A stretch of DNA of 56,240 nucleotides, from the NCBI GenBank assembly GCA_016222915.1, contig JACRQA010000085.1, positions 1-56,240 on the forward strand. Reading direction: 5' to 3'. The notes beneath the pieces were generated by a model. It was not told the DNA's origin. It did no database searches and worked only from the letters and a program-made list of their open reading frames with translations. A program made the translations under genes and the position numbers. Below, in pieces: positions 1 to 56,240 of the stretch (the first letter of the stretch is position 1; each line of letters begins with the position of its first letter). The DNA is from Nitrospirota bacterium. GTDB taxonomy: Bacteria; Nitrospirota; Thermodesulfovibrionia; UBA6902.

Positions 1-759
1 GTCGATGGCTATCTGGAGACGCTTTACCGCCAGTGGATATTCGGCCCGCACGTAGATGTAGCCCTTATGTGATTCAGTCGCAACGCCGCAGATGATCATC
101 CCTTCGATTACAGCGTGGGGGTCCGCTTCCATCACAGACCTGTCCATGAATGCCCCGGGGTCTCCTTCATCGCCGTTGCATACGACGAATTTCTCATCAG
201 CCTTGATCTTCAGTCCGAGTTCCCATTTTTTTCCCGTGGGGAAACCCGCGCCTCCTCTTCCTCTCAGGCCGGAGTCTGAAACCACCTTCACTATCTCTTC
301 CGGCTTCATCAGGGTCAGGGCCTTTGAGAGCGCCTTGTAACCATCCATCATGATGTAGTCTTCGACCCTCTCCGGGTCAATAAGTCCCTTGTTTTTGAGC
401 ACCACCAAGACCTGATGTTTGAAAAAAGGGATATCGTGTATTGAAGGTATCGCGATTTTTTTGTCCTGCTCTTTGAACGCTAATTTCTGGTAAGGTCTCC
501 CTTTAATAAAATGCTCTTCAACCAGGGCAGGGACGTCTTCAGCCTTTATGTCCTGATAAAATGTCTCATCCGGATATACGGCCATAACAGGCCCTTTAGC
601 GCAAAAGCCGTTGCAGCCCGAAAGGACCACCTTCGCCTCGCCCTGGATACCCTTCTTCTTAAATTCCTCTTCCATAGCGGCCTTGACCTTCATAGTGCCG
701 CTTGCCATACAACCTGTGCCTCCGCAAAGCATTGCATGTGAACGGACCGCGGTTTCCAT
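1..759 (-). CDS. NuoF/HndC/HydB-like NAD(P)H-binding flavoprotein subunit (3' end runs off the window)
   Basis: Not in the ORF track; read by hand. RBS AGGAGG then METAVRSHAMLCGGTGC..., N-terminal thioredoxin-like 2Fe-2S domain (CGGTGC, GCNGFC), then SGLRGRGGAGFPTGKKW, CNGDEGDPGAFMDR and YIYVRAEYP motifs. Confidence 0.93.
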   Translation of the reverse strand, partial: METAVRSHAMLCGGTGCMASGTMKVKAAMEEEFKKKGIQGEAKVVLSGCNGFCAKGPVMAVYPDETFYQDIKAEDVPALVEEHFIKGRPYQKLAFKEQDKKIAIPSIHDIPFFKHQVLVVLKNKGLIDPERVEDYIMMDGYKALSKALTLMKPEEIVKVVSDSGLRGRGGAGFPTGKKWELGLKIKADEKFVVCNGDEGDPGAFMDRSVMEADPHAVIEGMIICGVATESHKGYIYVRAEYPLAVKRLQIAID

Positions 760-774
760 GTCTTCCTCCTTCTA

Positions 775-842
775 AGGGATTAGGGATTGGGGGGGTAGGG
801 GTTAGTAAAAAACCAATCTCCAATCCCTGACCCCTAAACCCT
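775..842. repeat. Heptamer tandem repeats in two inverted arms (STRR-like hairpin)
   Basis: AGGGATT AGGGATT GGGGGGGT AGGGGTT, short A-rich spacer, then CCAATCT CCAATCC CTGACCC CTAAACC; intergenic. Confidence 0.7.
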
Positions 843-846
843 GTTT

Positions 847-1233
847 TTAGAATATTGTTTCGCCTCCGAGAGCTATCGCATATTTCCCCGCGGGATTGCC
901 GCTTAAAATGTGCTCTCTGAATATCTCCTTTATCTTCTCTTCGTTGAGGTCGCCGTATATGACAGGGGGCTGCCCCTCCAATTCAATGACTGCCATGGGC
1001 TCGCGGGAACAGAGCCCGCCGCAACCCGTGGTCTTCACCAGGATGTCTTCCCTCCCGGCAAGGGCGATCTCATTCATCAGGGCCGTCATGACATTCCTTG
1101 CGCCCGCCGCGATGCCGCAGGTCCCCATGTGCACAGTGACTTTCGCCTTGCACTCGCCTTTTCTGAGGGTGAACGTTGCCTTGTTTTGGTCCCGGATTGT
1201 CTGAAGCTCGGCTATGGTCAGCTTAGTCATCAC
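847..1233 (-). CDS. Thioredoxin-like [2Fe-2S] ferredoxin subunit (HndB/HydD-like)
   Basis: VHMGTCGIAAGA and TGCGGLCSREP motifs; directly upstream of the NuoF-like gene. Confidence 0.9.
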   Translation of the reverse strand: MMTKLTIAELQTIRDQNKATFTLRKGECKAKVTVHMGTCGIAAGARNVMTALMNEIALAGREDILVKTTGCGGLCSREPMAVIELEGQPPVIYGDLNEEKIKEIFREHILSGNPAGKYAIALGGETIF

Positions 1234-1994
1234 GCACCTCCTCCCGCCTCCTCCATCTGTCTCATCCTGATAAACTCATTGACCGCGGTCTCTACCTTTT
1301 TGCCTCTCTTTAAAGGCATGCCCCTCCAGACCTTCTGGCTCCCCATTATTTGCAAAGGAACACGCTCGTCATCGGCCTTTGTCCTGAAGTAGGGGTAGAA
1401 TGAAACGATGCTGTGAATTTCAGATGGATACATGTCCAGGCCGCGCGCAATGCGTTTCTGTATCGCAGCAGGGAGATATCCCAAAATGTCCTGGGCGTGC
1501 AGCAATGCCCTTATCGTCTGACTGGAATTTCCCTTGTACTGGCTGATCACCTTGTCCACCGTCTCAAGCATTTCCGCCGGGAATTCCTCATTCGTAACAG
1601 GCTCAAGGGCGCATTCTTTTAACCATGCGAGGGTCTCCTTAACAACGTCTTTCAGCATTGCGGGGGTAAAAGGCTTCCTCATGTGGGTGATGATGCCAAG
1701 TTTGTGTGCCTCCTTTATGGTCTCCATCTCCTGGATCAGGTGGCCTGTGACGACCACAATCCCTACAGCGGGACGGAATTGTCTCAACCACCTTATAAAA
1801 GTTATGCCGTCTATCCCCGGCATCATGAGGTCCGTGACAACAAGGTCATAATTATTGTGTTCTATTTTGTCCATCGCCTCTCTGCCGCTGAGCACTCCTT
1901 CAACGTTATACCCTTCGGGCTCAAGAGACCTCCATGCGCTCTTGATGATGATAGGGTCGTCGTCTACGACTAAAATGTTGATATGGTCTTTCAT
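1230..1994 (-). CDS. Receiver domain fused to the N-terminal helical domain of NuoE/HndA
   Basis: REC residues VVDDD, TDLMMP, TG, KP; then LLHAQDILGYLP...EIHSIVSFYPYF (NuoE N-domain pattern); no 2Fe-2S cysteines follow. Confidence 0.8.
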   Translation of the reverse strand: MKDHINILVVDDDPIIIKSAWRSLEPEGYNVEGVLSGREAMDKIEHNNYDLVVTDLMMPGIDGITFIRWLRQFRPAVGIVVVTGHLIQEMETIKEAHKLGIITHMRKPFTPAMLKDVVKETLAWLKECALEPVTNEEFPAEMLETVDKVISQYKGNSSQTIRALLHAQDILGYLPAAIQKRIARGLDMYPSEIHSIVSFYPYFRTKADDERVPLQIMGSQKVWRGMPLKRGKKVETAVNEFIRMRQMEEAGGGA

Positions 1995-2011
1995 TGCCGT
2001 TCCTCCTTTAC

Positions 2012-2041
2012 GCAGGGGGCGGGTTTAGAACCCGCCCCTAC
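2012..2041 (-). repeat. GTAG-type REP-like palindrome
   Basis: GTAGGGGCGGGTTCTAAACCCGCCCC on the minus strand; intergenic. Confidence 0.75.
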
Positions 2042-2044
2042 AAA

Positions 2045-3487
2045 TCATTTAAACTCCCAGTGCTTCCATTTGAGGTACTCGTTGACTGCATTCGCTGCCC
2101 TCCTTCCTGCCCCCATGGCGAGAATGACCGTTGCGGAACCTGTGACAATGTCTCCGCCGGCAAAGACACCTGGCTTCGACGTCATGCCTGTGCCTTCTTC
2201 AGCAACGATATAGCCGCTCCTGTTGACCATCAAGTCCGGAACGGTCTTTGTTAAGATCGGGTTGGCCCTGGTCCCAAGCGCGGGGATTGCCACGTCGATT
2301 TCAATCTGGAATTCGCTGCCCTTTATCGGGACCGGCCTTCTCCTGCCTGATTGATCAGGCTCTCCGAGTTCCATCTTTATGCATTCAACCGCGCAGACGT
2401 TCCCCTTGCCGTCATCAATGAATCTCGTCGGGTTGGTCAGCAGTGTGAATTCTATTCCTTCCTCATGCGCGTGGTGGACTTCCGCCTTCCTTGCAGGCAT
2501 CTCTTCCAGGGAACGCCTGTATATGCGATAGACCTTTTCAGCGCCGAGCCTTAACGCCACCCGTGCAGAATCCATTGCCACGTTTCCGCCGCCCAATACC
2601 GCCACCCTTTTGCCTACCTTTATAGGTGTGTCATATTCGGGGAAGAGATACGCCTTCATCAGGTTGGCCCTTGTAAGATATTCATTCGCGGAGCAGACAC
2701 CGTTGAGATTTTCACCCGGAATCCCCAGGAACATGGGCAGGCCCGCGCCTATGCAGATAAAACACGCGTCATATCCCCGCCCGTTCATCAGCTCATCAAT
2801 TGTGAAGAGCTTCCCGATCACCGCGTTCGGCACGAATTCAACACCGAGCTTCGTGATATACGCGACCTCCCGTTCCACAATTGCCTTGGGGAGCCTGAAC
2901 TCCGGTATCCCGTAGCTAAGGACGCCGCCGGCTTTGTGCAGGGCCTCAAACAATGTGACCTGGTGCCCGGCCTTTGCAAGGTCTACCGCGCAGGTCAGCC
3001 CTCCAGGGCCTGAGCCTATAACAGCTACTTTTCTCCCCGTAGACTTCGGCATATCCGGGACCTTCATATCACCGTTTGCGGCCTCATAATCGGCGACGAA
3101 TTTTTCGAGGTTCCCGATTGCAACGGGCATGCCCTTCTTCCCTGCAAGGCAGCGTGATTCACACTGGACCTCCTGGGGACAGACCCTTCCACAGACAGCG
3201 GGCAGGGCGTTTCTTTCCTTGACCTTGTAACAGGCGTCTATGAACCTTTTCTCTTTTATCAGGCTGATGAATGCGGGGATGTCCACCTCTACCGGGCAGC
3301 CCTGCCTGCAAGGTCCGTTCTTGCACGTCAAGCATCTGCCTGCTTCCTCAACCGCTTCTTCAGGCGAATACCCATAAGGGACTTCCAGGAAATTCCTCGC
3401 CCTCACGAGTGGCGGCTGCTCCCTCATCTCAACTCTGAGTTTTGCTTTTTTCTCCTCTATCTTCATCTCCATGTCATTTACCCCCAT
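2045..3487 (-). CDS. nfnB: NfnB (large subunit of electron-bifurcating transhydrogenase; GltD/SudA family)
   Basis: RCLTCKNGPCRQGCP, CGRVCPQEVQCE, GSGPGG, YGIPEFRLPK, GGGNVAMD, GGDIVTG; adjacent to the NfnA-like gene. Confidence 0.88.
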   Translation of the reverse strand: MGVNDMEMKIEEKKAKLRVEMREQPPLVRARNFLEVPYGYSPEEAVEEAGRCLTCKNGPCRQGCPVEVDIPAFISLIKEKRFIDACYKVKERNALPAVCGRVCPQEVQCESRCLAGKKGMPVAIGNLEKFVADYEAANGDMKVPDMPKSTGRKVAVIGSGPGGLTCAVDLAKAGHQVTLFEALHKAGGVLSYGIPEFRLPKAIVEREVAYITKLGVEFVPNAVIGKLFTIDELMNGRGYDACFICIGAGLPMFLGIPGENLNGVCSANEYLTRANLMKAYLFPEYDTPIKVGKRVAVLGGGNVAMDSARVALRLGAEKVYRIYRRSLEEMPARKAEVHHAHEEGIEFTLLTNPTRFIDDGKGNVCAVECIKMELGEPDQSGRRRPVPIKGSEFQIEIDVAIPALGTRANPILTKTVPDLMVNRSGYIVAEEGTGMTSKPGVFAGGDIVTGSATVILAMGAGRRAANAVNEYLKWKHWEFK

Positions 3488-4304
3488 TCCCTTTCCCGCC
3501 GCACCTGGCCGTATGCTCCTCGGGGATATACGCCTGGAGCCTTTTCATAAGCAGATCAAAATCGACCTGATGACCGTCAAATTCAGGACCGTCCACGCAG
3601 GTGTATTTTGTCTCTCCACCGATTTCCACCCTGCACCCGCCGCACATCCCTGTTGCATCAATCATGATCGAATTCAGGCTTACGACAGTCTTCACATTGT
3701 ATTTTTCCGTTGTCTTGCAAACGAACTTCATCATGATCGCCGGACCTATGGCCACCACAAGATCGACCTTCTCATTCATCATGATCTCTTCGAGGGGAAC
3801 AGTCACCAATGCCTTTGTGCCGTAAGAGCCGTCATCCGTGGTGACGATCAGATCATCCGATACGCCGCGCATCTTTTCTTCCCAGAACAGTATTGATTTT
3901 GAACGCGCGCCGATAATCGACGTGACCTTATTACCCGCCTCCTTGAGCGCCCTTGCTATCGGATAAACAGGGGCTATTCCCACCCCGCCACCCACGCACA
4001 CGACCCTGCCGAAATTTTCAATATGCGAATGATTGCCGAGAGGGCCGATAACATCGGTCAGAAAATCGCCCTCATTAAAAGTGCCAAGGTGATTGGTCGT
4101 CTTGCCGACCTTCTGAAAGACAGTGGTTATGGTCCCTCTGCCGCTGTCGAAGTCGGCGATAGTCAGCGGTATCCTCTCCCCCTGTTCATGGGTCCTGAGT
4201 ATGAAAAAATTTCCCGCCCTCGCCTTTCGCGCAATGTCCCCTGCCTCGATATCGAACAGGGTTATCTGCTCCGAAAGGTCCTCCTTCTTCAAGATTTTAT
4301 ACAT
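3474..4304 (-). CDS. nfnA: NfnA (small subunit; PyrK/SudB-like FAD and 2Fe-2S protein)
   Basis: ERIPLTIAD, GGGVGIAP, DATGMCGGCRV...CVDGPEF; start placed at ATG 4304 (MYKILKK) after a GAGGAGG RBS. Confidence 0.88.
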   Translation of the reverse strand: MYKILKKEDLSEQITLFDIEAGDIARKARAGNFFILRTHEQGERIPLTIADFDSGRGTITTVFQKVGKTTNHLGTFNEGDFLTDVIGPLGNHSHIENFGRVVCVGGGVGIAPVYPIARALKEAGNKVTSIIGARSKSILFWEEKMRGVSDDLIVTTDDGSYGTKALVTVPLEEIMMNEKVDLVVAIGPAIMMKFVCKTTEKYNVKTVVSLNSIMIDATGMCGGCRVEIGGETKYTCVDGPEFDGHQVDFDLLMKRLQAYIPEEHTARCGGKGNGGK

Positions 4305-4400
4305 TCCCTTATGCCTCCTCTCTCGCTTAAATTCGCCCACATTATTAACATCTCTCCTGGATACATTCCTTAGCTTGATTGTCAGATAATTACTCAGTCC

Positions 4401-4494
4401 TGTAAATCGAAGGATAAATGAAGGTTTTGATGAAGAGATTTCTTATAGCGGCTTAAGTTGATTTTCTTATGGAAGGTATCGGGAATTTACTTAT
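4401..4494 (-). promoter_or_regulatory. Regulatory cassette with three ~17-bp imperfect palindromes spaced 24 bp apart, upstream of nfnA
   Basis: Elements ending in CTTAT at 4446, 4470 and 4494; region aligns by eye with 5316-5386. Confidence 0.55.
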
Positions 4495-4534
4495 GGTGGG
4501 AATTTGCCTTTTTGAATCTTAACCCGTGAATCAT

Positions 4535-4561
4535 GTGGGCGGGGGGGGACCCCGCCCCTAC
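4535..4561 (-). repeat. GTAG-type REP-like palindrome
   Basis: GTAGGGGCGGGGTCCCCCCCCGCCCAC immediately after a stop codon. Confidence 0.7.
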
Positions 4562-4562
4562 A

Positions 4563-5231
4563 TCAGTAAATGGCCTTGACCGCGTGAATGAAGACATCGC
4601 GCGTGTCCTTTAACTGCAGCTTGATCTTGATGTGCTCTATGTAAGTCTCAACGGTCTTGACACTGAGGTTCAGCCGCTCCGCTATTTCATGCTTCTTCAT
4701 CCCCTGGCCGATTAGCTGGTACACCTCCAGCTCGCGGTTGCTGAGCGGCTTTGCAGGGGCGTCAAGGCCTTCAAACCTGTTTTTGGCAAATTTGTGCAGG
4801 AGCTGAACATTTAATTTATCGCTTACATAAATATCTCCGTTCAGGACCGTCCTTATTGCCGATATCAATTCCCTGGAAGACTCCTGCTTCATTATATAGC
4901 CCCTGGCCCCCGCCTTCAGGCAGCGCTCGGCATATGTGGCTTCGTCATGCATGGAGAGCACCAGGACCAATATCCCGGGATTGGAATAAGTAAGGTTCTC
5001 TATAAGCCTGATGCCGCTGCCGTCTCCAAGGCTGATATCCACTATCGCGATATCAGGCTTACTGTCTGAAATAGCGTGAAATGCGTCTGTAACATTGTCC
5101 GCCTCTCCGCATATGACAAGGTCTTCTTCACTTTCAAGAAGGCGTGAAAGCCCTTCGCGCAAAATGGCGTGGTCATCAACAATAAAGACATTCTTCTTTT
5201 GGACCTTATTTTCGATCTCCATCGTTATCAT
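4563..5231 (-). CDS. NarL/FixJ-family response regulator (REC + LuxR HTH)
   Basis: IVDDHAILREG, DISL, LSMHDE, LSNRELEV...LNLSVKTVETY. Confidence 0.95.
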   Translation of the reverse strand: MITMEIENKVQKKNVFIVDDHAILREGLSRLLESEEDLVICGEADNVTDAFHAISDSKPDIAIVDISLGDGSGIRLIENLTYSNPGILVLVLSMHDEATYAERCLKAGARGYIMKQESSRELISAIRTVLNGDIYVSDKLNVQLLHKFAKNRFEGLDAPAKPLSNRELEVYQLIGQGMKKHEIAERLNLSVKTVETYIEHIKIKLQLKDTRDVFIHAVKAIY

Positions 5232-5315
5232 GTTTTATTCCCCTTGCGTTCCCTTTCACTCATGCATATCTGATGGGCGCTTTCCATAGTAAAATTGTGA
5301 GACAAATCCGTTGCC

Positions 5316-5386
5316 TTGTAAATCGATAGAAGATGGTAGGATTGATATAAGAATTTTCTTATGCCGGATTAAGTAATATTCCCTAT
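5316..5386 (-). promoter_or_regulatory. Second copy of the regulatory cassette, upstream of the NarL-type regulator
   Basis: TGTAAATCGA...TATAAGAATTTTCTTAT...TAAGTAATATTCCCTAT, similar to 4401-4494. Confidence 0.55.
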
Positions 5387-5407
5387 CTTCGGAGGTCCGG
5401 CATTTAA

Positions 5408-5794
5408 CTATATAAATGTTACCTTATTGGTTGCGGTAACCACTACAAAAAAGCGCTCATTATTGCTTTTTCTGTCTGCAGGTATTACAAAGAAGCCCTG
5501 GCGGTTCGGGGAGTATCCCTGTGAAAACCCGATGACCGTCTCCCCGTCATTAAACTCTATCCGGACCTTACGCCCGCCTCCGGGAACAACGTCGGAATAT
5601 TCTTCCTTGTGGTCCTTATTGCCCTCCAGGTCCTTAACGAAAAACAGCGCCTTCAACCTTTCAACATCGATCTGCACTATTTCTCCACTCATAAGCGTAA
5701 GATGGAACTCCTTCTTGGTGGGGAAAAAATCAGCGGTTGTCCCTTTCATTAAGGTACCGTCTTTAAACCTGGCCACTACTTTATTGAGAATCAT
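5408..5794 (-). CDS. Conserved hypothetical protein with an internal two-fold repeat (DUF6982-like, from recall)
   Basis: KVVARFKDGTLMKG...DFFP and KVRIEFNDGETVIG...YSP halves; LKALFFVK and SNNER motifs. Confidence 0.7.
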   Translation of the reverse strand: MILNKVVARFKDGTLMKGTTADFFPTKKEFHLTLMSGEIVQIDVERLKALFFVKDLEGNKDHKEEYSDVVPGGGRKVRIEFNDGETVIGFSQGYSPNRQGFFVIPADRKSNNERFFVVVTATNKVTFI

Positions 5795-5939
5795 ATCGAC
5801 CCTTTGTTGTCAATTAACATTAATATTTTTCTCCTCCATGTTATTTTTTATATTTTCGGAAGAGAAAATAATTTCTTTAGAAATAATACCATGCGGATCA
5901 GGCATAGATAAAGTTGCGATGGAACTGGAAAGGGGAACG

Positions 5940-7247
5940 TTACTGATATGCGCTCTCTCCCAGTACGCCCATCACCCACAGGAGGTTTACCTTTGCAGTC
6001 AAATAATCCCGCCAGGCGCGGGTAAGATTGCCTTTTGCCTGCTGGAGGTTTAGCTCCGCGTCTTCGACCTCAAGCCTGATCTTCACTCCCAGTTCATATC
6101 CCTTCTCAGACAGGGACAACAGTTTCTCAGCCTGTTCCACCGTGCCTGAAAGCGCGTCCACTATCTGCTTTGATTCCTGCACGTCATTCAGCGCTTCACG
6201 GGCCTGCAGTGCAATGGAATCTGAGAGCTTTTCCTCGTCTATCTTAATACTGCTGAGGTCGCTCCTGGCCTGGGCCACCCTTCCCCTGGTGCGCATCCCG
6301 TCAAAGAAGGGAAACGACAGGTACATCCCGGCGCTCCATGCCCTGCCGTCCAGGTCCATGTCTATGCTATCGACATCTTTCCATCCGTATCCACCCCTGA
6401 ACTCAAGACGCGGCTTGTCATCGGCGTTTGCTATTGTGACCAGCTCGCCCGCAATATTGATTCGGTAACGAAGGTCCCGCACCTCAGGTCTCTTCTCAAG
6501 GGCGGTCTTATATATCAGGGCATAATCCTGGACCGCCGCGAAATCACCCGCTTCCAGACTGCCGGTCACCTCAATGCTGTCATCAATAGCAAGCAGAAAA
6601 CGCAGCCTGTCAAGGGAATCGCGTATCCGGTTTTCCGTGCGTATGACCTCAGGCCGCGCATTCTTGACAGCCACCTCAGCGGCCAGTATCTCATAGTCTG
6701 TAGCAATACCCGCACTGTATTTGCGACGGGCCTCATCAAGGTGCCGTTCCTTCTGGCCGAGGTCCTGAAGGGCAATCGCATGTAATTCCCTTGAGAGAAG
6801 CACATTATAAAAGGCAATGGAGACGTCCCGGTAAGCCGCCTGCCGGTAAAACCTGAGCCGCTCCTCCGCGGTTTTAAGCCCCTCCTCTGCCGCCCTTATC
6901 GCGGCGCCGACCTTGCCCCATGTAAACAACGTCTGGGTAAGGCCGATCTCCCCGGAATATATCTCCTGCCTGTCAGGGAGCAGACTGGTCTCGTCCCTGC
7001 TGGTGATCGCAGAGCCGTTCAGGGAAAGTTGTGGAAATGCCGCAGCCCTCTCTTCAACATATTTCCCCTGCACCCAGCGGAAGTATTCCCTGGCCTTTTG
7101 GATATCGCGGTTTTTTTCTGCGGCTATATCAAGGGCCTGCTGCATGGTCAAGACCTGTACTTCCCCGGCTGTTGCGGGAAGGGGCAGCAAAAGGGCCATG
7201 AGCAATAATGCAAGTGTGAAATAAAATAATGATGCTGACCTCTTCAC
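5940..7247 (-). CDS. TolC-family outer membrane efflux protein
   Basis: Signal peptide, two OEP-like repeats, last gene of the RND operon. Confidence 0.92.
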   Translation of the reverse strand: MKRSASLFYFTLALLLMALLLPLPATAGEVQVLTMQQALDIAAEKNRDIQKAREYFRWVQGKYVEERAAAFPQLSLNGSAITSRDETSLLPDRQEIYSGEIGLTQTLFTWGKVGAAIRAAEEGLKTAEERLRFYRQAAYRDVSIAFYNVLLSRELHAIALQDLGQKERHLDEARRKYSAGIATDYEILAAEVAVKNARPEVIRTENRIRDSLDRLRFLLAIDDSIEVTGSLEAGDFAAVQDYALIYKTALEKRPEVRDLRYRINIAGELVTIANADDKPRLEFRGGYGWKDVDSIDMDLDGRAWSAGMYLSFPFFDGMRTRGRVAQARSDLSSIKIDEEKLSDSIALQAREALNDVQESKQIVDALSGTVEQAEKLLSLSEKGYELGVKIRLEVEDAELNLQQAKGNLTRAWRDYLTAKVNLLWVMGVLGESAYQ

Positions 7248-10200
7248 GTCGTCACCGCCTTTTTAACTCCAAAGCGTTTCCTTGCCCGGACGCTGAAATC
7301 ATCCAACAGCGTGTACACCACCGGGACGACAAGCAGTGTAAGTACAGTCGATGTCAGGAGTCCGCCGATTACGGCGCGGGCCATAGGCGCGCGCATCTCA
7401 GCGCCGGAGCCGAGGGCAAAGGCAAGGGGCATCATGCCGAAGATCATTGCAAGTGTTGTCATTAATATGGGCCTCAGCCTCGTCCTTCCGGCTGTTATGA
7501 CCGCCTCGTTCCTCTCCATGCCGCGTCCCTGCAGCACCTTTGCGTAGTCCACAAGGAGGATGGCATTTTTTGTGACTAAGCCCATGAGCATTATCAGGCC
7601 GATGAGCGACATGATGTTTATCGTGTCGCCTGTGAGGAACAACATCGCCGCCATGCCTACAATGGAAAGCGGCAAAGAAAGCATAATGGCCATGGGTTCG
7701 AGAAACGATTCAAACTGCGCCGCAAGTATGAGATAAACGAGTACTATCGCAAGGAGAAGAGACTCTCCCATGTATCCGAAGGACTCTGCCATGTCCTCTG
7801 CCTCTCCTGAAAAAACTATCTTATACCCAGGCTCCATCGTGATCCCCTCCACGGCCTTCTGCACCTTGCTCACCGCAGTGCCGATAGGCACCCCATCAAG
7901 GTTAGCGGTTATCACGACCTCACGGGTGAGGGCCTGCCGGTTGATCTCCGAGGGAGAATTGCTGACCTCATAAGATGCAATATTGGAAAGGGGCATAAGG
8001 ACGGACGGCCCGTTTCCCCTCTGTACAGTAAGCCTCAGGTTCTGCACCTGAGCAGGGTCCTGGCGCAGGTGTTCGGGTAGCCGGACCCGCACATCTACTG
8101 AATCTCCGTCTTCATCTTCATAGGTTGTGACCGCTTCTCCGCCTACAAGCGCGCCCACAGTACGTACAATGCGGTCGGTCATGATCCCGGCATTCACCGC
8201 CTTTTCCCTGTCAACCGTAAGCTGATATTCCGGGATGTCATTCTCCAGTGTAGCTTCAATATCGACAATACCGGGGATTGCATACATTTTGTCCTTCAGC
8301 TCAGCAGAATACTTTTTCAACAATGCAATATCTTCTCCCCTCACATTTACAACAAGGGGTTTAATGCTGCTTCCCACACCGCCTGCTTCCTCAATGGAAA
8401 TCTTTATCCCCGGTATGCGCTGAAGTCTGCTGCGGACGTCACGCTGAATATCGTCCTGTATCCTTTCCCTCTCAGATCTTTCCTTGAGCTTTACATAGAG
8501 CACGCCGCTTTGCACTGTCCCGCTGTCGCCTGCGCCTACTGTAGAATAGGTGTGATCGATCTCGGGAATATCTTTAAGCGCTGCGAGCATCGCGTTAAGG
8601 CGGCCTCGGCTTTCGCTGATAGATGCGTCCGGGGCTGTCTTGAAAGTCACCTGGAATTCACCCTTGTCAAAATTGGTCATGAAGGCGGATTCAAGCATTC
8701 CGAATATCATGATCCCTCCGACAAAGGCCGCCAACGCGGAGAACAGGATTGTCTTGCGATGTCCCAGCGCCCAGGCGATCAGGCCACGATAACGTTCAGC
8801 CATTCGTTCAAACATGTCATTGAATCTGTCGAGCATACGTGAGATGAAGCCACGCCGCCCTCCCCTGTGAATGGCCGGATCATGCCAGCGCGAAGACAGC
8901 ATGGGGTCAAGCGTAAAGGACACAAGAAGAGATACGGAGACTGCAAAAGCCACAGTGATGCCGAAGGAGAAGAAGAACCTGCCGACGATGCCTTTCATAA
9001 AAGCCACCGGAACAAATACGGCAAGTATGGACATGGTCGTGGCAAAGACCGCAAGCCCTATCTCGCTCGTGCCGCTGCGCGCTGCTGCGAAATGGTCTTC
9101 TCCTTTTTCGAGATGACGGACTATATTTTCCCGCACGACAATGGCGTCGTCTATCAGGAGACCTATTGCAAGCGAGAGCGCCATAAGCGTCATGATGTTG
9201 AGCGTCATGCCGAGCGCGTTCATGATGATAAATGATGAGATGACGGATATAGGCAGCGTGATCCCGGTTATGACCGTAGAGCGCCACGAGTTTATAAAGC
9301 AGAAGACTATGAGGACTGTGAGAAAGCCGCCGATGATCATAGTCTCCTGCACATCCTTAAGAGAATCAAGCGTCATGATCGATGCATCGCGGACTATCTC
9401 CAGCGTGACGGTCTCCGGAAGTTCGGACTGCAATTGGTCCACGCGCTTTTTGATCGCGTTTACTACATCAACCATGTTCGCACCGGACTGCTTTTGAATG
9501 TCAAGCGCCACCGCCGGGATGCCGTTTACAAGAGCAAGTGAGCGCTCCTCTTCAATCCCGTCAACCACCTCCGCGACTTCTGAAAGCCTGATAGGCCTGC
9601 CGTCACGTTCAGCAATTACCATAGAGCGGAACTGGTCAACCCGGTCAGGCTTTCCAGCCACGCGAAGCGGGTATTCCGTATTGCCCCGGTTCAGCCTTCC
9701 AAGCGGGGTATTCACATTTTCCGACCTCAATCCGTTTATCACAGTGTCAACACCAATGCCGAGGGACTCGACACGGACCGGGTCTATGACAACATTGACC
9801 TCCCTCTTTGCAGAGCCGACAAGATCGACCTTACCCACCCCGGCAACGGTTTCAAGCCGGCGCTTTATCTTCTTTTCAACCAGAAGAGTAAGGTCCCGGC
9901 TTGATAAGGACGATGAGCGCACGGCAACCGATATGACCGGCAGGGCGTTGAAATCGAGCTTCTGTATAATGGGGTCTTCGATTCCGAGGGGCAGCTCGCC
10001 CCGGACAGCGTTGATCTTGGCACGTGTCTCCTGCGCCACTTCATTGATCTTTTCTTCAAGACGATATTCCACCACAACAGTGGAGACGCCTTCGCGTGAA
10101 TATGAGATGACGCGCTTAACCCCGGCAACAGGGTTTACCGCCTCCTCGATCTTCTTTGTCAATTCCCTCTCAACGCTCTCAGGAGATGCGCCCGGGAATT

Positions 10201-10348
10201 TCGTCACAATCGATACCACGGGGATCTCGACGTTGGGATACATTTCAACAGAAAGGCGGCGGTACGAGAATATGCCCAGTACAACAAGGGTCAGCATCAT
10301 GACCGCTGCAAGCACAGGTCTTTTTATGGAAAGGTCGGAAAGAAGCAT
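7244..10348 (-). CDS. RND efflux permease (AcrB/MdtBC family)
   Basis: 1034 aa; SIKRP start, [31 protein letters not shown]. Confidence 0.96.
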
Positions 10349-10350
10349 CC

Positions 10351-11508
10351 CTACTTCTCCTTGCCGCCGGACATAACGACCTTGTCGTTGTCCTTCAGAT
10401 TAAAGCCGCCGCGCACTACCAGCAGCTCCCCGGAATTTATTCCTGAAACAATCTCCACCTGGTCCCCTGCGACTGCCCCTGTGGCCACTTCCCTGTAATG
10501 CGCCTGGTCGGCTTCCACCGTATACAGGCCCGCCTTCTTTTCCGCCACATTTAAACCAATCAGGGATGAACGCGGGACCTGAATGATATTTCTCCTGGTC
10601 CCTGTCTCGATCCTCCCCTTTGCAAAGAGTCCACCTTTTAATTCACCAGAGGTATTGATTACCTCGGCAATGACCTTTACCGACCTGTCGGCTTCGTCCA
10701 CAGACGGGTTTATATACATCACCTTTCCTGAAAAGGTCCTGCCCGGAATCGCGTCAACAGTAAATGTGAGCGAATCCCCCACCTTTATGGAGGCCATATC
10801 TACGGATGGGACCGAGGCGGTGAGTTTGAGGGTCCTGTTGTCCACTATCTTAAAAAGCGTCTTGTTGGCCCCGGTTTCGCCGGCAAGATCTCCCACATTG
10901 ACATCGCGCATCGAAACGATGCCATCCATAGGCGAAAGGACCATGCCCTTGGAAAGACGCGCCTGAAGCGAGCGCAGTTCTTCCTCTGCAGCGCCGATCT
11001 GGGCCATCGCCGCCTCGACTCCGGCCTTTGCAGCCTCTGCCTCTGATTCCGTATCTTCATAATTCTGCTGTGTTGCAAGGCCGAATTCCCTGAGCTTCTG
11101 CATCCGCGCCTTTTCACGCTCCGCGCGCTGTGCATTTACCTGCGCCTGGAGATGTCCCGCCCTTGCGGACTCAACCGAGGCCGCCGCCTTTTTCACTAGC
11201 GCCTCAGTCTCACTCAGGTCTATTCTGGCAAGCGGCCCATTCTTCTTGACCCTCACCCACTCGGTAACAAACACTTCGCTTACGAGGCCGGAAACCTGGG
11301 CCTTCACCTCCGCCTCGAATTCCGGCGCGAGGGTACCGACCACATCGACCCCTTCCGTAAGTTCCGAGGGAGAGACGGTCATTGTTTCCACCGCAACCGG
11401 CGGACGGCCGCTGCCGTCGTCTTTTTTGCCGTCGGCGTTTTTTGAAGAACAGCCTGAGGTCCAGAGTATAGAAAGTAAAATGACACTTAATAGTATGTTC
11501 CTGTTCAT
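10351..11508 (-). CDS. RND periplasmic adaptor (membrane fusion lipoprotein)
   Basis: Lipobox WTSGC, coiled coil, SPMDG lipoyl half; between tetR and the permease. Confidence 0.93.
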   Translation of the reverse strand: MNRNILLSVILLSILWTSGCSSKNADGKKDDGSGRPPVAVETMTVSPSELTEGVDVVGTLAPEFEAEVKAQVSGLVSEVFVTEWVRVKKNGPLARIDLSETEALVKKAAASVESARAGHLQAQVNAQRAEREKARMQKLREFGLATQQNYEDTESEAEAAKAGVEAAMAQIGAAEEELRSLQARLSKGMVLSPMDGIVSMRDVNVGDLAGETGANKTLFKIVDNRTLKLTASVPSVDMASIKVGDSLTFTVDAIPGRTFSGKVMYINPSVDEADRSVKVIAEVINTSGELKGGLFAKGRIETGTRRNIIQVPRSSLIGLNVAEKKAGLYTVEADQAHYREVATGAVAGDQVEIVSGINSGELLVVRGGFNLKDNDKVVMSGGKEK

Positions 11509-11513
11509 GGCAG

Positions 11514-12140
11514 TTACCTTTTCCTTTTTGATTTTGAAGGAGCCACCCCGTCAAAGATAAAAGCGATCATGGAGGCCAGTCCTTTTTTATCCACCATAGG
11601 CGCGCGGTGGCAGAGCTGCTCCTCAAGCACGAAGTTCAGCGCCCCAATCAAAACGCAGGTCAGCGTGTCCGCATTCACCTTCCGGATTTCGCCGCTCCTG
11701 GTCCCGTCCTTCACAATGAATTCCGTTACCTCTCTTATCTTAAGGTGGTAGCCCTCGAAGTCAATGAAAGGCGCGCCCTGCGGGGGGCCGTAATAGATTG
11801 AATACATAAGTCTCGCTGCCTTGAGGTTCTTCATGAATAGGAGAAATATCCCTTCATACAGCCGCAGCACGCGTTGACGCGAGCTTAATTTTTCGTGCGC
11901 GGTCTCCACTAACATCTTTTCAAGTATCCCGAAGGGCTTTGTCATCAGCTCGGTGTAGATGCCTTCCTTGCTCCCGAAATAGTAATAGAGGGACGGCTTT
12001 GTTACTCCCGCGGCCTCGACGATCTCCCGAACAGACGTTGTTGCATATCCCTTTTCATTGAAAATATCAAGGGCTGACTGCAGAAGACGCTCCCGTACCG
12101 CCTGCTCATCAGGCTTTATAGAGCGTTTTTTTTCCGTCAT
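11514..12140 (-). CDS. TetR/AcrR-family repressor
   Basis: GYATTSVREIVEAAGVTKPSLYYYFGSKE HTH. Confidence 0.95.
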   Translation of the reverse strand: MTEKKRSIKPDEQAVRERLLQSALDIFNEKGYATTSVREIVEAAGVTKPSLYYYFGSKEGIYTELMTKPFGILEKMLVETAHEKLSSRQRVLRLYEGIFLLFMKNLKAARLMYSIYYGPPQGAPFIDFEGYHLKIREVTEFIVKDGTRSGEIRKVNADTLTCVLIGALNFVLEEQLCHRAPMVDKKGLASMIAFIFDGVAPSKSKRKR

Positions 12141-12170
12141 AATAAAACTCCTTTTCGGTGCGGGTTAATT

Positions 12171-12211
12171 TACCTACCGGAAAGTATAATTTTCGAACTG
12201 AAATATGTCAA
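12171..12211 (-). promoter_or_regulatory. Sigma70 promoter with overlapping palindromic operator for the tetR-RND operon
   Basis: TTGACA(12211-12206)-N17-TATACT(12188-12183); imperfect palindrome TACTTTCCGGTAGGTA (12186-12171) overlaps -10 and the start site. Confidence 0.75.
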
Positions 12212-12236
12212 TAGATTTTATCGCAGGGCAATCTGA

Positions 12237-12908
12237 CTATTGATTAACGGACTTTACCGCGTGCATGAGGACCTCATGAGTGCCCTTTAACTGCAGCTTG
12301 ATCTTGATATGCTCTATGTAGGTCTCGACCGTCTTGACGCTGAGGTTTAGTTTTTCGGCTATCTCGTGTTTCTTCAGCCCCTGGCCGAGAAGCTGATAGA
12401 CCTCCAGTTCTCGGTTGCTGAGGGCCTTTGTCGGGGAACCGGAGTCATCGAATTTGTCTTTAACGAACCGGTGCAGGAGCTTTACATTTAATTTATCACT
12501 GACATAGATCTCTCCGCCAAGGACCTTCCTTATGGCCGACAGTAATTCCTTAGAGGGCTCCTGCTTCATTATATAACCTCTGGCCCCTGCCTTGAGACAG
12601 CGCTCGGCGTACGCGGATTCATCGTGCATGGAAAGGACGAGGGCCGGCAAATCCGGGCGCGCGTAAGCAAGGTTTTCTATCAGCCTGATGCCGCTGCCGT
12701 CCCCGAGGGTAATGTCTACCAATATGATATCAGGTTTACTGTTTGCAACTGCATGCATGGCGTCTGAGGCATTGTCGGCCTCCCCGCAAACCGTTAGGTC
12801 TTCCTCGCTGTTGATGAGACGCGAAAGCCCCTCGCGTAATATGGCATGGTCATCGACAATAAATACATTTTTCTTTTGTATTTTATTCCCGGACTTAACA
12901 GTTTTCAT
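12237..12908 (-). CDS. NarL/FixJ-family response regulator, close paralog of 4563..5231
   Basis: Long identical stretches with the 4563..5231 product (KKNVFIVDDHAILREGLSRL, ERCLKAGARGYIMKQE). Confidence 0.95.
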   Translation of the reverse strand: MKTVKSGNKIQKKNVFIVDDHAILREGLSRLINSEEDLTVCGEADNASDAMHAVANSKPDIILVDITLGDGSGIRLIENLAYARPDLPALVLSMHDESAYAERCLKAGARGYIMKQEPSKELLSAIRKVLGGEIYVSDKLNVKLLHRFVKDKFDDSGSPTKALSNRELEVYQLLGQGLKKHEIAEKLNLSVKTVETYIEHIKIKLQLKGTHEVLMHAVKSVNQ

Positions 12909-12925
12909 TTTTCATCTCCTTTGTC

Positions 12926-14755
12926 TCATATGTGTCTGATAGAACCGGCCGGTGATTTGCCTTCTCCGGCCATATTGATCTCACTTTCTCTTTTATCAAA
13001 GAAGATACAGGTGACAAGTGTGCCTTCCCCGATTACCGACCTGATGTCAAGCGAGGCGTTGATTATGCTCGCCCGGAATTTCATAATTTCCAGGCCCATG
13101 CTGCTCATCTGCTTCGGCATGATAAAACCCCGGCCGTCATCTTTTATTGTCATGGTAATTTTATTATTTTCCTTTGTGAGCCGGAGTTCAATATGTTTGG
13201 CCTTTGAGTGTCTCGCTGCGTTTGTAATGGCCTCCTGAGCAATGCGGTATAAATGCGTCAACGCAGTCTCATCATACAGCATTACGAACGGCTTGCATCT
13301 CAGATCACACGGTATCCCGAACAGTCTTTCGGAATTGGACGCAAGCTCCACCAGGGCCGTCATCAGACTGTATTCGCCCTTCTCCAATATGGGAGAGAGG
13401 CCCGATGAAAGGGTCCTGACCTGCGACTTCGACATCTCAACAAGATGCGTGATCCTGGCCGCGTCCTCAGCCTCCGGAAGCGCTTTCTTCCTCAATAGAT
13501 TCTCAAGCCCCTGGGTCATAAAGGAGATGGCGGTAAGCTGCTGTCCCAGGTTATCGTGCAGGTCATGCCCGATACGCCGCTGTTCATGCTCCCTTATTTC
13601 AAGCAGCATCTTTTCCAGGTGCTTGCGTTCGGTCATCTCCCTGTTCAGGTCTTCCCAGGAAGCGGTATAACTCCTCAGGTTCTCGATCATCTGATCAAAT
13701 ATCCTGGACAACTGGCCGATTTCATCTTTTGCGTCAGTGCCTACTCTATAATCAAGGTTACCCTGCCCGATTATTTCACTCCCTTTATGCAGCGCCTTGA
13801 TCGGATTGGAGATCGTCTTTGCAACACGAAAGGCGACTATTACCACTCCCAATACAGTCGCTACAAAGATAGCTATCATCCATATCCTGAGCCTGTCGAT
13901 GGGCGCGTAGACTTCTTTCAGGTCCTGCTTTGCAATAAAGCCCCAGCGGGTCTGCGGGATGTACGTATAGGCCGCCAATACCTTTTCACCCCTGTAATCC
14001 GAAGTCTCCGCAATCCCGGGTTCTCCCCTGGACGCCTCTGCGGCCTGCCCCTCGATCTTCACCTTGAGCGGGGAATTCCCGTGACCGCGCAGATTGCTTA
14101 CAACAACGGCGTCCTTATTGACAATAAAGGTCTCACCGGTCTCACCCATCCCTGTGCGATTTGACAAATGCTTATAGAGAGAGGCCTCAAGGTTGAACCT
14201 GGCCACAAGCACGCCGATGGGGCGGCCGCGGTCCTCCCTGCTGAATATGGGGATGGAAATGGCCATGCAGGGCCTGTTCACCGTAGACGAATAATGTATG
14301 TCCTCAATGAACAGGTCCCCGCTTTTCAAGGCCCCTTCAAAGTGAAAGGCATGCACGGGCCGGTGCCCCTCACGGTCTTTAATGGTCGAGATCATGATCG
14401 TTTTAGTGTCGGGATCGACAATAAATATTTCATAAAAGTCGTCATAATGCTCCAGGTATTTTGTGAGAAAGCTCCGCGCCTCTGAAGCAATGGCCGCTTT
14501 ACGACCGATGTCACCTTCATCCCGTTGACTGGTCCCCTCCAACGCCCGCATCCCGCTGTCGTCGGCTATGGTGCGGATGTCCACGGTCCTTTCTTCAAGC
14601 CAGTGGTCCAATTCAGCGACCTTCATATCCCGGACTGCCTCAAGCCGGTTGAAGATTGAGGACTTTATTGAGCTCACCATATGAAAATAAATCGCCACAT
14701 TGACCATAATCAGCGGCAGCATGGCTATAATGAAAAACCAGGCGGTGAGGCGCAT
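12926..14755 (-). CDS. Membrane sensor histidine kinase (Cache-like, HAMP, HisKA_3, HATPase)
   Basis: Two TM segments, HAMP DEIGQL, RIGHDLHDNLGQQL, RIAQEAITNA, DDGRGF; start may be CTG at 14788. Confidence 0.92.
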   Translation of the reverse strand: MRLTAWFFIIAMLPLIMVNVAIYFHMVSSIKSSIFNRLEAVRDMKVAELDHWLEERTVDIRTIADDSGMRALEGTSQRDEGDIGRKAAIASEARSFLTKYLEHYDDFYEIFIVDPDTKTIMISTIKDREGHRPVHAFHFEGALKSGDLFIEDIHYSSTVNRPCMAISIPIFSREDRGRPIGVLVARFNLEASLYKHLSNRTGMGETGETFIVNKDAVVVSNLRGHGNSPLKVKIEGQAAEASRGEPGIAETSDYRGEKVLAAYTYIPQTRWGFIAKQDLKEVYAPIDRLRIWMIAIFVATVLGVVIVAFRVAKTISNPIKALHKGSEIIGQGNLDYRVGTDAKDEIGQLSRIFDQMIENLRSYTASWEDLNREMTERKHLEKMLLEIREHEQRRIGHDLHDNLGQQLTAISFMTQGLENLLRKKALPEAEDAARITHLVEMSKSQVRTLSSGLSPILEKGEYSLMTALVELASNSERLFGIPCDLRCKPFVMLYDETALTHLYRIAQEAITNAARHSKAKHIELRLTKENNKITMTIKDDGRGFIMPKQMSSMGLEIMKFRASIINASLDIRSVIGEGTLVTCIFFDKRESEINMAGEGKSPAGSIRHI

Positions 14756-14848
14756 CCCGATGCTGTTGAATGAGATCCTGTCTCTCAGAGGTTTCTCCTG
14801 TTATGTCATCCCTGACGTTTGCAAAAGCCCCGTTTTGCCACTAACATT

Positions 14849-14888
14849 AAAACCGGACCGACCGAAGGTGTGTTCTTCGGCAGTCCGG
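14849..14888 (-). terminator. Terminator/attenuator hairpin in the leader of the kinase gene
   Basis: CCGGACTGCCGAAG-aacacac-CTTCGGTCGGTCCGG followed by TTTT on the minus strand. Confidence 0.55.
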
Positions 14889-15081
14889 CCATTACACATA
14901 GGTCAGTCATGTCACTTTACCCCCTTAATTCAAAGGGCACGGCTTTATCCGGTCAAATATTCTATACCTCCGTTTTATCATCAACCGTCTTGCAATACAA
15001 GTAAATTTATTTAATTAACCTATAAGCATCCTGCTTAAATGCGGCCCAGGGGAATATTCTTCGGGACAACCGAAAAATATC

Positions 15082-15426
15082 TCAGACCCCGAGAGGCTCC
15101 CACGATTTAAACATTATGACTTCCTCCCCTGGATTGGGGAGCCCGGCGATTTTCCACGCCTGTACCGGGTCAAGGAATTTCTCGGTCATACAATTGCTGG
15201 GCTGGTGTACATTTTTACATACGGCCCGGAGGATCGGGAAAAATTTATATTTCTTGTAGTAATCCCTGATGAACTTAAGAATATCGATCCTGTCCTGCGT
15301 CAGCTCCTCCAGACCTTCGCTCTCAGCAAGTGCGCAGGCCACGCGGTCGTTCCAATCATCATAATTAAGGAGAAAGCCGTCATCGTCCGTGCTGATTTTC
15401 AGTTGTCCATACTCGATTGTTTTCAT
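15082..15426 (-). CDS. TusE/DsrC-family protein lacking the C-terminal cysteines
   Basis: DDDGFL...W, FIRDYY and KIAGLPNP motifs; the C-terminus (GEEVIMFKSWEPLGV) has no Cys. Confidence 0.85.
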   Translation of the reverse strand: MKTIEYGQLKISTDDDGFLLNYDDWNDRVACALAESEGLEELTQDRIDILKFIRDYYKKYKFFPILRAVCKNVHQPSNCMTEKFLDPVQAWKIAGLPNPGEEVIMFKSWEPLGV

Positions 15427-15497
15427 GTTGCACCTCTTGTTTCGCTTTATGTTTATATAGAATCTTTATCACAAATCAGGCCGCTCGTCAACCGTGC

Positions 15498-15522
15498 GCA
15501 GGGGCATGGCACGCCATGCCCC
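15498..15522. repeat. REP-like palindrome
   Basis: GCAGGGGCATGGCACGCCATGCCCC; near-identical to copies at 21231, 22169 and 39970. Confidence 0.8.
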
Positions 15523-15537
15523 AACAGATAACTGAAT

Positions 15538-15566
15538 TTGTCACAGTACCATTCATCTGATAGAAT
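15538..15566 (+). promoter_or_regulatory. Sigma70 promoter of the oxidase operon
   Basis: TTGTCA-N17-TAGAAT; implies the ORF-track TTG start at 15538 is not the real start. Confidence 0.7.
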
Positions 15567-15609
15567 CTTTTTAATTGGGAGTCCATTTTTCATTTCCGGT
15601 ATTTCAACT

Positions 15610-17208
15610 ATGGGAACAGATTTTTATATGAATACGGAAGGGCGCAAAGGGGTTCTGTCCTGGATATTGTCAACGGACCATAAAAGGATCGGCCTTCTAT
15701 ACCTGTACGCGGTCCTCGGGTTCTTCCTGATCGGCGTTATAATCGGATTACTGATGAGGCTTGAGCTCATGGCGCCCGGCAGGACAATTGTAAACGCGAG
15801 GGCATACGATTCCCTGTTTACGCTGCACGGCATCATCATGATTTTTTTCTTCATCATCCCGGGGGTCCCTTCCTCACTCGGCAATTTCTTTCTCCCTCTG
15901 CAGATCGGGGCCAGGGATGTGGCCTTCCCCCGGCTCAATCTGCTTTCATGGTGGCTCTATGTCATTGCAGGCCTGACCGCCATTTCGACCATATTCCTCC
16001 CGGGCGGACCGCCTGACACGGGATGGACGCTATATCCTCCGTACAGCATTAAGACACCGACCAACGTGTCGGGTACGGCCCTTGCCGCGTTTATCGTCGG
16101 CTTCTCATCCATTCTGACCGGGCTTAATTTTATTACCACGATCCACAGGCTCAGGGCGCCGGGAATGACATGGTTCCGGATGCCGCTATTTACATGGACA
16201 CTCTACTCAACTGCGTGGGTCCAGGTACTGGCTACGCCGGTGCTCGCAATCACCCTGCTTCTGCTCATCCTTGAAAGGGCCTTCGGCACCGGGTTCTTTG
16301 ACCCTGCTAAGGGCGGAGATCCCCTGATGTTTGAACACCTCTTCTGGATTTACTCGCACCCGGCCGTGTATGTAATGATACTCCCGGCCATGGGAATCAT
16401 AAGCGAGATCGTCCCCACCTTCTCGCGCAAGACGGTATTCGGTTACAAGGCTATCGTTTTTTCCGGCCTCAGCATAGCGACCCTGGGCTATGTCGTCTGG
16501 GGACACCACATGTTTACAAGCGGCATGAGCGATGTGTCGAGCATGGTCTTTTCATTTATTACGTTCGCTGTTGCCGTGCCGAGCGGGATCAAGGTATTTA
16601 ACTGGATCGCAACGATGTATAAGGGGTCCGTAGAAATAAAACCGCCGCTGCTCTACGCCTTTGCCTTCATCTTCCTCTTTTCCATAGGCGGGTTGACAGG
16701 CCTTGTGAATTCTGCGGTGGCAACGAACGTCCATATCCACGGGACCTTTTTTATTGTGGCCCATTTCCATTACACAATGTTCGGTGGCGCAGGCTTCGCA
16801 TTTTTCACCGGACTCCATTACAGGTTACCAAAGATGACGGGCAGGATGTATAACTTCAGGGCCTCGACCGTCGCCTGCATTGTCCTGTTCATAGGATTCA
16901 ATATCCTGTACTTCCCGATGTTTTTGCTTGGCTGGCAGGGCATGCCGAGGCGCTACTACGATTATCCCCCTGAGTTTCACGGAAACAACTTTATATCAAC
17001 CATCGGTTCCTGGATACTCGCCGCGGGTCTCCTGATCATGTTCATTAATCTCGCCAGGTCGCTCTTTAAAGGAGAGAAGGCCGGCAACAATCCGTGGGAC
17101 GGGACAACACTCGAATGGCAGGTGTCTTCTCCACCACCCCAGGAAAATTTTGAGAAAATTCCGCACATAACCAGGGGGCCGTACTCAAGAGAGAAAAATA
17201 TTTTATGA
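15610..17208 (+). CDS. ctaD: Cytochrome c oxidase subunit I, type A2
   Basis: STDHKRIG, TLHG, GWTLYPP, WIYSHPAVY (YS motif of type A2), WGHHM, VAHFHY, MPRRY; start is ATG 15610 or 15628. Confidence 0.95.
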   Translation: MGTDFYMNTEGRKGVLSWILSTDHKRIGLLYLYAVLGFFLIGVIIGLLMRLELMAPGRTIVNARAYDSLFTLHGIIMIFFFIIPGVPSSLGNFFLPLQIGARDVAFPRLNLLSWWLYVIAGLTAISTIFLPGGPPDTGWTLYPPYSIKTPTNVSGTALAAFIVGFSSILTGLNFITTIHRLRAPGMTWFRMPLFTWTLYSTAWVQVLATPVLAITLLLLILERAFGTGFFDPAKGGDPLMFEHLFWIYSHPAVYVMILPAMGIISEIVPTFSRKTVFGYKAIVFSGLSIATLGYVVWGHHMFTSGMSDVSSMVFSFITFAVAVPSGIKVFNWIATMYKGSVEIKPPLLYAFAFIFLFSIGGLTGLVNSAVATNVHIHGTFFIVAHFHYTMFGGAGFAFFTGLHYRLPKMTGRMYNFRASTVACIVLFIGFNILYFPMFLLGWQGMPRRYYDYPPEFHGNNFISTIGSWILAAGLLIMFINLARSLFKGEKAGNNPWDGTTLEWQVSSPPPQENFEKIPHITRGPYSREKNIL

Positions 17209-17230
17209 ATAAGGATATTGAATAAGAATA

Positions 17231-17836
17231 ATGCAGGCATTGGTAAAGTATACTGATGACGTCGACGCAAAGATGGGAATGTGGCTTTTCCTCTTCACGG
17301 AAATGCTGTTCTTCGGCGGGATGTTTCTCCTCTACGCGGTTTACAGCACGAAATACTCAGCCGACTTTTCCGGCTCGTCCTCTGAGTTAAACAGGGTGAT
17401 CGGCACATTCAATACACTGATACTTATAACAAGCAGCTTTACCGCGGCCCTGTCTTTGTCGGAAATAAAAAAGGGTGCGCTTCAGTCAGCAAGTATATGC
17501 CTCGGCATTACGGCGTTGATCGGTATAGTATTTTTGATAATGAAATATATTGAATGGAGCGCCAAGATCGGGCACGGGATATATCCGGGCAGCGCTTATT
17601 TAAATGAAATGGCCCATGGGAAGGTGCTCTTCTACAGCCTTTATTTCGTGATGACCGGGATACACGCGTTCCATGTCCTTATCGGGATCGCCGTATTCAT
17701 AGTCATCCTGTTTATGCTCCGTAACGGGACAGTCCGTGAAAACAACTCTATCAAACTTGAAAACGCCGCTCTTTACTGGCACTTTGTGGACATCGCGTGG
17801 ATATACCTTTTCCCGCTTTTGTATCTGCTGCGATGA
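17231..17836 (+). CDS. ctaE: Cytochrome c oxidase subunit III
   Basis: GMWLFLFTEMLFF, TGIHAFHV, LYWHFVDIAW. Confidence 0.93.
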   Translation: MQALVKYTDDVDAKMGMWLFLFTEMLFFGGMFLLYAVYSTKYSADFSGSSSELNRVIGTFNTLILITSSFTAALSLSEIKKGALQSASICLGITALIGIVFLIMKYIEWSAKIGHGIYPGSAYLNEMAHGKVLFYSLYFVMTGIHAFHVLIGIAVFIVILFMLRNGTVRENNSIKLENAALYWHFVDIAWIYLFPLLYLLR

Positions 17837-17846
17837 GGGCCTGTTT

Positions 17847-18143
17847 ATGTTATCGATGAAACAGAAAGAAGACACCCGCTCAACCGGTAATGGGACACTT
17901 ATTTTCACCTGGATTGCCCTGCTGCTCCTGACGGGATTGACGGTGTGGATAGCAGGTGTGAACACCGACCGGCACGGTGTAGCAGTTAATATCATTATCG
18001 CGTCCGTGAAGGCTGGCCTGGTTTTGTTCGTATTTATGAGACTGAAATATGAGTCGCTCTTTTTCAGGCTCATCCTTTTGTTAATAGTGATCACGCTGAC
18101 CGCCATTATGGCGCTCACGTTTCTTGATGTTTTATACAGGTAG
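17847..18143 (+). CDS. ctaF: Cytochrome c oxidase subunit IV
   Basis: Three TM helices; WIALLLLT, KAGLV...FMRLKYE; start trimmed to ATG 17847. Confidence 0.85.
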   Translation: MLSMKQKEDTRSTGNGTLIFTWIALLLLTGLTVWIAGVNTDRHGVAVNIIIASVKAGLVLFVFMRLKYESLFFRLILLLIVITLTAIMALTFLDVLYR

Positions 18144-18183
18144 GGCGTATGCGCTACGCCGCCGAGATAACGGTTTATAAATT

Positions 18184-19083
18184 ATGACAGACAAGGTCAA
18201 TGAAGCGTTCCTGGTAATCATGGTCATCTGCCTGGCACTCCTCGGTCTTGTGACCTTCTTCATGATATTTCTGGCGGTACGCTACAGAAGGGGAAAAAAC
18301 CCCAACCCGGAAGACATATCCGGGTCTCTTCCGCTGGAGATCACTTGGACAGTGGTGCCGGCCATACTTGTCTTCATCATGTTCTGGTACGGGTGGGTAA
18401 ATTTCAAGGCCATGCGGACCGTGCCGGAAAAAGCTTTCAATGTAAATGTCACTGCGCGCATGTGGTCCTGGAGCTTCGAATATCCGGACGGATTTAAGAC
18501 CACTACCCTTATGGTCCCGGCAGGCAGGCCGGTAAATCTGGATATTATTTCCGAAGACGTACTGCACAGCCTGTTCATTCCAGCTTTCAAAATAAAAGAG
18601 GACGCTGTACCGGGCATGCATACCCGGCTCTGGTTTACCGCCCCGGCGCCCGGTGAATATACTATCTTCTGCTCGGAATACTGCGGCCAGGGCCATTCTT
18701 CGATGATCTCGAAGGTCGTAGCTATGACGGAAAAGGATTTCTCAACATGGTATCAAACACACGGAGATAAGGAGGCGGTGGGAAAGGCCGTCCCTGATGT
18801 GCCAAAGCTCCTCGATGAACACGGCTGCCTCGATTGCCACACCACTGACGGCTCCGAACTGACCGGGCCGTCTTTCAAGGGCATCTACGGGAGAAAGATC
18901 GTGGTAATTTCCAGAGGGAAAGAGAGGGCGTTGACTGTAGATGACGCGTATCTCCTCAGCTCGGTCCTTTATCCTGACAAGGACATTGTAAAAGGGTATG
19001 AGGACATTATGCCCTCATTTAAGGATGAGCTTTCAGAAAAAGAGCTGGCGGCCATCATTAATTATTTAAAGGAGCTGAAGTGA
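18184..19083 (+). CDS. ctaC: Cytochrome c oxidase subunit II with fused cytochrome c (caa3-type)
   Basis: LEITWT, DVLHS, CuA motif CSEYCGQGHSSM, C-terminal CLDCH...MP. Confidence 0.94.
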   Translation: MTDKVNEAFLVIMVICLALLGLVTFFMIFLAVRYRRGKNPNPEDISGSLPLEITWTVVPAILVFIMFWYGWVNFKAMRTVPEKAFNVNVTARMWSWSFEYPDGFKTTTLMVPAGRPVNLDIISEDVLHSLFIPAFKIKEDAVPGMHTRLWFTAPAPGEYTIFCSEYCGQGHSSMISKVVAMTEKDFSTWYQTHGDKEAVGKAVPDVPKLLDEHGCLDCHTTDGSELTGPSFKGIYGRKIVVISRGKERALTVDDAYLLSSVLYPDKDIVKGYEDIMPSFKDELSEKELAAIINYLKELK

Positions 19084-19943
19084 CATCAGTTAAATATTGG
19101 CCCGGACTCTGCAAGATAAAGATATCGCTCTTATCGGCTTTCTCGGCAGCTACAGGGGCCATACTCTCAGGCGCGGGATTAGATGTTAATTTTACCATCA
19201 TGGTCACAGGGGTCTTTCTCCTTGCATCAGGGGCGTCCGCACTGAACCAGTATCAGGAGCGGGAGATTGATGCACTGATGGAAAGAACAAAATCAAGGCC
19301 GCTGCCCTCAGGTAACATAAGTCCCAGGGAGGCGCTTTATTTGTCGGCAGCGCTTATTTTGTCAGGCACGCTACTGCTGCTTGCGAGATCGTACTTCACT
19401 GCCGCTGCGCTTGGTGTATTCGCAGTGGTCTGGTATAACGGCGTTTATACGGACCTTAAACGCCTATCGGCCTTTGCGCCCGTCCCTGGGGCCCTCGTAG
19501 GCGCAATACCCCCTGCGATAGGATGGTCCTCCGCAGGCGGAGATCTTCTTGATCCCATGCTCCCGGCCCTCTGTGTGTTCTTCTTTATCTGGCAGGTCCC
19601 CCATTTCCTGTTTCTGTCCCTCTCTAATGCTAAAGACTATAAAAAGGCGGGGCTGCCGACGATCAGCGGGATATTCAGTAACGGGCAGATTGCAAGGATT
19701 AATTCTGTCTGGATACTGTCCATGGCAGTGGCCGGCCTGGCCCTGCAGCTATATATTATCTCTTCTTATCATATTTTCAACTCCGGGCTTTTTGCGGCCT
19801 GCCTGTTTCTTTTCATAGGGGGATTCACTTGTATAAGCCGGCATTCAACACGCATTCCCTTCAGGACGGCCTTCAACAGGATCAACATGTACATGCTCTT
19901 ATCAATGCTTATCCTCACAGGAGAAAGATTATTTCTATTGTAA
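19080..19943 (+). CDS. ctaB: Protoheme IX farnesyltransferase
   Basis: NQYQEREIDALMERTKSRPLPSG, YT.LKR, WQVPHF. Confidence 0.93.
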   Translation: MTSVKYWPGLCKIKISLLSAFSAATGAILSGAGLDVNFTIMVTGVFLLASGASALNQYQEREIDALMERTKSRPLPSGNISPREALYLSAALILSGTLLLLARSYFTAAALGVFAVVWYNGVYTDLKRLSAFAPVPGALVGAIPPAIGWSSAGGDLLDPMLPALCVFFFIWQVPHFLFLSLSNAKDYKKAGLPTISGIFSNGQIARINSVWILSMAVAGLALQLYIISSYHIFNSGLFAACLFLFIGGFTCISRHSTRIPFRTAFNRINMYMLLSMLILTGERLFLL

Positions 19944-20050
19944 TTCTCTGCACGGATGAAGACGTCGAAAAAATTAAGGACAATATTATGGAGTTAAACA
20001 CAAGGGGACACTGACAGACGTCCGTCAGTCTGTTTTGATGCAGGACTGCT

Positions 20051-20093
20051 TACCGGAAAACACAGCCGGGAACCTGCCGTGTTTTCCGGGTAA
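20051..20093. terminator. Hairpin between convergent ctaB and the YtxH-like gene
   Basis: CCGGAAAACAC...GTGTTTTCCGG inverted repeat. Confidence 0.5.
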
Positions 20094-20098
20094 TCCGA

Positions 20099-20431
20099 TC
20101 AGCCGAATCTTGCTTTCTGCTTTTCGACTACTTTCTGTACATTATCCAGGGCATAGACAATCTTCTTCTTTGCGCCTTCTGCTATGTCAGTTCGTGATGA
20201 CGCCAGGTGCGTCAGCTTATCGCTCACATTGTCCATTAAATCATGTATGGACTTTGTCGCGTCTTCTATAGCGTCCTTTGCCTCATCAGCCGTATTTCTT
20301 GCGAACCTGACTATGTCTCTCCTGGTCCTTCTGCCGGACTGTGGCGCATAAAGCAAAGAGATCCCGGCGCCTACGAGTCCTCCAATGATAAAGGCACCTG
20401 CTACTTTTTTTTCTGTGGTGTAATCGCTCAT
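20099..20431 (-). CDS. YtxH-like protein
   Basis: FIIGGLVGAGISLLYAPQSGRRTR motif followed by a helical tail. Confidence 0.88.
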   Translation of the reverse strand: MSDYTTEKKVAGAFIIGGLVGAGISLLYAPQSGRRTRRDIVRFARNTADEAKDAIEDATKSIHDLMDNVSDKLTHLASSRTDIAEGAKKKIVYALDNVQKVVEKQKARFG

Positions 20432-20634
20432 GTTGACCCTCCTTTCACTCTCTATATAATTTTAATAACACATAGCAGACGGGTTGTCAATGAGCAACAC
20501 GATGACCTTCTCGGTATATGATCCAAATCATATACCGTGAGAAGAAGACGGGTTACAGTTTAATATCAGCAATCGCCCGGACCCTTAAATTTTGAGGTAC
20601 GGCGCCAACAATAGAAACCAATGGAGGAACAGTC

Positions 20635-21210
20635 ATGAAAGACAAAATAGTTTGGGAAACTGTGATGAACAATGCCCTGGGAAGGGCGGAACGGGAAGAC
20701 AAATTCATATTGCTCGACTTCTATAACCCCGGCTGAATAGGCTGTCAACAGATGGATGCAGTTACGTATCCTGATCCTAAGGTCGTCAGTTTCATAAATC
20801 AGCATTTCATTCCGCTAAGGCTGCCGCATGATGCGAAACCATATGCCCAGGAGTTCAACATTCACTGGACGCCGAGCATACTTGTACTGGACAAAAAGCG
20901 GAACGAGCACCACCGGACAATGGGCTTTCTGGCCCCGGATGATTTTATTCCATCGCTTTATATCGCCATTGGGAAGGCCTCGTTCGATTCCGAGAATGTC
21001 GACAAGGCCCTCGTATATTTTGACAATCTGCTTACCGAGTATCCGAAGAGCGATTTCGTGCCCCAGGTTATTTATCTCCAGGGCGTCAGCAGGTATAAAA
21101 GCACCCATGATCCGAAGCCTCTCAGAGAGGCCTATGACAAACTCAGCGCAAATTATCCCGCAAACTACTGGACCAAAAGAGCGTATCCGTACCGGCTGAT
21201 AAATGCATGA
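20635..21210 (+). CDS. Thioredoxin-like selenoprotein (UxxC) with C-terminal TPR-like region
   Basis: GGAGG RBS, ATG 20635, MKDKIVW...LLDFYNPG-TGA(20734-20736)-IGCQQMDAVTY in frame with ORF 20752..21210; TGA occupies the first Cys position of CxxC; WTP cis-Pro motif downstream. Confidence 0.85.
20754..20771 (+). other. Candidate bacterial SECIS hairpin
   Basis: GGATGC-AGTTAC-GTATCC stem-loop starting 18 nt after the UGA, with G near the 5' side of the loop. Confidence 0.55.
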
Positions 21211-21230
21211 AATATTGTGTGTGAATGTGA

Positions 21231-21258
21231 GCAGGGGCATGGCGCGCCATGCCCCTGC
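21231..21258. repeat. REP-like palindrome
   Basis: GCAGGGGCATGGCGCGCCATGCCCCTGC, a perfect palindrome. Confidence 0.85.
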
Positions 21259-21260
21259 AT

Positions 21261-22148
21261 CTATTGGGACTGATAGATTTTTGCAAACGTGTCTGCAAAT
21301 TCCTCAATTGACGTAGCAGTGGAATTTTCCTTCGTCCGGGGGACATTGGATGCAAAGACGCTGTTGTTCAATGCCCTGCTCATCTCGATGAATAACCTGC
21401 TGACATCCGGACTCAAACCGGCCTGCACCATACCTTTCTCCGCATCTTCATAGGAGAACTGAACGTATTTCAGGTCAGGCTTGCCGATCTTGCGGCCGAT
21501 GAGCGCAAAGGCCTCGTTCATGGAGACGTCCCTCTGACCCAGGAGGTCCCTGACGGACTTCCCTGTAAAATCTTTCTTTATCAGACGCTCGGCGACAAAT
21601 GCTGCAATGTCCCGGGTGGCTATCATGGCGAATTTCCTGTCTCCACTGATAGCAGAGCCCGCCATGTTACTGCCTTTTATCATAGGGATGTTCATAAGGA
21701 GGTTTTCCATAAAGTAAGTGGCGCGCACGTGAAGGACATTGATGTCCTGGAGTTTATTCAATCTCACTTCCTGGTCATGCAGACCCTTGATAGGGCCTGT
21801 GCCGTCAGGCAGGTCCGCCCCCTGGCTGCTCAGGTTGACAACATATCTTACCCCTGCGTTTTGAAGCGCCATTGCTATACTCGCACCGGCCTCATTCTGG
21901 TACGCCCGGAAATCTGCGGCAGTATAATGAGGGGGGACCAATGCAAATACCGCAGACGATCCTGAAAAGGCCCTGGTCAAAAATGCCGTGTCTTTTATGT
22001 CCCCCGCGGCGGCCTCAGCGCCTTTCTTCACAAACCCCTGCAGCTTTTCGGCCTTCCTTCCGGCGACCCTTACTTTTTCCCCTTCCGACAGAAGAATTTC
22101 AGTCACTTTGCTGCCTACATTACCTGATGCGCCAAGGACTACAATCAT
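21261..22148 (-). CDS. NmrA-family NAD(P)-binding protein
   Basis: GASGNVG Rossmann motif, LSS.GA, YFMEN, DIA. Confidence 0.9.
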   Translation of the reverse strand: MIVVLGASGNVGSKVTEILLSEGEKVRVAGRKAEKLQGFVKKGAEAAAGDIKDTAFLTRAFSGSSAVFALVPPHYTAADFRAYQNEAGASIAMALQNAGVRYVVNLSSQGADLPDGTGPIKGLHDQEVRLNKLQDINVLHVRATYFMENLLMNIPMIKGSNMAGSAISGDRKFAMIATRDIAAFVAERLIKKDFTGKSVRDLLGQRDVSMNEAFALIGRKIGKPDLKYVQFSYEDAEKGMVQAGLSPDVSRLFIEMSRALNNSVFASNVPRTKENSTATSIEEFADTFAKIYQSQ

Positions 22149-22168
22149 TGTTTATTCCTTTTCGTATC

Positions 22169-22196
22169 GTAGGGGCATGGCGCGCCATGCCCCTGC
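22169..22196. repeat. REP-like palindrome
   Basis: GTAGGGGCATGGCGCGCCATGCCCCTGC. Confidence 0.85.
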
Positions 22197-22236
22197 TGTT
22201 TATGCAACATACGGTTTAACATTCCTCACTTGCCGG

Positions 22237-22662
22237 TCATTTGCCCAAGGCCTGTTCAAGGTCCATCGCGTGCTCCTGCTCTACGGCGAGTATATTCCTC
22301 AACTGCTGGGCCAGGTGATACAGGTCCAGTTCTTCAGCCTGTCTTATCCTGGCGATATAACGGGTAATGGCATCGTTCTCGCCGTCCAGGTCCTGCTGGA
22401 GCATGGTCACATTGTCCCCGGATATTTTGGCATGAGGCATGTCCACTGTCGGCACGCCGCCCAGATAACTGATCTGCCCCGCCAGGATAGTCGCATGCTG
22501 AAGCTCTTCCTGCGCGTGAATTATCAGCTCCTTTTGCATGCTCTGATACATGGCGCCCTTCAATACTCCCTGATGCTGGGTGTATTGGACCATCGCCGTA
22601 TATTCAAGGCCGAGGTCCTTGTTTAACAGCTCAACCAGCTTCTCTTTTGTAATATGTGCCAT
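22237..22662 (-). CDS. Ferritin-like (bacterioferritin-related) diiron protein
   Basis: LN.DL.LEY.A..QY, EELQHA, E.DAI.RY, EQEHA; start at ATG 22662 after a GGGGGAG RBS. Confidence 0.88.
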   Translation of the reverse strand: MAHITKEKLVELLNKDLGLEYTAMVQYTQHQGVLKGAMYQSMQKELIIHAQEELQHATILAGQISYLGGVPTVDMPHAKISGDNVTMLQQDLDGENDAITRYIARIRQAEELDLYHLAQQLRNILAVEQEHAMDLEQALGK

Positions 22663-22663
22663 T

Positions 22664-22918
22664 TCACTCTCCCCCTTCAAAATTCTTGATAAATTCTCCG
22701 ATCTTTACACCAAGATGGACACATTTAACATCGTTCATACACTCATCCGCGTCACTTTTATCAAGATACGTTTGCAGCTCGTGCGAGTTCTTCCCGAATT
22801 GAATTACATAAGCATTCTTGTCTTCGCTGAAATCCAGGCTGACAGAGATATTGTGCTGCATAATCTCCGGGTACATCATCGCAATTTTGTCTTTCAATGC
22901 CACATTTGTGTAACCCAT
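22664..22918 (-). CDS. Small hypothetical protein with a C-x4-C motif
   Basis: RBS GGAGG; tightly coupled to the ferritin-like gene; DADECMNDVKC. Confidence 0.75.
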   Translation of the reverse strand: MGYTNVALKDKIAMMYPEIMQHNISVSLDFSEDKNAYVIQFGKNSHELQTYLDKSDADECMNDVKCVHLGVKIGEFIKNFEGGE

Positions 22919-22946
22919 ACTGCCTCCCCGTCCTGTTTATGTACCG

Positions 22947-23351
22947 TTAAGGTCCATTCATGCTGATATCATAGAGCGCCTTGCCTATAAAAAAATCCCC
23001 CCACGCGATGCCTATGTCCGGCAAGGTCGATTTTATTATCCAGTCTGCGGCCGGCGCGGACCTGGCGGTCAATTCGGCAATGCTGAAGTGAGACATAAAC
23101 ACAGTCCCGTAAATTACAATCAGCCCGTTCAAAAGGTACCCGTATACCGAGGTCTTTCCCGACATAAAGAGCAGTGTAACAACTACCACATCTATCAGTG
23201 GAAACAGAAATGCAAGGAACTTCGTGGCATTGAAATGCATAATGCCCGGGTCCAATGCGTCCTTCACCATGAAATTATGTATCCTGTAATGAAGCAGCAG
23301 ATTGGACACTGCCAGCAGAAAGAGCGCTGTTAATAATGCCTTTCTTGTCAT
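22947..23351 (-). CDS. Hypothetical membrane protein (about 4 TM helices, His-containing)
   Basis: Hydrophobic segments with LLHYRIH and MSHFS; same-strand operon context. Confidence 0.75.
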   Translation of the reverse strand: MTRKALLTALFLLAVSNLLLHYRIHNFMVKDALDPGIMHFNATKFLAFLFPLIDVVVVTLLFMSGKTSVYGYLLNGLIVIYGTVFMSHFSIAELTARSAPAADWIIKSTLPDIGIAWGDFFIGKALYDISMNGP

Positions 23352-23358
23352 AGCGTAT

Positions 23359-23463
23359 TTAAAAAGGGAACTCCGCGATATGTCCCAGATAAAATGTCAG
23401 GCTTATCACTATCGCATGAAGTATCCACCAGCCTGTTTTGTATCTCATAAAATGTTTAAGCAT
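23359..23463 (-). CDS. 34-aa single-TM micropeptide with GWWxxH-x11-H
   Basis: MLKHFMRYKTGWWILHAIVISLTFYLGHIAEFPF; starts 4 nt after the stop of its paralog. Confidence 0.7.
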   Translation of the reverse strand: MLKHFMRYKTGWWILHAIVISLTFYLGHIAEFPF

Positions 23464-23467
23464 TTCA

Positions 23468-23578
23468 TTACCACAGCAGATGCCCGGCGGTATATACCGC
23501 AGCGATCCCCAGGAGATGGACCAACCACCACCCCGCCCTGAGGAAACTGATCTTTGCGGAAAAAGTCTTTTGCGCCAT
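23468..23578 (-). CDS. 36-aa single-TM micropeptide with GWWxxH-x11-H (not in the ORF track)
   Basis: RBS AAGGGGTGG; MAQKTFSAKISFLRAGWWLVHLLGIAAVYTAGHLLW; motif shared with the next gene. Confidence 0.72.
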   Translation of the reverse strand: MAQKTFSAKISFLRAGWWLVHLLGIAAVYTAGHLLW

Positions 23579-23613
23579 ATGACCACCCCTTTCTTACGGC
23601 CGGCATCTCATAT

Positions 23614-23982
23614 TCAATGGTCCCATTCATCCTCATCTCCGGGCACACTAGCATCATCCTCCGAAGAAGCACCCCGTATCATTTTTCTTATGTCTCCGGA
23701 CACTTTCCTGAAAGTGTCTTCCAGAGAGTAGAACGCATTATAGGCATCTGTGCGCTGTGCCTCCCATTTCCGGTCATCGGCTTCTTCTATCTTCCTCATC
23801 TTCGCCTGAAAGTCCTCAAGCGCCTCCCGGAAATCCGCTATGCGCATTTCACTTCCGATCCTGGCGGCCTCACCGGCCTCCCTGGCCTCCGTGTGGAGGA
23901 GGGCAAGCCTGGATACCCACTCATCTATCCTGGTCATGACCCTCCTCACATGCTCTTTTTTGGGAAGCACGTCAACAGCCAT
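23614..23982 (-). CDS. Coiled-coil hypothetical protein
   Basis: Helical and charge-rich; RBS upstream; between the ferritin-like gene and the micropeptides. Confidence 0.65.
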   Translation of the reverse strand: MAVDVLPKKEHVRRVMTRIDEWVSRLALLHTEAREAGEAARIGSEMRIADFREALEDFQAKMRKIEEADDRKWEAQRTDAYNAFYSLEDTFRKVSGDIRKMIRGASSEDDASVPGDEDEWDH

Positions 23983-23999
23983 AAAGCGCCCTCTTTCCT

Positions 24000-24428
24000 T
24001 TAATCGGTGTCCTTCGCCATATAACCTTTGATATCATTCAGCTCCGACATATATGCGTCATGGCTCTTTTCGTCCTCCAGTAAATGTGACAGCAGCAGTC
24101 TCGGTATGGGCAGGCTGCTCATTTCAAGGGCCTGCTCGGCTGTTTCTATGGCGTTCTTCTCCAGCGTCATGTGTTTCTCGACAAACGTATCAACGACCTT
24201 CAAATCATCAGTGCTGAACGTGACCGTGGAATGCATGCTCTTCTGGATGGTCTGAAGAATATGTTTATGTTTTTCCGAGTCCATTCTCAGCAGATCGATA
24301 ATTGCCCTGACCATGGGATTCCTGCTGTTCCCCGTCAAATTTTTCGCTTCATTGATAGTGCTCTCCTCAAGGACTATCCACCTGTTGACCAGATCATCGA
24401 ATTTTTTTCTGTTCTCCGGTAATGTCAT
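24000..24428 (-). CDS. Ferritin-like superfamily protein
   Basis: LEE...DSEKH and LEK...DEKSH paired motifs; start at ATG 24428 after AGGAG. Confidence 0.8.
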   Translation of the reverse strand: MTLPENRKKFDDLVNRWIVLEESTINEAKNLTGNSRNPMVRAIIDLLRMDSEKHKHILQTIQKSMHSTVTFSTDDLKVVDTFVEKHMTLEKNAIETAEQALEMSSLPIPRLLLSHLLEDEKSHDAYMSELNDIKGYMAKDTD

Positions 24429-24474
24429 GTTATTATCTCCTTTCTCATTGAAAATTGAATGCTGTTTAAGAAGA

Positions 24475-24502
24475 AGCATATCACTTTTCCCCCGATTGTC
24501 AA
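24475..24502 (-). promoter_or_regulatory. Sigma70 promoter of the ferritin/micropeptide operon
   Basis: TTGACA-N16-TATGCT with TG just upstream of -10. Confidence 0.65.
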
Positions 24503-24535
24503 TACGTGTTTTAAAGGCCGGAAGTGGACAAACAG

Positions 24536-26497
24536 TCAGGCGGTATGAGAATTTATTTTGCCTCGGGCAGGGACCGAAAAGAAAAAGGTTGAACCCCTCC
24601 CCGGCACTGACTCGACCCATATCCTTCCTCCAAGGCGTTCGACGATTTTTTTGCAGGTGGCCAGCCCGATACCGGTCCCGGGGTATTTGTCTTTTTCGAG
24701 GCGGTAAAACATTTCAAATACTTTTTCCGATTCCTCCGCGGGTATGCCGATGCCGTTATCTCTGACGGAAAAGATATACCCTCCCGCCCCTCTGCGGGCC
24801 TCGACGTGGACCAGGATTTCTCCGCTGCCGCGGAATTTGATGGCATTTGAAATCAGGTTCTGAAAAAGCTGTCCTAACTGCACGGGGTCCGCAGTCACCC
24901 TGGGGAGCTCTCCATGAGTGACGACCGCCCCGCTTTCCCTGATGGGGCCTCCAAGGTCATCCAGGGCATGCTTGAGCGCCTGGGCGCTGTCCGTATCTTC
25001 AAACCGTACCTCATGCGTGCCGGCGCGTGAAAATATCAACAGGTCATTTACGAGGTCCTGCATTCGCGCCAGTTTGTTCGAAGCGTCCGATATTAGGCCG
25101 TCCACCTCGTCCAGTTGTCCGCTTTTCAACCGGCGGTTGATAAGCTTCAACGCGCTGGCTGCGGAAATAAGCGGGGACTTCAGATCGTGTGAGGCAATAA
25201 AGGCAAAGTTCTGGAACTCCTCATTTGAATGTCTGAGGTCCTTCATTGCATTGTTGAGGCTCTTTGACATCTCATTGAAACTCTGCGCCACAATCCCCAT
25301 TTCATCCCTGGTCTCCAGTGACACCTGTATGTCCAGATTGCCTTTCCTTATGCTATCCGAGGCATACATGAGCCGCCTCAGTGAATTCGTCATGGAAAAA
25401 TAATACCCTGCAAAAAGCCAGGAAAGCGCTGCAATGGCAAATATGGCAAACCCGACGATCATATATTTTGCTTTTTTCAGCCTGCTTTTCCGCCCGTCCA
25501 GGACCTCTTTAAGCGATGATGTTATTTCGCTGTGAAGCCGTAAAGATGAACCAATGGCCTTTGTGAATACACTGAAATATTCCTCTGTGGATACAGAGAC
25601 CGCGGAAGTGTTTAGTATGCCGCTTTTCAGCACCCCGATCGCTTCTGAAAGGAACTTATCGAAGTCATCTATTCGCGGGGCAAGCCGAGGCCTGAGGGAA
25701 GGATTTTTTCTGAAGACCTTAAGCATATTTTCTTTTACGACGGCAATCGTTGACCTGTTTATTCCCGACAGCAGGATAAGGTATGCCCTTTCCTGTTCAC
25801 CGATGCTCTGCTGCGCAGCTACCCCCGCCCCGATCCCTCTTAACTGACCCGCGTATTCCGCCGCCATCGGGAGCTTGTTTATTATCGTATCCATCATGTA
25901 AAAACTGTCGATCTCCGGATCGAGCGTCAGGTTGGAGGTGTCCGCGACAAGGACCAGCAGGGAAAGGATGTCTTTAGTAAGGGACGTATGGGCTTCGTAG
26001 CTTTCAAACGGGGTCATATATAATACCCCTTCACTGACGGCGCGCCAGCCTTCTTTTATGGAAGTCCATTTATCTGCCGTATTGATCGTCCCTACAGAAT
26101 ATATGTCGACAAGCAGCCCGTTCCCAGGGCCCTCTTTCTGAATGTTCCGAAGTGATTTCCTGAAAATTTCTCCGGCCTTGTCCAGCATCTTGATGTCTGA
26201 TTCGACCTGCGCCTGTTTTTCCAGAAGCGGCGACCTGAAGGCTTCATCACCTTTAAGCAGGGCGTTCGCCATTCCCCGGTGCTGCTGAACATGAATAAAA
26301 AGTCCCATAACGGATTGGCTGTAATCAACGCCTGATCTTTCCTTCTCCGTAAACGCAATGTCCATGTTTATCTCCCTTACCAGCAGATAAAGAAGGGCAA
26401 GGAGCGCTGATGAAAATACAATGGCCATAAGGACCATCTTCTGCGGGATCATGAGACGGTCCATAAGGACAATGGCAGGTCTGAATAGCTTTTTCAT
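24536..26497 (-). CDS. Membrane sensor histidine kinase (large helical periplasmic sensor, HAMP, HisKA, HATPase)
   Basis: FAFIASHDLKSP, QLFQNLISNAIKF, DNGIGI, GTGIGL; sensor contains SNLTLDPE; start uncertain (26497 or 26533). Confidence 0.9.
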   Translation of the reverse strand: MKKLFRPAIVLMDRLMIPQKMVLMAIVFSSALLALLYLLVREINMDIAFTEKERSGVDYSQSVMGLFIHVQQHRGMANALLKGDEAFRSPLLEKQAQVESDIKMLDKAGEIFRKSLRNIQKEGPGNGLLVDIYSVGTINTADKWTSIKEGWRAVSEGVLYMTPFESYEAHTSLTKDILSLLVLVADTSNLTLDPEIDSFYMMDTIINKLPMAAEYAGQLRGIGAGVAAQQSIGEQERAYLILLSGINRSTIAVVKENMLKVFRKNPSLRPRLAPRIDDFDKFLSEAIGVLKSGILNTSAVSVSTEEYFSVFTKAIGSSLRLHSEITSSLKEVLDGRKSRLKKAKYMIVGFAIFAIAALSWLFAGYYFSMTNSLRRLMYASDSIRKGNLDIQVSLETRDEMGIVAQSFNEMSKSLNNAMKDLRHSNEEFQNFAFIASHDLKSPLISAASALKLINRRLKSGQLDEVDGLISDASNKLARMQDLVNDLLIFSRAGTHEVRFEDTDSAQALKHALDDLGGPIRESGAVVTHGELPRVTADPVQLGQLFQNLISNAIKFRGSGEILVHVEARRGAGGYIFSVRDNGIGIPAEESEKVFEMFYRLEKDKYPGTGIGLATCKKIVERLGGRIWVESVPGRGSTFFFSVPARGKINSHTA

Positions 26498-26564
26498 TAC
26501 CCAAATGCTATCAGTGAACTTCCATTGAGTCAAGGAGCAGACCCGGGCCTGTCATGGTCCTTGC

Positions 26565-26592
26565 TTGACATTTGGCAAAGACATGTTAATCT
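26565..26592 (+). promoter_or_regulatory. Sigma70 promoter of the membrane cytochrome c gene
   Basis: TTGACA-N16-TAATCT with TG upstream of -10. Confidence 0.55.
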
Positions 26593-26662
26593 TTCCATAT
26601 GGGCATGATATTACTGTCGCTCAAATCAACGGTATCGATAAGTGAAGAGTGATTAAAACTGA

Positions 26663-27430
26663 ATGTCAATATACTTATTTAAGTCAATACTGTCCGTTGT
26701 CATAATTTTATTGACTATTATTTCCATGTATACAATGCTTGAAATGCTAGGTAGAAGCCAGGTAAAAGTTGATGTGAGAAAATATAAGAAAATCCATAAA
26801 GCCGCAGGTTTTCTTTATATCGGCATCTTCATGATCGCCTCATATTTCTGCCTGTATTATATCTATATATCAAGGGCGGAACTAACACCGAGAAGCAATC
26901 TGCACAGCATTTTGTCCCTGAGCATACTGGTGCTTTTCGGGATGAAACTGTTGATTACGAGAGTGTATAAGCAGTTCCACAATTACGTTAATATCTACGG
27001 TCTCCTGATAGCCTTGATTACATTCGGGATGGTCGGTTCATCTGCCGGCTACTACCTCATTGTCTCAAGGTTGGGTACGGACATCTCGTTCGATAAGATC
27101 GCGCAATACAAACACTGGGCCTCTACGCAAAAAAGGGGGGGAGCGCCTGAAGAAAGCGCGTTTGCCGCAGGGCCTGAAAGCATAAGCAGGGGGGAAGTTA
27201 TTTTTAAGTCAAAATGCAGTTTTTGCCACGACACTAAAAGCACAGAGACCATTGTCGGTCCGGGACTGAAAGGTATTTTGAAAAACCGGGAGCTGCCGTT
27301 CAGCAGAAAACCGGCGACACCCGACAACTTAAGAAACCAACTGGTAAAGCCTTTCGGCAGGATGCCGTCTTTTGATTATCTTACCAAAGAAGAGATGGAT
27401 GATGTGATCGCCTTTTTAAGCACCTTGTGA
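26663..27430 (+). CDS. Membrane-anchored monoheme cytochrome c with a 4-TM N-terminal domain
   Basis: Four hydrophobic helices with His (IHK, LHS); CSFCH, GPGL, MP. Confidence 0.88.
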   Translation: MSIYLFKSILSVVIILLTIISMYTMLEMLGRSQVKVDVRKYKKIHKAAGFLYIGIFMIASYFCLYYIYISRAELTPRSNLHSILSLSILVLFGMKLLITRVYKQFHNYVNIYGLLIALITFGMVGSSAGYYLIVSRLGTDISFDKIAQYKHWASTQKRGGAPEESAFAAGPESISRGEVIFKSKCSFCHDTKSTETIVGPGLKGILKNRELPFSRKPATPDNLRNQLVKPFGRMPSFDYLTKEEMDDVIAFLSTL

Positions 27431-27436
27431 GGGCGC

Positions 27437-27652
27437 TTACGGTTGTTCTTCAGGGTCAATGCGTGAAGCTTCAGCCTGGCCTTTATCAGTCAGCATGCGC
27501 ATGAGAGTTTCCGCGTCCTTGGGGGGCAGATCAAATTTCAGACAGGCATCAGCTATTAATTTTGAAAGACCGGTCCCGGTATTTTCCATACGCGCATCCG
27601 ATATCCATTTGACGGCCCTTCTCAGTTGCTCACCTTCAGGAAGAATAGTCAT
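27437..27652 (-). CDS. Small hypothetical protein
   Basis: RBS AAGGA; PEGEQLRRAVKWIS...A..KFDL.P. Confidence 0.7.
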   Translation of the reverse strand: MTILPEGEQLRRAVKWISDARMENTGTGLSKLIADACLKFDLPPKDAETLMRMLTDKGQAEASRIDPEEQP

Positions 27653-27783
27653 ATCTTTCCTTTTGTAAGGCTGCCTTCATAAAATCCCGTATGGGAAATT
27701 TCCTTTTCATATGCATCCGGTCAAAACAGGACCGCATCTTTATAGCCCCATTATATCAGTTTAGCCTGACTATGCAAGTATGG

Positions 27784-27811
27784 TTGACATCAGAGGTTGA
27801 CCTGATATAAT
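27784..27811 (+). promoter_or_regulatory. Sigma70 promoter
   Basis: TTGACA-N16-TATAAT; contains a GGTTGAC direct repeat. Confidence 0.75.
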
Positions 27812-27859
27812 TTGCATACAGGGAGCAATAAGTATTTTATTAAGGAGACCATAAACAAG

Positions 27860-28357
27860 ATGATGACAGGAAAGGAAGACTTACTTACCGCACTCGGAGA
27901 AGCATTTCTGATGGAAAAGGGGACGAAGATATTTTATGCCGAGGCTGCCGGGAAGGCGGCAAACGCAGACGCCAGGAAGACATTCGATTATCTATCGGAA
28001 TGGGAAGGACAGCACATGGATTATATCCTGGCCCTCTATAAGGGGATAACGGAGGACTGGGGCATTGTGACTTTTGAAGAATTTAAACACAAGGCCGTGA
28101 CCCATTCTACGGAAGCCGGCGTCCCGTTGAAAGAACTCGAAGGGAAGATAGACAGTTACTGTTTCACCGATGAAATGGGGGCGCTGACCCTGGCGATGGA
28201 AATAGAGGGAAAAGCATATAATTTATACCGCAAGCTTTCGCAAAGCGCCTCTGATGCAAACGCTCAGATTGTGTTCAGGGAAATGATGGAGCAGGAAGTG
28301 AAACATGTCGAACATCTGAAAAAGCTGAGAGTAAAACTTGCGGACGTTTACAAGTAG
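27860..28357 (+). CDS. Rubrerythrin-like ferritin-family protein without a rubredoxin domain
   Basis: ME...FY...WEGQH and IE...LY...QEVKH duplicated diiron motifs; RBS TAAGGAG. Confidence 0.88.
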   Translation: MMTGKEDLLTALGEAFLMEKGTKIFYAEAAGKAANADARKTFDYLSEWEGQHMDYILALYKGITEDWGIVTFEEFKHKAVTHSTEAGVPLKELEGKIDSYCFTDEMGALTLAMEIEGKAYNLYRKLSQSASDANAQIVFREMMEQEVKHVEHLKKLRVKLADVYK

Positions 28358-28381
28358 GGGTGTACTGCAATACGCCCCTGC
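28354..28381 (+). repeat. GTAG-type REP-like palindrome overlapping the stop codon
   Basis: GTAGGGGTGTACTGCAATACGCCCCTGC. Confidence 0.7.
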
Positions 28382-28433
28382 GGCAATTCCCGCCTGATCT
28401 TCATGCAACAAATTATCTGATAGAATATTTACT

Positions 28434-30041
28434 ATGAAGGAACAAATCATTTCGGAAGATGTGCGAAACTCGCTGAGAAAGGCCTTTAAACAACTGGGCG
28501 GGACCGTTGCCATCGAGGTCTATACACAGACCGGCATAAACGATCTGTTCAATGACACGACGGTAAGTTTCATGAAGGCGCTGCCGGAGCTTACGGACAA
28601 AATCAAGGTCGGTTTTTTCAGTCTGAAAGACGAACAGGCAAAAAGACGCGGCGTAAAGCGGTCTCCGACAATCCTGATAGGGCCGGACAAATACAATATC
28701 CGTTACACAGGCTCGCCGGCCGGTGAAGAGGCGGCGTCATTCATACTCGCTGTTATCATGGCCTCCACCGGCAAGACTTACCTTTCCGGAGACTCGCGCA
28801 AAAGGCTGGAAAGACTGAAGGAGAAAAGGCACGTGCGCGTCTTTGTAAGCCCTACATGTCCATATTGCCCGCAGCAGGTCATATATGCCGTCTCCGCAGC
28901 AGTCGAGAAAAACGAGTTCATCTCTGTGGAGGTCATAGAGATTTATGAGAACCCCGACCTTGCGGAAAAATACGGCGCCATGTCCGTGCCTACAACCTAT
29001 ATAGGAGAAAACCTCCTGTCCGCCGGTCTCCAGCCGGAGGACCCTTTTATTGAATCCATTGTCGAGGGGAAGCCGGTTGAATTTGTAATGCCCATAGGAC
29101 GGGAGGAGATGAGGGATTACGATATAGTCGTAGTCGGCGGAGGCCCCGCCGGTCTTACGGCCGCAATATACGGAGAGAGAAGCGGATTAAAGTGCATAGT
29201 GCTGGAAAAGGCCAATGTAGGGGGACAGATATCCATAACCCCTGTCGTTGAGAACTATCCCGGCTTTGTACAGATAGCCGGTAAAACACTGGTCGATATG
29301 ATGGCAAAGCAGACACTGGAATACTCCGCGTTGCTTCAGGGTGTGGGAGTTAACGACTTGAAAAAGAAAAACGGTAAACTCGAAATAAGCACAGGCAGGG
29401 GGACTTACAATGCAAAGGCGGTCATCATCGCAACGGGCGCATACAACCGGAAGCTGAACACGCCGGGTGAGGACAAGCTTGCGGGAAGAGGCGTCAGTTA
29501 CTGCGCAACATGCGACGGGTATCTCTTTAAGGACGGTAAAAACGTCCTGGTCGTCGGAGGGGGCAACAGCGCGCTGACGGACGCCCTCTATCTGGACAGC
29601 CTCGGGGCGCATGTCACGATTGTGCACAGACGAGACGCCTTCAGGGCTGAAGAAAGGCTCCAGCAGAGCGTGTTCCAGCGGAATGTCCCTGTCGAATGGG
29701 ACAGTGTGATAGAGGAAATTACGGGTGATAAAAGGGTCGAAAAGGTATCAGTCAAAAACACGAAGACGGGAAAGAAAAAGACCCTCGCGGCACAGGGCGT
29801 TTTTATTGCAATAGGATATGAACCGAACAACGGCATCGCAAAAAAGCTGGGGCTGGAAATGGATGAAGAGGGGTACATCAAAGTAGACTCGCAAATGAGG
29901 ACCTCCATGCCCTTTGTTTACGCGGCGGGGGACATAACAGGCGGTATAAAACAGATAGTCACTGCCGTGTCCCAGGGCGCGGCAGCGGCGCTGACCGTGT
30001 TTGAAGATATTTCAAATCCCTACTGGAAAAAGTCCCTTTAG
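28434..30041 (+). CDS. AhpF-like fusion: thioredoxin-fold domains plus thioredoxin reductase
   Basis: CPYC in the N-terminal part; GGGPAG, ENYPG, CATCDG, GGGNSA, HRRD, AAGD. Confidence 0.92.
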   Translation: MKEQIISEDVRNSLRKAFKQLGGTVAIEVYTQTGINDLFNDTTVSFMKALPELTDKIKVGFFSLKDEQAKRRGVKRSPTILIGPDKYNIRYTGSPAGEEAASFILAVIMASTGKTYLSGDSRKRLERLKEKRHVRVFVSPTCPYCPQQVIYAVSAAVEKNEFISVEVIEIYENPDLAEKYGAMSVPTTYIGENLLSAGLQPEDPFIESIVEGKPVEFVMPIGREEMRDYDIVVVGGGPAGLTAAIYGERSGLKCIVLEKANVGGQISITPVVENYPGFVQIAGKTLVDMMAKQTLEYSALLQGVGVNDLKKKNGKLEISTGRGTYNAKAVIIATGAYNRKLNTPGEDKLAGRGVSYCATCDGYLFKDGKNVLVVGGGNSALTDALYLDSLGAHVTIVHRRDAFRAEERLQQSVFQRNVPVEWDSVIEEITGDKRVEKVSVKNTKTGKKKTLAAQGVFIAIGYEPNNGIAKKLGLEMDEEGYIKVDSQMRTSMPFVYAAGDITGGIKQIVTAVSQGAAAALTVFEDISNPYWKKSL

Positions 30042-30052
30042 CCGGCCAGCGA

Positions 30053-30487
30053 TCAGGAGGCCGCATTTTCCGGGGCAAGATAACCAAGATAATCCAGCTC
30101 CTCAAGCACCCATTCGTCTTCCGATATCTCCCCGCCGTCGACCTTCTGCAAGGCCCTGGCATATTCCTTGAGAAAACAATATGCCAAACGCTTCCTGGTG
30201 GTATCAAGTTTCTTTTCCATGTCAACGGTATTGTCCCTCACGGACCACCTGACGCTGAGGTTTTTGATCACGTCCGAGATCATCGATTCCTTTACCTCGG
30301 ATTGTAAAACCATTGTAAGATCATCATCAGACTCAACGACAAGCTTCATCGGCAAATGGGGCTCCCCAAGCATCTGATTATTTTCAACCGCCCACTCCAT
30401 AATGTCCGGGACATATTTGATATTGAAGATAAGATAATCAAGGCTCAGTTTTTCCAGGTCTTTTTTATATTTTTTTAATGAAACCAC
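30053..30487 (-). CDS. Hypothetical protein
   Basis: 144 aa ORF with GGAGG RBS before a GTG start; no recognised family. Confidence 0.65.
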   Translation of the reverse strand: MVSLKKYKKDLEKLSLDYLIFNIKYVPDIMEWAVENNQMLGEPHLPMKLVVESDDDLTMVLQSEVKESMISDVIKNLSVRWSVRDNTVDMEKKLDTTRKRLAYCFLKEYARALQKVDGGEISEDEWVLEELDYLGYLAPENAAS

Positions 30488-30870
30488 TTCCGTCCTCCAA
30501 TTCTTTTTCAGCCGTTATCATTAATATATTCATTTCTCAGCAACTCAATTAGCGTCACAAAATTTCTTCCTTACTCCTTCAATTGATATTGCAATCTTAA
30601 AAAACCCTTCCATCATATCATATTAAGAAGAGATGTTCCATTATAAACAGATTTTTTGATCTTGCTGTTGCCACTTGTCGATGCAACAATGCTTTGCAAC
30701 ACTTAGCTGCCATAATTGCATTATATCAAATCTTCTGCCCGCCCCCGGCAATTAATTGAATAGTGTTATTAGAAAATGGTCTCCGGCAAAATTAAAATGG
30801 ACCCATGGAGTTGCCTCCCACAGATCCATAAAAAATCAACTCAGCAGATGGTTCTGCCGAGAGTAATGAC

Positions 30871-30946
30871 TGGCTCCCGGGGAGGGATTCGAACCCCCGA
30901 CATGGTGGTTAACAGCCACCCGCTCTGCCGGCTGAGCTACCCGGGA
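30871..30946 (-). tRNA. tRNA-Asn(GTT)
   Basis: TCCCGGG TAGCTCAG...GGTGG CTGTTAA CCACC...GGTTCGAATCC...CCCGGGA GCCA; 76 nt with encoded CCA. Confidence 0.97.
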
Positions 30947-31070
30947 AACCTGATAATGATTTTATCCGTTAGGACTATCCATTATAAAGAATACCTGCCG
31001 GTAAATTCAATAGACCCGCTTCCCTGCTTTATCATTGCCATGCGCCTTATTGCAGGTTACAATAACTCAA

Positions 31071-31769
31071 ATGTTTGATGCTCAATCTGATTTCATTTGC
31101 GTTGCCCATCGGGTGGCTAGCGGGCACAAGCCGGGGAATACGATTGCGGCCATAAAGAAGGCCCTGGAGCTGGGGGCGAAGGCGATAGAGATAGATATTC
31201 ATAAAATCGGGGATGAACTGCTGGTCACGCATGACACGCTCATATGCGATCCTTTGCAAGGGACAATTGATATCACCAAATGTTCTATGGAACGGACAAG
31301 GGCCATAGACGTCGGGAAGGGATTGACAATCCCCACACTGGAGGAGGTCCTTAACGTTGTAAATGCAAGCGTCTATGTCAACCTGGAATTGAAAGGCAAG
31401 GGGACCGCAAGACCGGTATGTGATCTGATCAGTAGATATATAGAAGAGAAGGATTGGCCGGAAGACCACTTTGCCTTATCGTCATTCGATATCCGGGAAC
31501 TGGAGATTGCCCGTTCAGTACGTCCCGATATAACTCTTGGCTTATTGATCGACCGCAAGGATATCGATTTTGTCCAACTTACCGCTCGTGTCAGGGCGCG
31601 GTCCATCGGAGCGTCGCTGGGAATCACCGGACCGGAGCTGATACGTGCGGCTCATGCTAATGATTTAAAGGTATTCGTATTTACAGTCAACGGCATTGCA
31701 AATATCAAACAGCTAAAATCCATGGGCGCTGACGGGGTCTTCACAGACTTCCCTGAGCAGTGCATTTAA
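31071..31769 (+). CDS. Glycerophosphodiester phosphodiesterase family protein
   Basis: AHR, NT.AA, IEIDIH, HD, IPTLEEVL, NLELK, SSF, FTVN, GVFTDFP. Confidence 0.9.
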   Translation: MFDAQSDFICVAHRVASGHKPGNTIAAIKKALELGAKAIEIDIHKIGDELLVTHDTLICDPLQGTIDITKCSMERTRAIDVGKGLTIPTLEEVLNVVNASVYVNLELKGKGTARPVCDLISRYIEEKDWPEDHFALSSFDIRELEIARSVRPDITLGLLIDRKDIDFVQLTARVRARSIGASLGITGPELIRAAHANDLKVFVFTVNGIANIKQLKSMGADGVFTDFPEQCI

Positions 31770-31847
31770 TCCGGCTGGCTACGAGAATCGAGCTAATCCC
31801 ACTAGATATAAAATAGGCTGCACAGACCACCCATCCCAGAAATTTCC

Positions 31848-31874
31848 TTAAGTATATTTTCAATATGCCGATTA
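31848..31874 (+). promoter_or_regulatory. Sigma28 (FliA)-like promoter
   Basis: TTAAGTAT-N11-GCCGATTA versus the consensus TAAAGTTT-N11-GCCGATAA; upstream of the kinase/regulator pair and che cluster. Confidence 0.65.
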
Positions 31875-32006
31875 TTAAATAAGATTATTGACTACTATAA
31901 TCACTGTCATAATACAGGGCCGAAAGTTGAACACTTAAATTCTATCGGCCTGAGACATTAATCCGGTTGTATATAACGCAGTTTCATTATGAGATAAGAC
32001 GGCTTT

Positions 32007-33071
32007 ATGAAAATTGGTCCGGAAACAACTCACATCAGAGCGGGTTATTTTTTTCTGGTCGCTGCTCTGTTATCGGCCCTCTTCTGGCTTTTCGAATCCG
32101 CCTTACATGCGACAATGTTTCATGGAAACAGCTTGTATAATGACCATAGATTTATTGACTATGTATTCTCACCGGACAAACATGAACTCTGGATGCGGTT
32201 ACTTGTTGTTTCATCTGTCTTTTTATTATCAGCTTATGCCCATTCGTTTTACAGATCAAGAAGGGTCGAGAAAGAATTAATTAATTATCAGGCACACCTA
32301 GGGGAACTCGTTGAAGAACGCACTTCTGAACTACAGGCCTCAAATGAGCTTCTGATCGAAGAAATCAAAGACCGCCAGGCCCTGGAAAAATCTCTTATCG
32401 ACATAGAAGACCGGGAACGCCGCCTCATCGGACATGACCTGCATGACGGCCTGGGTCAGCTCCTTACCGGCCTTGCCTTTAAAATACGCGGGCTGGGCCG
32501 CAAACTGGAAATAGGCCATTTCGAGGGAGCGGAAGAGGCGGCTGAACTTTCGGTACTTATTGATGAAGCAAAAGAGCAGGCGAGTTATTTATCAAGAGGG
32601 CTTTCTCCGATTGAAATGAATGAGGAAGGCCTCATGACCGCCTTAAAGGCGCTTTCCTCTAATACAAGTAAAATGTTTAACATCCCATGCGCCTTCACCT
32701 GCGAGGGACCTGTAACGATACATAATGAGACGGCATTAACACAGCTTTATCGCATTGCACAGGAGGCAGTGACCAATGCCTTGAAATATGCGCAATGCGA
32801 TCATATCGAAATCAGTCTCAGGAAAAATCACGATAGAATTATTATGACAATAAAAGATAACGGTATCGGCATCCCGGAACATGCCGCCAGGAAAGGCGGA
32901 ATGGGGCTGAAAATCATGAACTACCGGGCCGGCCTTATCAATGCTTCGCTTGATATACGACATGATACTGACGGGGGGACAATAATCACATGCGCCCATG
33001 CCTGCGCTTCAGAAATAAACGAGTTGGTATCATATAGCGGACGGGTAACGACTTCGATAAAAACAAATTGA
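32007..33071 (+). CDS. Membrane sensor histidine kinase (HisKA_3)
   Basis: Two TM helices; IGHDLHDGLGQLL, RIAQEAVTNA, DNGIGI; transmitter paralogous to 12926..14755. Confidence 0.92.
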   Translation: MKIGPETTHIRAGYFFLVAALLSALFWLFESALHATMFHGNSLYNDHRFIDYVFSPDKHELWMRLLVVSSVFLLSAYAHSFYRSRRVEKELINYQAHLGELVEERTSELQASNELLIEEIKDRQALEKSLIDIEDRERRLIGHDLHDGLGQLLTGLAFKIRGLGRKLEIGHFEGAEEAAELSVLIDEAKEQASYLSRGLSPIEMNEEGLMTALKALSSNTSKMFNIPCAFTCEGPVTIHNETALTQLYRIAQEAVTNALKYAQCDHIEISLRKNHDRIIMTIKDNGIGIPEHAARKGGMGLKIMNYRAGLINASLDIRHDTDGGTIITCAHACASEINELVSYSGRVTTSIKTN

Positions 33072-33097
33072 ACAGTGACGGGACCGGGACCAATAAA

Positions 33098-33766
33098 ATG
33101 AAACATAAAGTGACCATAGTCGATGACCACCCCATCGTACGCCAGGGACTTGCGCAGTTAATTAACCAGGACAATGAGCTCGGGGTATGCGGCGAGGCCA
33201 GTGACATTCCTTCAGCGTTGCAGTCTGTGAAAGAGTGCCTGCCGGACATTGCGGTCGTTGATATTTCCCTTGGTCAGAGCAGCGGGCTCAGCCTGATAGA
33301 GGAGCTCTCCCGGCAATATCCCGACCTGACAATCCTCGCACTCTCCATGCATGACGAGGCACTGTATGCCGAGCGTTGTCTAAGGGCAGGGGCAAAGGGC
33401 TATATCATGAAAAAAGAACCGCCTGAAGAGGTCATAAAAGCGATAAAAGATGTACTCAATGGAGAAATATACGTCAGTGACAACCTTGGCTCCAGGCTCC
33501 TTCATAAACTTGTAGCTAATAAATCAGGGGCGCTGAGTTCGGACCTTGACGTTCTCAGTAATCGTGAGCTTGAGGTATTCCGGCTTATAGGCCAGGGAGT
33601 TAAAACAGGCAAAATCGCTGAACAGTTAAACCTGAGCATAAAGACAATCGAAACGTATATTGATCATATTAAAAAGAAGATGCACTTCAAGGATTCCAGG
33701 GATTTATTTTTGCACGCGGTCCAGTGGCGCATAAATGAAAGCGATCCGGCTGGTCCCCTCAAGTAA
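33098..33766 (+). CDS. NarL/FixJ-family response regulator (third paralog)
   Basis: IVDDHPIVRQG, DISL, LSMHDE, LSNRELEV; start 33068 or 33098. Confidence 0.94.
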   Translation: MKHKVTIVDDHPIVRQGLAQLINQDNELGVCGEASDIPSALQSVKECLPDIAVVDISLGQSSGLSLIEELSRQYPDLTILALSMHDEALYAERCLRAGAKGYIMKKEPPEEVIKAIKDVLNGEIYVSDNLGSRLLHKLVANKSGALSSDLDVLSNRELEVFRLIGQGVKTGKIAEQLNLSIKTIETYIDHIKKKMHFKDSRDLFLHAVQWRINESDPAGPLK

Positions 33767-33819
33767 TCCTTATAGCCATTCTGCAAAACCAATTCTCTAA
33801 AATATTTTCGACGTAACGC

Positions 33820-33858
33820 ATCGGGGTTTCCACTATGCCGTATAGTAATTTCTCCTAT
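33820..33858 (+). promoter_or_regulatory. Tandem 17-bp imperfect palindromes upstream of the che cluster
   Basis: ATCGGGGTTTCCACTAT and ATAGTAATTTCTCCTAT, similar to elements at 4454-4494 and 5346-5386. Confidence 0.5.
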
Positions 33859-34002
33859 TAAAAAAACATAGGTCTCCCTCTACAGAGAATTTATCAGAAT
33901 CCGACTAGAAATCTACGCAGCAGAATTTACCGGGGCAAAGGTGTGGCTGACAATAAAAATTGTCACGAACACAGCACGCTTATTGAACTGCGAGAAGATA
34001 AA

Positions 34003-35211
34003 ATGAGAAAGATATGGATGACATCTTTGAAAATAATCGCCATCATCCTCCTGCTTTCAGTCCCTTCATTCATAGATAATGACTTTATCCGGACTATTGT
34101 TAGCTTTACAGTTTCTTCAATCGTCATCGCTGTCTGTTTTATATTATTGAAAAGATACTCAAGCCTTATGGAGCGCAGCAAGGACGAGGACAGAAAGACG
34201 CATATATCAGATATTGAAACGCTGATAAAGACGATCAAATCGCCGCTGAATGAAAAGTCCCAGCTCATTCCCGTTCTCGTCAATCAGCTCCAAGAAGTGA
34301 CGCAGCAGACTGAATCAGCTGCCCTGGACATCGGAGATCGTTTCATGAGCATTGTGGAAAGGGCGAGAAAAAATACCGAAGATGCCTCTGTTGTTCTGAA
34401 ACAACTTGCCGGCGAGGGACAGGACAGCGGCCTTAATACAATTGAGATGAGCAAAAGGGCCCTCACAGACGTTGTCCAGAGCCTCCAGAACGGGATAATC
34501 TTCGCAAGCCAGACCATGGAAGAATTGAAGACAATCATTGAAGACACAGGGAACATCAAAAAAGTAGTTGATGAAATTGAGTTTATCGCCGGGCAGACAA
34601 ACCTGCTCGCGCTCAATGCGGCGATTGAGGCCGCGCGCGCCGGAGAACACGGCAGGGGGTTTGCGATTGTCGCCGAGGAGGTCAGAAAGCTCTCCGACAG
34701 GTCCAATAAGGCAGCAGAGGGAATCAGGAAGCTCGTATCAAAGATCGAGCTTGACAGCAGGGAGATATACACCCGATCAGAAGAAAATGTTACAGCAAAC
34801 ATGACCATATCAATGGAGGCCGCTACAGTAGTTGATGATACGATGCTCAAGATAGACGGTACGGTCAGCTCTATCAGGGGGCAGCTCAATTTTCTCACTG
34901 ATGAAACAGGGTCTCTTGCAAAAGATATCAGCAGCGTCGTCATCTCAATGCAGTTCCAGGACATCACCAGACAGCGGATTGAACATGTCATCGGCCCCCT
35001 TCAGGCATTTAAATCAGAGCTTGAAAATATGGCAAGAAACACAGAGAACATGGACAAAAAGCTACACGAAGCAGAAGGCAGCGGAAGCGGCAAATGGCTT
35101 GAAGGCCTGTACACAATGGAATCGGAAAGGAAGGTACTAAAAGAAACATTGTCGATAAATGATACGTCAAACAAAGGTCAGGAGTGTGAGATATGGGACG
35201 GACCATCTTAA
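34003..35211 (+). CDS. Methyl-accepting chemotaxis protein with a minimal periplasmic loop
   Basis: [36 protein letters not shown]; [13 protein letters not shown]; start 33943 or 34003. Confidence 0.92.
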
Positions 35212-35558
35212 TCGTAGATGATTCAGCCTCCATGAGGCAGCTTGTGAGCTTTGCCTTAAAAGACGCGGGATATGATGTTATAGCCGCAGTAGACGGCAAG
35301 GACGCATTGGGTAAAGTGAATGGAACGAAAGTCGACATGGTGGTGACTGATCTTAATATGCCGAACATGGACGGCATAACCCTGATAAAAAATCTGCGTT
35401 CTGCCGCTGCAACAAGATTTACACCCGTTGTGATGCTCACAACCGAATCCCAGGACTCAAAGAAACAGGAAGGCAGGGCAGCCGGGGCAAGCGGCTGGAT
35501 AGTCAAACCCTTTACGCCTGATAAACTGATCGACGTTATAAAAAAATTTGTGAAATGA
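35193..35558 (+). CDS. cheY: Chemotaxis response regulator CheY
   Basis: Single REC domain; [26 protein letters not shown]. Confidence 0.93.
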
Positions 35559-35562
35559 CTGT

Positions 35563-35585
35563 GTAGGGGCATGGTCATCCTGCCC
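35563..35585 (+). repeat. Degenerate GTAG-type REP
   Basis: GTAGGGGCATGGTCATCCTGCCC. Confidence 0.55.
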
Positions 35586-35596
35586 TTTATTAATAA

Positions 35597-35673
35597 TGTC
35601 ATTCCCGCAGTCTGTTGAGCGGGAATCTAATAAACACAAGGATAGATTCCCGATTAAAACCTCGGGAATGACA
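35597..35673. repeat. GTCATTCCCG...CGGGAATGAC double-hairpin palindromic element
   Basis: TGTCATTCCCGC..GCGGGAATCT ... AGATTCCCGA..TCGGGAATGACA; nested inverted repeats. Confidence 0.75.
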
Positions 35674-35691
35674 GACAACCGGAGGACTACA

Positions 35692-36060
35692 ATGATCGAC
35701 TTCAAGGCGGAATAAGCTGGCAATAATACGACCCTTACAATCAGCGGTGAATTGACCATACAAAACGCTTCTGCCCTGCAGGGCATATTTATCAGGTCGC
35801 TGGAAAGCTCCTCTAATCTGACTATTGATCTTAAAGACGTTACAGACCTCGATCTTTCATTCCTGCAGTTGCTCTGCTCTCTCCACAGGACATCAACAGA
35901 CCTGAAGATGAATCTGACCCTCTCAGGTCCCTGTCCCGAAATATTCAGGGATGCTGTTAAGAGCGCCGGATTTTTAAGGCGCACCGGCTGCAAATTTGAC
36001 TGCAAGAAAAATTGTCTCTGGGCAGAGATGAATAAGGCCGCAGAGAAGGAGATAAACTGA
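35692..36060 (+). pseudogene. STAS-domain protein with an in-frame TAA at codon 8
   Basis: GGAGG RBS, ATG 35692, MIDFKAE-TAA(35713-35715)-AGNNTTLTISGELTIQ..., in frame with ORF 35752..36060 (DL..V..LDLSFLQLL STAS motif). Confidence 0.75.
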
Positions 36061-38174
36061 TGTCAAACGCGGAACAGCATAAGGCCGTATATATGGAAGA
36101 AGCTTCCGAACTTCTCGCAGAACTTGAAACCTCCCTGCTTGAGCTGGAAGAAAATGCCGGTGACGCGGAGCTTATCGGACGCATATTCCGGGCGCTGCAC
36201 ACGATTAAAGGTTCCGGGGCCATGTTCGGGTTTGATGATATAGCCGCGTTTACCCATGAAGTTGAGACATCTTTTGATATGGTGCGAAACGGTTTGCTTC
36301 CGGTCACTAAAAAACTTATAGACCTGACTCTCTCATCCCGCGATTACATCAAGACATTGCTGGATGAGCCTGAATCATCAGATAAGCAAAGAGCCGGGGA
36401 AATAATATACTCCCTCAAGAAATTGTCCCCGAAAACAATTATGCCCGATGACGTAAAAAACTCCCCGGCCCCCCCCTCTCCTAAAGGGAATGAATCAGAA
36501 AAAAGTGTCACTTACAGGATCAGGTTCCGCCCCCCTGTCGACATATTCATGAGGGGAATAAACCCCGTTCTTTTAATAAATGAATTATACGGCCTCGGTG
36601 AATGCAGCATTACAGCCCAGACAGACGCAATACCACAGATAGTCGATATTGATCCCGAGTCCTGCTACACATATTGGGACATTGTCCTGACAACCGACCT
36701 GGGGACCAATGCGATAAGGGACGTATTTATTTTCATTGAAGACGATAGTGAAATAAACATTACTGTCCTGAATGACAGCAGCACTTCCGAGGCAGAGGCC
36801 GGACACAAAAAGATCGGGGAGATACTTGTAGAACGTGGAGACCTGACTGAAAAGGACATCCAGAAGGCGCTTCGTAAACAAAAGCCTCTCGGTGAATTCC
36901 TTATCAACGACCGGATGGTTGATGCCGGGAAAATAGAGTCCGCTCTTGCCGAACAAAAGCATGTTAAAGAAATAAAACAGAGAGAACAGCAGAAAGAGCA
37001 GCCCGCGGATACGGCTTCAAGCATCAGGGTGGCCTCTGATAAACTCGACAGCCTCGTAAATCTCGTTGGTGAGATGGTCACGGTGCAGGCGCGCCTGAGC
37101 CAGTTGTCTTCTTTCAGGAATGACCCTGATCTCCTAGCCGTTGCAGAGGAAGTGGAGCGTCTCACCGGAGAGCTGAGAGATCAGACAATGAGCATACGCA
37201 TGCTGCCGATTGGGACGACATTCAGCAAATTCAAACGCCTTGTACGCGACCTTTCAAAAGAACTTGGCAAGCGGATTGAGCTGACAACCGAGGGCGCTGA
37301 AACAGAACTGGACAAGACAGTAATTGAGAAGTTAAACGATCCTATGGTGCACCTTATAAGAAACTGCATAGACCACGGGATTGAGACCCCTGATGTAAGA
37401 AGCGATATTGGGAAGCCTGCACAGGGGATGGTCCGTCTCTCAGCCAAACATTCGGGGGCTTATGTGTTAATCGAGATCATGGATGATGGAGCAGGGCTCG
37501 ATGCTGACGCAATACGCGCCAAGGCAGTTGAGAAGGGGATGATCTCACTCGATGCTGAACTGACAGAAAAAGAAATATATTCATTGGTCCTTGCCCCGGG
37601 GTTCTCAACGGCAAAAACGGTCACGAATGTGTCCGGCCGTGGGGTAGGAATGGATGTGGTAAAGAGGGCGATTGACAACCTTAGGGGTTCAATAGGCATA
37701 ACCAGTCAGAAAGGGATAGGTACGACGATCACATTAAAGCTGCCGCTGACACTTGCGATCATAGAGGGTCTGCTTGTGCAAATCGGGATTGAGTATTTTG
37801 TACTGCCTCTTTCAGCCGTAGAGGAGTGTGTCGAGCTTACCCGTCAGGATATTGCTAATGCGCACGGCAGGCATCTGGCGAATGTGCGGGGACAGATCGT
37901 GCCGTATATACGCCTGCGCGGGCAGTTTGTAATGGATGGGAGACCGCCCGACATAGAGCAGATTGTAATTGTCGGCATCGAAGGCCGCAGGGTCGGTTTT
38001 GTCGTGGATAATGTTGTCGGAGAACACCAGACGGTAATAAAGACACTTGGCCGTGTTTATAAAGACATTGAAGGAATATCAGGCGCGACCATTTTAGGTG
38101 ACGGGACAGTTGCGCTTATTCTTGATATACAAAAACTGGTCCAGACTGCTGAACGTGAGGAGGTGAGGGGATAG
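36060..38174 (+). CDS. cheA: Chemotaxis histidine kinase CheA
   Basis: FRALHTIKGSG Hpt, HLIRNCIDHG, DDGAG, SGRGVGMDVV, C-terminal CheW-like domain. Confidence 0.97.
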   Translation: MSNAEQHKAVYMEEASELLAELETSLLELEENAGDAELIGRIFRALHTIKGSGAMFGFDDIAAFTHEVETSFDMVRNGLLPVTKKLIDLTLSSRDYIKTLLDEPESSDKQRAGEIIYSLKKLSPKTIMPDDVKNSPAPPSPKGNESEKSVTYRIRFRPPVDIFMRGINPVLLINELYGLGECSITAQTDAIPQIVDIDPESCYTYWDIVLTTDLGTNAIRDVFIFIEDDSEINITVLNDSSTSEAEAGHKKIGEILVERGDLTEKDIQKALRKQKPLGEFLINDRMVDAGKIESALAEQKHVKEIKQREQQKEQPADTASSIRVASDKLDSLVNLVGEMVTVQARLSQLSSFRNDPDLLAVAEEVERLTGELRDQTMSIRMLPIGTTFSKFKRLVRDLSKELGKRIELTTEGAETELDKTVIEKLNDPMVHLIRNCIDHGIETPDVRSDIGKPAQGMVRLSAKHSGAYVLIEIMDDGAGLDADAIRAKAVEKGMISLDAELTEKEIYSLVLAPGFSTAKTVTNVSGRGVGMDVVKRAIDNLRGSIGITSQKGIGTTITLKLPLTLAIIEGLLVQIGIEYFVLPLSAVEECVELTRQDIANAHGRHLANVRGQIVPYIRLRGQFVMDGRPPDIEQIVIVGIEGRRVGFVVDNVVGEHQTVIKTLGRVYKDIEGISGATILGDGTVALILDIQKLVQTAEREEVRG

Positions 38175-38248
38175 CAGGGGCAATTACAGGTTTACTTATT
38201 GGTGAGAGTATCAAAACAAATTAAATGATTTTCAAGGAGGGAAACTAA

Positions 38249-39955
38249 ATGTTAAAGAACATGAAGATAGGAACGCGTCTGATGCTGGGATTCGGAATCG
38301 TACTGGCGCTGCTGCTCATAATAGCAGGATCCGGATACTGGGGAGTCAGCACGCTCCACGATAAAGCAATGACTATATTGGAGGGGGAGGCAAAGATCCA
38401 GGAGTATGCCGGCCGGGCGCGTGCTAATGCTCAGGGTATGCGCAAATACGAAAAGGATGTATTCCTGAATATGGGCTCATCCGAAAAGCAGGCGGAATAC
38501 ATGACTAAATGGAAAGACCAATATGAGAGGTTCAATGAAAGATTGGTAGCTCTCGAAAAAATTGCAGTTATGGATGATGATAAGCAGGATGTTAAAAATA
38601 TGAAGGAAAACGTCGCTGCTTATGCAAGCGGCTTTAACAAAGTATATGGAATGATACAGGCCGGAAAAATCAATGCAGGTGATGAGGCCAACGTCGCAAT
38701 GAAGGATGTAAAAGACGAGGTCCACAAGGTTGAAGCTATTTCAAAAGAAATGGCTGACAGGGGCTCCAAGGAAATGGAGGAGCAATTGCCGGCTATGGAG
38801 AGCTTTGAAGGCCGCATTGTTACTATCATGATGGTTTTTGCAGGGATAGCAATAGCAATGGGCATAGGTATCACGATTTTCATCGCCCGCAGCATTATCA
38901 ATCCATTAAACGTTGGCGTTAATGTTGCGAATAAATTAGCGGAGGGCGACCTGAAGGTTAATATTGAAGCAACCGGCAAGGACGAGACAGGCCAGTTGCT
39001 AGCAGCAATGAAGGGCATGGTTGAAAAGCTCCAGATGATCGTAACGGAGGTCAAATCTTCAGCGGACAATGTGGCTTCAGGCAGCCAGGAGTTGAACGCC
39101 AGCTCAGAGCAGATGTCGCAGGGCGCCACAGAGCAGGCAAGCTCGGTTGAAGAAGTGTCATCCTCCATGGAGCAGATGGTCTCCAACATCAGGCAGAACG
39201 CGGATAACGCGCAGCAGACAGAGAAGATCGCACTTAAGTCTGCCACTGATGCAAAGGAAAGCGGCAAATCCGTTACCGAGACAGTCTCCGCCATGAAGGA
39301 AATAGCAGGCAAGATATCGATAATCGAAGAGATTGCAAGACAGACGAATTTGCTGGCATTAAACGCCGCCATTGAAGCGGCACGCGCAGGAGAACACGGC
39401 AAGGGCTTTGCAGTAGTTGCATCAGAGGTCAGGAAACTTGCAGAAAGAAGCCAGGCCGCCGCAGGCGAGATCAGCCAGCTTTCATCATCCAGCGTAGAAG
39501 TGGCAGAGAAAGCGGGCGAGATGCTTGCCAAGCTTGTACCCGACATTCAGAAAACAGCAGAGCTTGTGCAGGAGATAAGTGTCGCCAGTAATGAGCAGAA
39601 TACCGGGGCTGAACAGATAAACAAGGCGATACAGCAGCTTGATCAGGTCATACAGCAGAATGCAGGGGCATCCGAAGAGATGGCTTCGACTTCGGAAGAA
39701 CTGTCGTCGCAGGCAGAACAACTGCAGAGCGCCATTGCATTCTTTAAAGTGGACGATAAAGGCACGGGCCTCAACAGGACACAGGCAGGAATGTCTGTTG
39801 CGCACAAGCCTGTAATCAAAGCAGCTATAGCTCACATGCAGAAGCCCATTGCCAAACCTGTCAAGGCAGCTGTTGCAGCGGGTCCTGCAGGGATTGCAAT
39901 AGACATGGGTAACGGCGGTCACGACAAACTGGATGATGAGTTTGAGAAGTTTTAA
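38249..39955 (+). CDS. Methyl-accepting chemotaxis protein (4HB-type sensor, HAMP) with C-terminal EFEKF pentapeptide
   Basis: Signalling hairpin [26 protein letters not shown]; terminal xFxxF CheR tether. Confidence 0.95.
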
Positions 39956-39969
39956 AAAAGCGATCAGCA

Positions 39970-39997
39970 GTAGGGGCATGGCGCGCCATGCCCCTAC
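39970..39997. repeat. REP-like palindrome
   Basis: GTAGGGGCATGGCGCGCCATGCCCCTAC, a perfect palindrome. Confidence 0.85.
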
Positions 39998-40019
39998 ATA
40001 AAAAAGAAAGGAGAGAACA

Positions 40020-40532
40020 ATGAGCATAGCTGAAATTATAGAGACAACGCAGTGCCTGACCTTTAAGCTTGAGGACGAGGTATTTGCTCTTGATATAGCA
40101 AAGGTGCGGGAAGTTCTTGAGTTCACGACTGTCACAAAGGTGCCGAGGACGCCTGACTTCATGTGCGGGGTCATAAACCTCAGGGGCGGGGTCGTGCCGG
40201 TAGTCAACATGCGTCTCAAGTTCGGGATGAAGGACGCAGAGAAGACGGTAAACACCTGCATCATTATAGTGGAGGTGACGATAGACGGAGAGACAACCGT
40301 ACTTGGGGCGCTTGCCGATTCCGTGCAGGAGGTCATGGACCTTGAACCCGACCAGATAGAGCCTGCTCCCAAGATAGGCACAAGGTTAAATACGGATTTC
40401 ATCAAAGGCATGGGAAAGCACGACAATAAGTTCATCATGATACTGGATATCGATAAAGTGTTTTCCGCAGACGAACTGGCGCTGGTGCAGGGCACTGGAG
40501 GCAGCCGAACAACATTAGATAATGAAATATGA
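40020..40532 (+). CDS. cheW: CheW
   Basis: LTFKL, VREV, GVINLRG, GALADSVQEV. Confidence 0.95.
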   Translation: MSIAEIIETTQCLTFKLEDEVFALDIAKVREVLEFTTVTKVPRTPDFMCGVINLRGGVVPVVNMRLKFGMKDAEKTVNTCIIIVEVTIDGETTVLGALADSVQEVMDLEPDQIEPAPKIGTRLNTDFIKGMGKHDNKFIMILDIDKVFSADELALVQGTGGSRTTLDNEI

Positions 40533-41407
40533 CAACTGCTATTCATGACAGCATTCAAGCAACAGCATTTAAGGCGTCCCTTTCCGAAAAAGATTTCCGC
40601 CGCTTAAGCGAGTTTATTCATAAAGAGTGCGGCATCAAAATGCCGGAGGTCAAGAAAGTGCTCCTTGAGGCCAGGCTCAGGAAGAGGCTCCGCGCCCTGG
40701 GAATGCATTCATATACTGAATACTGTGACTATCTGTTCAGCCCTGAAGGCACCCGAGATGAGCTCATACACATGATCGACGTGGTCACGACCAACAAGAC
40801 CGATTTCTTCCGCGAGGCGGGGCACTTCGATTATCTGGTGCAAACAGCCTTACCCGAACTGATCAGGCTTTATGGGGCAAATATCAGGAGGACGTATACC
40901 CTCTGGAGCGCAGGCTGTTCCACCGGGGAAGAGCCTCATACCCTTGCAATGGTATTAAGTGAGTTTGCGCAGCGGCAGCACGGATTTTATTTTTCAATCC
41001 TTGCAACGGATATTTCTACAAAAGTGCTTGAGCATGCCAGACGCGGCATCTACAAGGAAGAAGTCACAGAGCCTGTGCCTATGGCGATGAAAATGAAATA
41101 TTTATTGAAAGGCAAAGACAATAATAAAGGACTGGTCAGGGTCGGCCCCCAGCTCAGGTCTCTGATAACATTCAGGAGGCTTAATTTCATGGCAGGCGAC
41201 TTCGGCATGAGCGGACCGGTGGACATAATATTCTGCAGAAACGTCATTATCTATTTCGACAGGCCTACTCAGGAAAAACTGCTGAACAGGTTTGCCCGTC
41301 ATTTAATCCCGGGGGGATACCTCTTTATGGGACACTCGGAGACATTGAATGGTCTGGCTGTCCCACTGGTATGCGCCGGCCCGATGGTCTACAGGAAACC
41401 ATTATGA
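40529..41407 (+). CDS. cheR: CheR methyltransferase
   Basis: TTNKTDFFRE, WSAGCSTGEE, ATDIS, IFCRNVIIYF, GHSE. Confidence 0.96.
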   Translation: MTTAIHDSIQATAFKASLSEKDFRRLSEFIHKECGIKMPEVKKVLLEARLRKRLRALGMHSYTEYCDYLFSPEGTRDELIHMIDVVTTNKTDFFREAGHFDYLVQTALPELIRLYGANIRRTYTLWSAGCSTGEEPHTLAMVLSEFAQRQHGFYFSILATDISTKVLEHARRGIYKEEVTEPVPMAMKMKYLLKGKDNNKGLVRVGPQLRSLITFRRLNFMAGDFGMSGPVDIIFCRNVIIYFDRPTQEKLLNRFARHLIPGGYLFMGHSETLNGLAVPLVCAGPMVYRKPL

Positions 41408-41408
41408 C

Positions 41409-41618
41409 ATGTTCAATGCAAAGGGCGATAGTTCAAATAGCATGGCCATAGGAAAACAGAATATTGAGACAGTGTTAAAGATTATTAAGACAGAGCGGCT
41501 CAGCCTGGTCGCCTCTGATGTCGGCGGGACAGATGGCCGCAAGATTATTTTCAACACTAATACCGGTGAGGTCCTCTTGAAACGGCTTAAAAAGACGGTG
41601 CAGCCATTAAATGAATAA
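41409..41618 (+). pseudogene. cheD: cheD 3' fragment (N-terminal catalytic part missing)
   Basis: MF...IGKQNI...ASDVGGTDGRKIIFNTNTGEV matches the CheD C-terminal part; no GSC or HxMLP motif; lies between cheR and cheB. Confidence 0.8.
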
Positions 41619-42678
41619 GAAAATTAAAGTCCTGATCGTTGATGATTCCGCCGTAGTCAGGCAGACGATGGAAGAGATAATCTCTTCTGATCCGGCTCTT
41701 GAAGTATTGGCTACTGCCGGTGATCCGTTTATTGCAGCAGACAAGATCAGGGAAAAGGTGCCCGACGTTATCACCCTGGATGTGGAAATGCCCCGGATGG
41801 ACGGTGTTACATTCCTTCATAAAATTATGAGCCAGCACCCGATACCTGTAGTGATCTGCTCCAGCCTGACCGGCGATGGCGCAGAAACCACACTTAAGGC
41901 GCTGGAATACGGGGCAGTGGAAATTATAACTAAGCCGCGCCTGGGAACAAAGCAGTTCCTTGAGGAATCCAGGGTGAGAATATGCGACGCGATAAAGGCC
42001 GCTGCATTGACGCATGTAAAACGTATTTCTTTAGCCGGCCGTAAGGTAGAGCCGAAACTGACCGCGGATGCGGTCATTGCAAAGCCGACTTCAAAGGCGA
42101 TGGTCCGGACAACGGAGAAGGTCGTAGTTGTCGGGGCATCAACCGGCGGGACAGAGGCGCTGAGGACATTTCTTGAGACCCTGCCTCCGGACGCTCCGGG
42201 GATCGTAATAGTGCAGCACATGCCTGAAAACTTCACAAAGGCCTTCGCAAACAGGCTGAACGGTTTGTGCAAGATAACGGTCAAAGAGGCATCGGACAAT
42301 GATACGGTGATCAGGGGCCAGGCGCTGATAGCTCCGGGCAACCGGCACACGCTGCTTAAACGGAGCGGATCGAGATACTACGTCGAGATCAAAGACGGCC
42401 CGTTGGTAAGCCGTCATCGTCCTTCCGTAGATGTATTGTTCCGTTCGGCAGCGCGTTACGCTGGTAAAAACGCAGTCGGCGTCATCATGACCGGGATGGG
42501 AGATGACGGGGCGAGGGGCATGCTTGAAATGAAAGAGGCAGGAGCTTCAAATATCGCGCAGGATGAAGCGACCTCCGTCGTTTTTGGTATGCCGAACGAA
42601 GCAATCAAGAAAGGTTGCGTAGACAAAATTCTACCTCTGGATAGGATTGCTGATGAAGTCATCAGAGAGTGTCGATAA
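41611..42678 (+). CDS. cheB: CheB methylesterase
   Basis: REC plus [27 protein letters not shown]. Confidence 0.97.
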
Positions 42679-42845
42679 TTTTATTAAAATACAAAGGTAC
42701 TCACAAGTACGATTTCTCAGCTTGCCCGGAAAAAATAGTCCATATTTAAATCGGAATATGATATTATAATGTCATTCCGTCTTACACTCCTGGCATTAAA
42801 TGTCTAATTGCATTACACTGGCTCTATTGGGGGGACAAGGCAGCG

Positions 42846-43874
42846 GTGATTAATAAAAGACCAAATATACTTGTTATTGATGACGCTTTTTGCGTTAGAC
42901 AATCATTACAATTTATTCTCAGGGACAAATATAACGTTTTATTAGCTCCGGGCGCACTGGAAGGTCAGTTTCATCTCTCTTCTCACCATATCGATATTGT
43001 TCTACTGGATATAAGATTACGGGGAACAGACGGACTGAAATTACTTGCCGACATCAAGCAGCGGTTCCCGTACATCGAGATCATCATGGTTACAGCCTTT
43101 GCAAGCCTGGAAACCATAAGAAAGGCCATCCGCTTCGGGGCCTGCGATTATCTCATCAAGCCATTCGATAAAAATGAACTGATCTCGGTAGTACACAATG
43201 CTTTAATGCAAAGAGAAAATAAATTAGGGATAAAGAATGAACTTGATATGCTCAAAGAATCGACACTATACCTGGAGCACCTTATAAGAAACGCGAAAGA
43301 CACCTTAATGAACAGCAGCGAAAATAATCTGACTGCCATGCTTCTGAATATTGACTCAAAAGACGGCTACACTTGGTCGCATGTAAAACGGGTGACAAAA
43401 TTATCGTTGTTGATCGCAGAAAAAATGCGGGTGTCCGATGAACAAAAGCAGTGGTTGAAATGTTCAGCCTCGCTCCATGACATAGGAAAATTAAATATAG
43501 ATACGACTATCCTCAGGAAAGAAAGCAAATTATCAGACAAAGAATATGAGGTCATGAAAAAGCATCCTGAGGAAGGAGTAAAAATCATCCACCCCCTCCC
43601 CTTTCTTAAAAATGCCGTCCCCGCAATAAAGCACCACCATGAACGGTACGATGGAGAAGGATACCCCTCCGGCCTTAAGGGCAAAGAGATACCGTATATG
43701 GCAAGGATACTGTCTGTTGCCGATGCAGTGGACTCAATGATGAATTCACCTGTCCGGCAAAGCCCTTGTGAGGTCGGGAGGGTTGAAAGAGAGCTTCTGT
43801 CAAACGCCGGCCTGCAGTTTGATCCTGAGATAGTTGATATCGTGATCAGGGGGAGGTTACTGTCTTTTGTTTAA
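42846..43874 (+). CDS. Response regulator with an HD-GYP domain
   Basis: REC (DD, LDIRL, TA, KP) plus HDIGK, HP..G, HHERYDGEGYP. Confidence 0.9.
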   Translation: MINKRPNILVIDDAFCVRQSLQFILRDKYNVLLAPGALEGQFHLSSHHIDIVLLDIRLRGTDGLKLLADIKQRFPYIEIIMVTAFASLETIRKAIRFGACDYLIKPFDKNELISVVHNALMQRENKLGIKNELDMLKESTLYLEHLIRNAKDTLMNSSENNLTAMLLNIDSKDGYTWSHVKRVTKLSLLIAEKMRVSDEQKQWLKCSASLHDIGKLNIDTTILRKESKLSDKEYEVMKKHPEEGVKIIHPLPFLKNAVPAIKHHHERYDGEGYPSGLKGKEIPYMARILSVADAVDSMMNSPVRQSPCEVGRVERELLSNAGLQFDPEIVDIVIRGRLLSFV

Positions 43875-44297
43875 CTTGCCGAGTTCTTCCGCACAGTCGA
43901 TTTCTGCACAATTGCACAGGGCCTCAAATATATTTATCAGTGATGCAACCACGGCAGGCCTGCTGCGATGTAATTTCCTGAAAAGGGAAAGGAATGCCTC
44001 CTCTTCACTGGTCAGCTGTATTCCGTGATGGTCTCCAATGAGATGGACAAAATCCGCATACCCGTATTCTTGCAGGACGTCTTTAATCTCGTTCGGCGTG
44101 AAGCCAAGGGCCTCCGCAATTTTTATGAAGATCGGCTCTACAACTTTTTTCTGATGGAGGATAAGCTGCCTGCATGTCTCACGCGACACCACCTGGTTTA
44201 CAGAAGAATTATTGTAGAATTGTTCAACCGTCTCCCATCCCTGCTGATTCATTTTCCTTGTGAGCGTATTGTCCGGGTACATTATTTTTTTCTTCAT
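43857..44297 (-). CDS. Hypothetical protein, possibly a degenerate HTH regulator
   Basis: 146 aa; VSRETCRQLI...IKIAEALG resembles an XRE-type HTH; upstream TTGCCA-N18-TATTAT. Confidence 0.55.
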   Translation of the reverse strand: MKKKIMYPDNTLTRKMNQQGWETVEQFYNNSSVNQVVSRETCRQLILHQKKVVEPIFIKIAEALGFTPNEIKDVLQEYGYADFVHLIGDHHGIQLTSEEEAFLSLFRKLHRSRPAVVASLINIFEALCNCAEIDCAEELGKLNKRQ

Positions 44298-44361
44298 GAC
44301 TCATATAATAGCACTTTTATGGGAAGCTTGGCAAACAACTTGGTAATTAATAGCAACCCAC

Positions 44362-44390
44362 TTGACAAGCCATGAATAATTGTTTAAAAT
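44362..44390 (+). promoter_or_regulatory. Sigma70 promoter
   Basis: TTGACA-N17-TAAAAT. Confidence 0.75.
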
Positions 44391-44434
44391 AAATCGGGTT
44401 CTAAATATATCTCTCATCAAGACGAGGTTTATCG

Positions 44435-44674
44435 ATGTTTTCAGAGAATGAAATAGCTATGCAGTGCAGTCAGTGCAAGGGACATTGTGATGAGCTAAAA
44501 AAATGTCCGCTGAAAATCGAATGGACGGCTGTGAGGGAAAGCAGGATGTTCCCTTTTATGCCCAGCGGATGGAAATTATCAGACACAGGTAATTGCACAT
44601 ACCTGCCTGAAAGTGACAACTATACGACCGAGGAGCTTATCAAAGGACTTAGCAAGCTGAGCGGCCACTTGTAG
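44435..44674 (+). CDS. Small Cys-rich hypothetical protein
   Basis: RBS GAGG; CSQC..HC...CP...C; downstream of a strong promoter. Confidence 0.6.
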   Translation: MFSENEIAMQCSQCKGHCDELKKCPLKIEWTAVRESRMFPFMPSGWKLSDTGNCTYLPESDNYTTEELIKGLSKLSGHL

Positions 44675-44794
44675 TTAATACTTGAGGACCATGATAGAAC
44701 AGTCAGCGACTCAATTCATGCCGATATGGAGACGCTGGGTTCAGGGGACATGGTTGAAGTGAAGAAGTCATAATCGCTTCTTCCCTGATCATAA

Positions 44795-44831
44795 CGTCAT
44801 TCCGGCTTGTTTTATCCAAGCCGGGATGACG
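44795..44831. repeat. CGTCAT...ATGACG palindromic element
   Basis: CGTCATTCCGGCTTG-ttttatc-CAAGCCGGGATGACG; same terminal motif as 35597..35673. Confidence 0.7.
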
Positions 44832-44883
44832 ACTGATCATATTATCCGAATCATTGCACTATATAAAACATACGGGGGACAAC

Positions 44884-45108
44884 ATGAACAAAGAACTTGA
44901 TTCAACACCGAATTTATCAAAGAGAGAAATAGAAGTGCTTACATGGTCAAAAAGAGGAAAAAGCTCCTGGGAAATATCAGCCATACTTAATATAAGCGAG
45001 AGAACAGTAAATTTTCATGTAAACAATGTCATGCAGAAACTCAATACTGTAAGCAGGACCCAGGCTGTTGCAGTTGCGATCGAAAGGGGGCTTATCAATA
45101 CGGATTGA
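44884..45108 (+). CDS. Stand-alone LuxR HTH protein (AHL-LuxR-type C-terminal domain only)
   Basis: LSKREIEVLTWSKRGKSSWEISAILNISERTVNFHVNNVMQKL; no sensor domain; RBS GGGGAC. Confidence 0.88.
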   Translation: MNKELDSTPNLSKREIEVLTWSKRGKSSWEISAILNISERTVNFHVNNVMQKLNTVSRTQAVAVAIERGLINTD

Positions 45109-45222
45109 TTATCCTCTGCCGCGTTAGCTATGGGTTACAACCATAGGTTGTACATGGTTTGGTTTGGCAGGCCCGCCAAGCTGTCTCTTGTTACCCTGAG
45201 CTTGTCGATGGGTCTGCTGACG

Positions 45223-47223
45223 TCATTCGGAGTGCTTGTCCAACATTTCTCTTATCCTTCCGAGAATCTCATCCGGAACCAGGGGCTTAAACAACAGTTC
45301 CGTCCCCTCTTCCGGCAGCAGCGGTTTATCAGATATCCCCTCCCGCTTTTCCGTATCCTCAGCGGCATAGCCACTCATAAAAAGGACTTTGGTCCCGGGG
45401 GCCATTCTGCTGATTTCTTTATATACGACTTTGCCGTTCTTTTTGGGCATTTTTACGTCTAATAAAAGTAAGTCGATGCGGTCCTTATTTTGAATAAATT
45501 TCTCCACTGCTTCATCACCGTCTCCGGCCGCAATGACGGTGTAACCGGCAAGTGTAAGAATATCGGTAATAAGCGTTCTCACATCACTGTCGTCTTCGGC
45601 CAGGAGGATTGTTTCCGTCCCACCCTTCACTTCATGCATGCCTTCAGTTCTTTCTTCCTCAGGCGCCGACTCGTCCAGGGGCAGGAGTATGTCAAATGCC
45701 GTTCCCTTGCCCGGCTCGCTCCTGACATCTATATATCCCTTATGCTGATTTATAATTCCGTATACAATGGACATCCCGAGTCCCGTCCCTTTCCCGACGT
45801 CTTTAGTAGTAAAGAAGGGATCAAATATCCTCTCTTTTGTCTGCAGGTCCATACCGGTGCCTGTATCTGAGATGGACAATAGTGCATACCTGCCGGGGGT
45901 GCGCGCATCGACTGCTCCGGAATACCGGGCATTCACATCAATTGTCCCCGTAGATATCACGAGTCGCCCTCCTTCAGGCATTGCATCTCTGGCATTTGTG
46001 ACAAGATTGATCAGAACATGTTCCATCTGGAGTTTATCGGCGAGCACGATTAAATCCTCTTTTGTGGTATCAACTTCAAGTTCTATGCTTTCATCGATAA
46101 TCCTTCTCAGCATGTCTTCAATGTCCGCAATGAGAAGATTAAGGTTTACCGGATGGGGATTTATGGTCTGTTTCCTGCTGAAGGTCAGAAGCCCCCTTGT
46201 CAGGGCCGATGCCTTATGGGTAGATGACAATATCTGGTCCAGAAAACGCCTTTCATCCTCTTTCTTCAGGCCTGTCTTCTGAAGCATTTGTCCATAGCTC
46301 TTTATTACCGTCAGTATGTTATTGAAGTCATGGGCGATACCTCCTGCTAACGTCCCCACTGCCTCCATCTTCTGTGAATGCCTGAGTTGTTCTTCAAGCT
46401 GCTGTTTTTCCTCTTCTCTCTGTTTAAGTGTATCGGCCATATCATTGAAGGCGGACGCGAGCTTGCCGATTTCATCATTGGTCTCAAGCGGCACCTTTTC
46501 AAACGCCCCTGTCGCTTCAAGGGACTTTACCCCTGTCATAAGCTTTTTGAGCGGGCTTATTATTCCCCTGATGATAAAATATGAAATTATCCAGCCGGCT
46601 ATCAGGAATAGCACTGGGACAATGATACTCTGCTTCACAACTTCCCTCATCATTTTCTGCATTTCTTCCTTGGTCAGGACAATCCGCACATACCCGATGA
46701 TGTCCCCCCCGGTACCGGGCCCTTGATCATAAAAGAGGGACTCTTCCGTATACTTGTCACCGGAAACAACCGGTGCCCAGAAATCAATATTTTCACTTTG
46801 TTCAATACTAATAATGGACCCTGAGCCTTTCACTTCCGTCATCGCCTTCATACGCACGTCCGGATGTTCATTTATCAAGTCAATAAGATGCTCCCTTCCA
46901 GGCTTTGCCAGGGCCTGAAGAAGTTTACCGTCAGGTGCATAGACCTGTACATAAATTGTCTCTTTATACTGAAGGATGCTCTCAATCGGGCCTTTCAGTA
47001 GTTCCTTATTCTCGGCAAATACGCCAAGTCTTAAACTGTGAGCTGTAAGGCCGGCAAGCTGCCTGCCTTCGTACAGTAAATGCTCTTTCAGCACCCGGTT
47101 TTGATAATAGACAATAAAGAAGGAAAATGACACATACATGACCATAATGAAAAGGGTGGTGATAAGCAGTATCTTTGCACCTAAGCTCTCGCGTTTTGCT
47201 TTCAGAAAGTCCGTTAATCGCAT
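45223..47223 (-). CDS. Hybrid sensor histidine kinase (periplasmic domain, HAMP, HisKA, HATPase, REC)
   Basis: QKMEAVGTLAGGIAHDFNNIL, NARDAM, GKGTGLG, C-terminal REC. Confidence 0.95.
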   Translation of the reverse strand: MRLTDFLKAKRESLGAKILLITTLFIMVMYVSFSFFIVYYQNRVLKEHLLYEGRQLAGLTAHSLRLGVFAENKELLKGPIESILQYKETIYVQVYAPDGKLLQALAKPGREHLIDLINEHPDVRMKAMTEVKGSGSIISIEQSENIDFWAPVVSGDKYTEESLFYDQGPGTGGDIIGYVRIVLTKEEMQKMMREVVKQSIIVPVLFLIAGWIISYFIIRGIISPLKKLMTGVKSLEATGAFEKVPLETNDEIGKLASAFNDMADTLKQREEEKQQLEEQLRHSQKMEAVGTLAGGIAHDFNNILTVIKSYGQMLQKTGLKKEDERRFLDQILSSTHKASALTRGLLTFSRKQTINPHPVNLNLLIADIEDMLRRIIDESIELEVDTTKEDLIVLADKLQMEHVLINLVTNARDAMPEGGRLVISTGTIDVNARYSGAVDARTPGRYALLSISDTGTGMDLQTKERIFDPFFTTKDVGKGTGLGMSIVYGIINQHKGYIDVRSEPGKGTAFDILLPLDESAPEEERTEGMHEVKGGTETILLAEDDSDVRTLITDILTLAGYTVIAAGDGDEAVEKFIQNKDRIDLLLLDVKMPKKNGKVVYKEISRMAPGTKVLFMSGYAAEDTEKREGISDKPLLPEEGTELLFKPLVPDEILGRIREMLDKHSE

Positions 47224-47226
47224 ATG

Positions 47227-48141
47227 TTAATCTCTGTTAATTACCCTTGCCTTGTTTAGTATTTCATTACTGATCGTAAGCCCTAATTTCTTGGCTGTCC
47301 TGTCATTGATCGTTATATTTATCTTTCTCGCGTTGGTATCAGGAATTTGGTTTACATCCGCGCCGGAGAGAATCCTGGAGATAATTTCAGCCGCCTGCAC
47401 CCCCATGTCATTAGGGTCCACTTCAAAAGACATAAGTGCGCCCATCTCAAGAAACTTGCTGGAAAAAGTGATTACCGGCAGCTTGTTTTTCAGAGTGTAA
47501 AGAAAAAGGATCTCAACGGTTTCAGGCGTGATGACACTTACATCCGGCAGCATCCAGAAGGCCTTTATCTTCCCTGTCATCAGATTCAACTGATCAGAGA
47601 CCTTCCTTGGATTTCCGACTGCATTCGCTGTCAGCCCGATACCCGCTGATGCCGCGGCGGCCTTTGCCTTTTCAATAAAACCGCCCTGCTGCACTGGATT
47701 GTAAAGGAGCCCGATATCACCGACTTCAGGAAGGGCCTGCCGGACAATATCCAGTTGCATGTCCGGGGGGATATCCATATTGACCCCCGTCATATTAGAT
47801 TTACCGGTAATATCGGATTGAGTGTCGGGGACCATCAAATAAACAATCGGTATGTTCTTAATTGCCTTGATTTTTTCAACCGCCCCGCTGCCGATGGCGA
47901 CAATTACCTGAGGTCTTTCTCTTTGCAATTCTTTTACAACATCGTATCTCTGCATTTCGGAAAGGAGAAATTGCTTCAGGTCACAGTTGCAGGCACCTTT
48001 CAGCCCTTTGAAGGCTTCATTATACGGCATGATACTAATGCTCTGGACAGAAATGACACTGGCGGAGTACACAGGAGTGGGGGCAAGGCAAGACAACACG
48101 ATAAAAAAAGCATAGCATAAATACCCTAATCCGGATTTCAT
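47227..48141 (-). CDS. ABC-type substrate-binding protein without a cognate permease, coupled to the kinase
   Basis: Signal peptide; IVAIG, PIVY, IGLLYNP, WMLPD, GAL, IN..TAKKLGL; 3 nt from the kinase start. Confidence 0.88.
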   Translation of the reverse strand: MKSGLGYLCYAFFIVLSCLAPTPVYSASVISVQSISIMPYNEAFKGLKGACNCDLKQFLLSEMQRYDVVKELQRERPQVIVAIGSGAVEKIKAIKNIPIVYLMVPDTQSDITGKSNMTGVNMDIPPDMQLDIVRQALPEVGDIGLLYNPVQQGGFIEKAKAAAASAGIGLTANAVGNPRKVSDQLNLMTGKIKAFWMLPDVSVITPETVEILFLYTLKNKLPVITFSSKFLEMGALMSFEVDPNDMGVQAAEIISRILSGADVNQIPDTNARKINITINDRTAKKLGLTISNEILNKARVINRD

Positions 48142-48266
48142 TCTTCTCTTGTGGTACAGTCCGTCCCCTTGATTAAAATATCGGGAGACCGTCTATTCTA
48201 ACATTTTGACGATATGCTGACAGGCAAGTGTCCCCGATCAATAACCCTTGGAATTTTATAATTAAA

Positions 48267-48295
48267 TTGCAATTTATACACTTGTCAATTATAAT
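48267..48295 (+). promoter_or_regulatory. Sigma70 promoter for the TonB receptor-peptide-radical SAM operon, overlapping a divergent TTGACA
   Basis: TTGCAA-N17-TATAAT on plus; TTGACA on minus at 48288-48283. Confidence 0.7.
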
Positions 48296-48331
48296 TGTAC
48301 ATTCATTTTAAATAATGCAGCGCTATAAAAC

Positions 48332-48351
48332 ACCTGTAAGAACTTATAGCT
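48332..48351. promoter_or_regulatory. lux-box-like 20-bp palindrome
   Basis: ACCTGTAAGAACTTATAGCT; 15/20 identical to the canonical lux box ACCTGTAGGATCGTACAGGT. Confidence 0.75.
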
Positions 48352-48370
48352 ACAAAAGGAGAATAACTTA

Positions 48371-50182
48371 ATGCGAAGAAATAACCTTAAAGGATTAAAA
48401 TATCCACTTCATCTTTCATTCTTAAAAAAATTATTTTTTTTAAGCGCCATCCTGTTTTTCCCGGCCGTTGCCTCTGCGCAGACAGAAGATGAGATGAAGA
48501 TGCTCCGGATGTATTTCAAGGAGGATGAACTCGTTGTGGCCCCCACCAGGTCACTGAAGCCCATTTCCCAGGTTGCAGAAAACATGAGCATTGTCACCGC
48601 TGATGAAATACAGGCGATGAACGCGCATACGCTCCTGGAAGTGCTTGAACATGTGCCAGGCATATATATCAATTATGCGGCAAATGATTTTTTCAAAAAC
48701 GGCTCTCTCTTCATCCAGCCGGCTTCATCAGCATGGGGATCTTCCCTCGGGGGCGTGATCAATATCGTGACAAAGGACATAGGGGACACTCTCACGCCGT
48801 CCGGGATGGTAAGCGCGTCATATGGGGAAAGGCAATCGCAGGATTACAACGCTGAGTTATCGGGTAAGGCAGGGATTGTCGGGTACTATCTTTACGCAGG
48901 AAGACAGGACTCCGACGGCTTAAGGTATAACAGGTTTTTTGAGAGAGACAGCCTTTATGGAAAGATCGATGTACAATTTCATCAGGATGTAAGATTCATG
49001 TTGACTGCCGGTTACAACGACGAACGCCATAACGAGGGAGACAGCAGTGACGATGACACTCACGGTCCAACAACAGATCGTGCCTCTTTTACGACCGGGA
49101 CTCTATTCGCCTCTATTACTGATAATCTCGCAATTGAAGCGTCATTGTATGAATTCAGACAGAAATTCGTTTTGGACCTTGAGACACTATCAACCGGGGA
49201 ATTACTTTACGAGGCAAACCTGACCGAAAATAAAAAGGGAGGCAGCGTCAAGCTTGTATATATTAATCACATGCATAATGCAGTCCTGGGATGGGACGTA
49301 AGCCACGGCGAACTCGATCAGACAGATGATTATCCCGGCCTGGGGACTTTCAAAAGCCAGCCGGGTATCAGTAAATGGGCGTTGTTTGTCAATGACACAT
49401 TGTCCATCGGCAAGTTAGCCGTTACCCCGGGGCTGAGATATGACGAGAACAATATCAGCGGCGACTTTACAAGCCCAAGCCTCGGCGCGACTTATAAACT
49501 CGGTAAAAAAACAATTCTCAGGGCCTCTGTGGCAAAGGGCTTCAATATACCGCCGCTCTCCTATACATCCGGCGCAAGTTTAGGTTATGAGCCGAATCCG
49601 TCACTCAAGCCGGAGACTGTGTGGTCATATCAGACAGGAGCAGAGTCTTTGATAGGAGATTATTTAAATTCCAGGATCGTATTTTTCCAGCACAACGTGA
49701 AGGACGAGATGCAATTGGAGACGGACGAAACTACGCAGATAAGTCACCATGTCAATACGGGAAAAACCAGGCGCACGGGCATGGAGCTTGATATGGAGAC
49801 TATTCCTTTTTACAATTTATCCCTGAAAGCCGGCTTCTCCTATTTACAGAGAAAGCTTCTCTCTGATGATAGCGACAACCCTGTCAATACAATTTATGAC
49901 TATAACATTGCAGTTAAATACGATGACATGAAATCCCTTTCCGCACAGCTTTCAGGTAATTATACGTGGTGGGACGTTACTGAAGATGCTGAATTTTACG
50001 ACCCAGCCTATAAAACAATGATATGGGACTTGGACCTCGTCCAAAAAATATTCTCAACGGACAGATTCAGTTCCAAGATTTTCCTCACGGCCCACAACTT
50101 ATTTAACGGCTCTTACTACACATGGGACATAAGCAAGAACCCGCGCAGGTGGGTCGAGGCAGGGGTGAGATTGGAATTCTAG
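48371..50182 (+). CDS. TonB-dependent receptor with an apparently shortened plug domain
   Basis: Signal peptide, VLEHVPGI, PASSAWGSSLGGVINIVTK, NPSLKPE, NLFN, terminal F. Confidence 0.9.
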   Translation: MRRNNLKGLKYPLHLSFLKKLFFLSAILFFPAVASAQTEDEMKMLRMYFKEDELVVAPTRSLKPISQVAENMSIVTADEIQAMNAHTLLEVLEHVPGIYINYAANDFFKNGSLFIQPASSAWGSSLGGVINIVTKDIGDTLTPSGMVSASYGERQSQDYNAELSGKAGIVGYYLYAGRQDSDGLRYNRFFERDSLYGKIDVQFHQDVRFMLTAGYNDERHNEGDSSDDDTHGPTTDRASFTTGTLFASITDNLAIEASLYEFRQKFVLDLETLSTGELLYEANLTENKKGGSVKLVYINHMHNAVLGWDVSHGELDQTDDYPGLGTFKSQPGISKWALFVNDTLSIGKLAVTPGLRYDENNISGDFTSPSLGATYKLGKKTILRASVAKGFNIPPLSYTSGASLGYEPNPSLKPETVWSYQTGAESLIGDYLNSRIVFFQHNVKDEMQLETDETTQISHHVNTGKTRRTGMELDMETIPFYNLSLKAGFSYLQRKLLSDDSDNPVNTIYDYNIAVKYDDMKSLSAQLSGNYTWWDVTEDAEFYDPAYKTMIWDLDLVQKIFSTDRFSSKIFLTAHNLFNGSYYTWDISKNPRRWVEAGVRLEF

Positions 50183-50255
50183 TTTGTTTCTCCTGAATAT
50201 TATGCTGTATCCTGTCATTGGCAGGTATTTATAAAGCAATAAAAGGAGGGAAGAC

Positions 50256-50357
50256 ATGGAAAGAGAAGAAATCATTGTGCTGGATAAGGGGGTCAGCCTC
50301 GATGAACTGGCTGACGAAATGCCTTGCTGTAGACCAATGCCGCAGGCGCTGAAATAA
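50256..50357 (+). CDS. 33-aa RiPP precursor peptide with a CC motif (geopeptide-like; not in the ORF track)
   Basis: RBS AAGGAGG; MEREEIIVLDKGVSLDELADEMPCCRPMPQALK; acidic leader and CC core directly upstream of a radical SAM/SPASM gene. Confidence 0.88.
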   Translation: MEREEIIVLDKGVSLDELADEMPCCRPMPQALK

Positions 50358-50367
50358 CGATTGATTA

Positions 50368-50399
50368 AGGGGGGGGCATCGGCCCTCCCCTGATTTTTT
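50368..50399 (+). terminator. Intrinsic terminator-like hairpin between precursor and maturase
   Basis: GGGGGGGGC-ATCG-GCCCTCCCC followed by TGATTTTTT. Confidence 0.7.
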
Positions 50400-50418
50400 G
50401 CATTTCTATAAATAAGAA

Positions 50419-51726
50419 ATGAAACTCTCCAAGTATGTAAAAATTTATCCATATAACGAAAGACCCGGTTACCTCCTCCTTTACTCCACAAAACAATCAT
50501 CTAAAATTCTGGTGAAAGAAGAGACAGTCAAGTCAATACTCAAGGGCTCCCTTCCTGCTGAACATGCGGCCTCCCTTTCAAATCTTGGCATGATCGTCAC
50601 CGACCCTGATGCTGAAAAAAATGAAATGCTCGGTTTTCTCGATGTATTAAACAAAAAGAATGAGACCATTAACATTATCGCTGTGCTCAACCTCGACTGC
50701 AATTTCAAATGTGTTTACTGTTACGAGGGAGAGCTAAAGGGCGCTCATTACATGACAGATGAAACTGCAGGACTGCTGGTTGACTTCATCCGGGACAGGA
50801 TGACCCCAAAGAAACAGACCATCAATATTGATTTCTTCGGCGGAGAACCTATGCTAAGCATTGACATGATCAAAACCATCTCCGGAGAATTGAAATCTTT
50901 TGCCGAAGAGAGGGGTGTTATATATACGTTTACCCTCATTACAAACGGCTCGCTTTTCAAAAGGCGTTATGCAGAAGAACTCACAACATTAGGGCTGACA
51001 GGCATCAAGACGACCATTGACGGACCTCCTGAGACTCATAATATCACCAGGCCCTTCAAATCAGGCGCGGGCAGTTTTAACAACATCATTGAAAACCTCA
51101 AACAGACCTGGGACCTAGTAACGACAATAATCGGAGGAAATTACACGAGAGAAAATTACCATAGATTTCCCCTGCTCTTTGATTATCTCTCACATGAAGG
51201 TCTCACTCCGGACAGGATACATGAGGTGAGGTTCACGCCGGTCATACAAACGTCGGGAGGTCTCAATTCTCCGGCAGATTTTTCAGACGGTATGATGTCA
51301 ATAAATGAGCCATGGGTGGTTCATGCGGGCTCTCTGTTAAGAGAAGAAATATTGAAAAGGGGTTACTTTTCATCAAAGATTTCACCTTCGCCGTGTCAGA
51401 TAGATATCGATGATTATTATGTGGTGAATCATGATGGGGGCATCTACAAATGCCACTCATTCATAGGCAACAAGGCGTTCCAGATAGGACACCTTCGGAA
51501 GCAGCCGTCCGACTGGACCCTATCTCATAAGACATGTATGTGGAAGAACAGCGAATGCATGGACTGCGTCTACCTTCCACTCTGCTTCGGAGGATGTCAG
51601 TACATGACATATGTGAGGGACGGATGCGTTGATAAAATTGACTGCAGGAGACCCTACCTTGAAGCCTCCCTCGAAACAATGATCAGGCAGGACATCATCT
51701 ATGCAGGGAAACCGAAAAATTCATAA
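50419..51726 (+). CDS. Radical SAM/SPASM peptide maturase (geopeptide maturase-like)
   Basis: CNFKCVYC, FFGGEP, ITNG, IDGP..H...R; SPASM C...KC...CMDC.YLPLCFGGC...C; N-terminal extension may be an RRE. Confidence 0.92.
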   Translation: MKLSKYVKIYPYNERPGYLLLYSTKQSSKILVKEETVKSILKGSLPAEHAASLSNLGMIVTDPDAEKNEMLGFLDVLNKKNETINIIAVLNLDCNFKCVYCYEGELKGAHYMTDETAGLLVDFIRDRMTPKKQTINIDFFGGEPMLSIDMIKTISGELKSFAEERGVIYTFTLITNGSLFKRRYAEELTTLGLTGIKTTIDGPPETHNITRPFKSGAGSFNNIIENLKQTWDLVTTIIGGNYTRENYHRFPLLFDYLSHEGLTPDRIHEVRFTPVIQTSGGLNSPADFSDGMMSINEPWVVHAGSLLREEILKRGYFSSKISPSPCQIDIDDYYVVNHDGGIYKCHSFIGNKAFQIGHLRKQPSDWTLSHKTCMWKNSECMDCVYLPLCFGGCQYMTYVRDGCVDKIDCRRPYLEASLETMIRQDIIYAGKPKNS

Positions 51727-51827
51727 ATCAATCTCTCAGTTCACATCGCAAAAAATAATCCCTTGAATTAATCCCCTGCTTTCCTAATAATAAAAAAACT
51801 AACGATAACTGGTAGACCGTTAATGAA

Positions 51828-52421
51828 ATGCATAAAATCCTGATCATCGACGATGACAAAGACATGAGGTCCGTGCTTTCCGATCTTGTCAGGTCTGGAG
51901 GATACGAGGTTTTTTCGGCAGGCAACGGAAAAATCGCACTGAAAGAGGTCAGCATCCATTCTCCGGATTTGATCCTTTTGGACATCAGGCTGCCCGGCAT
52001 AGACGGGATGACCCTCCTGGAGAGGATCAAGGGAATAGACAGGAGCATAATCATTATCATGCTGACCGGTCATGGAGATATCAAAGATGCTGTAAAAGCC
52101 ATTAAGCTAGGGGCCTTCGATTATATAACCAAGCCTTTTAACAACGATGAAATAATAGCAGCCATCAAAAAGGCCCTGCAGGCCAGGCCTCACACCGGCA
52201 GTTCTCAATCAGCCGCTCTTTCGCTCAGGGAAAAAGAGGTGCTCAACTGGTTAAAAAAGGGCAAGAGCTCCTGGGAAATTTCATCGATACTCAATATTGG
52301 TGAGAGTACGGTAAATTTCCACATTACCAACATCATGCAAAAGCTGAATGCCGTAAGCAGGACCCAGGCCGTAGCTGTTGCCATCGAGCAGGGGCTCATC
52401 AATTCTGATGGACCATCCTGA
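51828..52421 (+). CDS. Response regulator: REC fused to an AHL-LuxR-type HTH
   Basis: IDDD, LDIRLP, LTG, KP; then LSLREKEVLNWLKKGKSSWEISSILNIGESTVNFHITNIMQKL, very similar to 44884..45108. Confidence 0.92.
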   Translation: MHKILIIDDDKDMRSVLSDLVRSGGYEVFSAGNGKIALKEVSIHSPDLILLDIRLPGIDGMTLLERIKGIDRSIIIIMLTGHGDIKDAVKAIKLGAFDYITKPFNNDEIIAAIKKALQARPHTGSSQSAALSLREKEVLNWLKKGKSSWEISSILNIGESTVNFHITNIMQKLNAVSRTQAVAVAIEQGLINSDGPS

Positions 52422-52482
52422 GTCAGCTTTTCAAGTCTTTCCCGCATTATAATTTATGTCAAAAAACAGGTCAGTTAAGGGT

Positions 52483-52502
52483 ACCTATAATTTCTTACAG
52501 GT
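52483..52502. promoter_or_regulatory. lux-box-like 20-bp palindrome
   Basis: ACCTATAATTTCTTACAGGT; 15/20 identical to the canonical lux box; a -10-like TGTTAAAAC lies about 20 nt downstream. Confidence 0.75.
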
Positions 52503-52682
52503 GACCATGAGTGGTAATATCTGTTAAAACATAGATACAAATCCATAATCAACACCGGAATGCCGGGATTACTTTAAGGCTGTTGGCAGGAACCAAAGAC
52601 CTTTTTAATCTTGTTAAGGGACATGGCTGACTAGGGCTCACCGGTTTGTGTTGAATTTTTTTTACTGTTTTATCAGGCATGC

Positions 52683-52928
52683 ATGAAAACGGCGATGAAA
52701 TTCGATATTAATTCAGACACCTTAAACAAGACCGATCGGTGCAGGGACAACTATTCGTGTTTGACAGGCGAAGGTAAATGTCTTTGCGAAGTTGAATCAC
52801 ACTTCGATAAAAATATACTATTTATCAAGACCCCTAAAATATTATGCAACTACTACATGTCGTTTGGATATTCCCATATCTGCAAGTGCCCCGCCAGGAA
52901 AGAAATTTTTTATCGTTATAACCAGTAA
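52683..52928 (+). CDS. Small Cys-rich hypothetical protein
   Basis: Six Cys (C....SCL, C.VE, CNY..SFG...C.CP.R) in 81 aa. Confidence 0.7.
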   Translation: MKTAMKFDINSDTLNKTDRCRDNYSCLTGEGKCLCEVESHFDKNILFIKTPKILCNYYMSFGYSHICKCPARKEIFYRYNQ

Positions 52929-53227
52929 ATTTTCCCCCTGTTTATTAATGCCGACGCACTGTCTTTAAACCACCCCCCCCAGCACGAGTCGATTCCGTCC
53001 TTGCCCTCCCCCGGCCAAGGACTTATGTACATATTACTTTTTATGATAACGGGACCGGGACACTGATGATATAATTAGAGTAGCGCCCGGATTGTTTCTG
53101 CCGGGCAAAGCAGGACCGGCGTAGGGTCCCGCTAATTATTTCGTGGATTACGGACTACACCTTTGCGAATATTACATCCAAAGAAATGACGGAAGGACCA
53201 TATTAAAAGATAACTAATAGACGCGCT

Positions 53228-55654
53228 ATGGACGAAATAAACCTCATGAAATCATCCAGCCAACTGTCTTCCCGCGAGGACGAAAACAGTTTCTTCAAGG
53301 CAAATGTACTGATAGTTGAAGACGAAGCGATTATAGCTATAGAATTGCAAAAGCATCTGGAGAGCATGGGATACAGAGTCACCTCAAAAGCGGCTTCAGG
53401 GGAAGATGCTGTTCTGATGGCACGGGAGGAGAACCCGGATTTAGTGCTGATGGACATCACATTGTCAGGAAAGATAAGCGGTATTGAGGCAGCCAGGCAG
53501 ATCCGGACTAGCCGCAATATCCCGGTCATTTATCTCACGGCACATTCAAATGAAGAGACACTGAAGCAGGCGACACAGACAGAACCATACGGATATCTGA
53601 TAAAACCGGTCGGGGACAAAGAACTTCATACCGCTATCGAGATCGCCCTTATCAAACACAGGACAGAAAAGCAGCTACGCTCCGCCGTTTCAAAGGCGCA
53701 GGAAGAAGAAGCCAAGACAAAAGCGATTATTGCGGGTATAGGCGACGGGATCATCCTGCAGGATACCGATTATAAAATAATCTATGAAAATCAGATCCAA
53801 AAAGACTTGTCCGGCTCCCATCTCGGCGACTACTGCTACAAGGCGTATACGGGCAGAAATACCATTTGCGAAAGTTGTCCTGTTGAAATGTCCTTCAGCG
53901 ACGGGCAAATTCACAAGGGAGAAAGAAGCTTGGCCACCTCAAAAGGGACCAGGCATTACGAGCTGACCTCATCTCCCATCAGAGATACGGCAGGGAAAAT
54001 CATAGCAGCGGTCAAGGTCCTCAGGGACATCACCGAGCGTAAGCTGATAGAGGAGGAACTGCTGAAACACAGGGAGAAACTTACCCTCCTGGTGGAAGAC
54101 AGGACCTCTGAGCTTACTTCAGCCGTCGATCTTCTCAAGAATGAAATTATGGAACGCCGGAAGACTGAAGACGCCCTGCGGGAAAGCGAAAGACGGTACA
54201 GAGAGCTATTCAATTATATGAGCAGCGGCATAACAGTGTATGAGTCCCTTGAAAACGGGGATGATTTTATCATCAAGGACTTCAACCATGCAGGTGAGGC
54301 CATTGATAAAATCAGAAAACAGGATATAATCGGGGAAAGGTTGACCAAGGTATTTCCCGGAGTCAAAGAATCCGGTCTCTTTGAAGTATTTAAGAGAGTT
54401 TGGAGGACCGGGGAAACCGAGCATCATGCCATCTGGTATTACGATGACAAGAGGATAAGCGGCTGGAGGGACAATCACATCTACAGGTTGTCAACCGGCG
54501 AGCTGATATCGGTTTATAACGATATCACGGACCAGGTAATCTCGGCAGAAAGGGAATCAGCCCTTCTCCGGCAGCTTAAAACCATATTCGAGAACTTTCC
54601 TGTCGGCATTGTCTATCTCGATGATAAATTCAGGATCATCAGCTCAAATAAATTTTTTGATGATTTTGCAGGATTCCGTGAGGGAGAGTTGAACGGGAAA
54701 ATATGTTACGAAGCAGTGGGTGAATATGCTGATGATCCGGCAAGAAAGGGAACAGACAAAATCTGCTCTTTTTGCAGGAAGGCTGAGTGTGCCGGAAGTA
54801 AAAAACCCGTGACAATGGAGCGGCCCATAAAAGACAAATTTATCAGGGTCACCACTATCCCTGAACTGAATGAAAAGGGCAATATCCACCGCTTTATGGA
54901 AATAGTTGAAGATATCACCGACCGCAAGCGGGCCGAAGCAGAGGCCGTTCGAGCCAGCCACCTGGCAGCGCTCGGCGAGCTGGCTGCCGGGGTGGCGCAT
55001 GAAATCAACAACCCCATAAACGGCATTATCAACTACACACAGATATTGCTGAACAGCGGCACAGAGGGGAACAGGGAACATGATATCGCCAGGAGAATCA
55101 TAAAAGAAGGCGACCGGATAGCTAATATTGTAAGAAGCCTCCTTTCTTTTGCGCGGGACAACACAGGGGACAGGGTCCCGGCAAATATTGCGGACATAAT
55201 TTCAGAGACCCTGGGACTTATCGAAATCCAATTGAAAAAAGACGGGATCAGGCTCGTCCTCGATATGCCCCGGACACTGCCTGCGGTTTTTGTTCAGCCC
55301 CAGCAGATAGAGCAGGTATTTTTAAATATAATAAGCAATGCCCGTTATGCGCTGAACAGTAAGTACGACGGGACGCATGATGATAAAATACTTGGGATCT
55401 TCGGTCAGGAGTCAAAGAACGGACCGCGCCCGTGCATCCAGGTCGTATTTCATGACCGGGGTCCGGGCATTCGTCCGGACATCCTTGATAAAATAATGAA
55501 CCCGTTTTTTTCCACCAAGCCCGGCGGTATCGGCACAGGCCTTGGATTAAGCATCAGTCACGGTATAATAAGTGATCATGGAGGCAGACTTTTAATTGAT
55601 AGCGTTGAGGGCAAGTTCGCTAAAGTAACAGTAGAGCTGCCGGTCAGGCATTAA
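53228..55654 (+). CDS. Cytoplasmic hybrid histidine kinase (REC, three PAS, HisKA, HATPase)
   Basis: VEDE, MDI, LTA, KP; PAS ends DITER/DITD/DITDRK; LAAGVAHEINNP, GTGLGL. Confidence 0.94.
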   Translation: MDEINLMKSSSQLSSREDENSFFKANVLIVEDEAIIAIELQKHLESMGYRVTSKAASGEDAVLMAREENPDLVLMDITLSGKISGIEAARQIRTSRNIPVIYLTAHSNEETLKQATQTEPYGYLIKPVGDKELHTAIEIALIKHRTEKQLRSAVSKAQEEEAKTKAIIAGIGDGIILQDTDYKIIYENQIQKDLSGSHLGDYCYKAYTGRNTICESCPVEMSFSDGQIHKGERSLATSKGTRHYELTSSPIRDTAGKIIAAVKVLRDITERKLIEEELLKHREKLTLLVEDRTSELTSAVDLLKNEIMERRKTEDALRESERRYRELFNYMSSGITVYESLENGDDFIIKDFNHAGEAIDKIRKQDIIGERLTKVFPGVKESGLFEVFKRVWRTGETEHHAIWYYDDKRISGWRDNHIYRLSTGELISVYNDITDQVISAERESALLRQLKTIFENFPVGIVYLDDKFRIISSNKFFDDFAGFREGELNGKICYEAVGEYADDPARKGTDKICSFCRKAECAGSKKPVTMERPIKDKFIRVTTIPELNEKGNIHRFMEIVEDITDRKRAEAEAVRASHLAALGELAAGVAHEINNPINGIINYTQILLNSGTEGNREHDIARRIIKEGDRIANIVRSLLSFARDNTGDRVPANIADIISETLGLIEIQLKKDGIRLVLDMPRTLPAVFVQPQQIEQVFLNIISNARYALNSKYDGTHDDKILGIFGQESKNGPRPCIQVVFHDRGPGIRPDILDKIMNPFFSTKPGGIGTGLGLSISHGIISDHGGRLLIDSVEGKFAKVTVELPVRH

Positions 55655-55661
55655 TATTATT

Positions 55662-56240
55662 ATGGCAAAGATCCTTATAGTCGACGACGAAGAAAGTATA
55701 CGTTTCACCTTTGACAGCTTCCTGTCGGACGAGGGGCATGAAGTGACCACCGCGGGAGAATACAATGAGGCCCTCGATATTATTTCCCGGGATGAGTTTG
55801 ATCTCATATTCATGGACATCGTTTTAGGCGGCAAGACCGGGATCGACCTTCTGAAGGAAGTCAAAAAAATGGGCCTTCACTGTCACGTTGTAATGATCAC
55901 CGGATACCCCAATGTCGAGACAGCGTCCGCAGCCCTCCGGTTAGGGGCTTTCGATTATATTTTCAAACCGGTCAAGCAGGAGATACTACTTCATATAACC
56001 GGCATGGCCCTGCAGAACAAGGCCCTCAGGGACGAAAATGAGAAATACCGGGCCAACCTTGAGGCGATCTTCAAGAGTGTAAAGGACGCTATAATTACCG
56101 TAGACAAAGACATGGCCGTACTTCAGGCAAATGAGGCCGCAGAAAAGATCTGTGGATTGACCAGCGGGTCTTCAGGCGGGAACTTTGGCGCAATACAGAC
56201 AGACTGCAACAGCAAGTGTCTTGAGGCGCTGAAAAAAACC
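55662..56240 (+). CDS. Response regulator with REC and PAS domains (partial; possibly NtrC-like)
   Basis: Not in the ORF track; MAKILIVDDEESIR...MDIVL...ITG...GAFDYIFKP, then PAS start DAIITVD; open to the window end. Confidence 0.88.
   Translation, partial: MAKILIVDDEESIRFTFDSFLSDEGHEVTTAGEYNEALDIISRDEFDLIFMDIVLGGKTGIDLLKEVKKMGLHCHVVMITGYPNVETASAALRLGAFDYIFKPVKQEILLHITGMALQNKALRDENEKYRANLEAIFKSVKDAIITVDKDMAVLQANEAAEKICGLTSGSSGGNFGAIQTDCNSKCLEALKKT

What the first reader, a model, noticed from the sequence alone, without database searches (positions are those of the whole stretch)
44884..52928. Candidate RiPP-peptide quorum-sensing circuit wired onto lux boxes in a Gram-negative bacterium
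Seen: one locus holds a 33-aa CC precursor (50256-50357), a radical SAM/SPASM maturase, a TonB-dependent receptor, a divergent periplasmic binding protein coupled to a hybrid kinase, a REC-LuxR regulator, a stand-alone LuxR HTH, and two lux-box-like palindromes (48332, 52483). No luxI and no autoinducer-binding domain occur in the window. Established: SPASM enzymes modify adjacent peptides, AHL-type LuxR HTHs bind 20-bp lux boxes, and similar CC peptide/maturase pairs are catalogued as geopeptides without a function that I know of. Inference: the modified peptide is a signal taken up by the TonB receptor, read by the binding protein and kinase, and relayed by phosphorylation to a lux-box regulator that feeds back on the peptide operon. 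No exporter, leader protease or Hpt protein is visible here.
Basis: partly seen in the sequence, partly recalled or inferred. Interest (0 to 1): 0.92.

Follow-up and report, generated by a model that had tools for sequence, protein, structure and literature searches.

The report
Peptide signal cassette with outer-membrane receptor
A small modified-peptide gene and its maturase sit in a widely conserved cassette with an outer-membrane importer, a periplasmic binding protein, a sensor kinase and a lux-box-type regulator, which looks like an undescribed way for Gram-negative bacteria to make and sense a peptide signal.

Summary
The maturase is a bona fide geopeptide radical SAM/SPASM enzyme (TIGR04280, 545.7 bits, cut-off 400). 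The 33-aa ORF fits a Cys-Cys precursor family that I recovered by motif in 36 of 40 related loci. The two 20-bp palindromes match each other at 18 of 20 positions.

New evidence:
- Within 6 kb of 40 homologous maturases there is a TonB-dependent receptor in 37, a sensor kinase in 34, a PF04392 binding protein in 33, and all three in 31.
- A complex model docks the binding protein on the kinase's periplasmic domain (score 0.64, best control 0.01).
- Eleven of 12 such boxes, from five loci plus one further site in this genome, carry a -10-like hexamer 21-22 nt downstream in one orientation (background 6-12%). This is a LuxR-type class II promoter layout.

Corrections:
- Box 1 points at the binding-protein/kinase operon, not the peptide operon.
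- The receptor's apparently truncated plug is an assembly gap. Contigs of three runs carry 138 extra bases there.
- Receptor-sensor sets without a maturase also exist.

That the peptide is the ligand, and that this is quorum sensing rather than metallophore or cofactor sensing, remains inference. My literature searches found no description of it.

The parts
44884..45108 (+). Stand-alone LuxR-type HTH protein with no receiver domain. It is a paralogue of the regulator's DNA-binding domain.
   Evidence: GerE 82.7 bits and no other domain. 53 of 79 residues (67%) are identical to the HTH of 51828-52421. LuxR-HTH-only genes also follow the sigma-54 regulators in L067 and L068.
45223..47223 (-). 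Hybrid sensor histidine kinase: two membrane spans flanking a periplasmic domain of about 155 aa, then HAMP, HisKA, HATPase_c and REC. There is no Hpt domain.
   Evidence: Pfam domains. Homologous kinases in other loci carry a sCache_4 periplasmic domain. A kinase lies within 6 kb of the maturase in 34 of 40 loci.
47227..48141 (-). Periplasmic PF04392 (ABC_sub_bind) binding protein with a signal peptide and no ABC permease or ATPase partner.
   Evidence: Pfam 122.7 bits. Present in 33 of 40 loci. Predicted to dock on kinase residues 38-200: score 0.64/0.63/0.64, best of 3 controls 0.01.
48267..48295 (+). Sigma-70-like promoter (TTGCAA, 17 nt, TATAAT), candidate for the receptor-peptide-maturase-regulator operon.
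   Evidence: Consensus scan, 10 of 12 matches. This is a consensus match only. No transcription start has been mapped.
48305..48310 (-). Predicted -10 hexamer (TAAAAT on the minus strand), 21 nt from box 1, for the binding-protein/kinase operon.
48332..48351 (-). Box 1, a 20-bp lux-box-like palindrome. It is oriented as a class II activator site for the minus-strand operon and ends 19 nt before the receptor's start codon.
   Evidence: Locus L095 has a box at the equivalent place, 21 nt from its receptor start.
48371..50182 (+). TonB-dependent receptor of the small, BtuB-sized type. The window's copy lacks 138 nt after 48718.
   Evidence: Pfam barrel 109.4 bits, plug matched only in part. About 45 plug residues are absent compared with 5 of 5 homologues. 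138 letters lie between 48718 and 48719 in contigs of X1, X2 and X3, with a loose end there in X4. A receptor lies next to the maturase in 37 of 40 loci.
50256..50357 (+). Geopeptide precursor MEREEIIVLDKGVSLDELADEMPCCRPMPQALK: a leader with the family's hydrophobic-V-L-x-K/D-G motif, an invariant Cys-Cys pair, and an 8-residue tail.
   Evidence: ribosome-binding site. Family recovered by motif in 36 of 40 loci and in L095. Tails after the Cys pair are 7-13 aa in 35 of 35. No NCBIfam hit even at E<=10.
50368..50391 (+). Terminator-like hairpin between precursor and maturase, probably an attenuator that lets precursor transcript exceed maturase transcript.
   Evidence: 10-bp stem with 8 G-C pairs and a T run. 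A strong hairpin (dG -12.9 to -31.2, z<=-2) follows 35 of 35 detected precursor ORFs.
50419..51726 (+). Radical SAM/SPASM geopeptide maturase.
   Evidence: TIGR04280 545.7 bits (cut-off 400). The next-best families are CefB at 178.5 bits, TIGR04463 at 147.3 and PapB at 138. CxxxCxxC and the C-terminal Cys cluster are visible in the translation.
51828..52421 (+). Response regulator, REC + LuxR/GerE HTH, the last gene of the peptide operon.
   Evidence: Pfam REC 117.5 bits and GerE 77.4 bits. Orthologues at 61-65% identity follow the maturase in L040, L056 and L095.
52483..52502 (+). Box 2, a 20-bp lux-box-like palindrome oriented towards the Cys-rich gene downstream. A -10-like TAAAAC lies at 52525-52530.
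   Evidence: L095 has a box between its regulator and its homologue of the Cys-rich gene.
52683..52928 (+). 81-aa Cys-rich protein of an uncharacterised family, the first box-driven output gene.
   Evidence: No Pfam or NCBIfam family. 54% identical homologue behind the box in L095 and a 27% homologue just upstream of the receptor in L048. The Atlas shows only unnamed clusters of 77-87 aa.

Best explanation
The locus is a self-contained cassette for producing and sensing a radical-SAM-modified peptide.

1. A basal promoter transcribes receptor, precursor, maturase and regulator. A hairpin after the precursor keeps precursor transcript in excess.
2. The SPASM maturase recognises the conserved leader and modifies the core at the invariant Cys-Cys pair. 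By family likeness this is probably thioether cross-linking (inferred).
3. The peptide leaves the cell by an exporter not encoded here. A half-size MFS protein sits next to the maturase in 6 of 42 loci.
4. Outside, the peptide is too large for porins and re-enters the periplasm through the dedicated TonB-dependent receptor.
5. The PF04392 binding protein captures it and docks on the sCache-like periplasmic domain of the hybrid kinase.
6. The kinase controls phosphorylation of the REC-LuxR regulator. This is probably direct, since no free Hpt protein was found.
7. The regulator binds 20-bp lux-type palindromes centred about 43 bp upstream of the transcription start. It switches on the binding-protein/kinase operon (box 1) and the Cys-rich output gene (box 2).

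What is shown: gene content, conserved linkage, predicted docking, and box geometry.

What is inferred: export, import, that the peptide is the ligand, the direction of phosphotransfer, and that the loop measures cell density.
For: - Maturase family membership.
- Precursor family: 36 of 40 loci, with a hairpin after 35 of 35 detected precursors and tails constrained to 7-13 aa.
- Linkage within 6 kb of 40 maturases: receptor 37, kinase 34, binding protein 33, all three 31. The same set lies at the genome's second maturase on contig C93 and in L095.
- Apart from a half-MFS protein (6 loci), the REC-LuxR cluster (15 loci) and sigma-54 regulators (8 loci), no other gene cluster is shared by more than 5 of 42 loci. 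In particular there is no ABC permease or ATPase, which argues for sensing rather than uptake into the cytoplasm.
- Genomes with two maturase loci carry a separate receptor for each: G242, G370 and G000 with a full second sensor set, G322 with a receptor but no binding protein at its second locus.
- Complex model of the binding protein with the kinase periplasmic domain: 0.64, 0.63, 0.64, best of 3 controls 0.01. That mark was reached by 58 of 80 solved complexes and 2 of 110 mismatched pairs. Runs agree in at least 95% of contacts and partner pLDDT is at least 87.
- Boxes: pairs at 17-19 of 20 identity in WIN, L040, L045, L057 and L095. Eleven of 12 boxes have a TA-anchored -10-like hexamer 21-22 nt away in exactly one orientation, against 6% of all positions and 12% of AT-rich positions.
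- In L045 and L057 the box precedes the whole receptor-to-regulator operon.
- Binding proteins without a maturase are nested inside the maturase-linked clade. Starred branches force at least 4 changes of the label. This is what receiver-only descendants would look like.
Against: - No exporter and no leader protease is conserved. Only 6 of 42 loci have the half-MFS protein, and this window has none.
- Nothing shows that the peptide leaves the cell or binds the binding protein.
- Solved PF04392 proteins bind single aromatic amino acids, not peptides (passage of PMC10443332).
- Relatives of the binding protein at E<=1e-20 occur in 166 of 401 genomes but the maturase in only 55 of 401. Of 12 such loci fetched, 4 are receptor + binding protein + kinase trios and 8 are binding protein + kinase pairs with no maturase and no Cys-Cys ORF. 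The motif used in that check found only 28 of 40 positives.
- Boxes were found in 5 of 43 loci. The closest same-family relative L056 has none.
- Box 1 lies inside the leader of the peptide operon, which would fit repression of production as well as activation of sensing.
- The hybrid kinase has its own receiver but no Hpt partner was found.
- No expression data exist.
Confidence: 0.55

Rival explanations
1. The receptor, binding protein and kinase sense an unrelated external compound, for example an aromatic amino acid derivative or another organism's product. They merely regulate production of the modified peptide, which would then be an antimicrobial or other effector rather than the signal.
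For: - Trios and pairs without a maturase exist.
- The other three PF04392 proteins of this genome also sit beside sensor proteins, not transporters, so this is a general sensing module.
- Solved family members bind L-Trp, L-Tyr and L-Phe (passage of PMC10443332).
- No exporter or immunity gene has been identified either way.
Against: - The receptor is the gene most tightly linked to the maturase (37 of 40) and usually sits immediately before the precursor in one operon.
- Paralogous peptide loci in one genome each keep their own receptor, and in G242, G370 and G000 also their own sensor set.
- Orphan binding proteins are nested within the maturase-linked clade rather than forming an older sister group.
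- No immunity or ABC export genes typical of bacteriocin loci are conserved.
Confidence: 0.2
2. The modified peptide is a metal-binding or cofactor-like public good, comparable to methanobactin or PQQ. It is secreted and recaptured through the receptor. The binding protein and kinase report its loaded or available form so that synthesis is tuned, possibly by negative feedback through box 1 in the operon leader.
For: - The only invariant core feature is a vicinal Cys pair.
- Methanobactin operons also combine a ribosomal peptide, a TonB-dependent receptor and a periplasmic binding protein, and SPASM enzymes make peptide-derived cofactors (both recalled, not tested).
- The receptor's weak NCBIfam likenesses are to siderophore, haem, B12 and PqqU receptors.
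- Box 1 sits between the putative operon promoter and the receptor start codon.
Against: - No inner-membrane importer, reductase or metal-related gene is conserved in 42 loci.
- Tails after the Cys pair are hypervariable between lineages yet length-constrained. This fits recognition specificity better than a fixed chelator or cofactor.
- If the maturase makes thioethers, the thiols are consumed (inference).
- In L045 and L057 the box is placed to activate, not block, the whole operon.
Confidence: 0.15
3. The genes are neighbours without a shared function, and the palindromes are chance or unrelated operator sites.
For: There are no expression or binding data. Boxes are absent from most loci.
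Against: - The linkage is conserved in 31-37 of 40 loci across many families.
- The two boxes agree at 18 of 20 positions, with 0 of 100 shuffles giving two such sites.
- Eleven of 12 boxes show the fixed -10 spacing.
- The docking model passes its controls.
Confidence: 0.04

Closest known systems
Geopeptide system (NCBIfam/TIGRFAMs TIGR04280 maturase with a short Cys-Cys peptide)
   Same: The maturase scores 545.7 bits against a cut-off of 400. The adjacent short peptide has the Cys-Cys pair and the family leader.
   Different: The catalogue entry names only a maturase and peptide, with no function. The conserved receptor, binding protein, kinase and regulator set and the boxes are not part of any description I could find. 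'geopeptide' and 'TIGR04280' each returned 0 papers.
Autoinduced RiPPs sensed by a two-component system, such as nisin with NisK/NisR and subtilin with SpaK/SpaR (recalled)
   Same: A ribosomal modified peptide, its maturase, and a kinase/regulator pair lie in one locus, and the regulator acts on promoters of the same locus.
   Different: Those are Gram-positive lanthipeptides sensed directly by a membrane kinase. Here an outer membrane must be crossed, the locus adds a TonB-dependent receptor and a periplasmic binding protein, and the maturase is a radical SAM/SPASM enzyme. The ligand is not shown here.
Binding-protein-coupled hybrid kinases: LuxP-LuxQ (AI-2) and TorT-TorS (recalled)
   Same: A periplasmic binding protein with no transporter is encoded next to a hybrid kinase and is predicted to dock on its periplasmic domain.
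   Different: The binding-protein family differs (PF04392), as does the sensor domain (sCache_4-like). There is no Hpt domain or free Hpt protein. The kinase cores are swapped between loci (HisKA, HisKA_2, HisKA_3).
AHL-type LuxR/lux box regulation (recalled: 20-bp palindrome ACCTGTAGGATCGTACAGGT centred at -42.5)
   Same: The boxes are 20-bp palindromes with ACCTG...CAGGT ends, placed so that a -10 follows at 21-22 nt. The HTH's best NCBIfam likenesses include SdiA and PA1136-type regulators.
   Different: There is no autoinducer-binding domain and no LuxI. The HTH is driven by a receiver domain, or stands alone.
Methanobactin operons (peptide MbnA, receptor MbnT, binding protein MbnE; recalled)
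   Same: A ribosomal peptide product is encoded together with a dedicated TonB-dependent receptor and a periplasmic binding protein.
   Different: There are no MbnB/MbnC-type enzymes. The binding protein is paired with a kinase instead of serving uptake. No metal link has been shown.
Bacteroides SusC-type import with periplasmic sensing by hybrid two-component systems (recalled)
   Same: The logic is the same: a TonB-dependent transporter brings a large ligand into the periplasm, where a two-component sensor reads it and controls the locus.
   Different: There the ligands are glycans from outside and the sensor binds them directly. Here the presumed ligand is self-made and a separate binding protein is interposed.

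Membership tests
Geopeptide maturase system (TIGR04280) | Radical SAM/SPASM enzyme scoring above the family's curated cut-off | tested here: met
   545.7 bits against a cut-off of 400, full-length match 1-428 of 428. SPASM domain TIGR04085 at 49.5 bits.
Geopeptide maturase system (TIGR04280) | Adjacent short precursor with a Cys-Cys pair near the C-terminus | tested here: met
   The 33-aa ORF lies 62 nt upstream of the maturase. The same leader motif and Cys pair were found in 36 of 40 loci and in L095. No peptide HMM in the library matched, so membership rests on motif and position.
Ranthipeptide/sactipeptide (thioether RiPPs) | Cys sulfur linked to a carbon of another residue by the SPASM enzyme | not testable with these tools
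   There is only family likeness: CefB 178.5 bits, PapB 138 bits, SCIFF maturase 103.8 bits, all far below their cut-offs.
AHL LuxI/LuxR quorum sensing | Autoinducer-binding domain (PF03472) on the regulator | tested here: not met
   No match in the whole assembly, which is 94% complete. The control rang in E. coli.
AHL LuxI/LuxR quorum sensing | LuxI-type synthase (PF00765) | tested here: inconclusive
   No match in the assembly, but the search rang in none of the 14 control genomes.
AHL LuxI/LuxR quorum sensing | 20-bp palindromic box overlapping the -35 region (class II activation) | tested here: met
   Eleven of 12 boxes have a -10-like hexamer 21-22 nt downstream in one orientation. Transcription starts are not mapped.
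Binding-protein-coupled sensor kinase (LuxPQ/TorTS type) | Periplasmic binding protein without transporter genes, contacting the kinase's periplasmic domain | tested here: met
   No permease or ATPase cluster is conserved in 42 loci. Complex model 0.64 against a best control of 0.01. This is a prediction, not a measurement.
Phosphorelay (hybrid kinase - Hpt - regulator) | Hpt domain or protein | tested here: not met
   PF01627 was found only in two CheA-like proteins, one of 712 aa in the window and one of 1051 aa on C99. The assembly is 94% complete.
Quorum-sensing circuit in the functional sense | The signal is released, accumulates with density and induces its own circuit | not testable with these tools
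   No RNA run was listed. No exporter was identified in the window.
Methanobactin-like metallophore locus | MbnB/MbnC-type maturation enzymes and an inner-membrane uptake or export partner | tested here: not met
   The locus genes carry only the domains listed. No further conserved cluster was found in 42 loci.

The most novel reading that the evidence does not exclude
Geopeptide cassettes are a widespread, undescribed class of peptide quorum-sensing systems in diderm bacteria. In this reading a radical-SAM-modified ribosomal peptide is the autoinducer. It crosses the outer membrane through its own TonB-dependent receptor and is read in the periplasm by a binding-protein/kinase complex. Hypervariable tails set private channels, and maturase-less receptor sets in other genomes act as eavesdroppers. 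In this lineage the output is wired through a receiver-driven LuxR HTH onto lux-type boxes.
Probability: 0.35. Interest if true: 0.92.

Novelty: new variant of a known kind. Interest (0 to 1): 0.8.

Why it matters
Peptide signalling is regarded as a Gram-positive speciality, because peptides do not cross the outer membrane freely. A conserved cassette that pairs a modified peptide with its own outer-membrane importer and a periplasmic sensor would explain how diderm bacteria could use peptide signals.

The result also gives the first functional hypothesis for the catalogued but uncharacterised geopeptide family. It assigns a role to transporter-less PF04392 binding proteins, which sit beside sensor kinases in many of the genomes sampled here.

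Whether the peptide turns out to be a signal, a metallophore or a cofactor, the hypothesis is directly testable in a cultured carrier with standard genetics, mass spectrometry and binding assays. The name 'geopeptide' suggests Geobacter relatives as carriers, but I saw no organism names for the sampled genomes.

Tried and rejected
- Literature searches that found no description of the system: 'geopeptide' (0 papers); 'TIGR04280' (0); 'PF04392' with 'TonB-dependent' (0); five terms around radical SAM, RiPP, TonB, kinase and Geobacter (0); 'ranthipeptide' with 'TonB' (8 papers, listing only, none on this); SPASM, Geobacter, precursor peptide and TonB (6 papers); six terms around RiPP, TonB and quorum sensing (43 papers, 20 listed, none on this by title or abstract).
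- Passages actually read: PMC10443332 (its Table 1 on PF04392 ligands); PMC11002830 (one passage on a Bacteroides RiPP cluster with a TonB transporter); PMC9204691 (one passage on an unrelated selenopeptide maturase). Supplements were not consulted.
- The search for related loci with the maturase returned only two distant hits. One of them led by luck to genome G401, whose own geopeptide locus (L095) proved the closest relative.
- No RNA holder was listed for the locus, so nothing can be said on expression.
Binding protein with peptide was not tried because the cap is one job.
- A search for strong palindromes (at least 8 of 10 pairs) within 450 nt upstream of 33 receptors found a box with the right -10 spacing only in L045. 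Together, this rejects the idea that lux-type boxes are general to the cassette.
- L056, the same-family relative with a 65% identical regulator, shows no box in the two equivalent intergenic regions.
- I first read the receptor's short plug as a real deletion. rejects that.
- The idea that the binding-protein subfamily is restricted to maturase carriers was rejected.

Full report
**What is there**

The window is contig C172 of a 3.0-Mb assembly in 227 contigs, 94% complete. Between 44.8 and 52.9 kb the ORF list and the Pfam/NCBIfam scans show these genes.
- A LuxR-type HTH protein with no other domain (44884-45108, +).
- On the minus strand, a PF04392 binding protein (47227-48141) followed by a HAMP-HisKA-HATPase-REC hybrid kinase (45223-47223).
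- Divergently on the plus strand: a TonB-dependent receptor (48371-50182), a 33-aa ORF (50256-50357), a radical SAM/SPASM enzyme (50419-51726) and a REC-LuxR response regulator (51828-52421).
- After a 260-nt gap, an 81-aa Cys-rich ORF (52683-52928).

The enzyme is a member of TIGR04280, 'geopeptide radical SAM maturase' (545.7 bits, cut-off 400). The small ORF has a strong ribosome-binding site. A 10-bp-stem terminator-like hairpin follows directly after its stop codon. No peptide model in NCBIfam matched it, even at E<=10.

**The palindromes**

The two 20-mers at 48332 and 52483 agree with each other at 18 of 20 positions. A pattern covering both finds only these two sites in the window, and none of 100 shuffles gave two.

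Genome-wide there is one more close copy with 2 mismatches, on contig C125 upstream of two ORFs without any Pfam family.

TIGR04280 is over its cut-off in 44 of 401 sampled genomes of the same phylum. I fetched up to 20 kb around 40 of these maturases and searched them with the window's proteins. Within 6 kb of the maturase there is:
- a homologous TonB-dependent receptor in 37 of 40;
- a sensor kinase in 34 of 40;
- the PF04392 binding protein in 33 of 40;
- all three in 31 of 40.

Of the nine incomplete loci, L040, L042, L061, L064 and L068 end at a contig edge close by. L048, L069, L070 and L071 lack one or more of the three although DNA is available on both sides.

The usual order is receptor, precursor, maturase, binding protein, kinase, regulator on one strand. 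The window, L056, L039, L041, L050, L075 and L095 have the binding-protein/kinase pair divergent from the receptor.

The genome's second maturase, on contig C93, is followed by a half-size MFS protein, a receptor, a binding protein and a HAMP-GAF-HisKA_2 kinase.

Clustering all genes of 42 loci gave these shared clusters:
- maturase, 41 loci;
- receptor, 38;
- sensor, 35;
- binding protein, 30 (an undercount caused by the greedy gene caller);
- REC-LuxR regulators, 15;
- sigma-54 regulators, 8;
- the half-MFS protein, 6.

Nothing else was shared by more than 5 loci.

The sensors keep a sCache_4-like periplasmic domain and a HAMP domain. Their kinase cores (HisKA, HisKA_2, HisKA_3) and their partner regulators vary.

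**The precursor family**

Small ORFs just upstream of the maturase carry a hydrophobic leader motif (I/V-x-V-L-x-K/D-G) and an invariant Cys-Cys pair in 36 of 40 loci. None was found in L055, L064 (contig end), L071 and L073.

Eight loci instead have long Lys/Ala-rich leaders.

A script that finds the ORFs from the loci themselves recovered 35 of 42. In all 35:
- the tail after the Cys pair is 7-13 residues long;
- Gly-Ala follows one residue after the pair in 16;
- a strong hairpin follows within 60 nt (dG -12.9 to -31.2 kcal/mol, z<=-2).

The window's peptide fits this family. It is closest to the peptides of L056 and L095.

**Binding protein and kinase**

The other three PF04392 proteins of this genome also lie beside sensor proteins rather than ABC transporters.

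I used alignments of 29 paired sequences to model the window's binding protein (residues 27-304) with the kinase's periplasmic domain (residues 38-200). The scores were 0.64, 0.63 and 0.64, against 0.01 for the best of three controls.
- That mark was reached by 58 of 80 solved complexes and 2 of 110 mismatched pairs.
- The runs agree in at least 95% of contacts, and the partner's pLDDT is at least 87.

The model supports docking but does not show it. The calibration holds only roughly because my own alignments were used.

Hpt domains occur only in two CheA-like proteins. The relay to the regulator is therefore either direct or uses an unassembled gene.

**What the boxes do**

Pairs of palindromes of the form ACCT...AGGT occur in the window, L040, L045 and L057 and in L095. 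Within a pair they agree at 17 to 19 of 20 positions, and the sequence differs from locus to locus.

Eleven of the 12 boxes have a -10-like hexamer (TA plus at least 4 of 6 matches to TATAAT) 21-22 nt away, in exactly one orientation. The same test is met at 6% of all positions, and at 12% of AT-rich positions, in the sequences that hold the first ten boxes. The one miss, the L095 box near the receptor, has CATTAT at 21 nt.

This places the box centre about 43 nt upstream of the expected transcription start. That is the geometry recalled for lux boxes.

In this window:
- Box 1 points to the minus strand, that is, to the binding-protein/kinase operon. It lies between a sigma-70-like promoter (48267-48295) and the receptor's start codon.
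- Box 2 points to the Cys-rich gene.

In other loci:
- In L045 and L057 a box precedes the whole collinear operon.
- In L040 two boxes drive a rhodanese-domain gene and a PilZ-domain gene.
- In L095 one box lies 21 nt before the receptor start and one lies between the regulator and a 54% identical homologue of the Cys-rich gene.

The stand-alone HTH is 67% identical to the regulator's HTH, so it probably recognises the same boxes.

Boxes were not found in the other 38 loci, including L056.

**Evidence against a strict peptide-receptor pairing**

Relatives of the binding protein at E<=1e-20 occur in 166 of 401 genomes, three times as many as carry the maturase. Seven genomes have a high-scoring copy (170 bits or more) but no maturase hit at E<=1e-60: G031, G081, G086, G106, G197, G217 and G244.

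I fetched 12 such loci.
- Four are receptor + binding protein + kinase trios.
- Eight are binding protein + kinase pairs.
- None has a maturase or a recognisable Cys-Cys ORF. The motif used there finds only 28 of 40 true loci.

On a quick maximum-likelihood tree of 51 binding proteins, these orphans fall inside the maturase-linked clade. Starred branches force at least 4 changes of the label (SH-aLRT only, some long branches). This fits repeated loss of the producer genes, or repeated gain.

Solved PF04392 proteins bind aromatic amino acids (passage of PMC10443332).

**Sequence quality**

The window's receptor lacks about 45 plug residues that 5 of 5 homologues have. Contigs of runs X1, X2 and X3, labelled groundwater metagenomes from one study, carry 138 extra letters exactly at 48718|48719, and X4 has a loose end there. 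The receptor is therefore intact in the sampled population.

The same contigs differ from the window by single-base deletions at 51709 and 51748.

**Verdict**

The best reading is a produce-and-sense loop for a secreted modified peptide. The peptide is re-imported by its own outer-membrane receptor and read by a binding-protein/kinase complex, and in this lineage the output goes through a receiver-driven LuxR HTH onto class II boxes.

Still open:
- export and leader removal;
- the identity of the ligand;
- the sign of the feedback on peptide production;
- the biological purpose (cell density, metal or cofactor).

My searches of the paper library found no description of this cassette.

Noticed in passing
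window 48718|48719: The assembly lacks 138 bases (46 codons of the receptor's plug domain). Contigs of three public runs carry them, and a fourth run has a loose end at the same place.
   Followed up: yes
G000 contig C93 (L079) 1-6881: A second geopeptide locus in the same genome: maturase cut by the contig end, then a 189-aa half-size MFS protein, a 708-aa receptor, a binding protein and a HAMP-GAF-HisKA_2 kinase. The half-MFS protein sits beside the maturase in 6 of 42 loci and is the only exporter candidate seen.
   Followed up: partly
L095 (G401:C73:53000-72999; record title names a groundwater Nitrospirae MAG): This is the closest relative of the whole cassette (maturase 63%, receptor 52%, binding protein 50%, regulator 61%, Cys-rich protein 54% identity). 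It has the same layout and boxes at the same two places. If the title's taxonomy holds, this suggests transfer of the cassette between lineages.
   Followed up: partly
L043, L046, L052, L065, L067, L068, L072, L078 (precursor ORFs upstream of the maturase): A subclass of precursors has long Lys/Ala-rich, histone-tail-like leaders instead of the usual hydrophobic leader motif, but keeps the Cys pair and a short tail.
   Followed up: no
L085, L086, L089, L094 and L083, L084, L087, L088, L090-L093: These are receptor + binding protein + kinase trios, and binding protein + kinase pairs, without a maturase or Cys-Cys ORF. Their binding proteins are nested within the maturase-linked clade, so they may be receiver-only systems.
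   Followed up: partly
G000 contig C125 22290-22309 (L080 5291-5310): A third close copy of the box (2 mismatches) with a -10 at the same spacing. It points at two ORFs of 183 and 185 aa that have no Pfam family and lie next to the rplU operon.
   Followed up: partly
window 52498 (inside box 2): One low-depth contig of run X3, from a diverged strain, reads T for C. This would make the right half-site mirror the left half-site exactly.
   Followed up: no
window 51709 and 51748: Contigs of three to four runs each lack one base at these places, at the 3' end of the maturase gene and just after it. This is either a strain variant or an assembly error, and it would change the last codons of the maturase.
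   Followed up: no
G000 contigs C197 (18816-22096), C61 (9344-12135), C108 (6533-9422): The other three PF04392 binding proteins of this genome are also encoded beside sensor proteins rather than ABC transporter genes. On C108 the neighbours are an outer-membrane-protein-like ORF and a multihaem-like ORF (judged by eye only).
   Followed up: partly
window 53228-56240: Downstream of the Cys-rich gene lie a REC-PAS-PAS-HisKA-HATPase kinase (808 aa) and a REC-PAS protein cut by the window end. They may be co-transcribed from box 2, which would extend the cascade.
   Followed up: no
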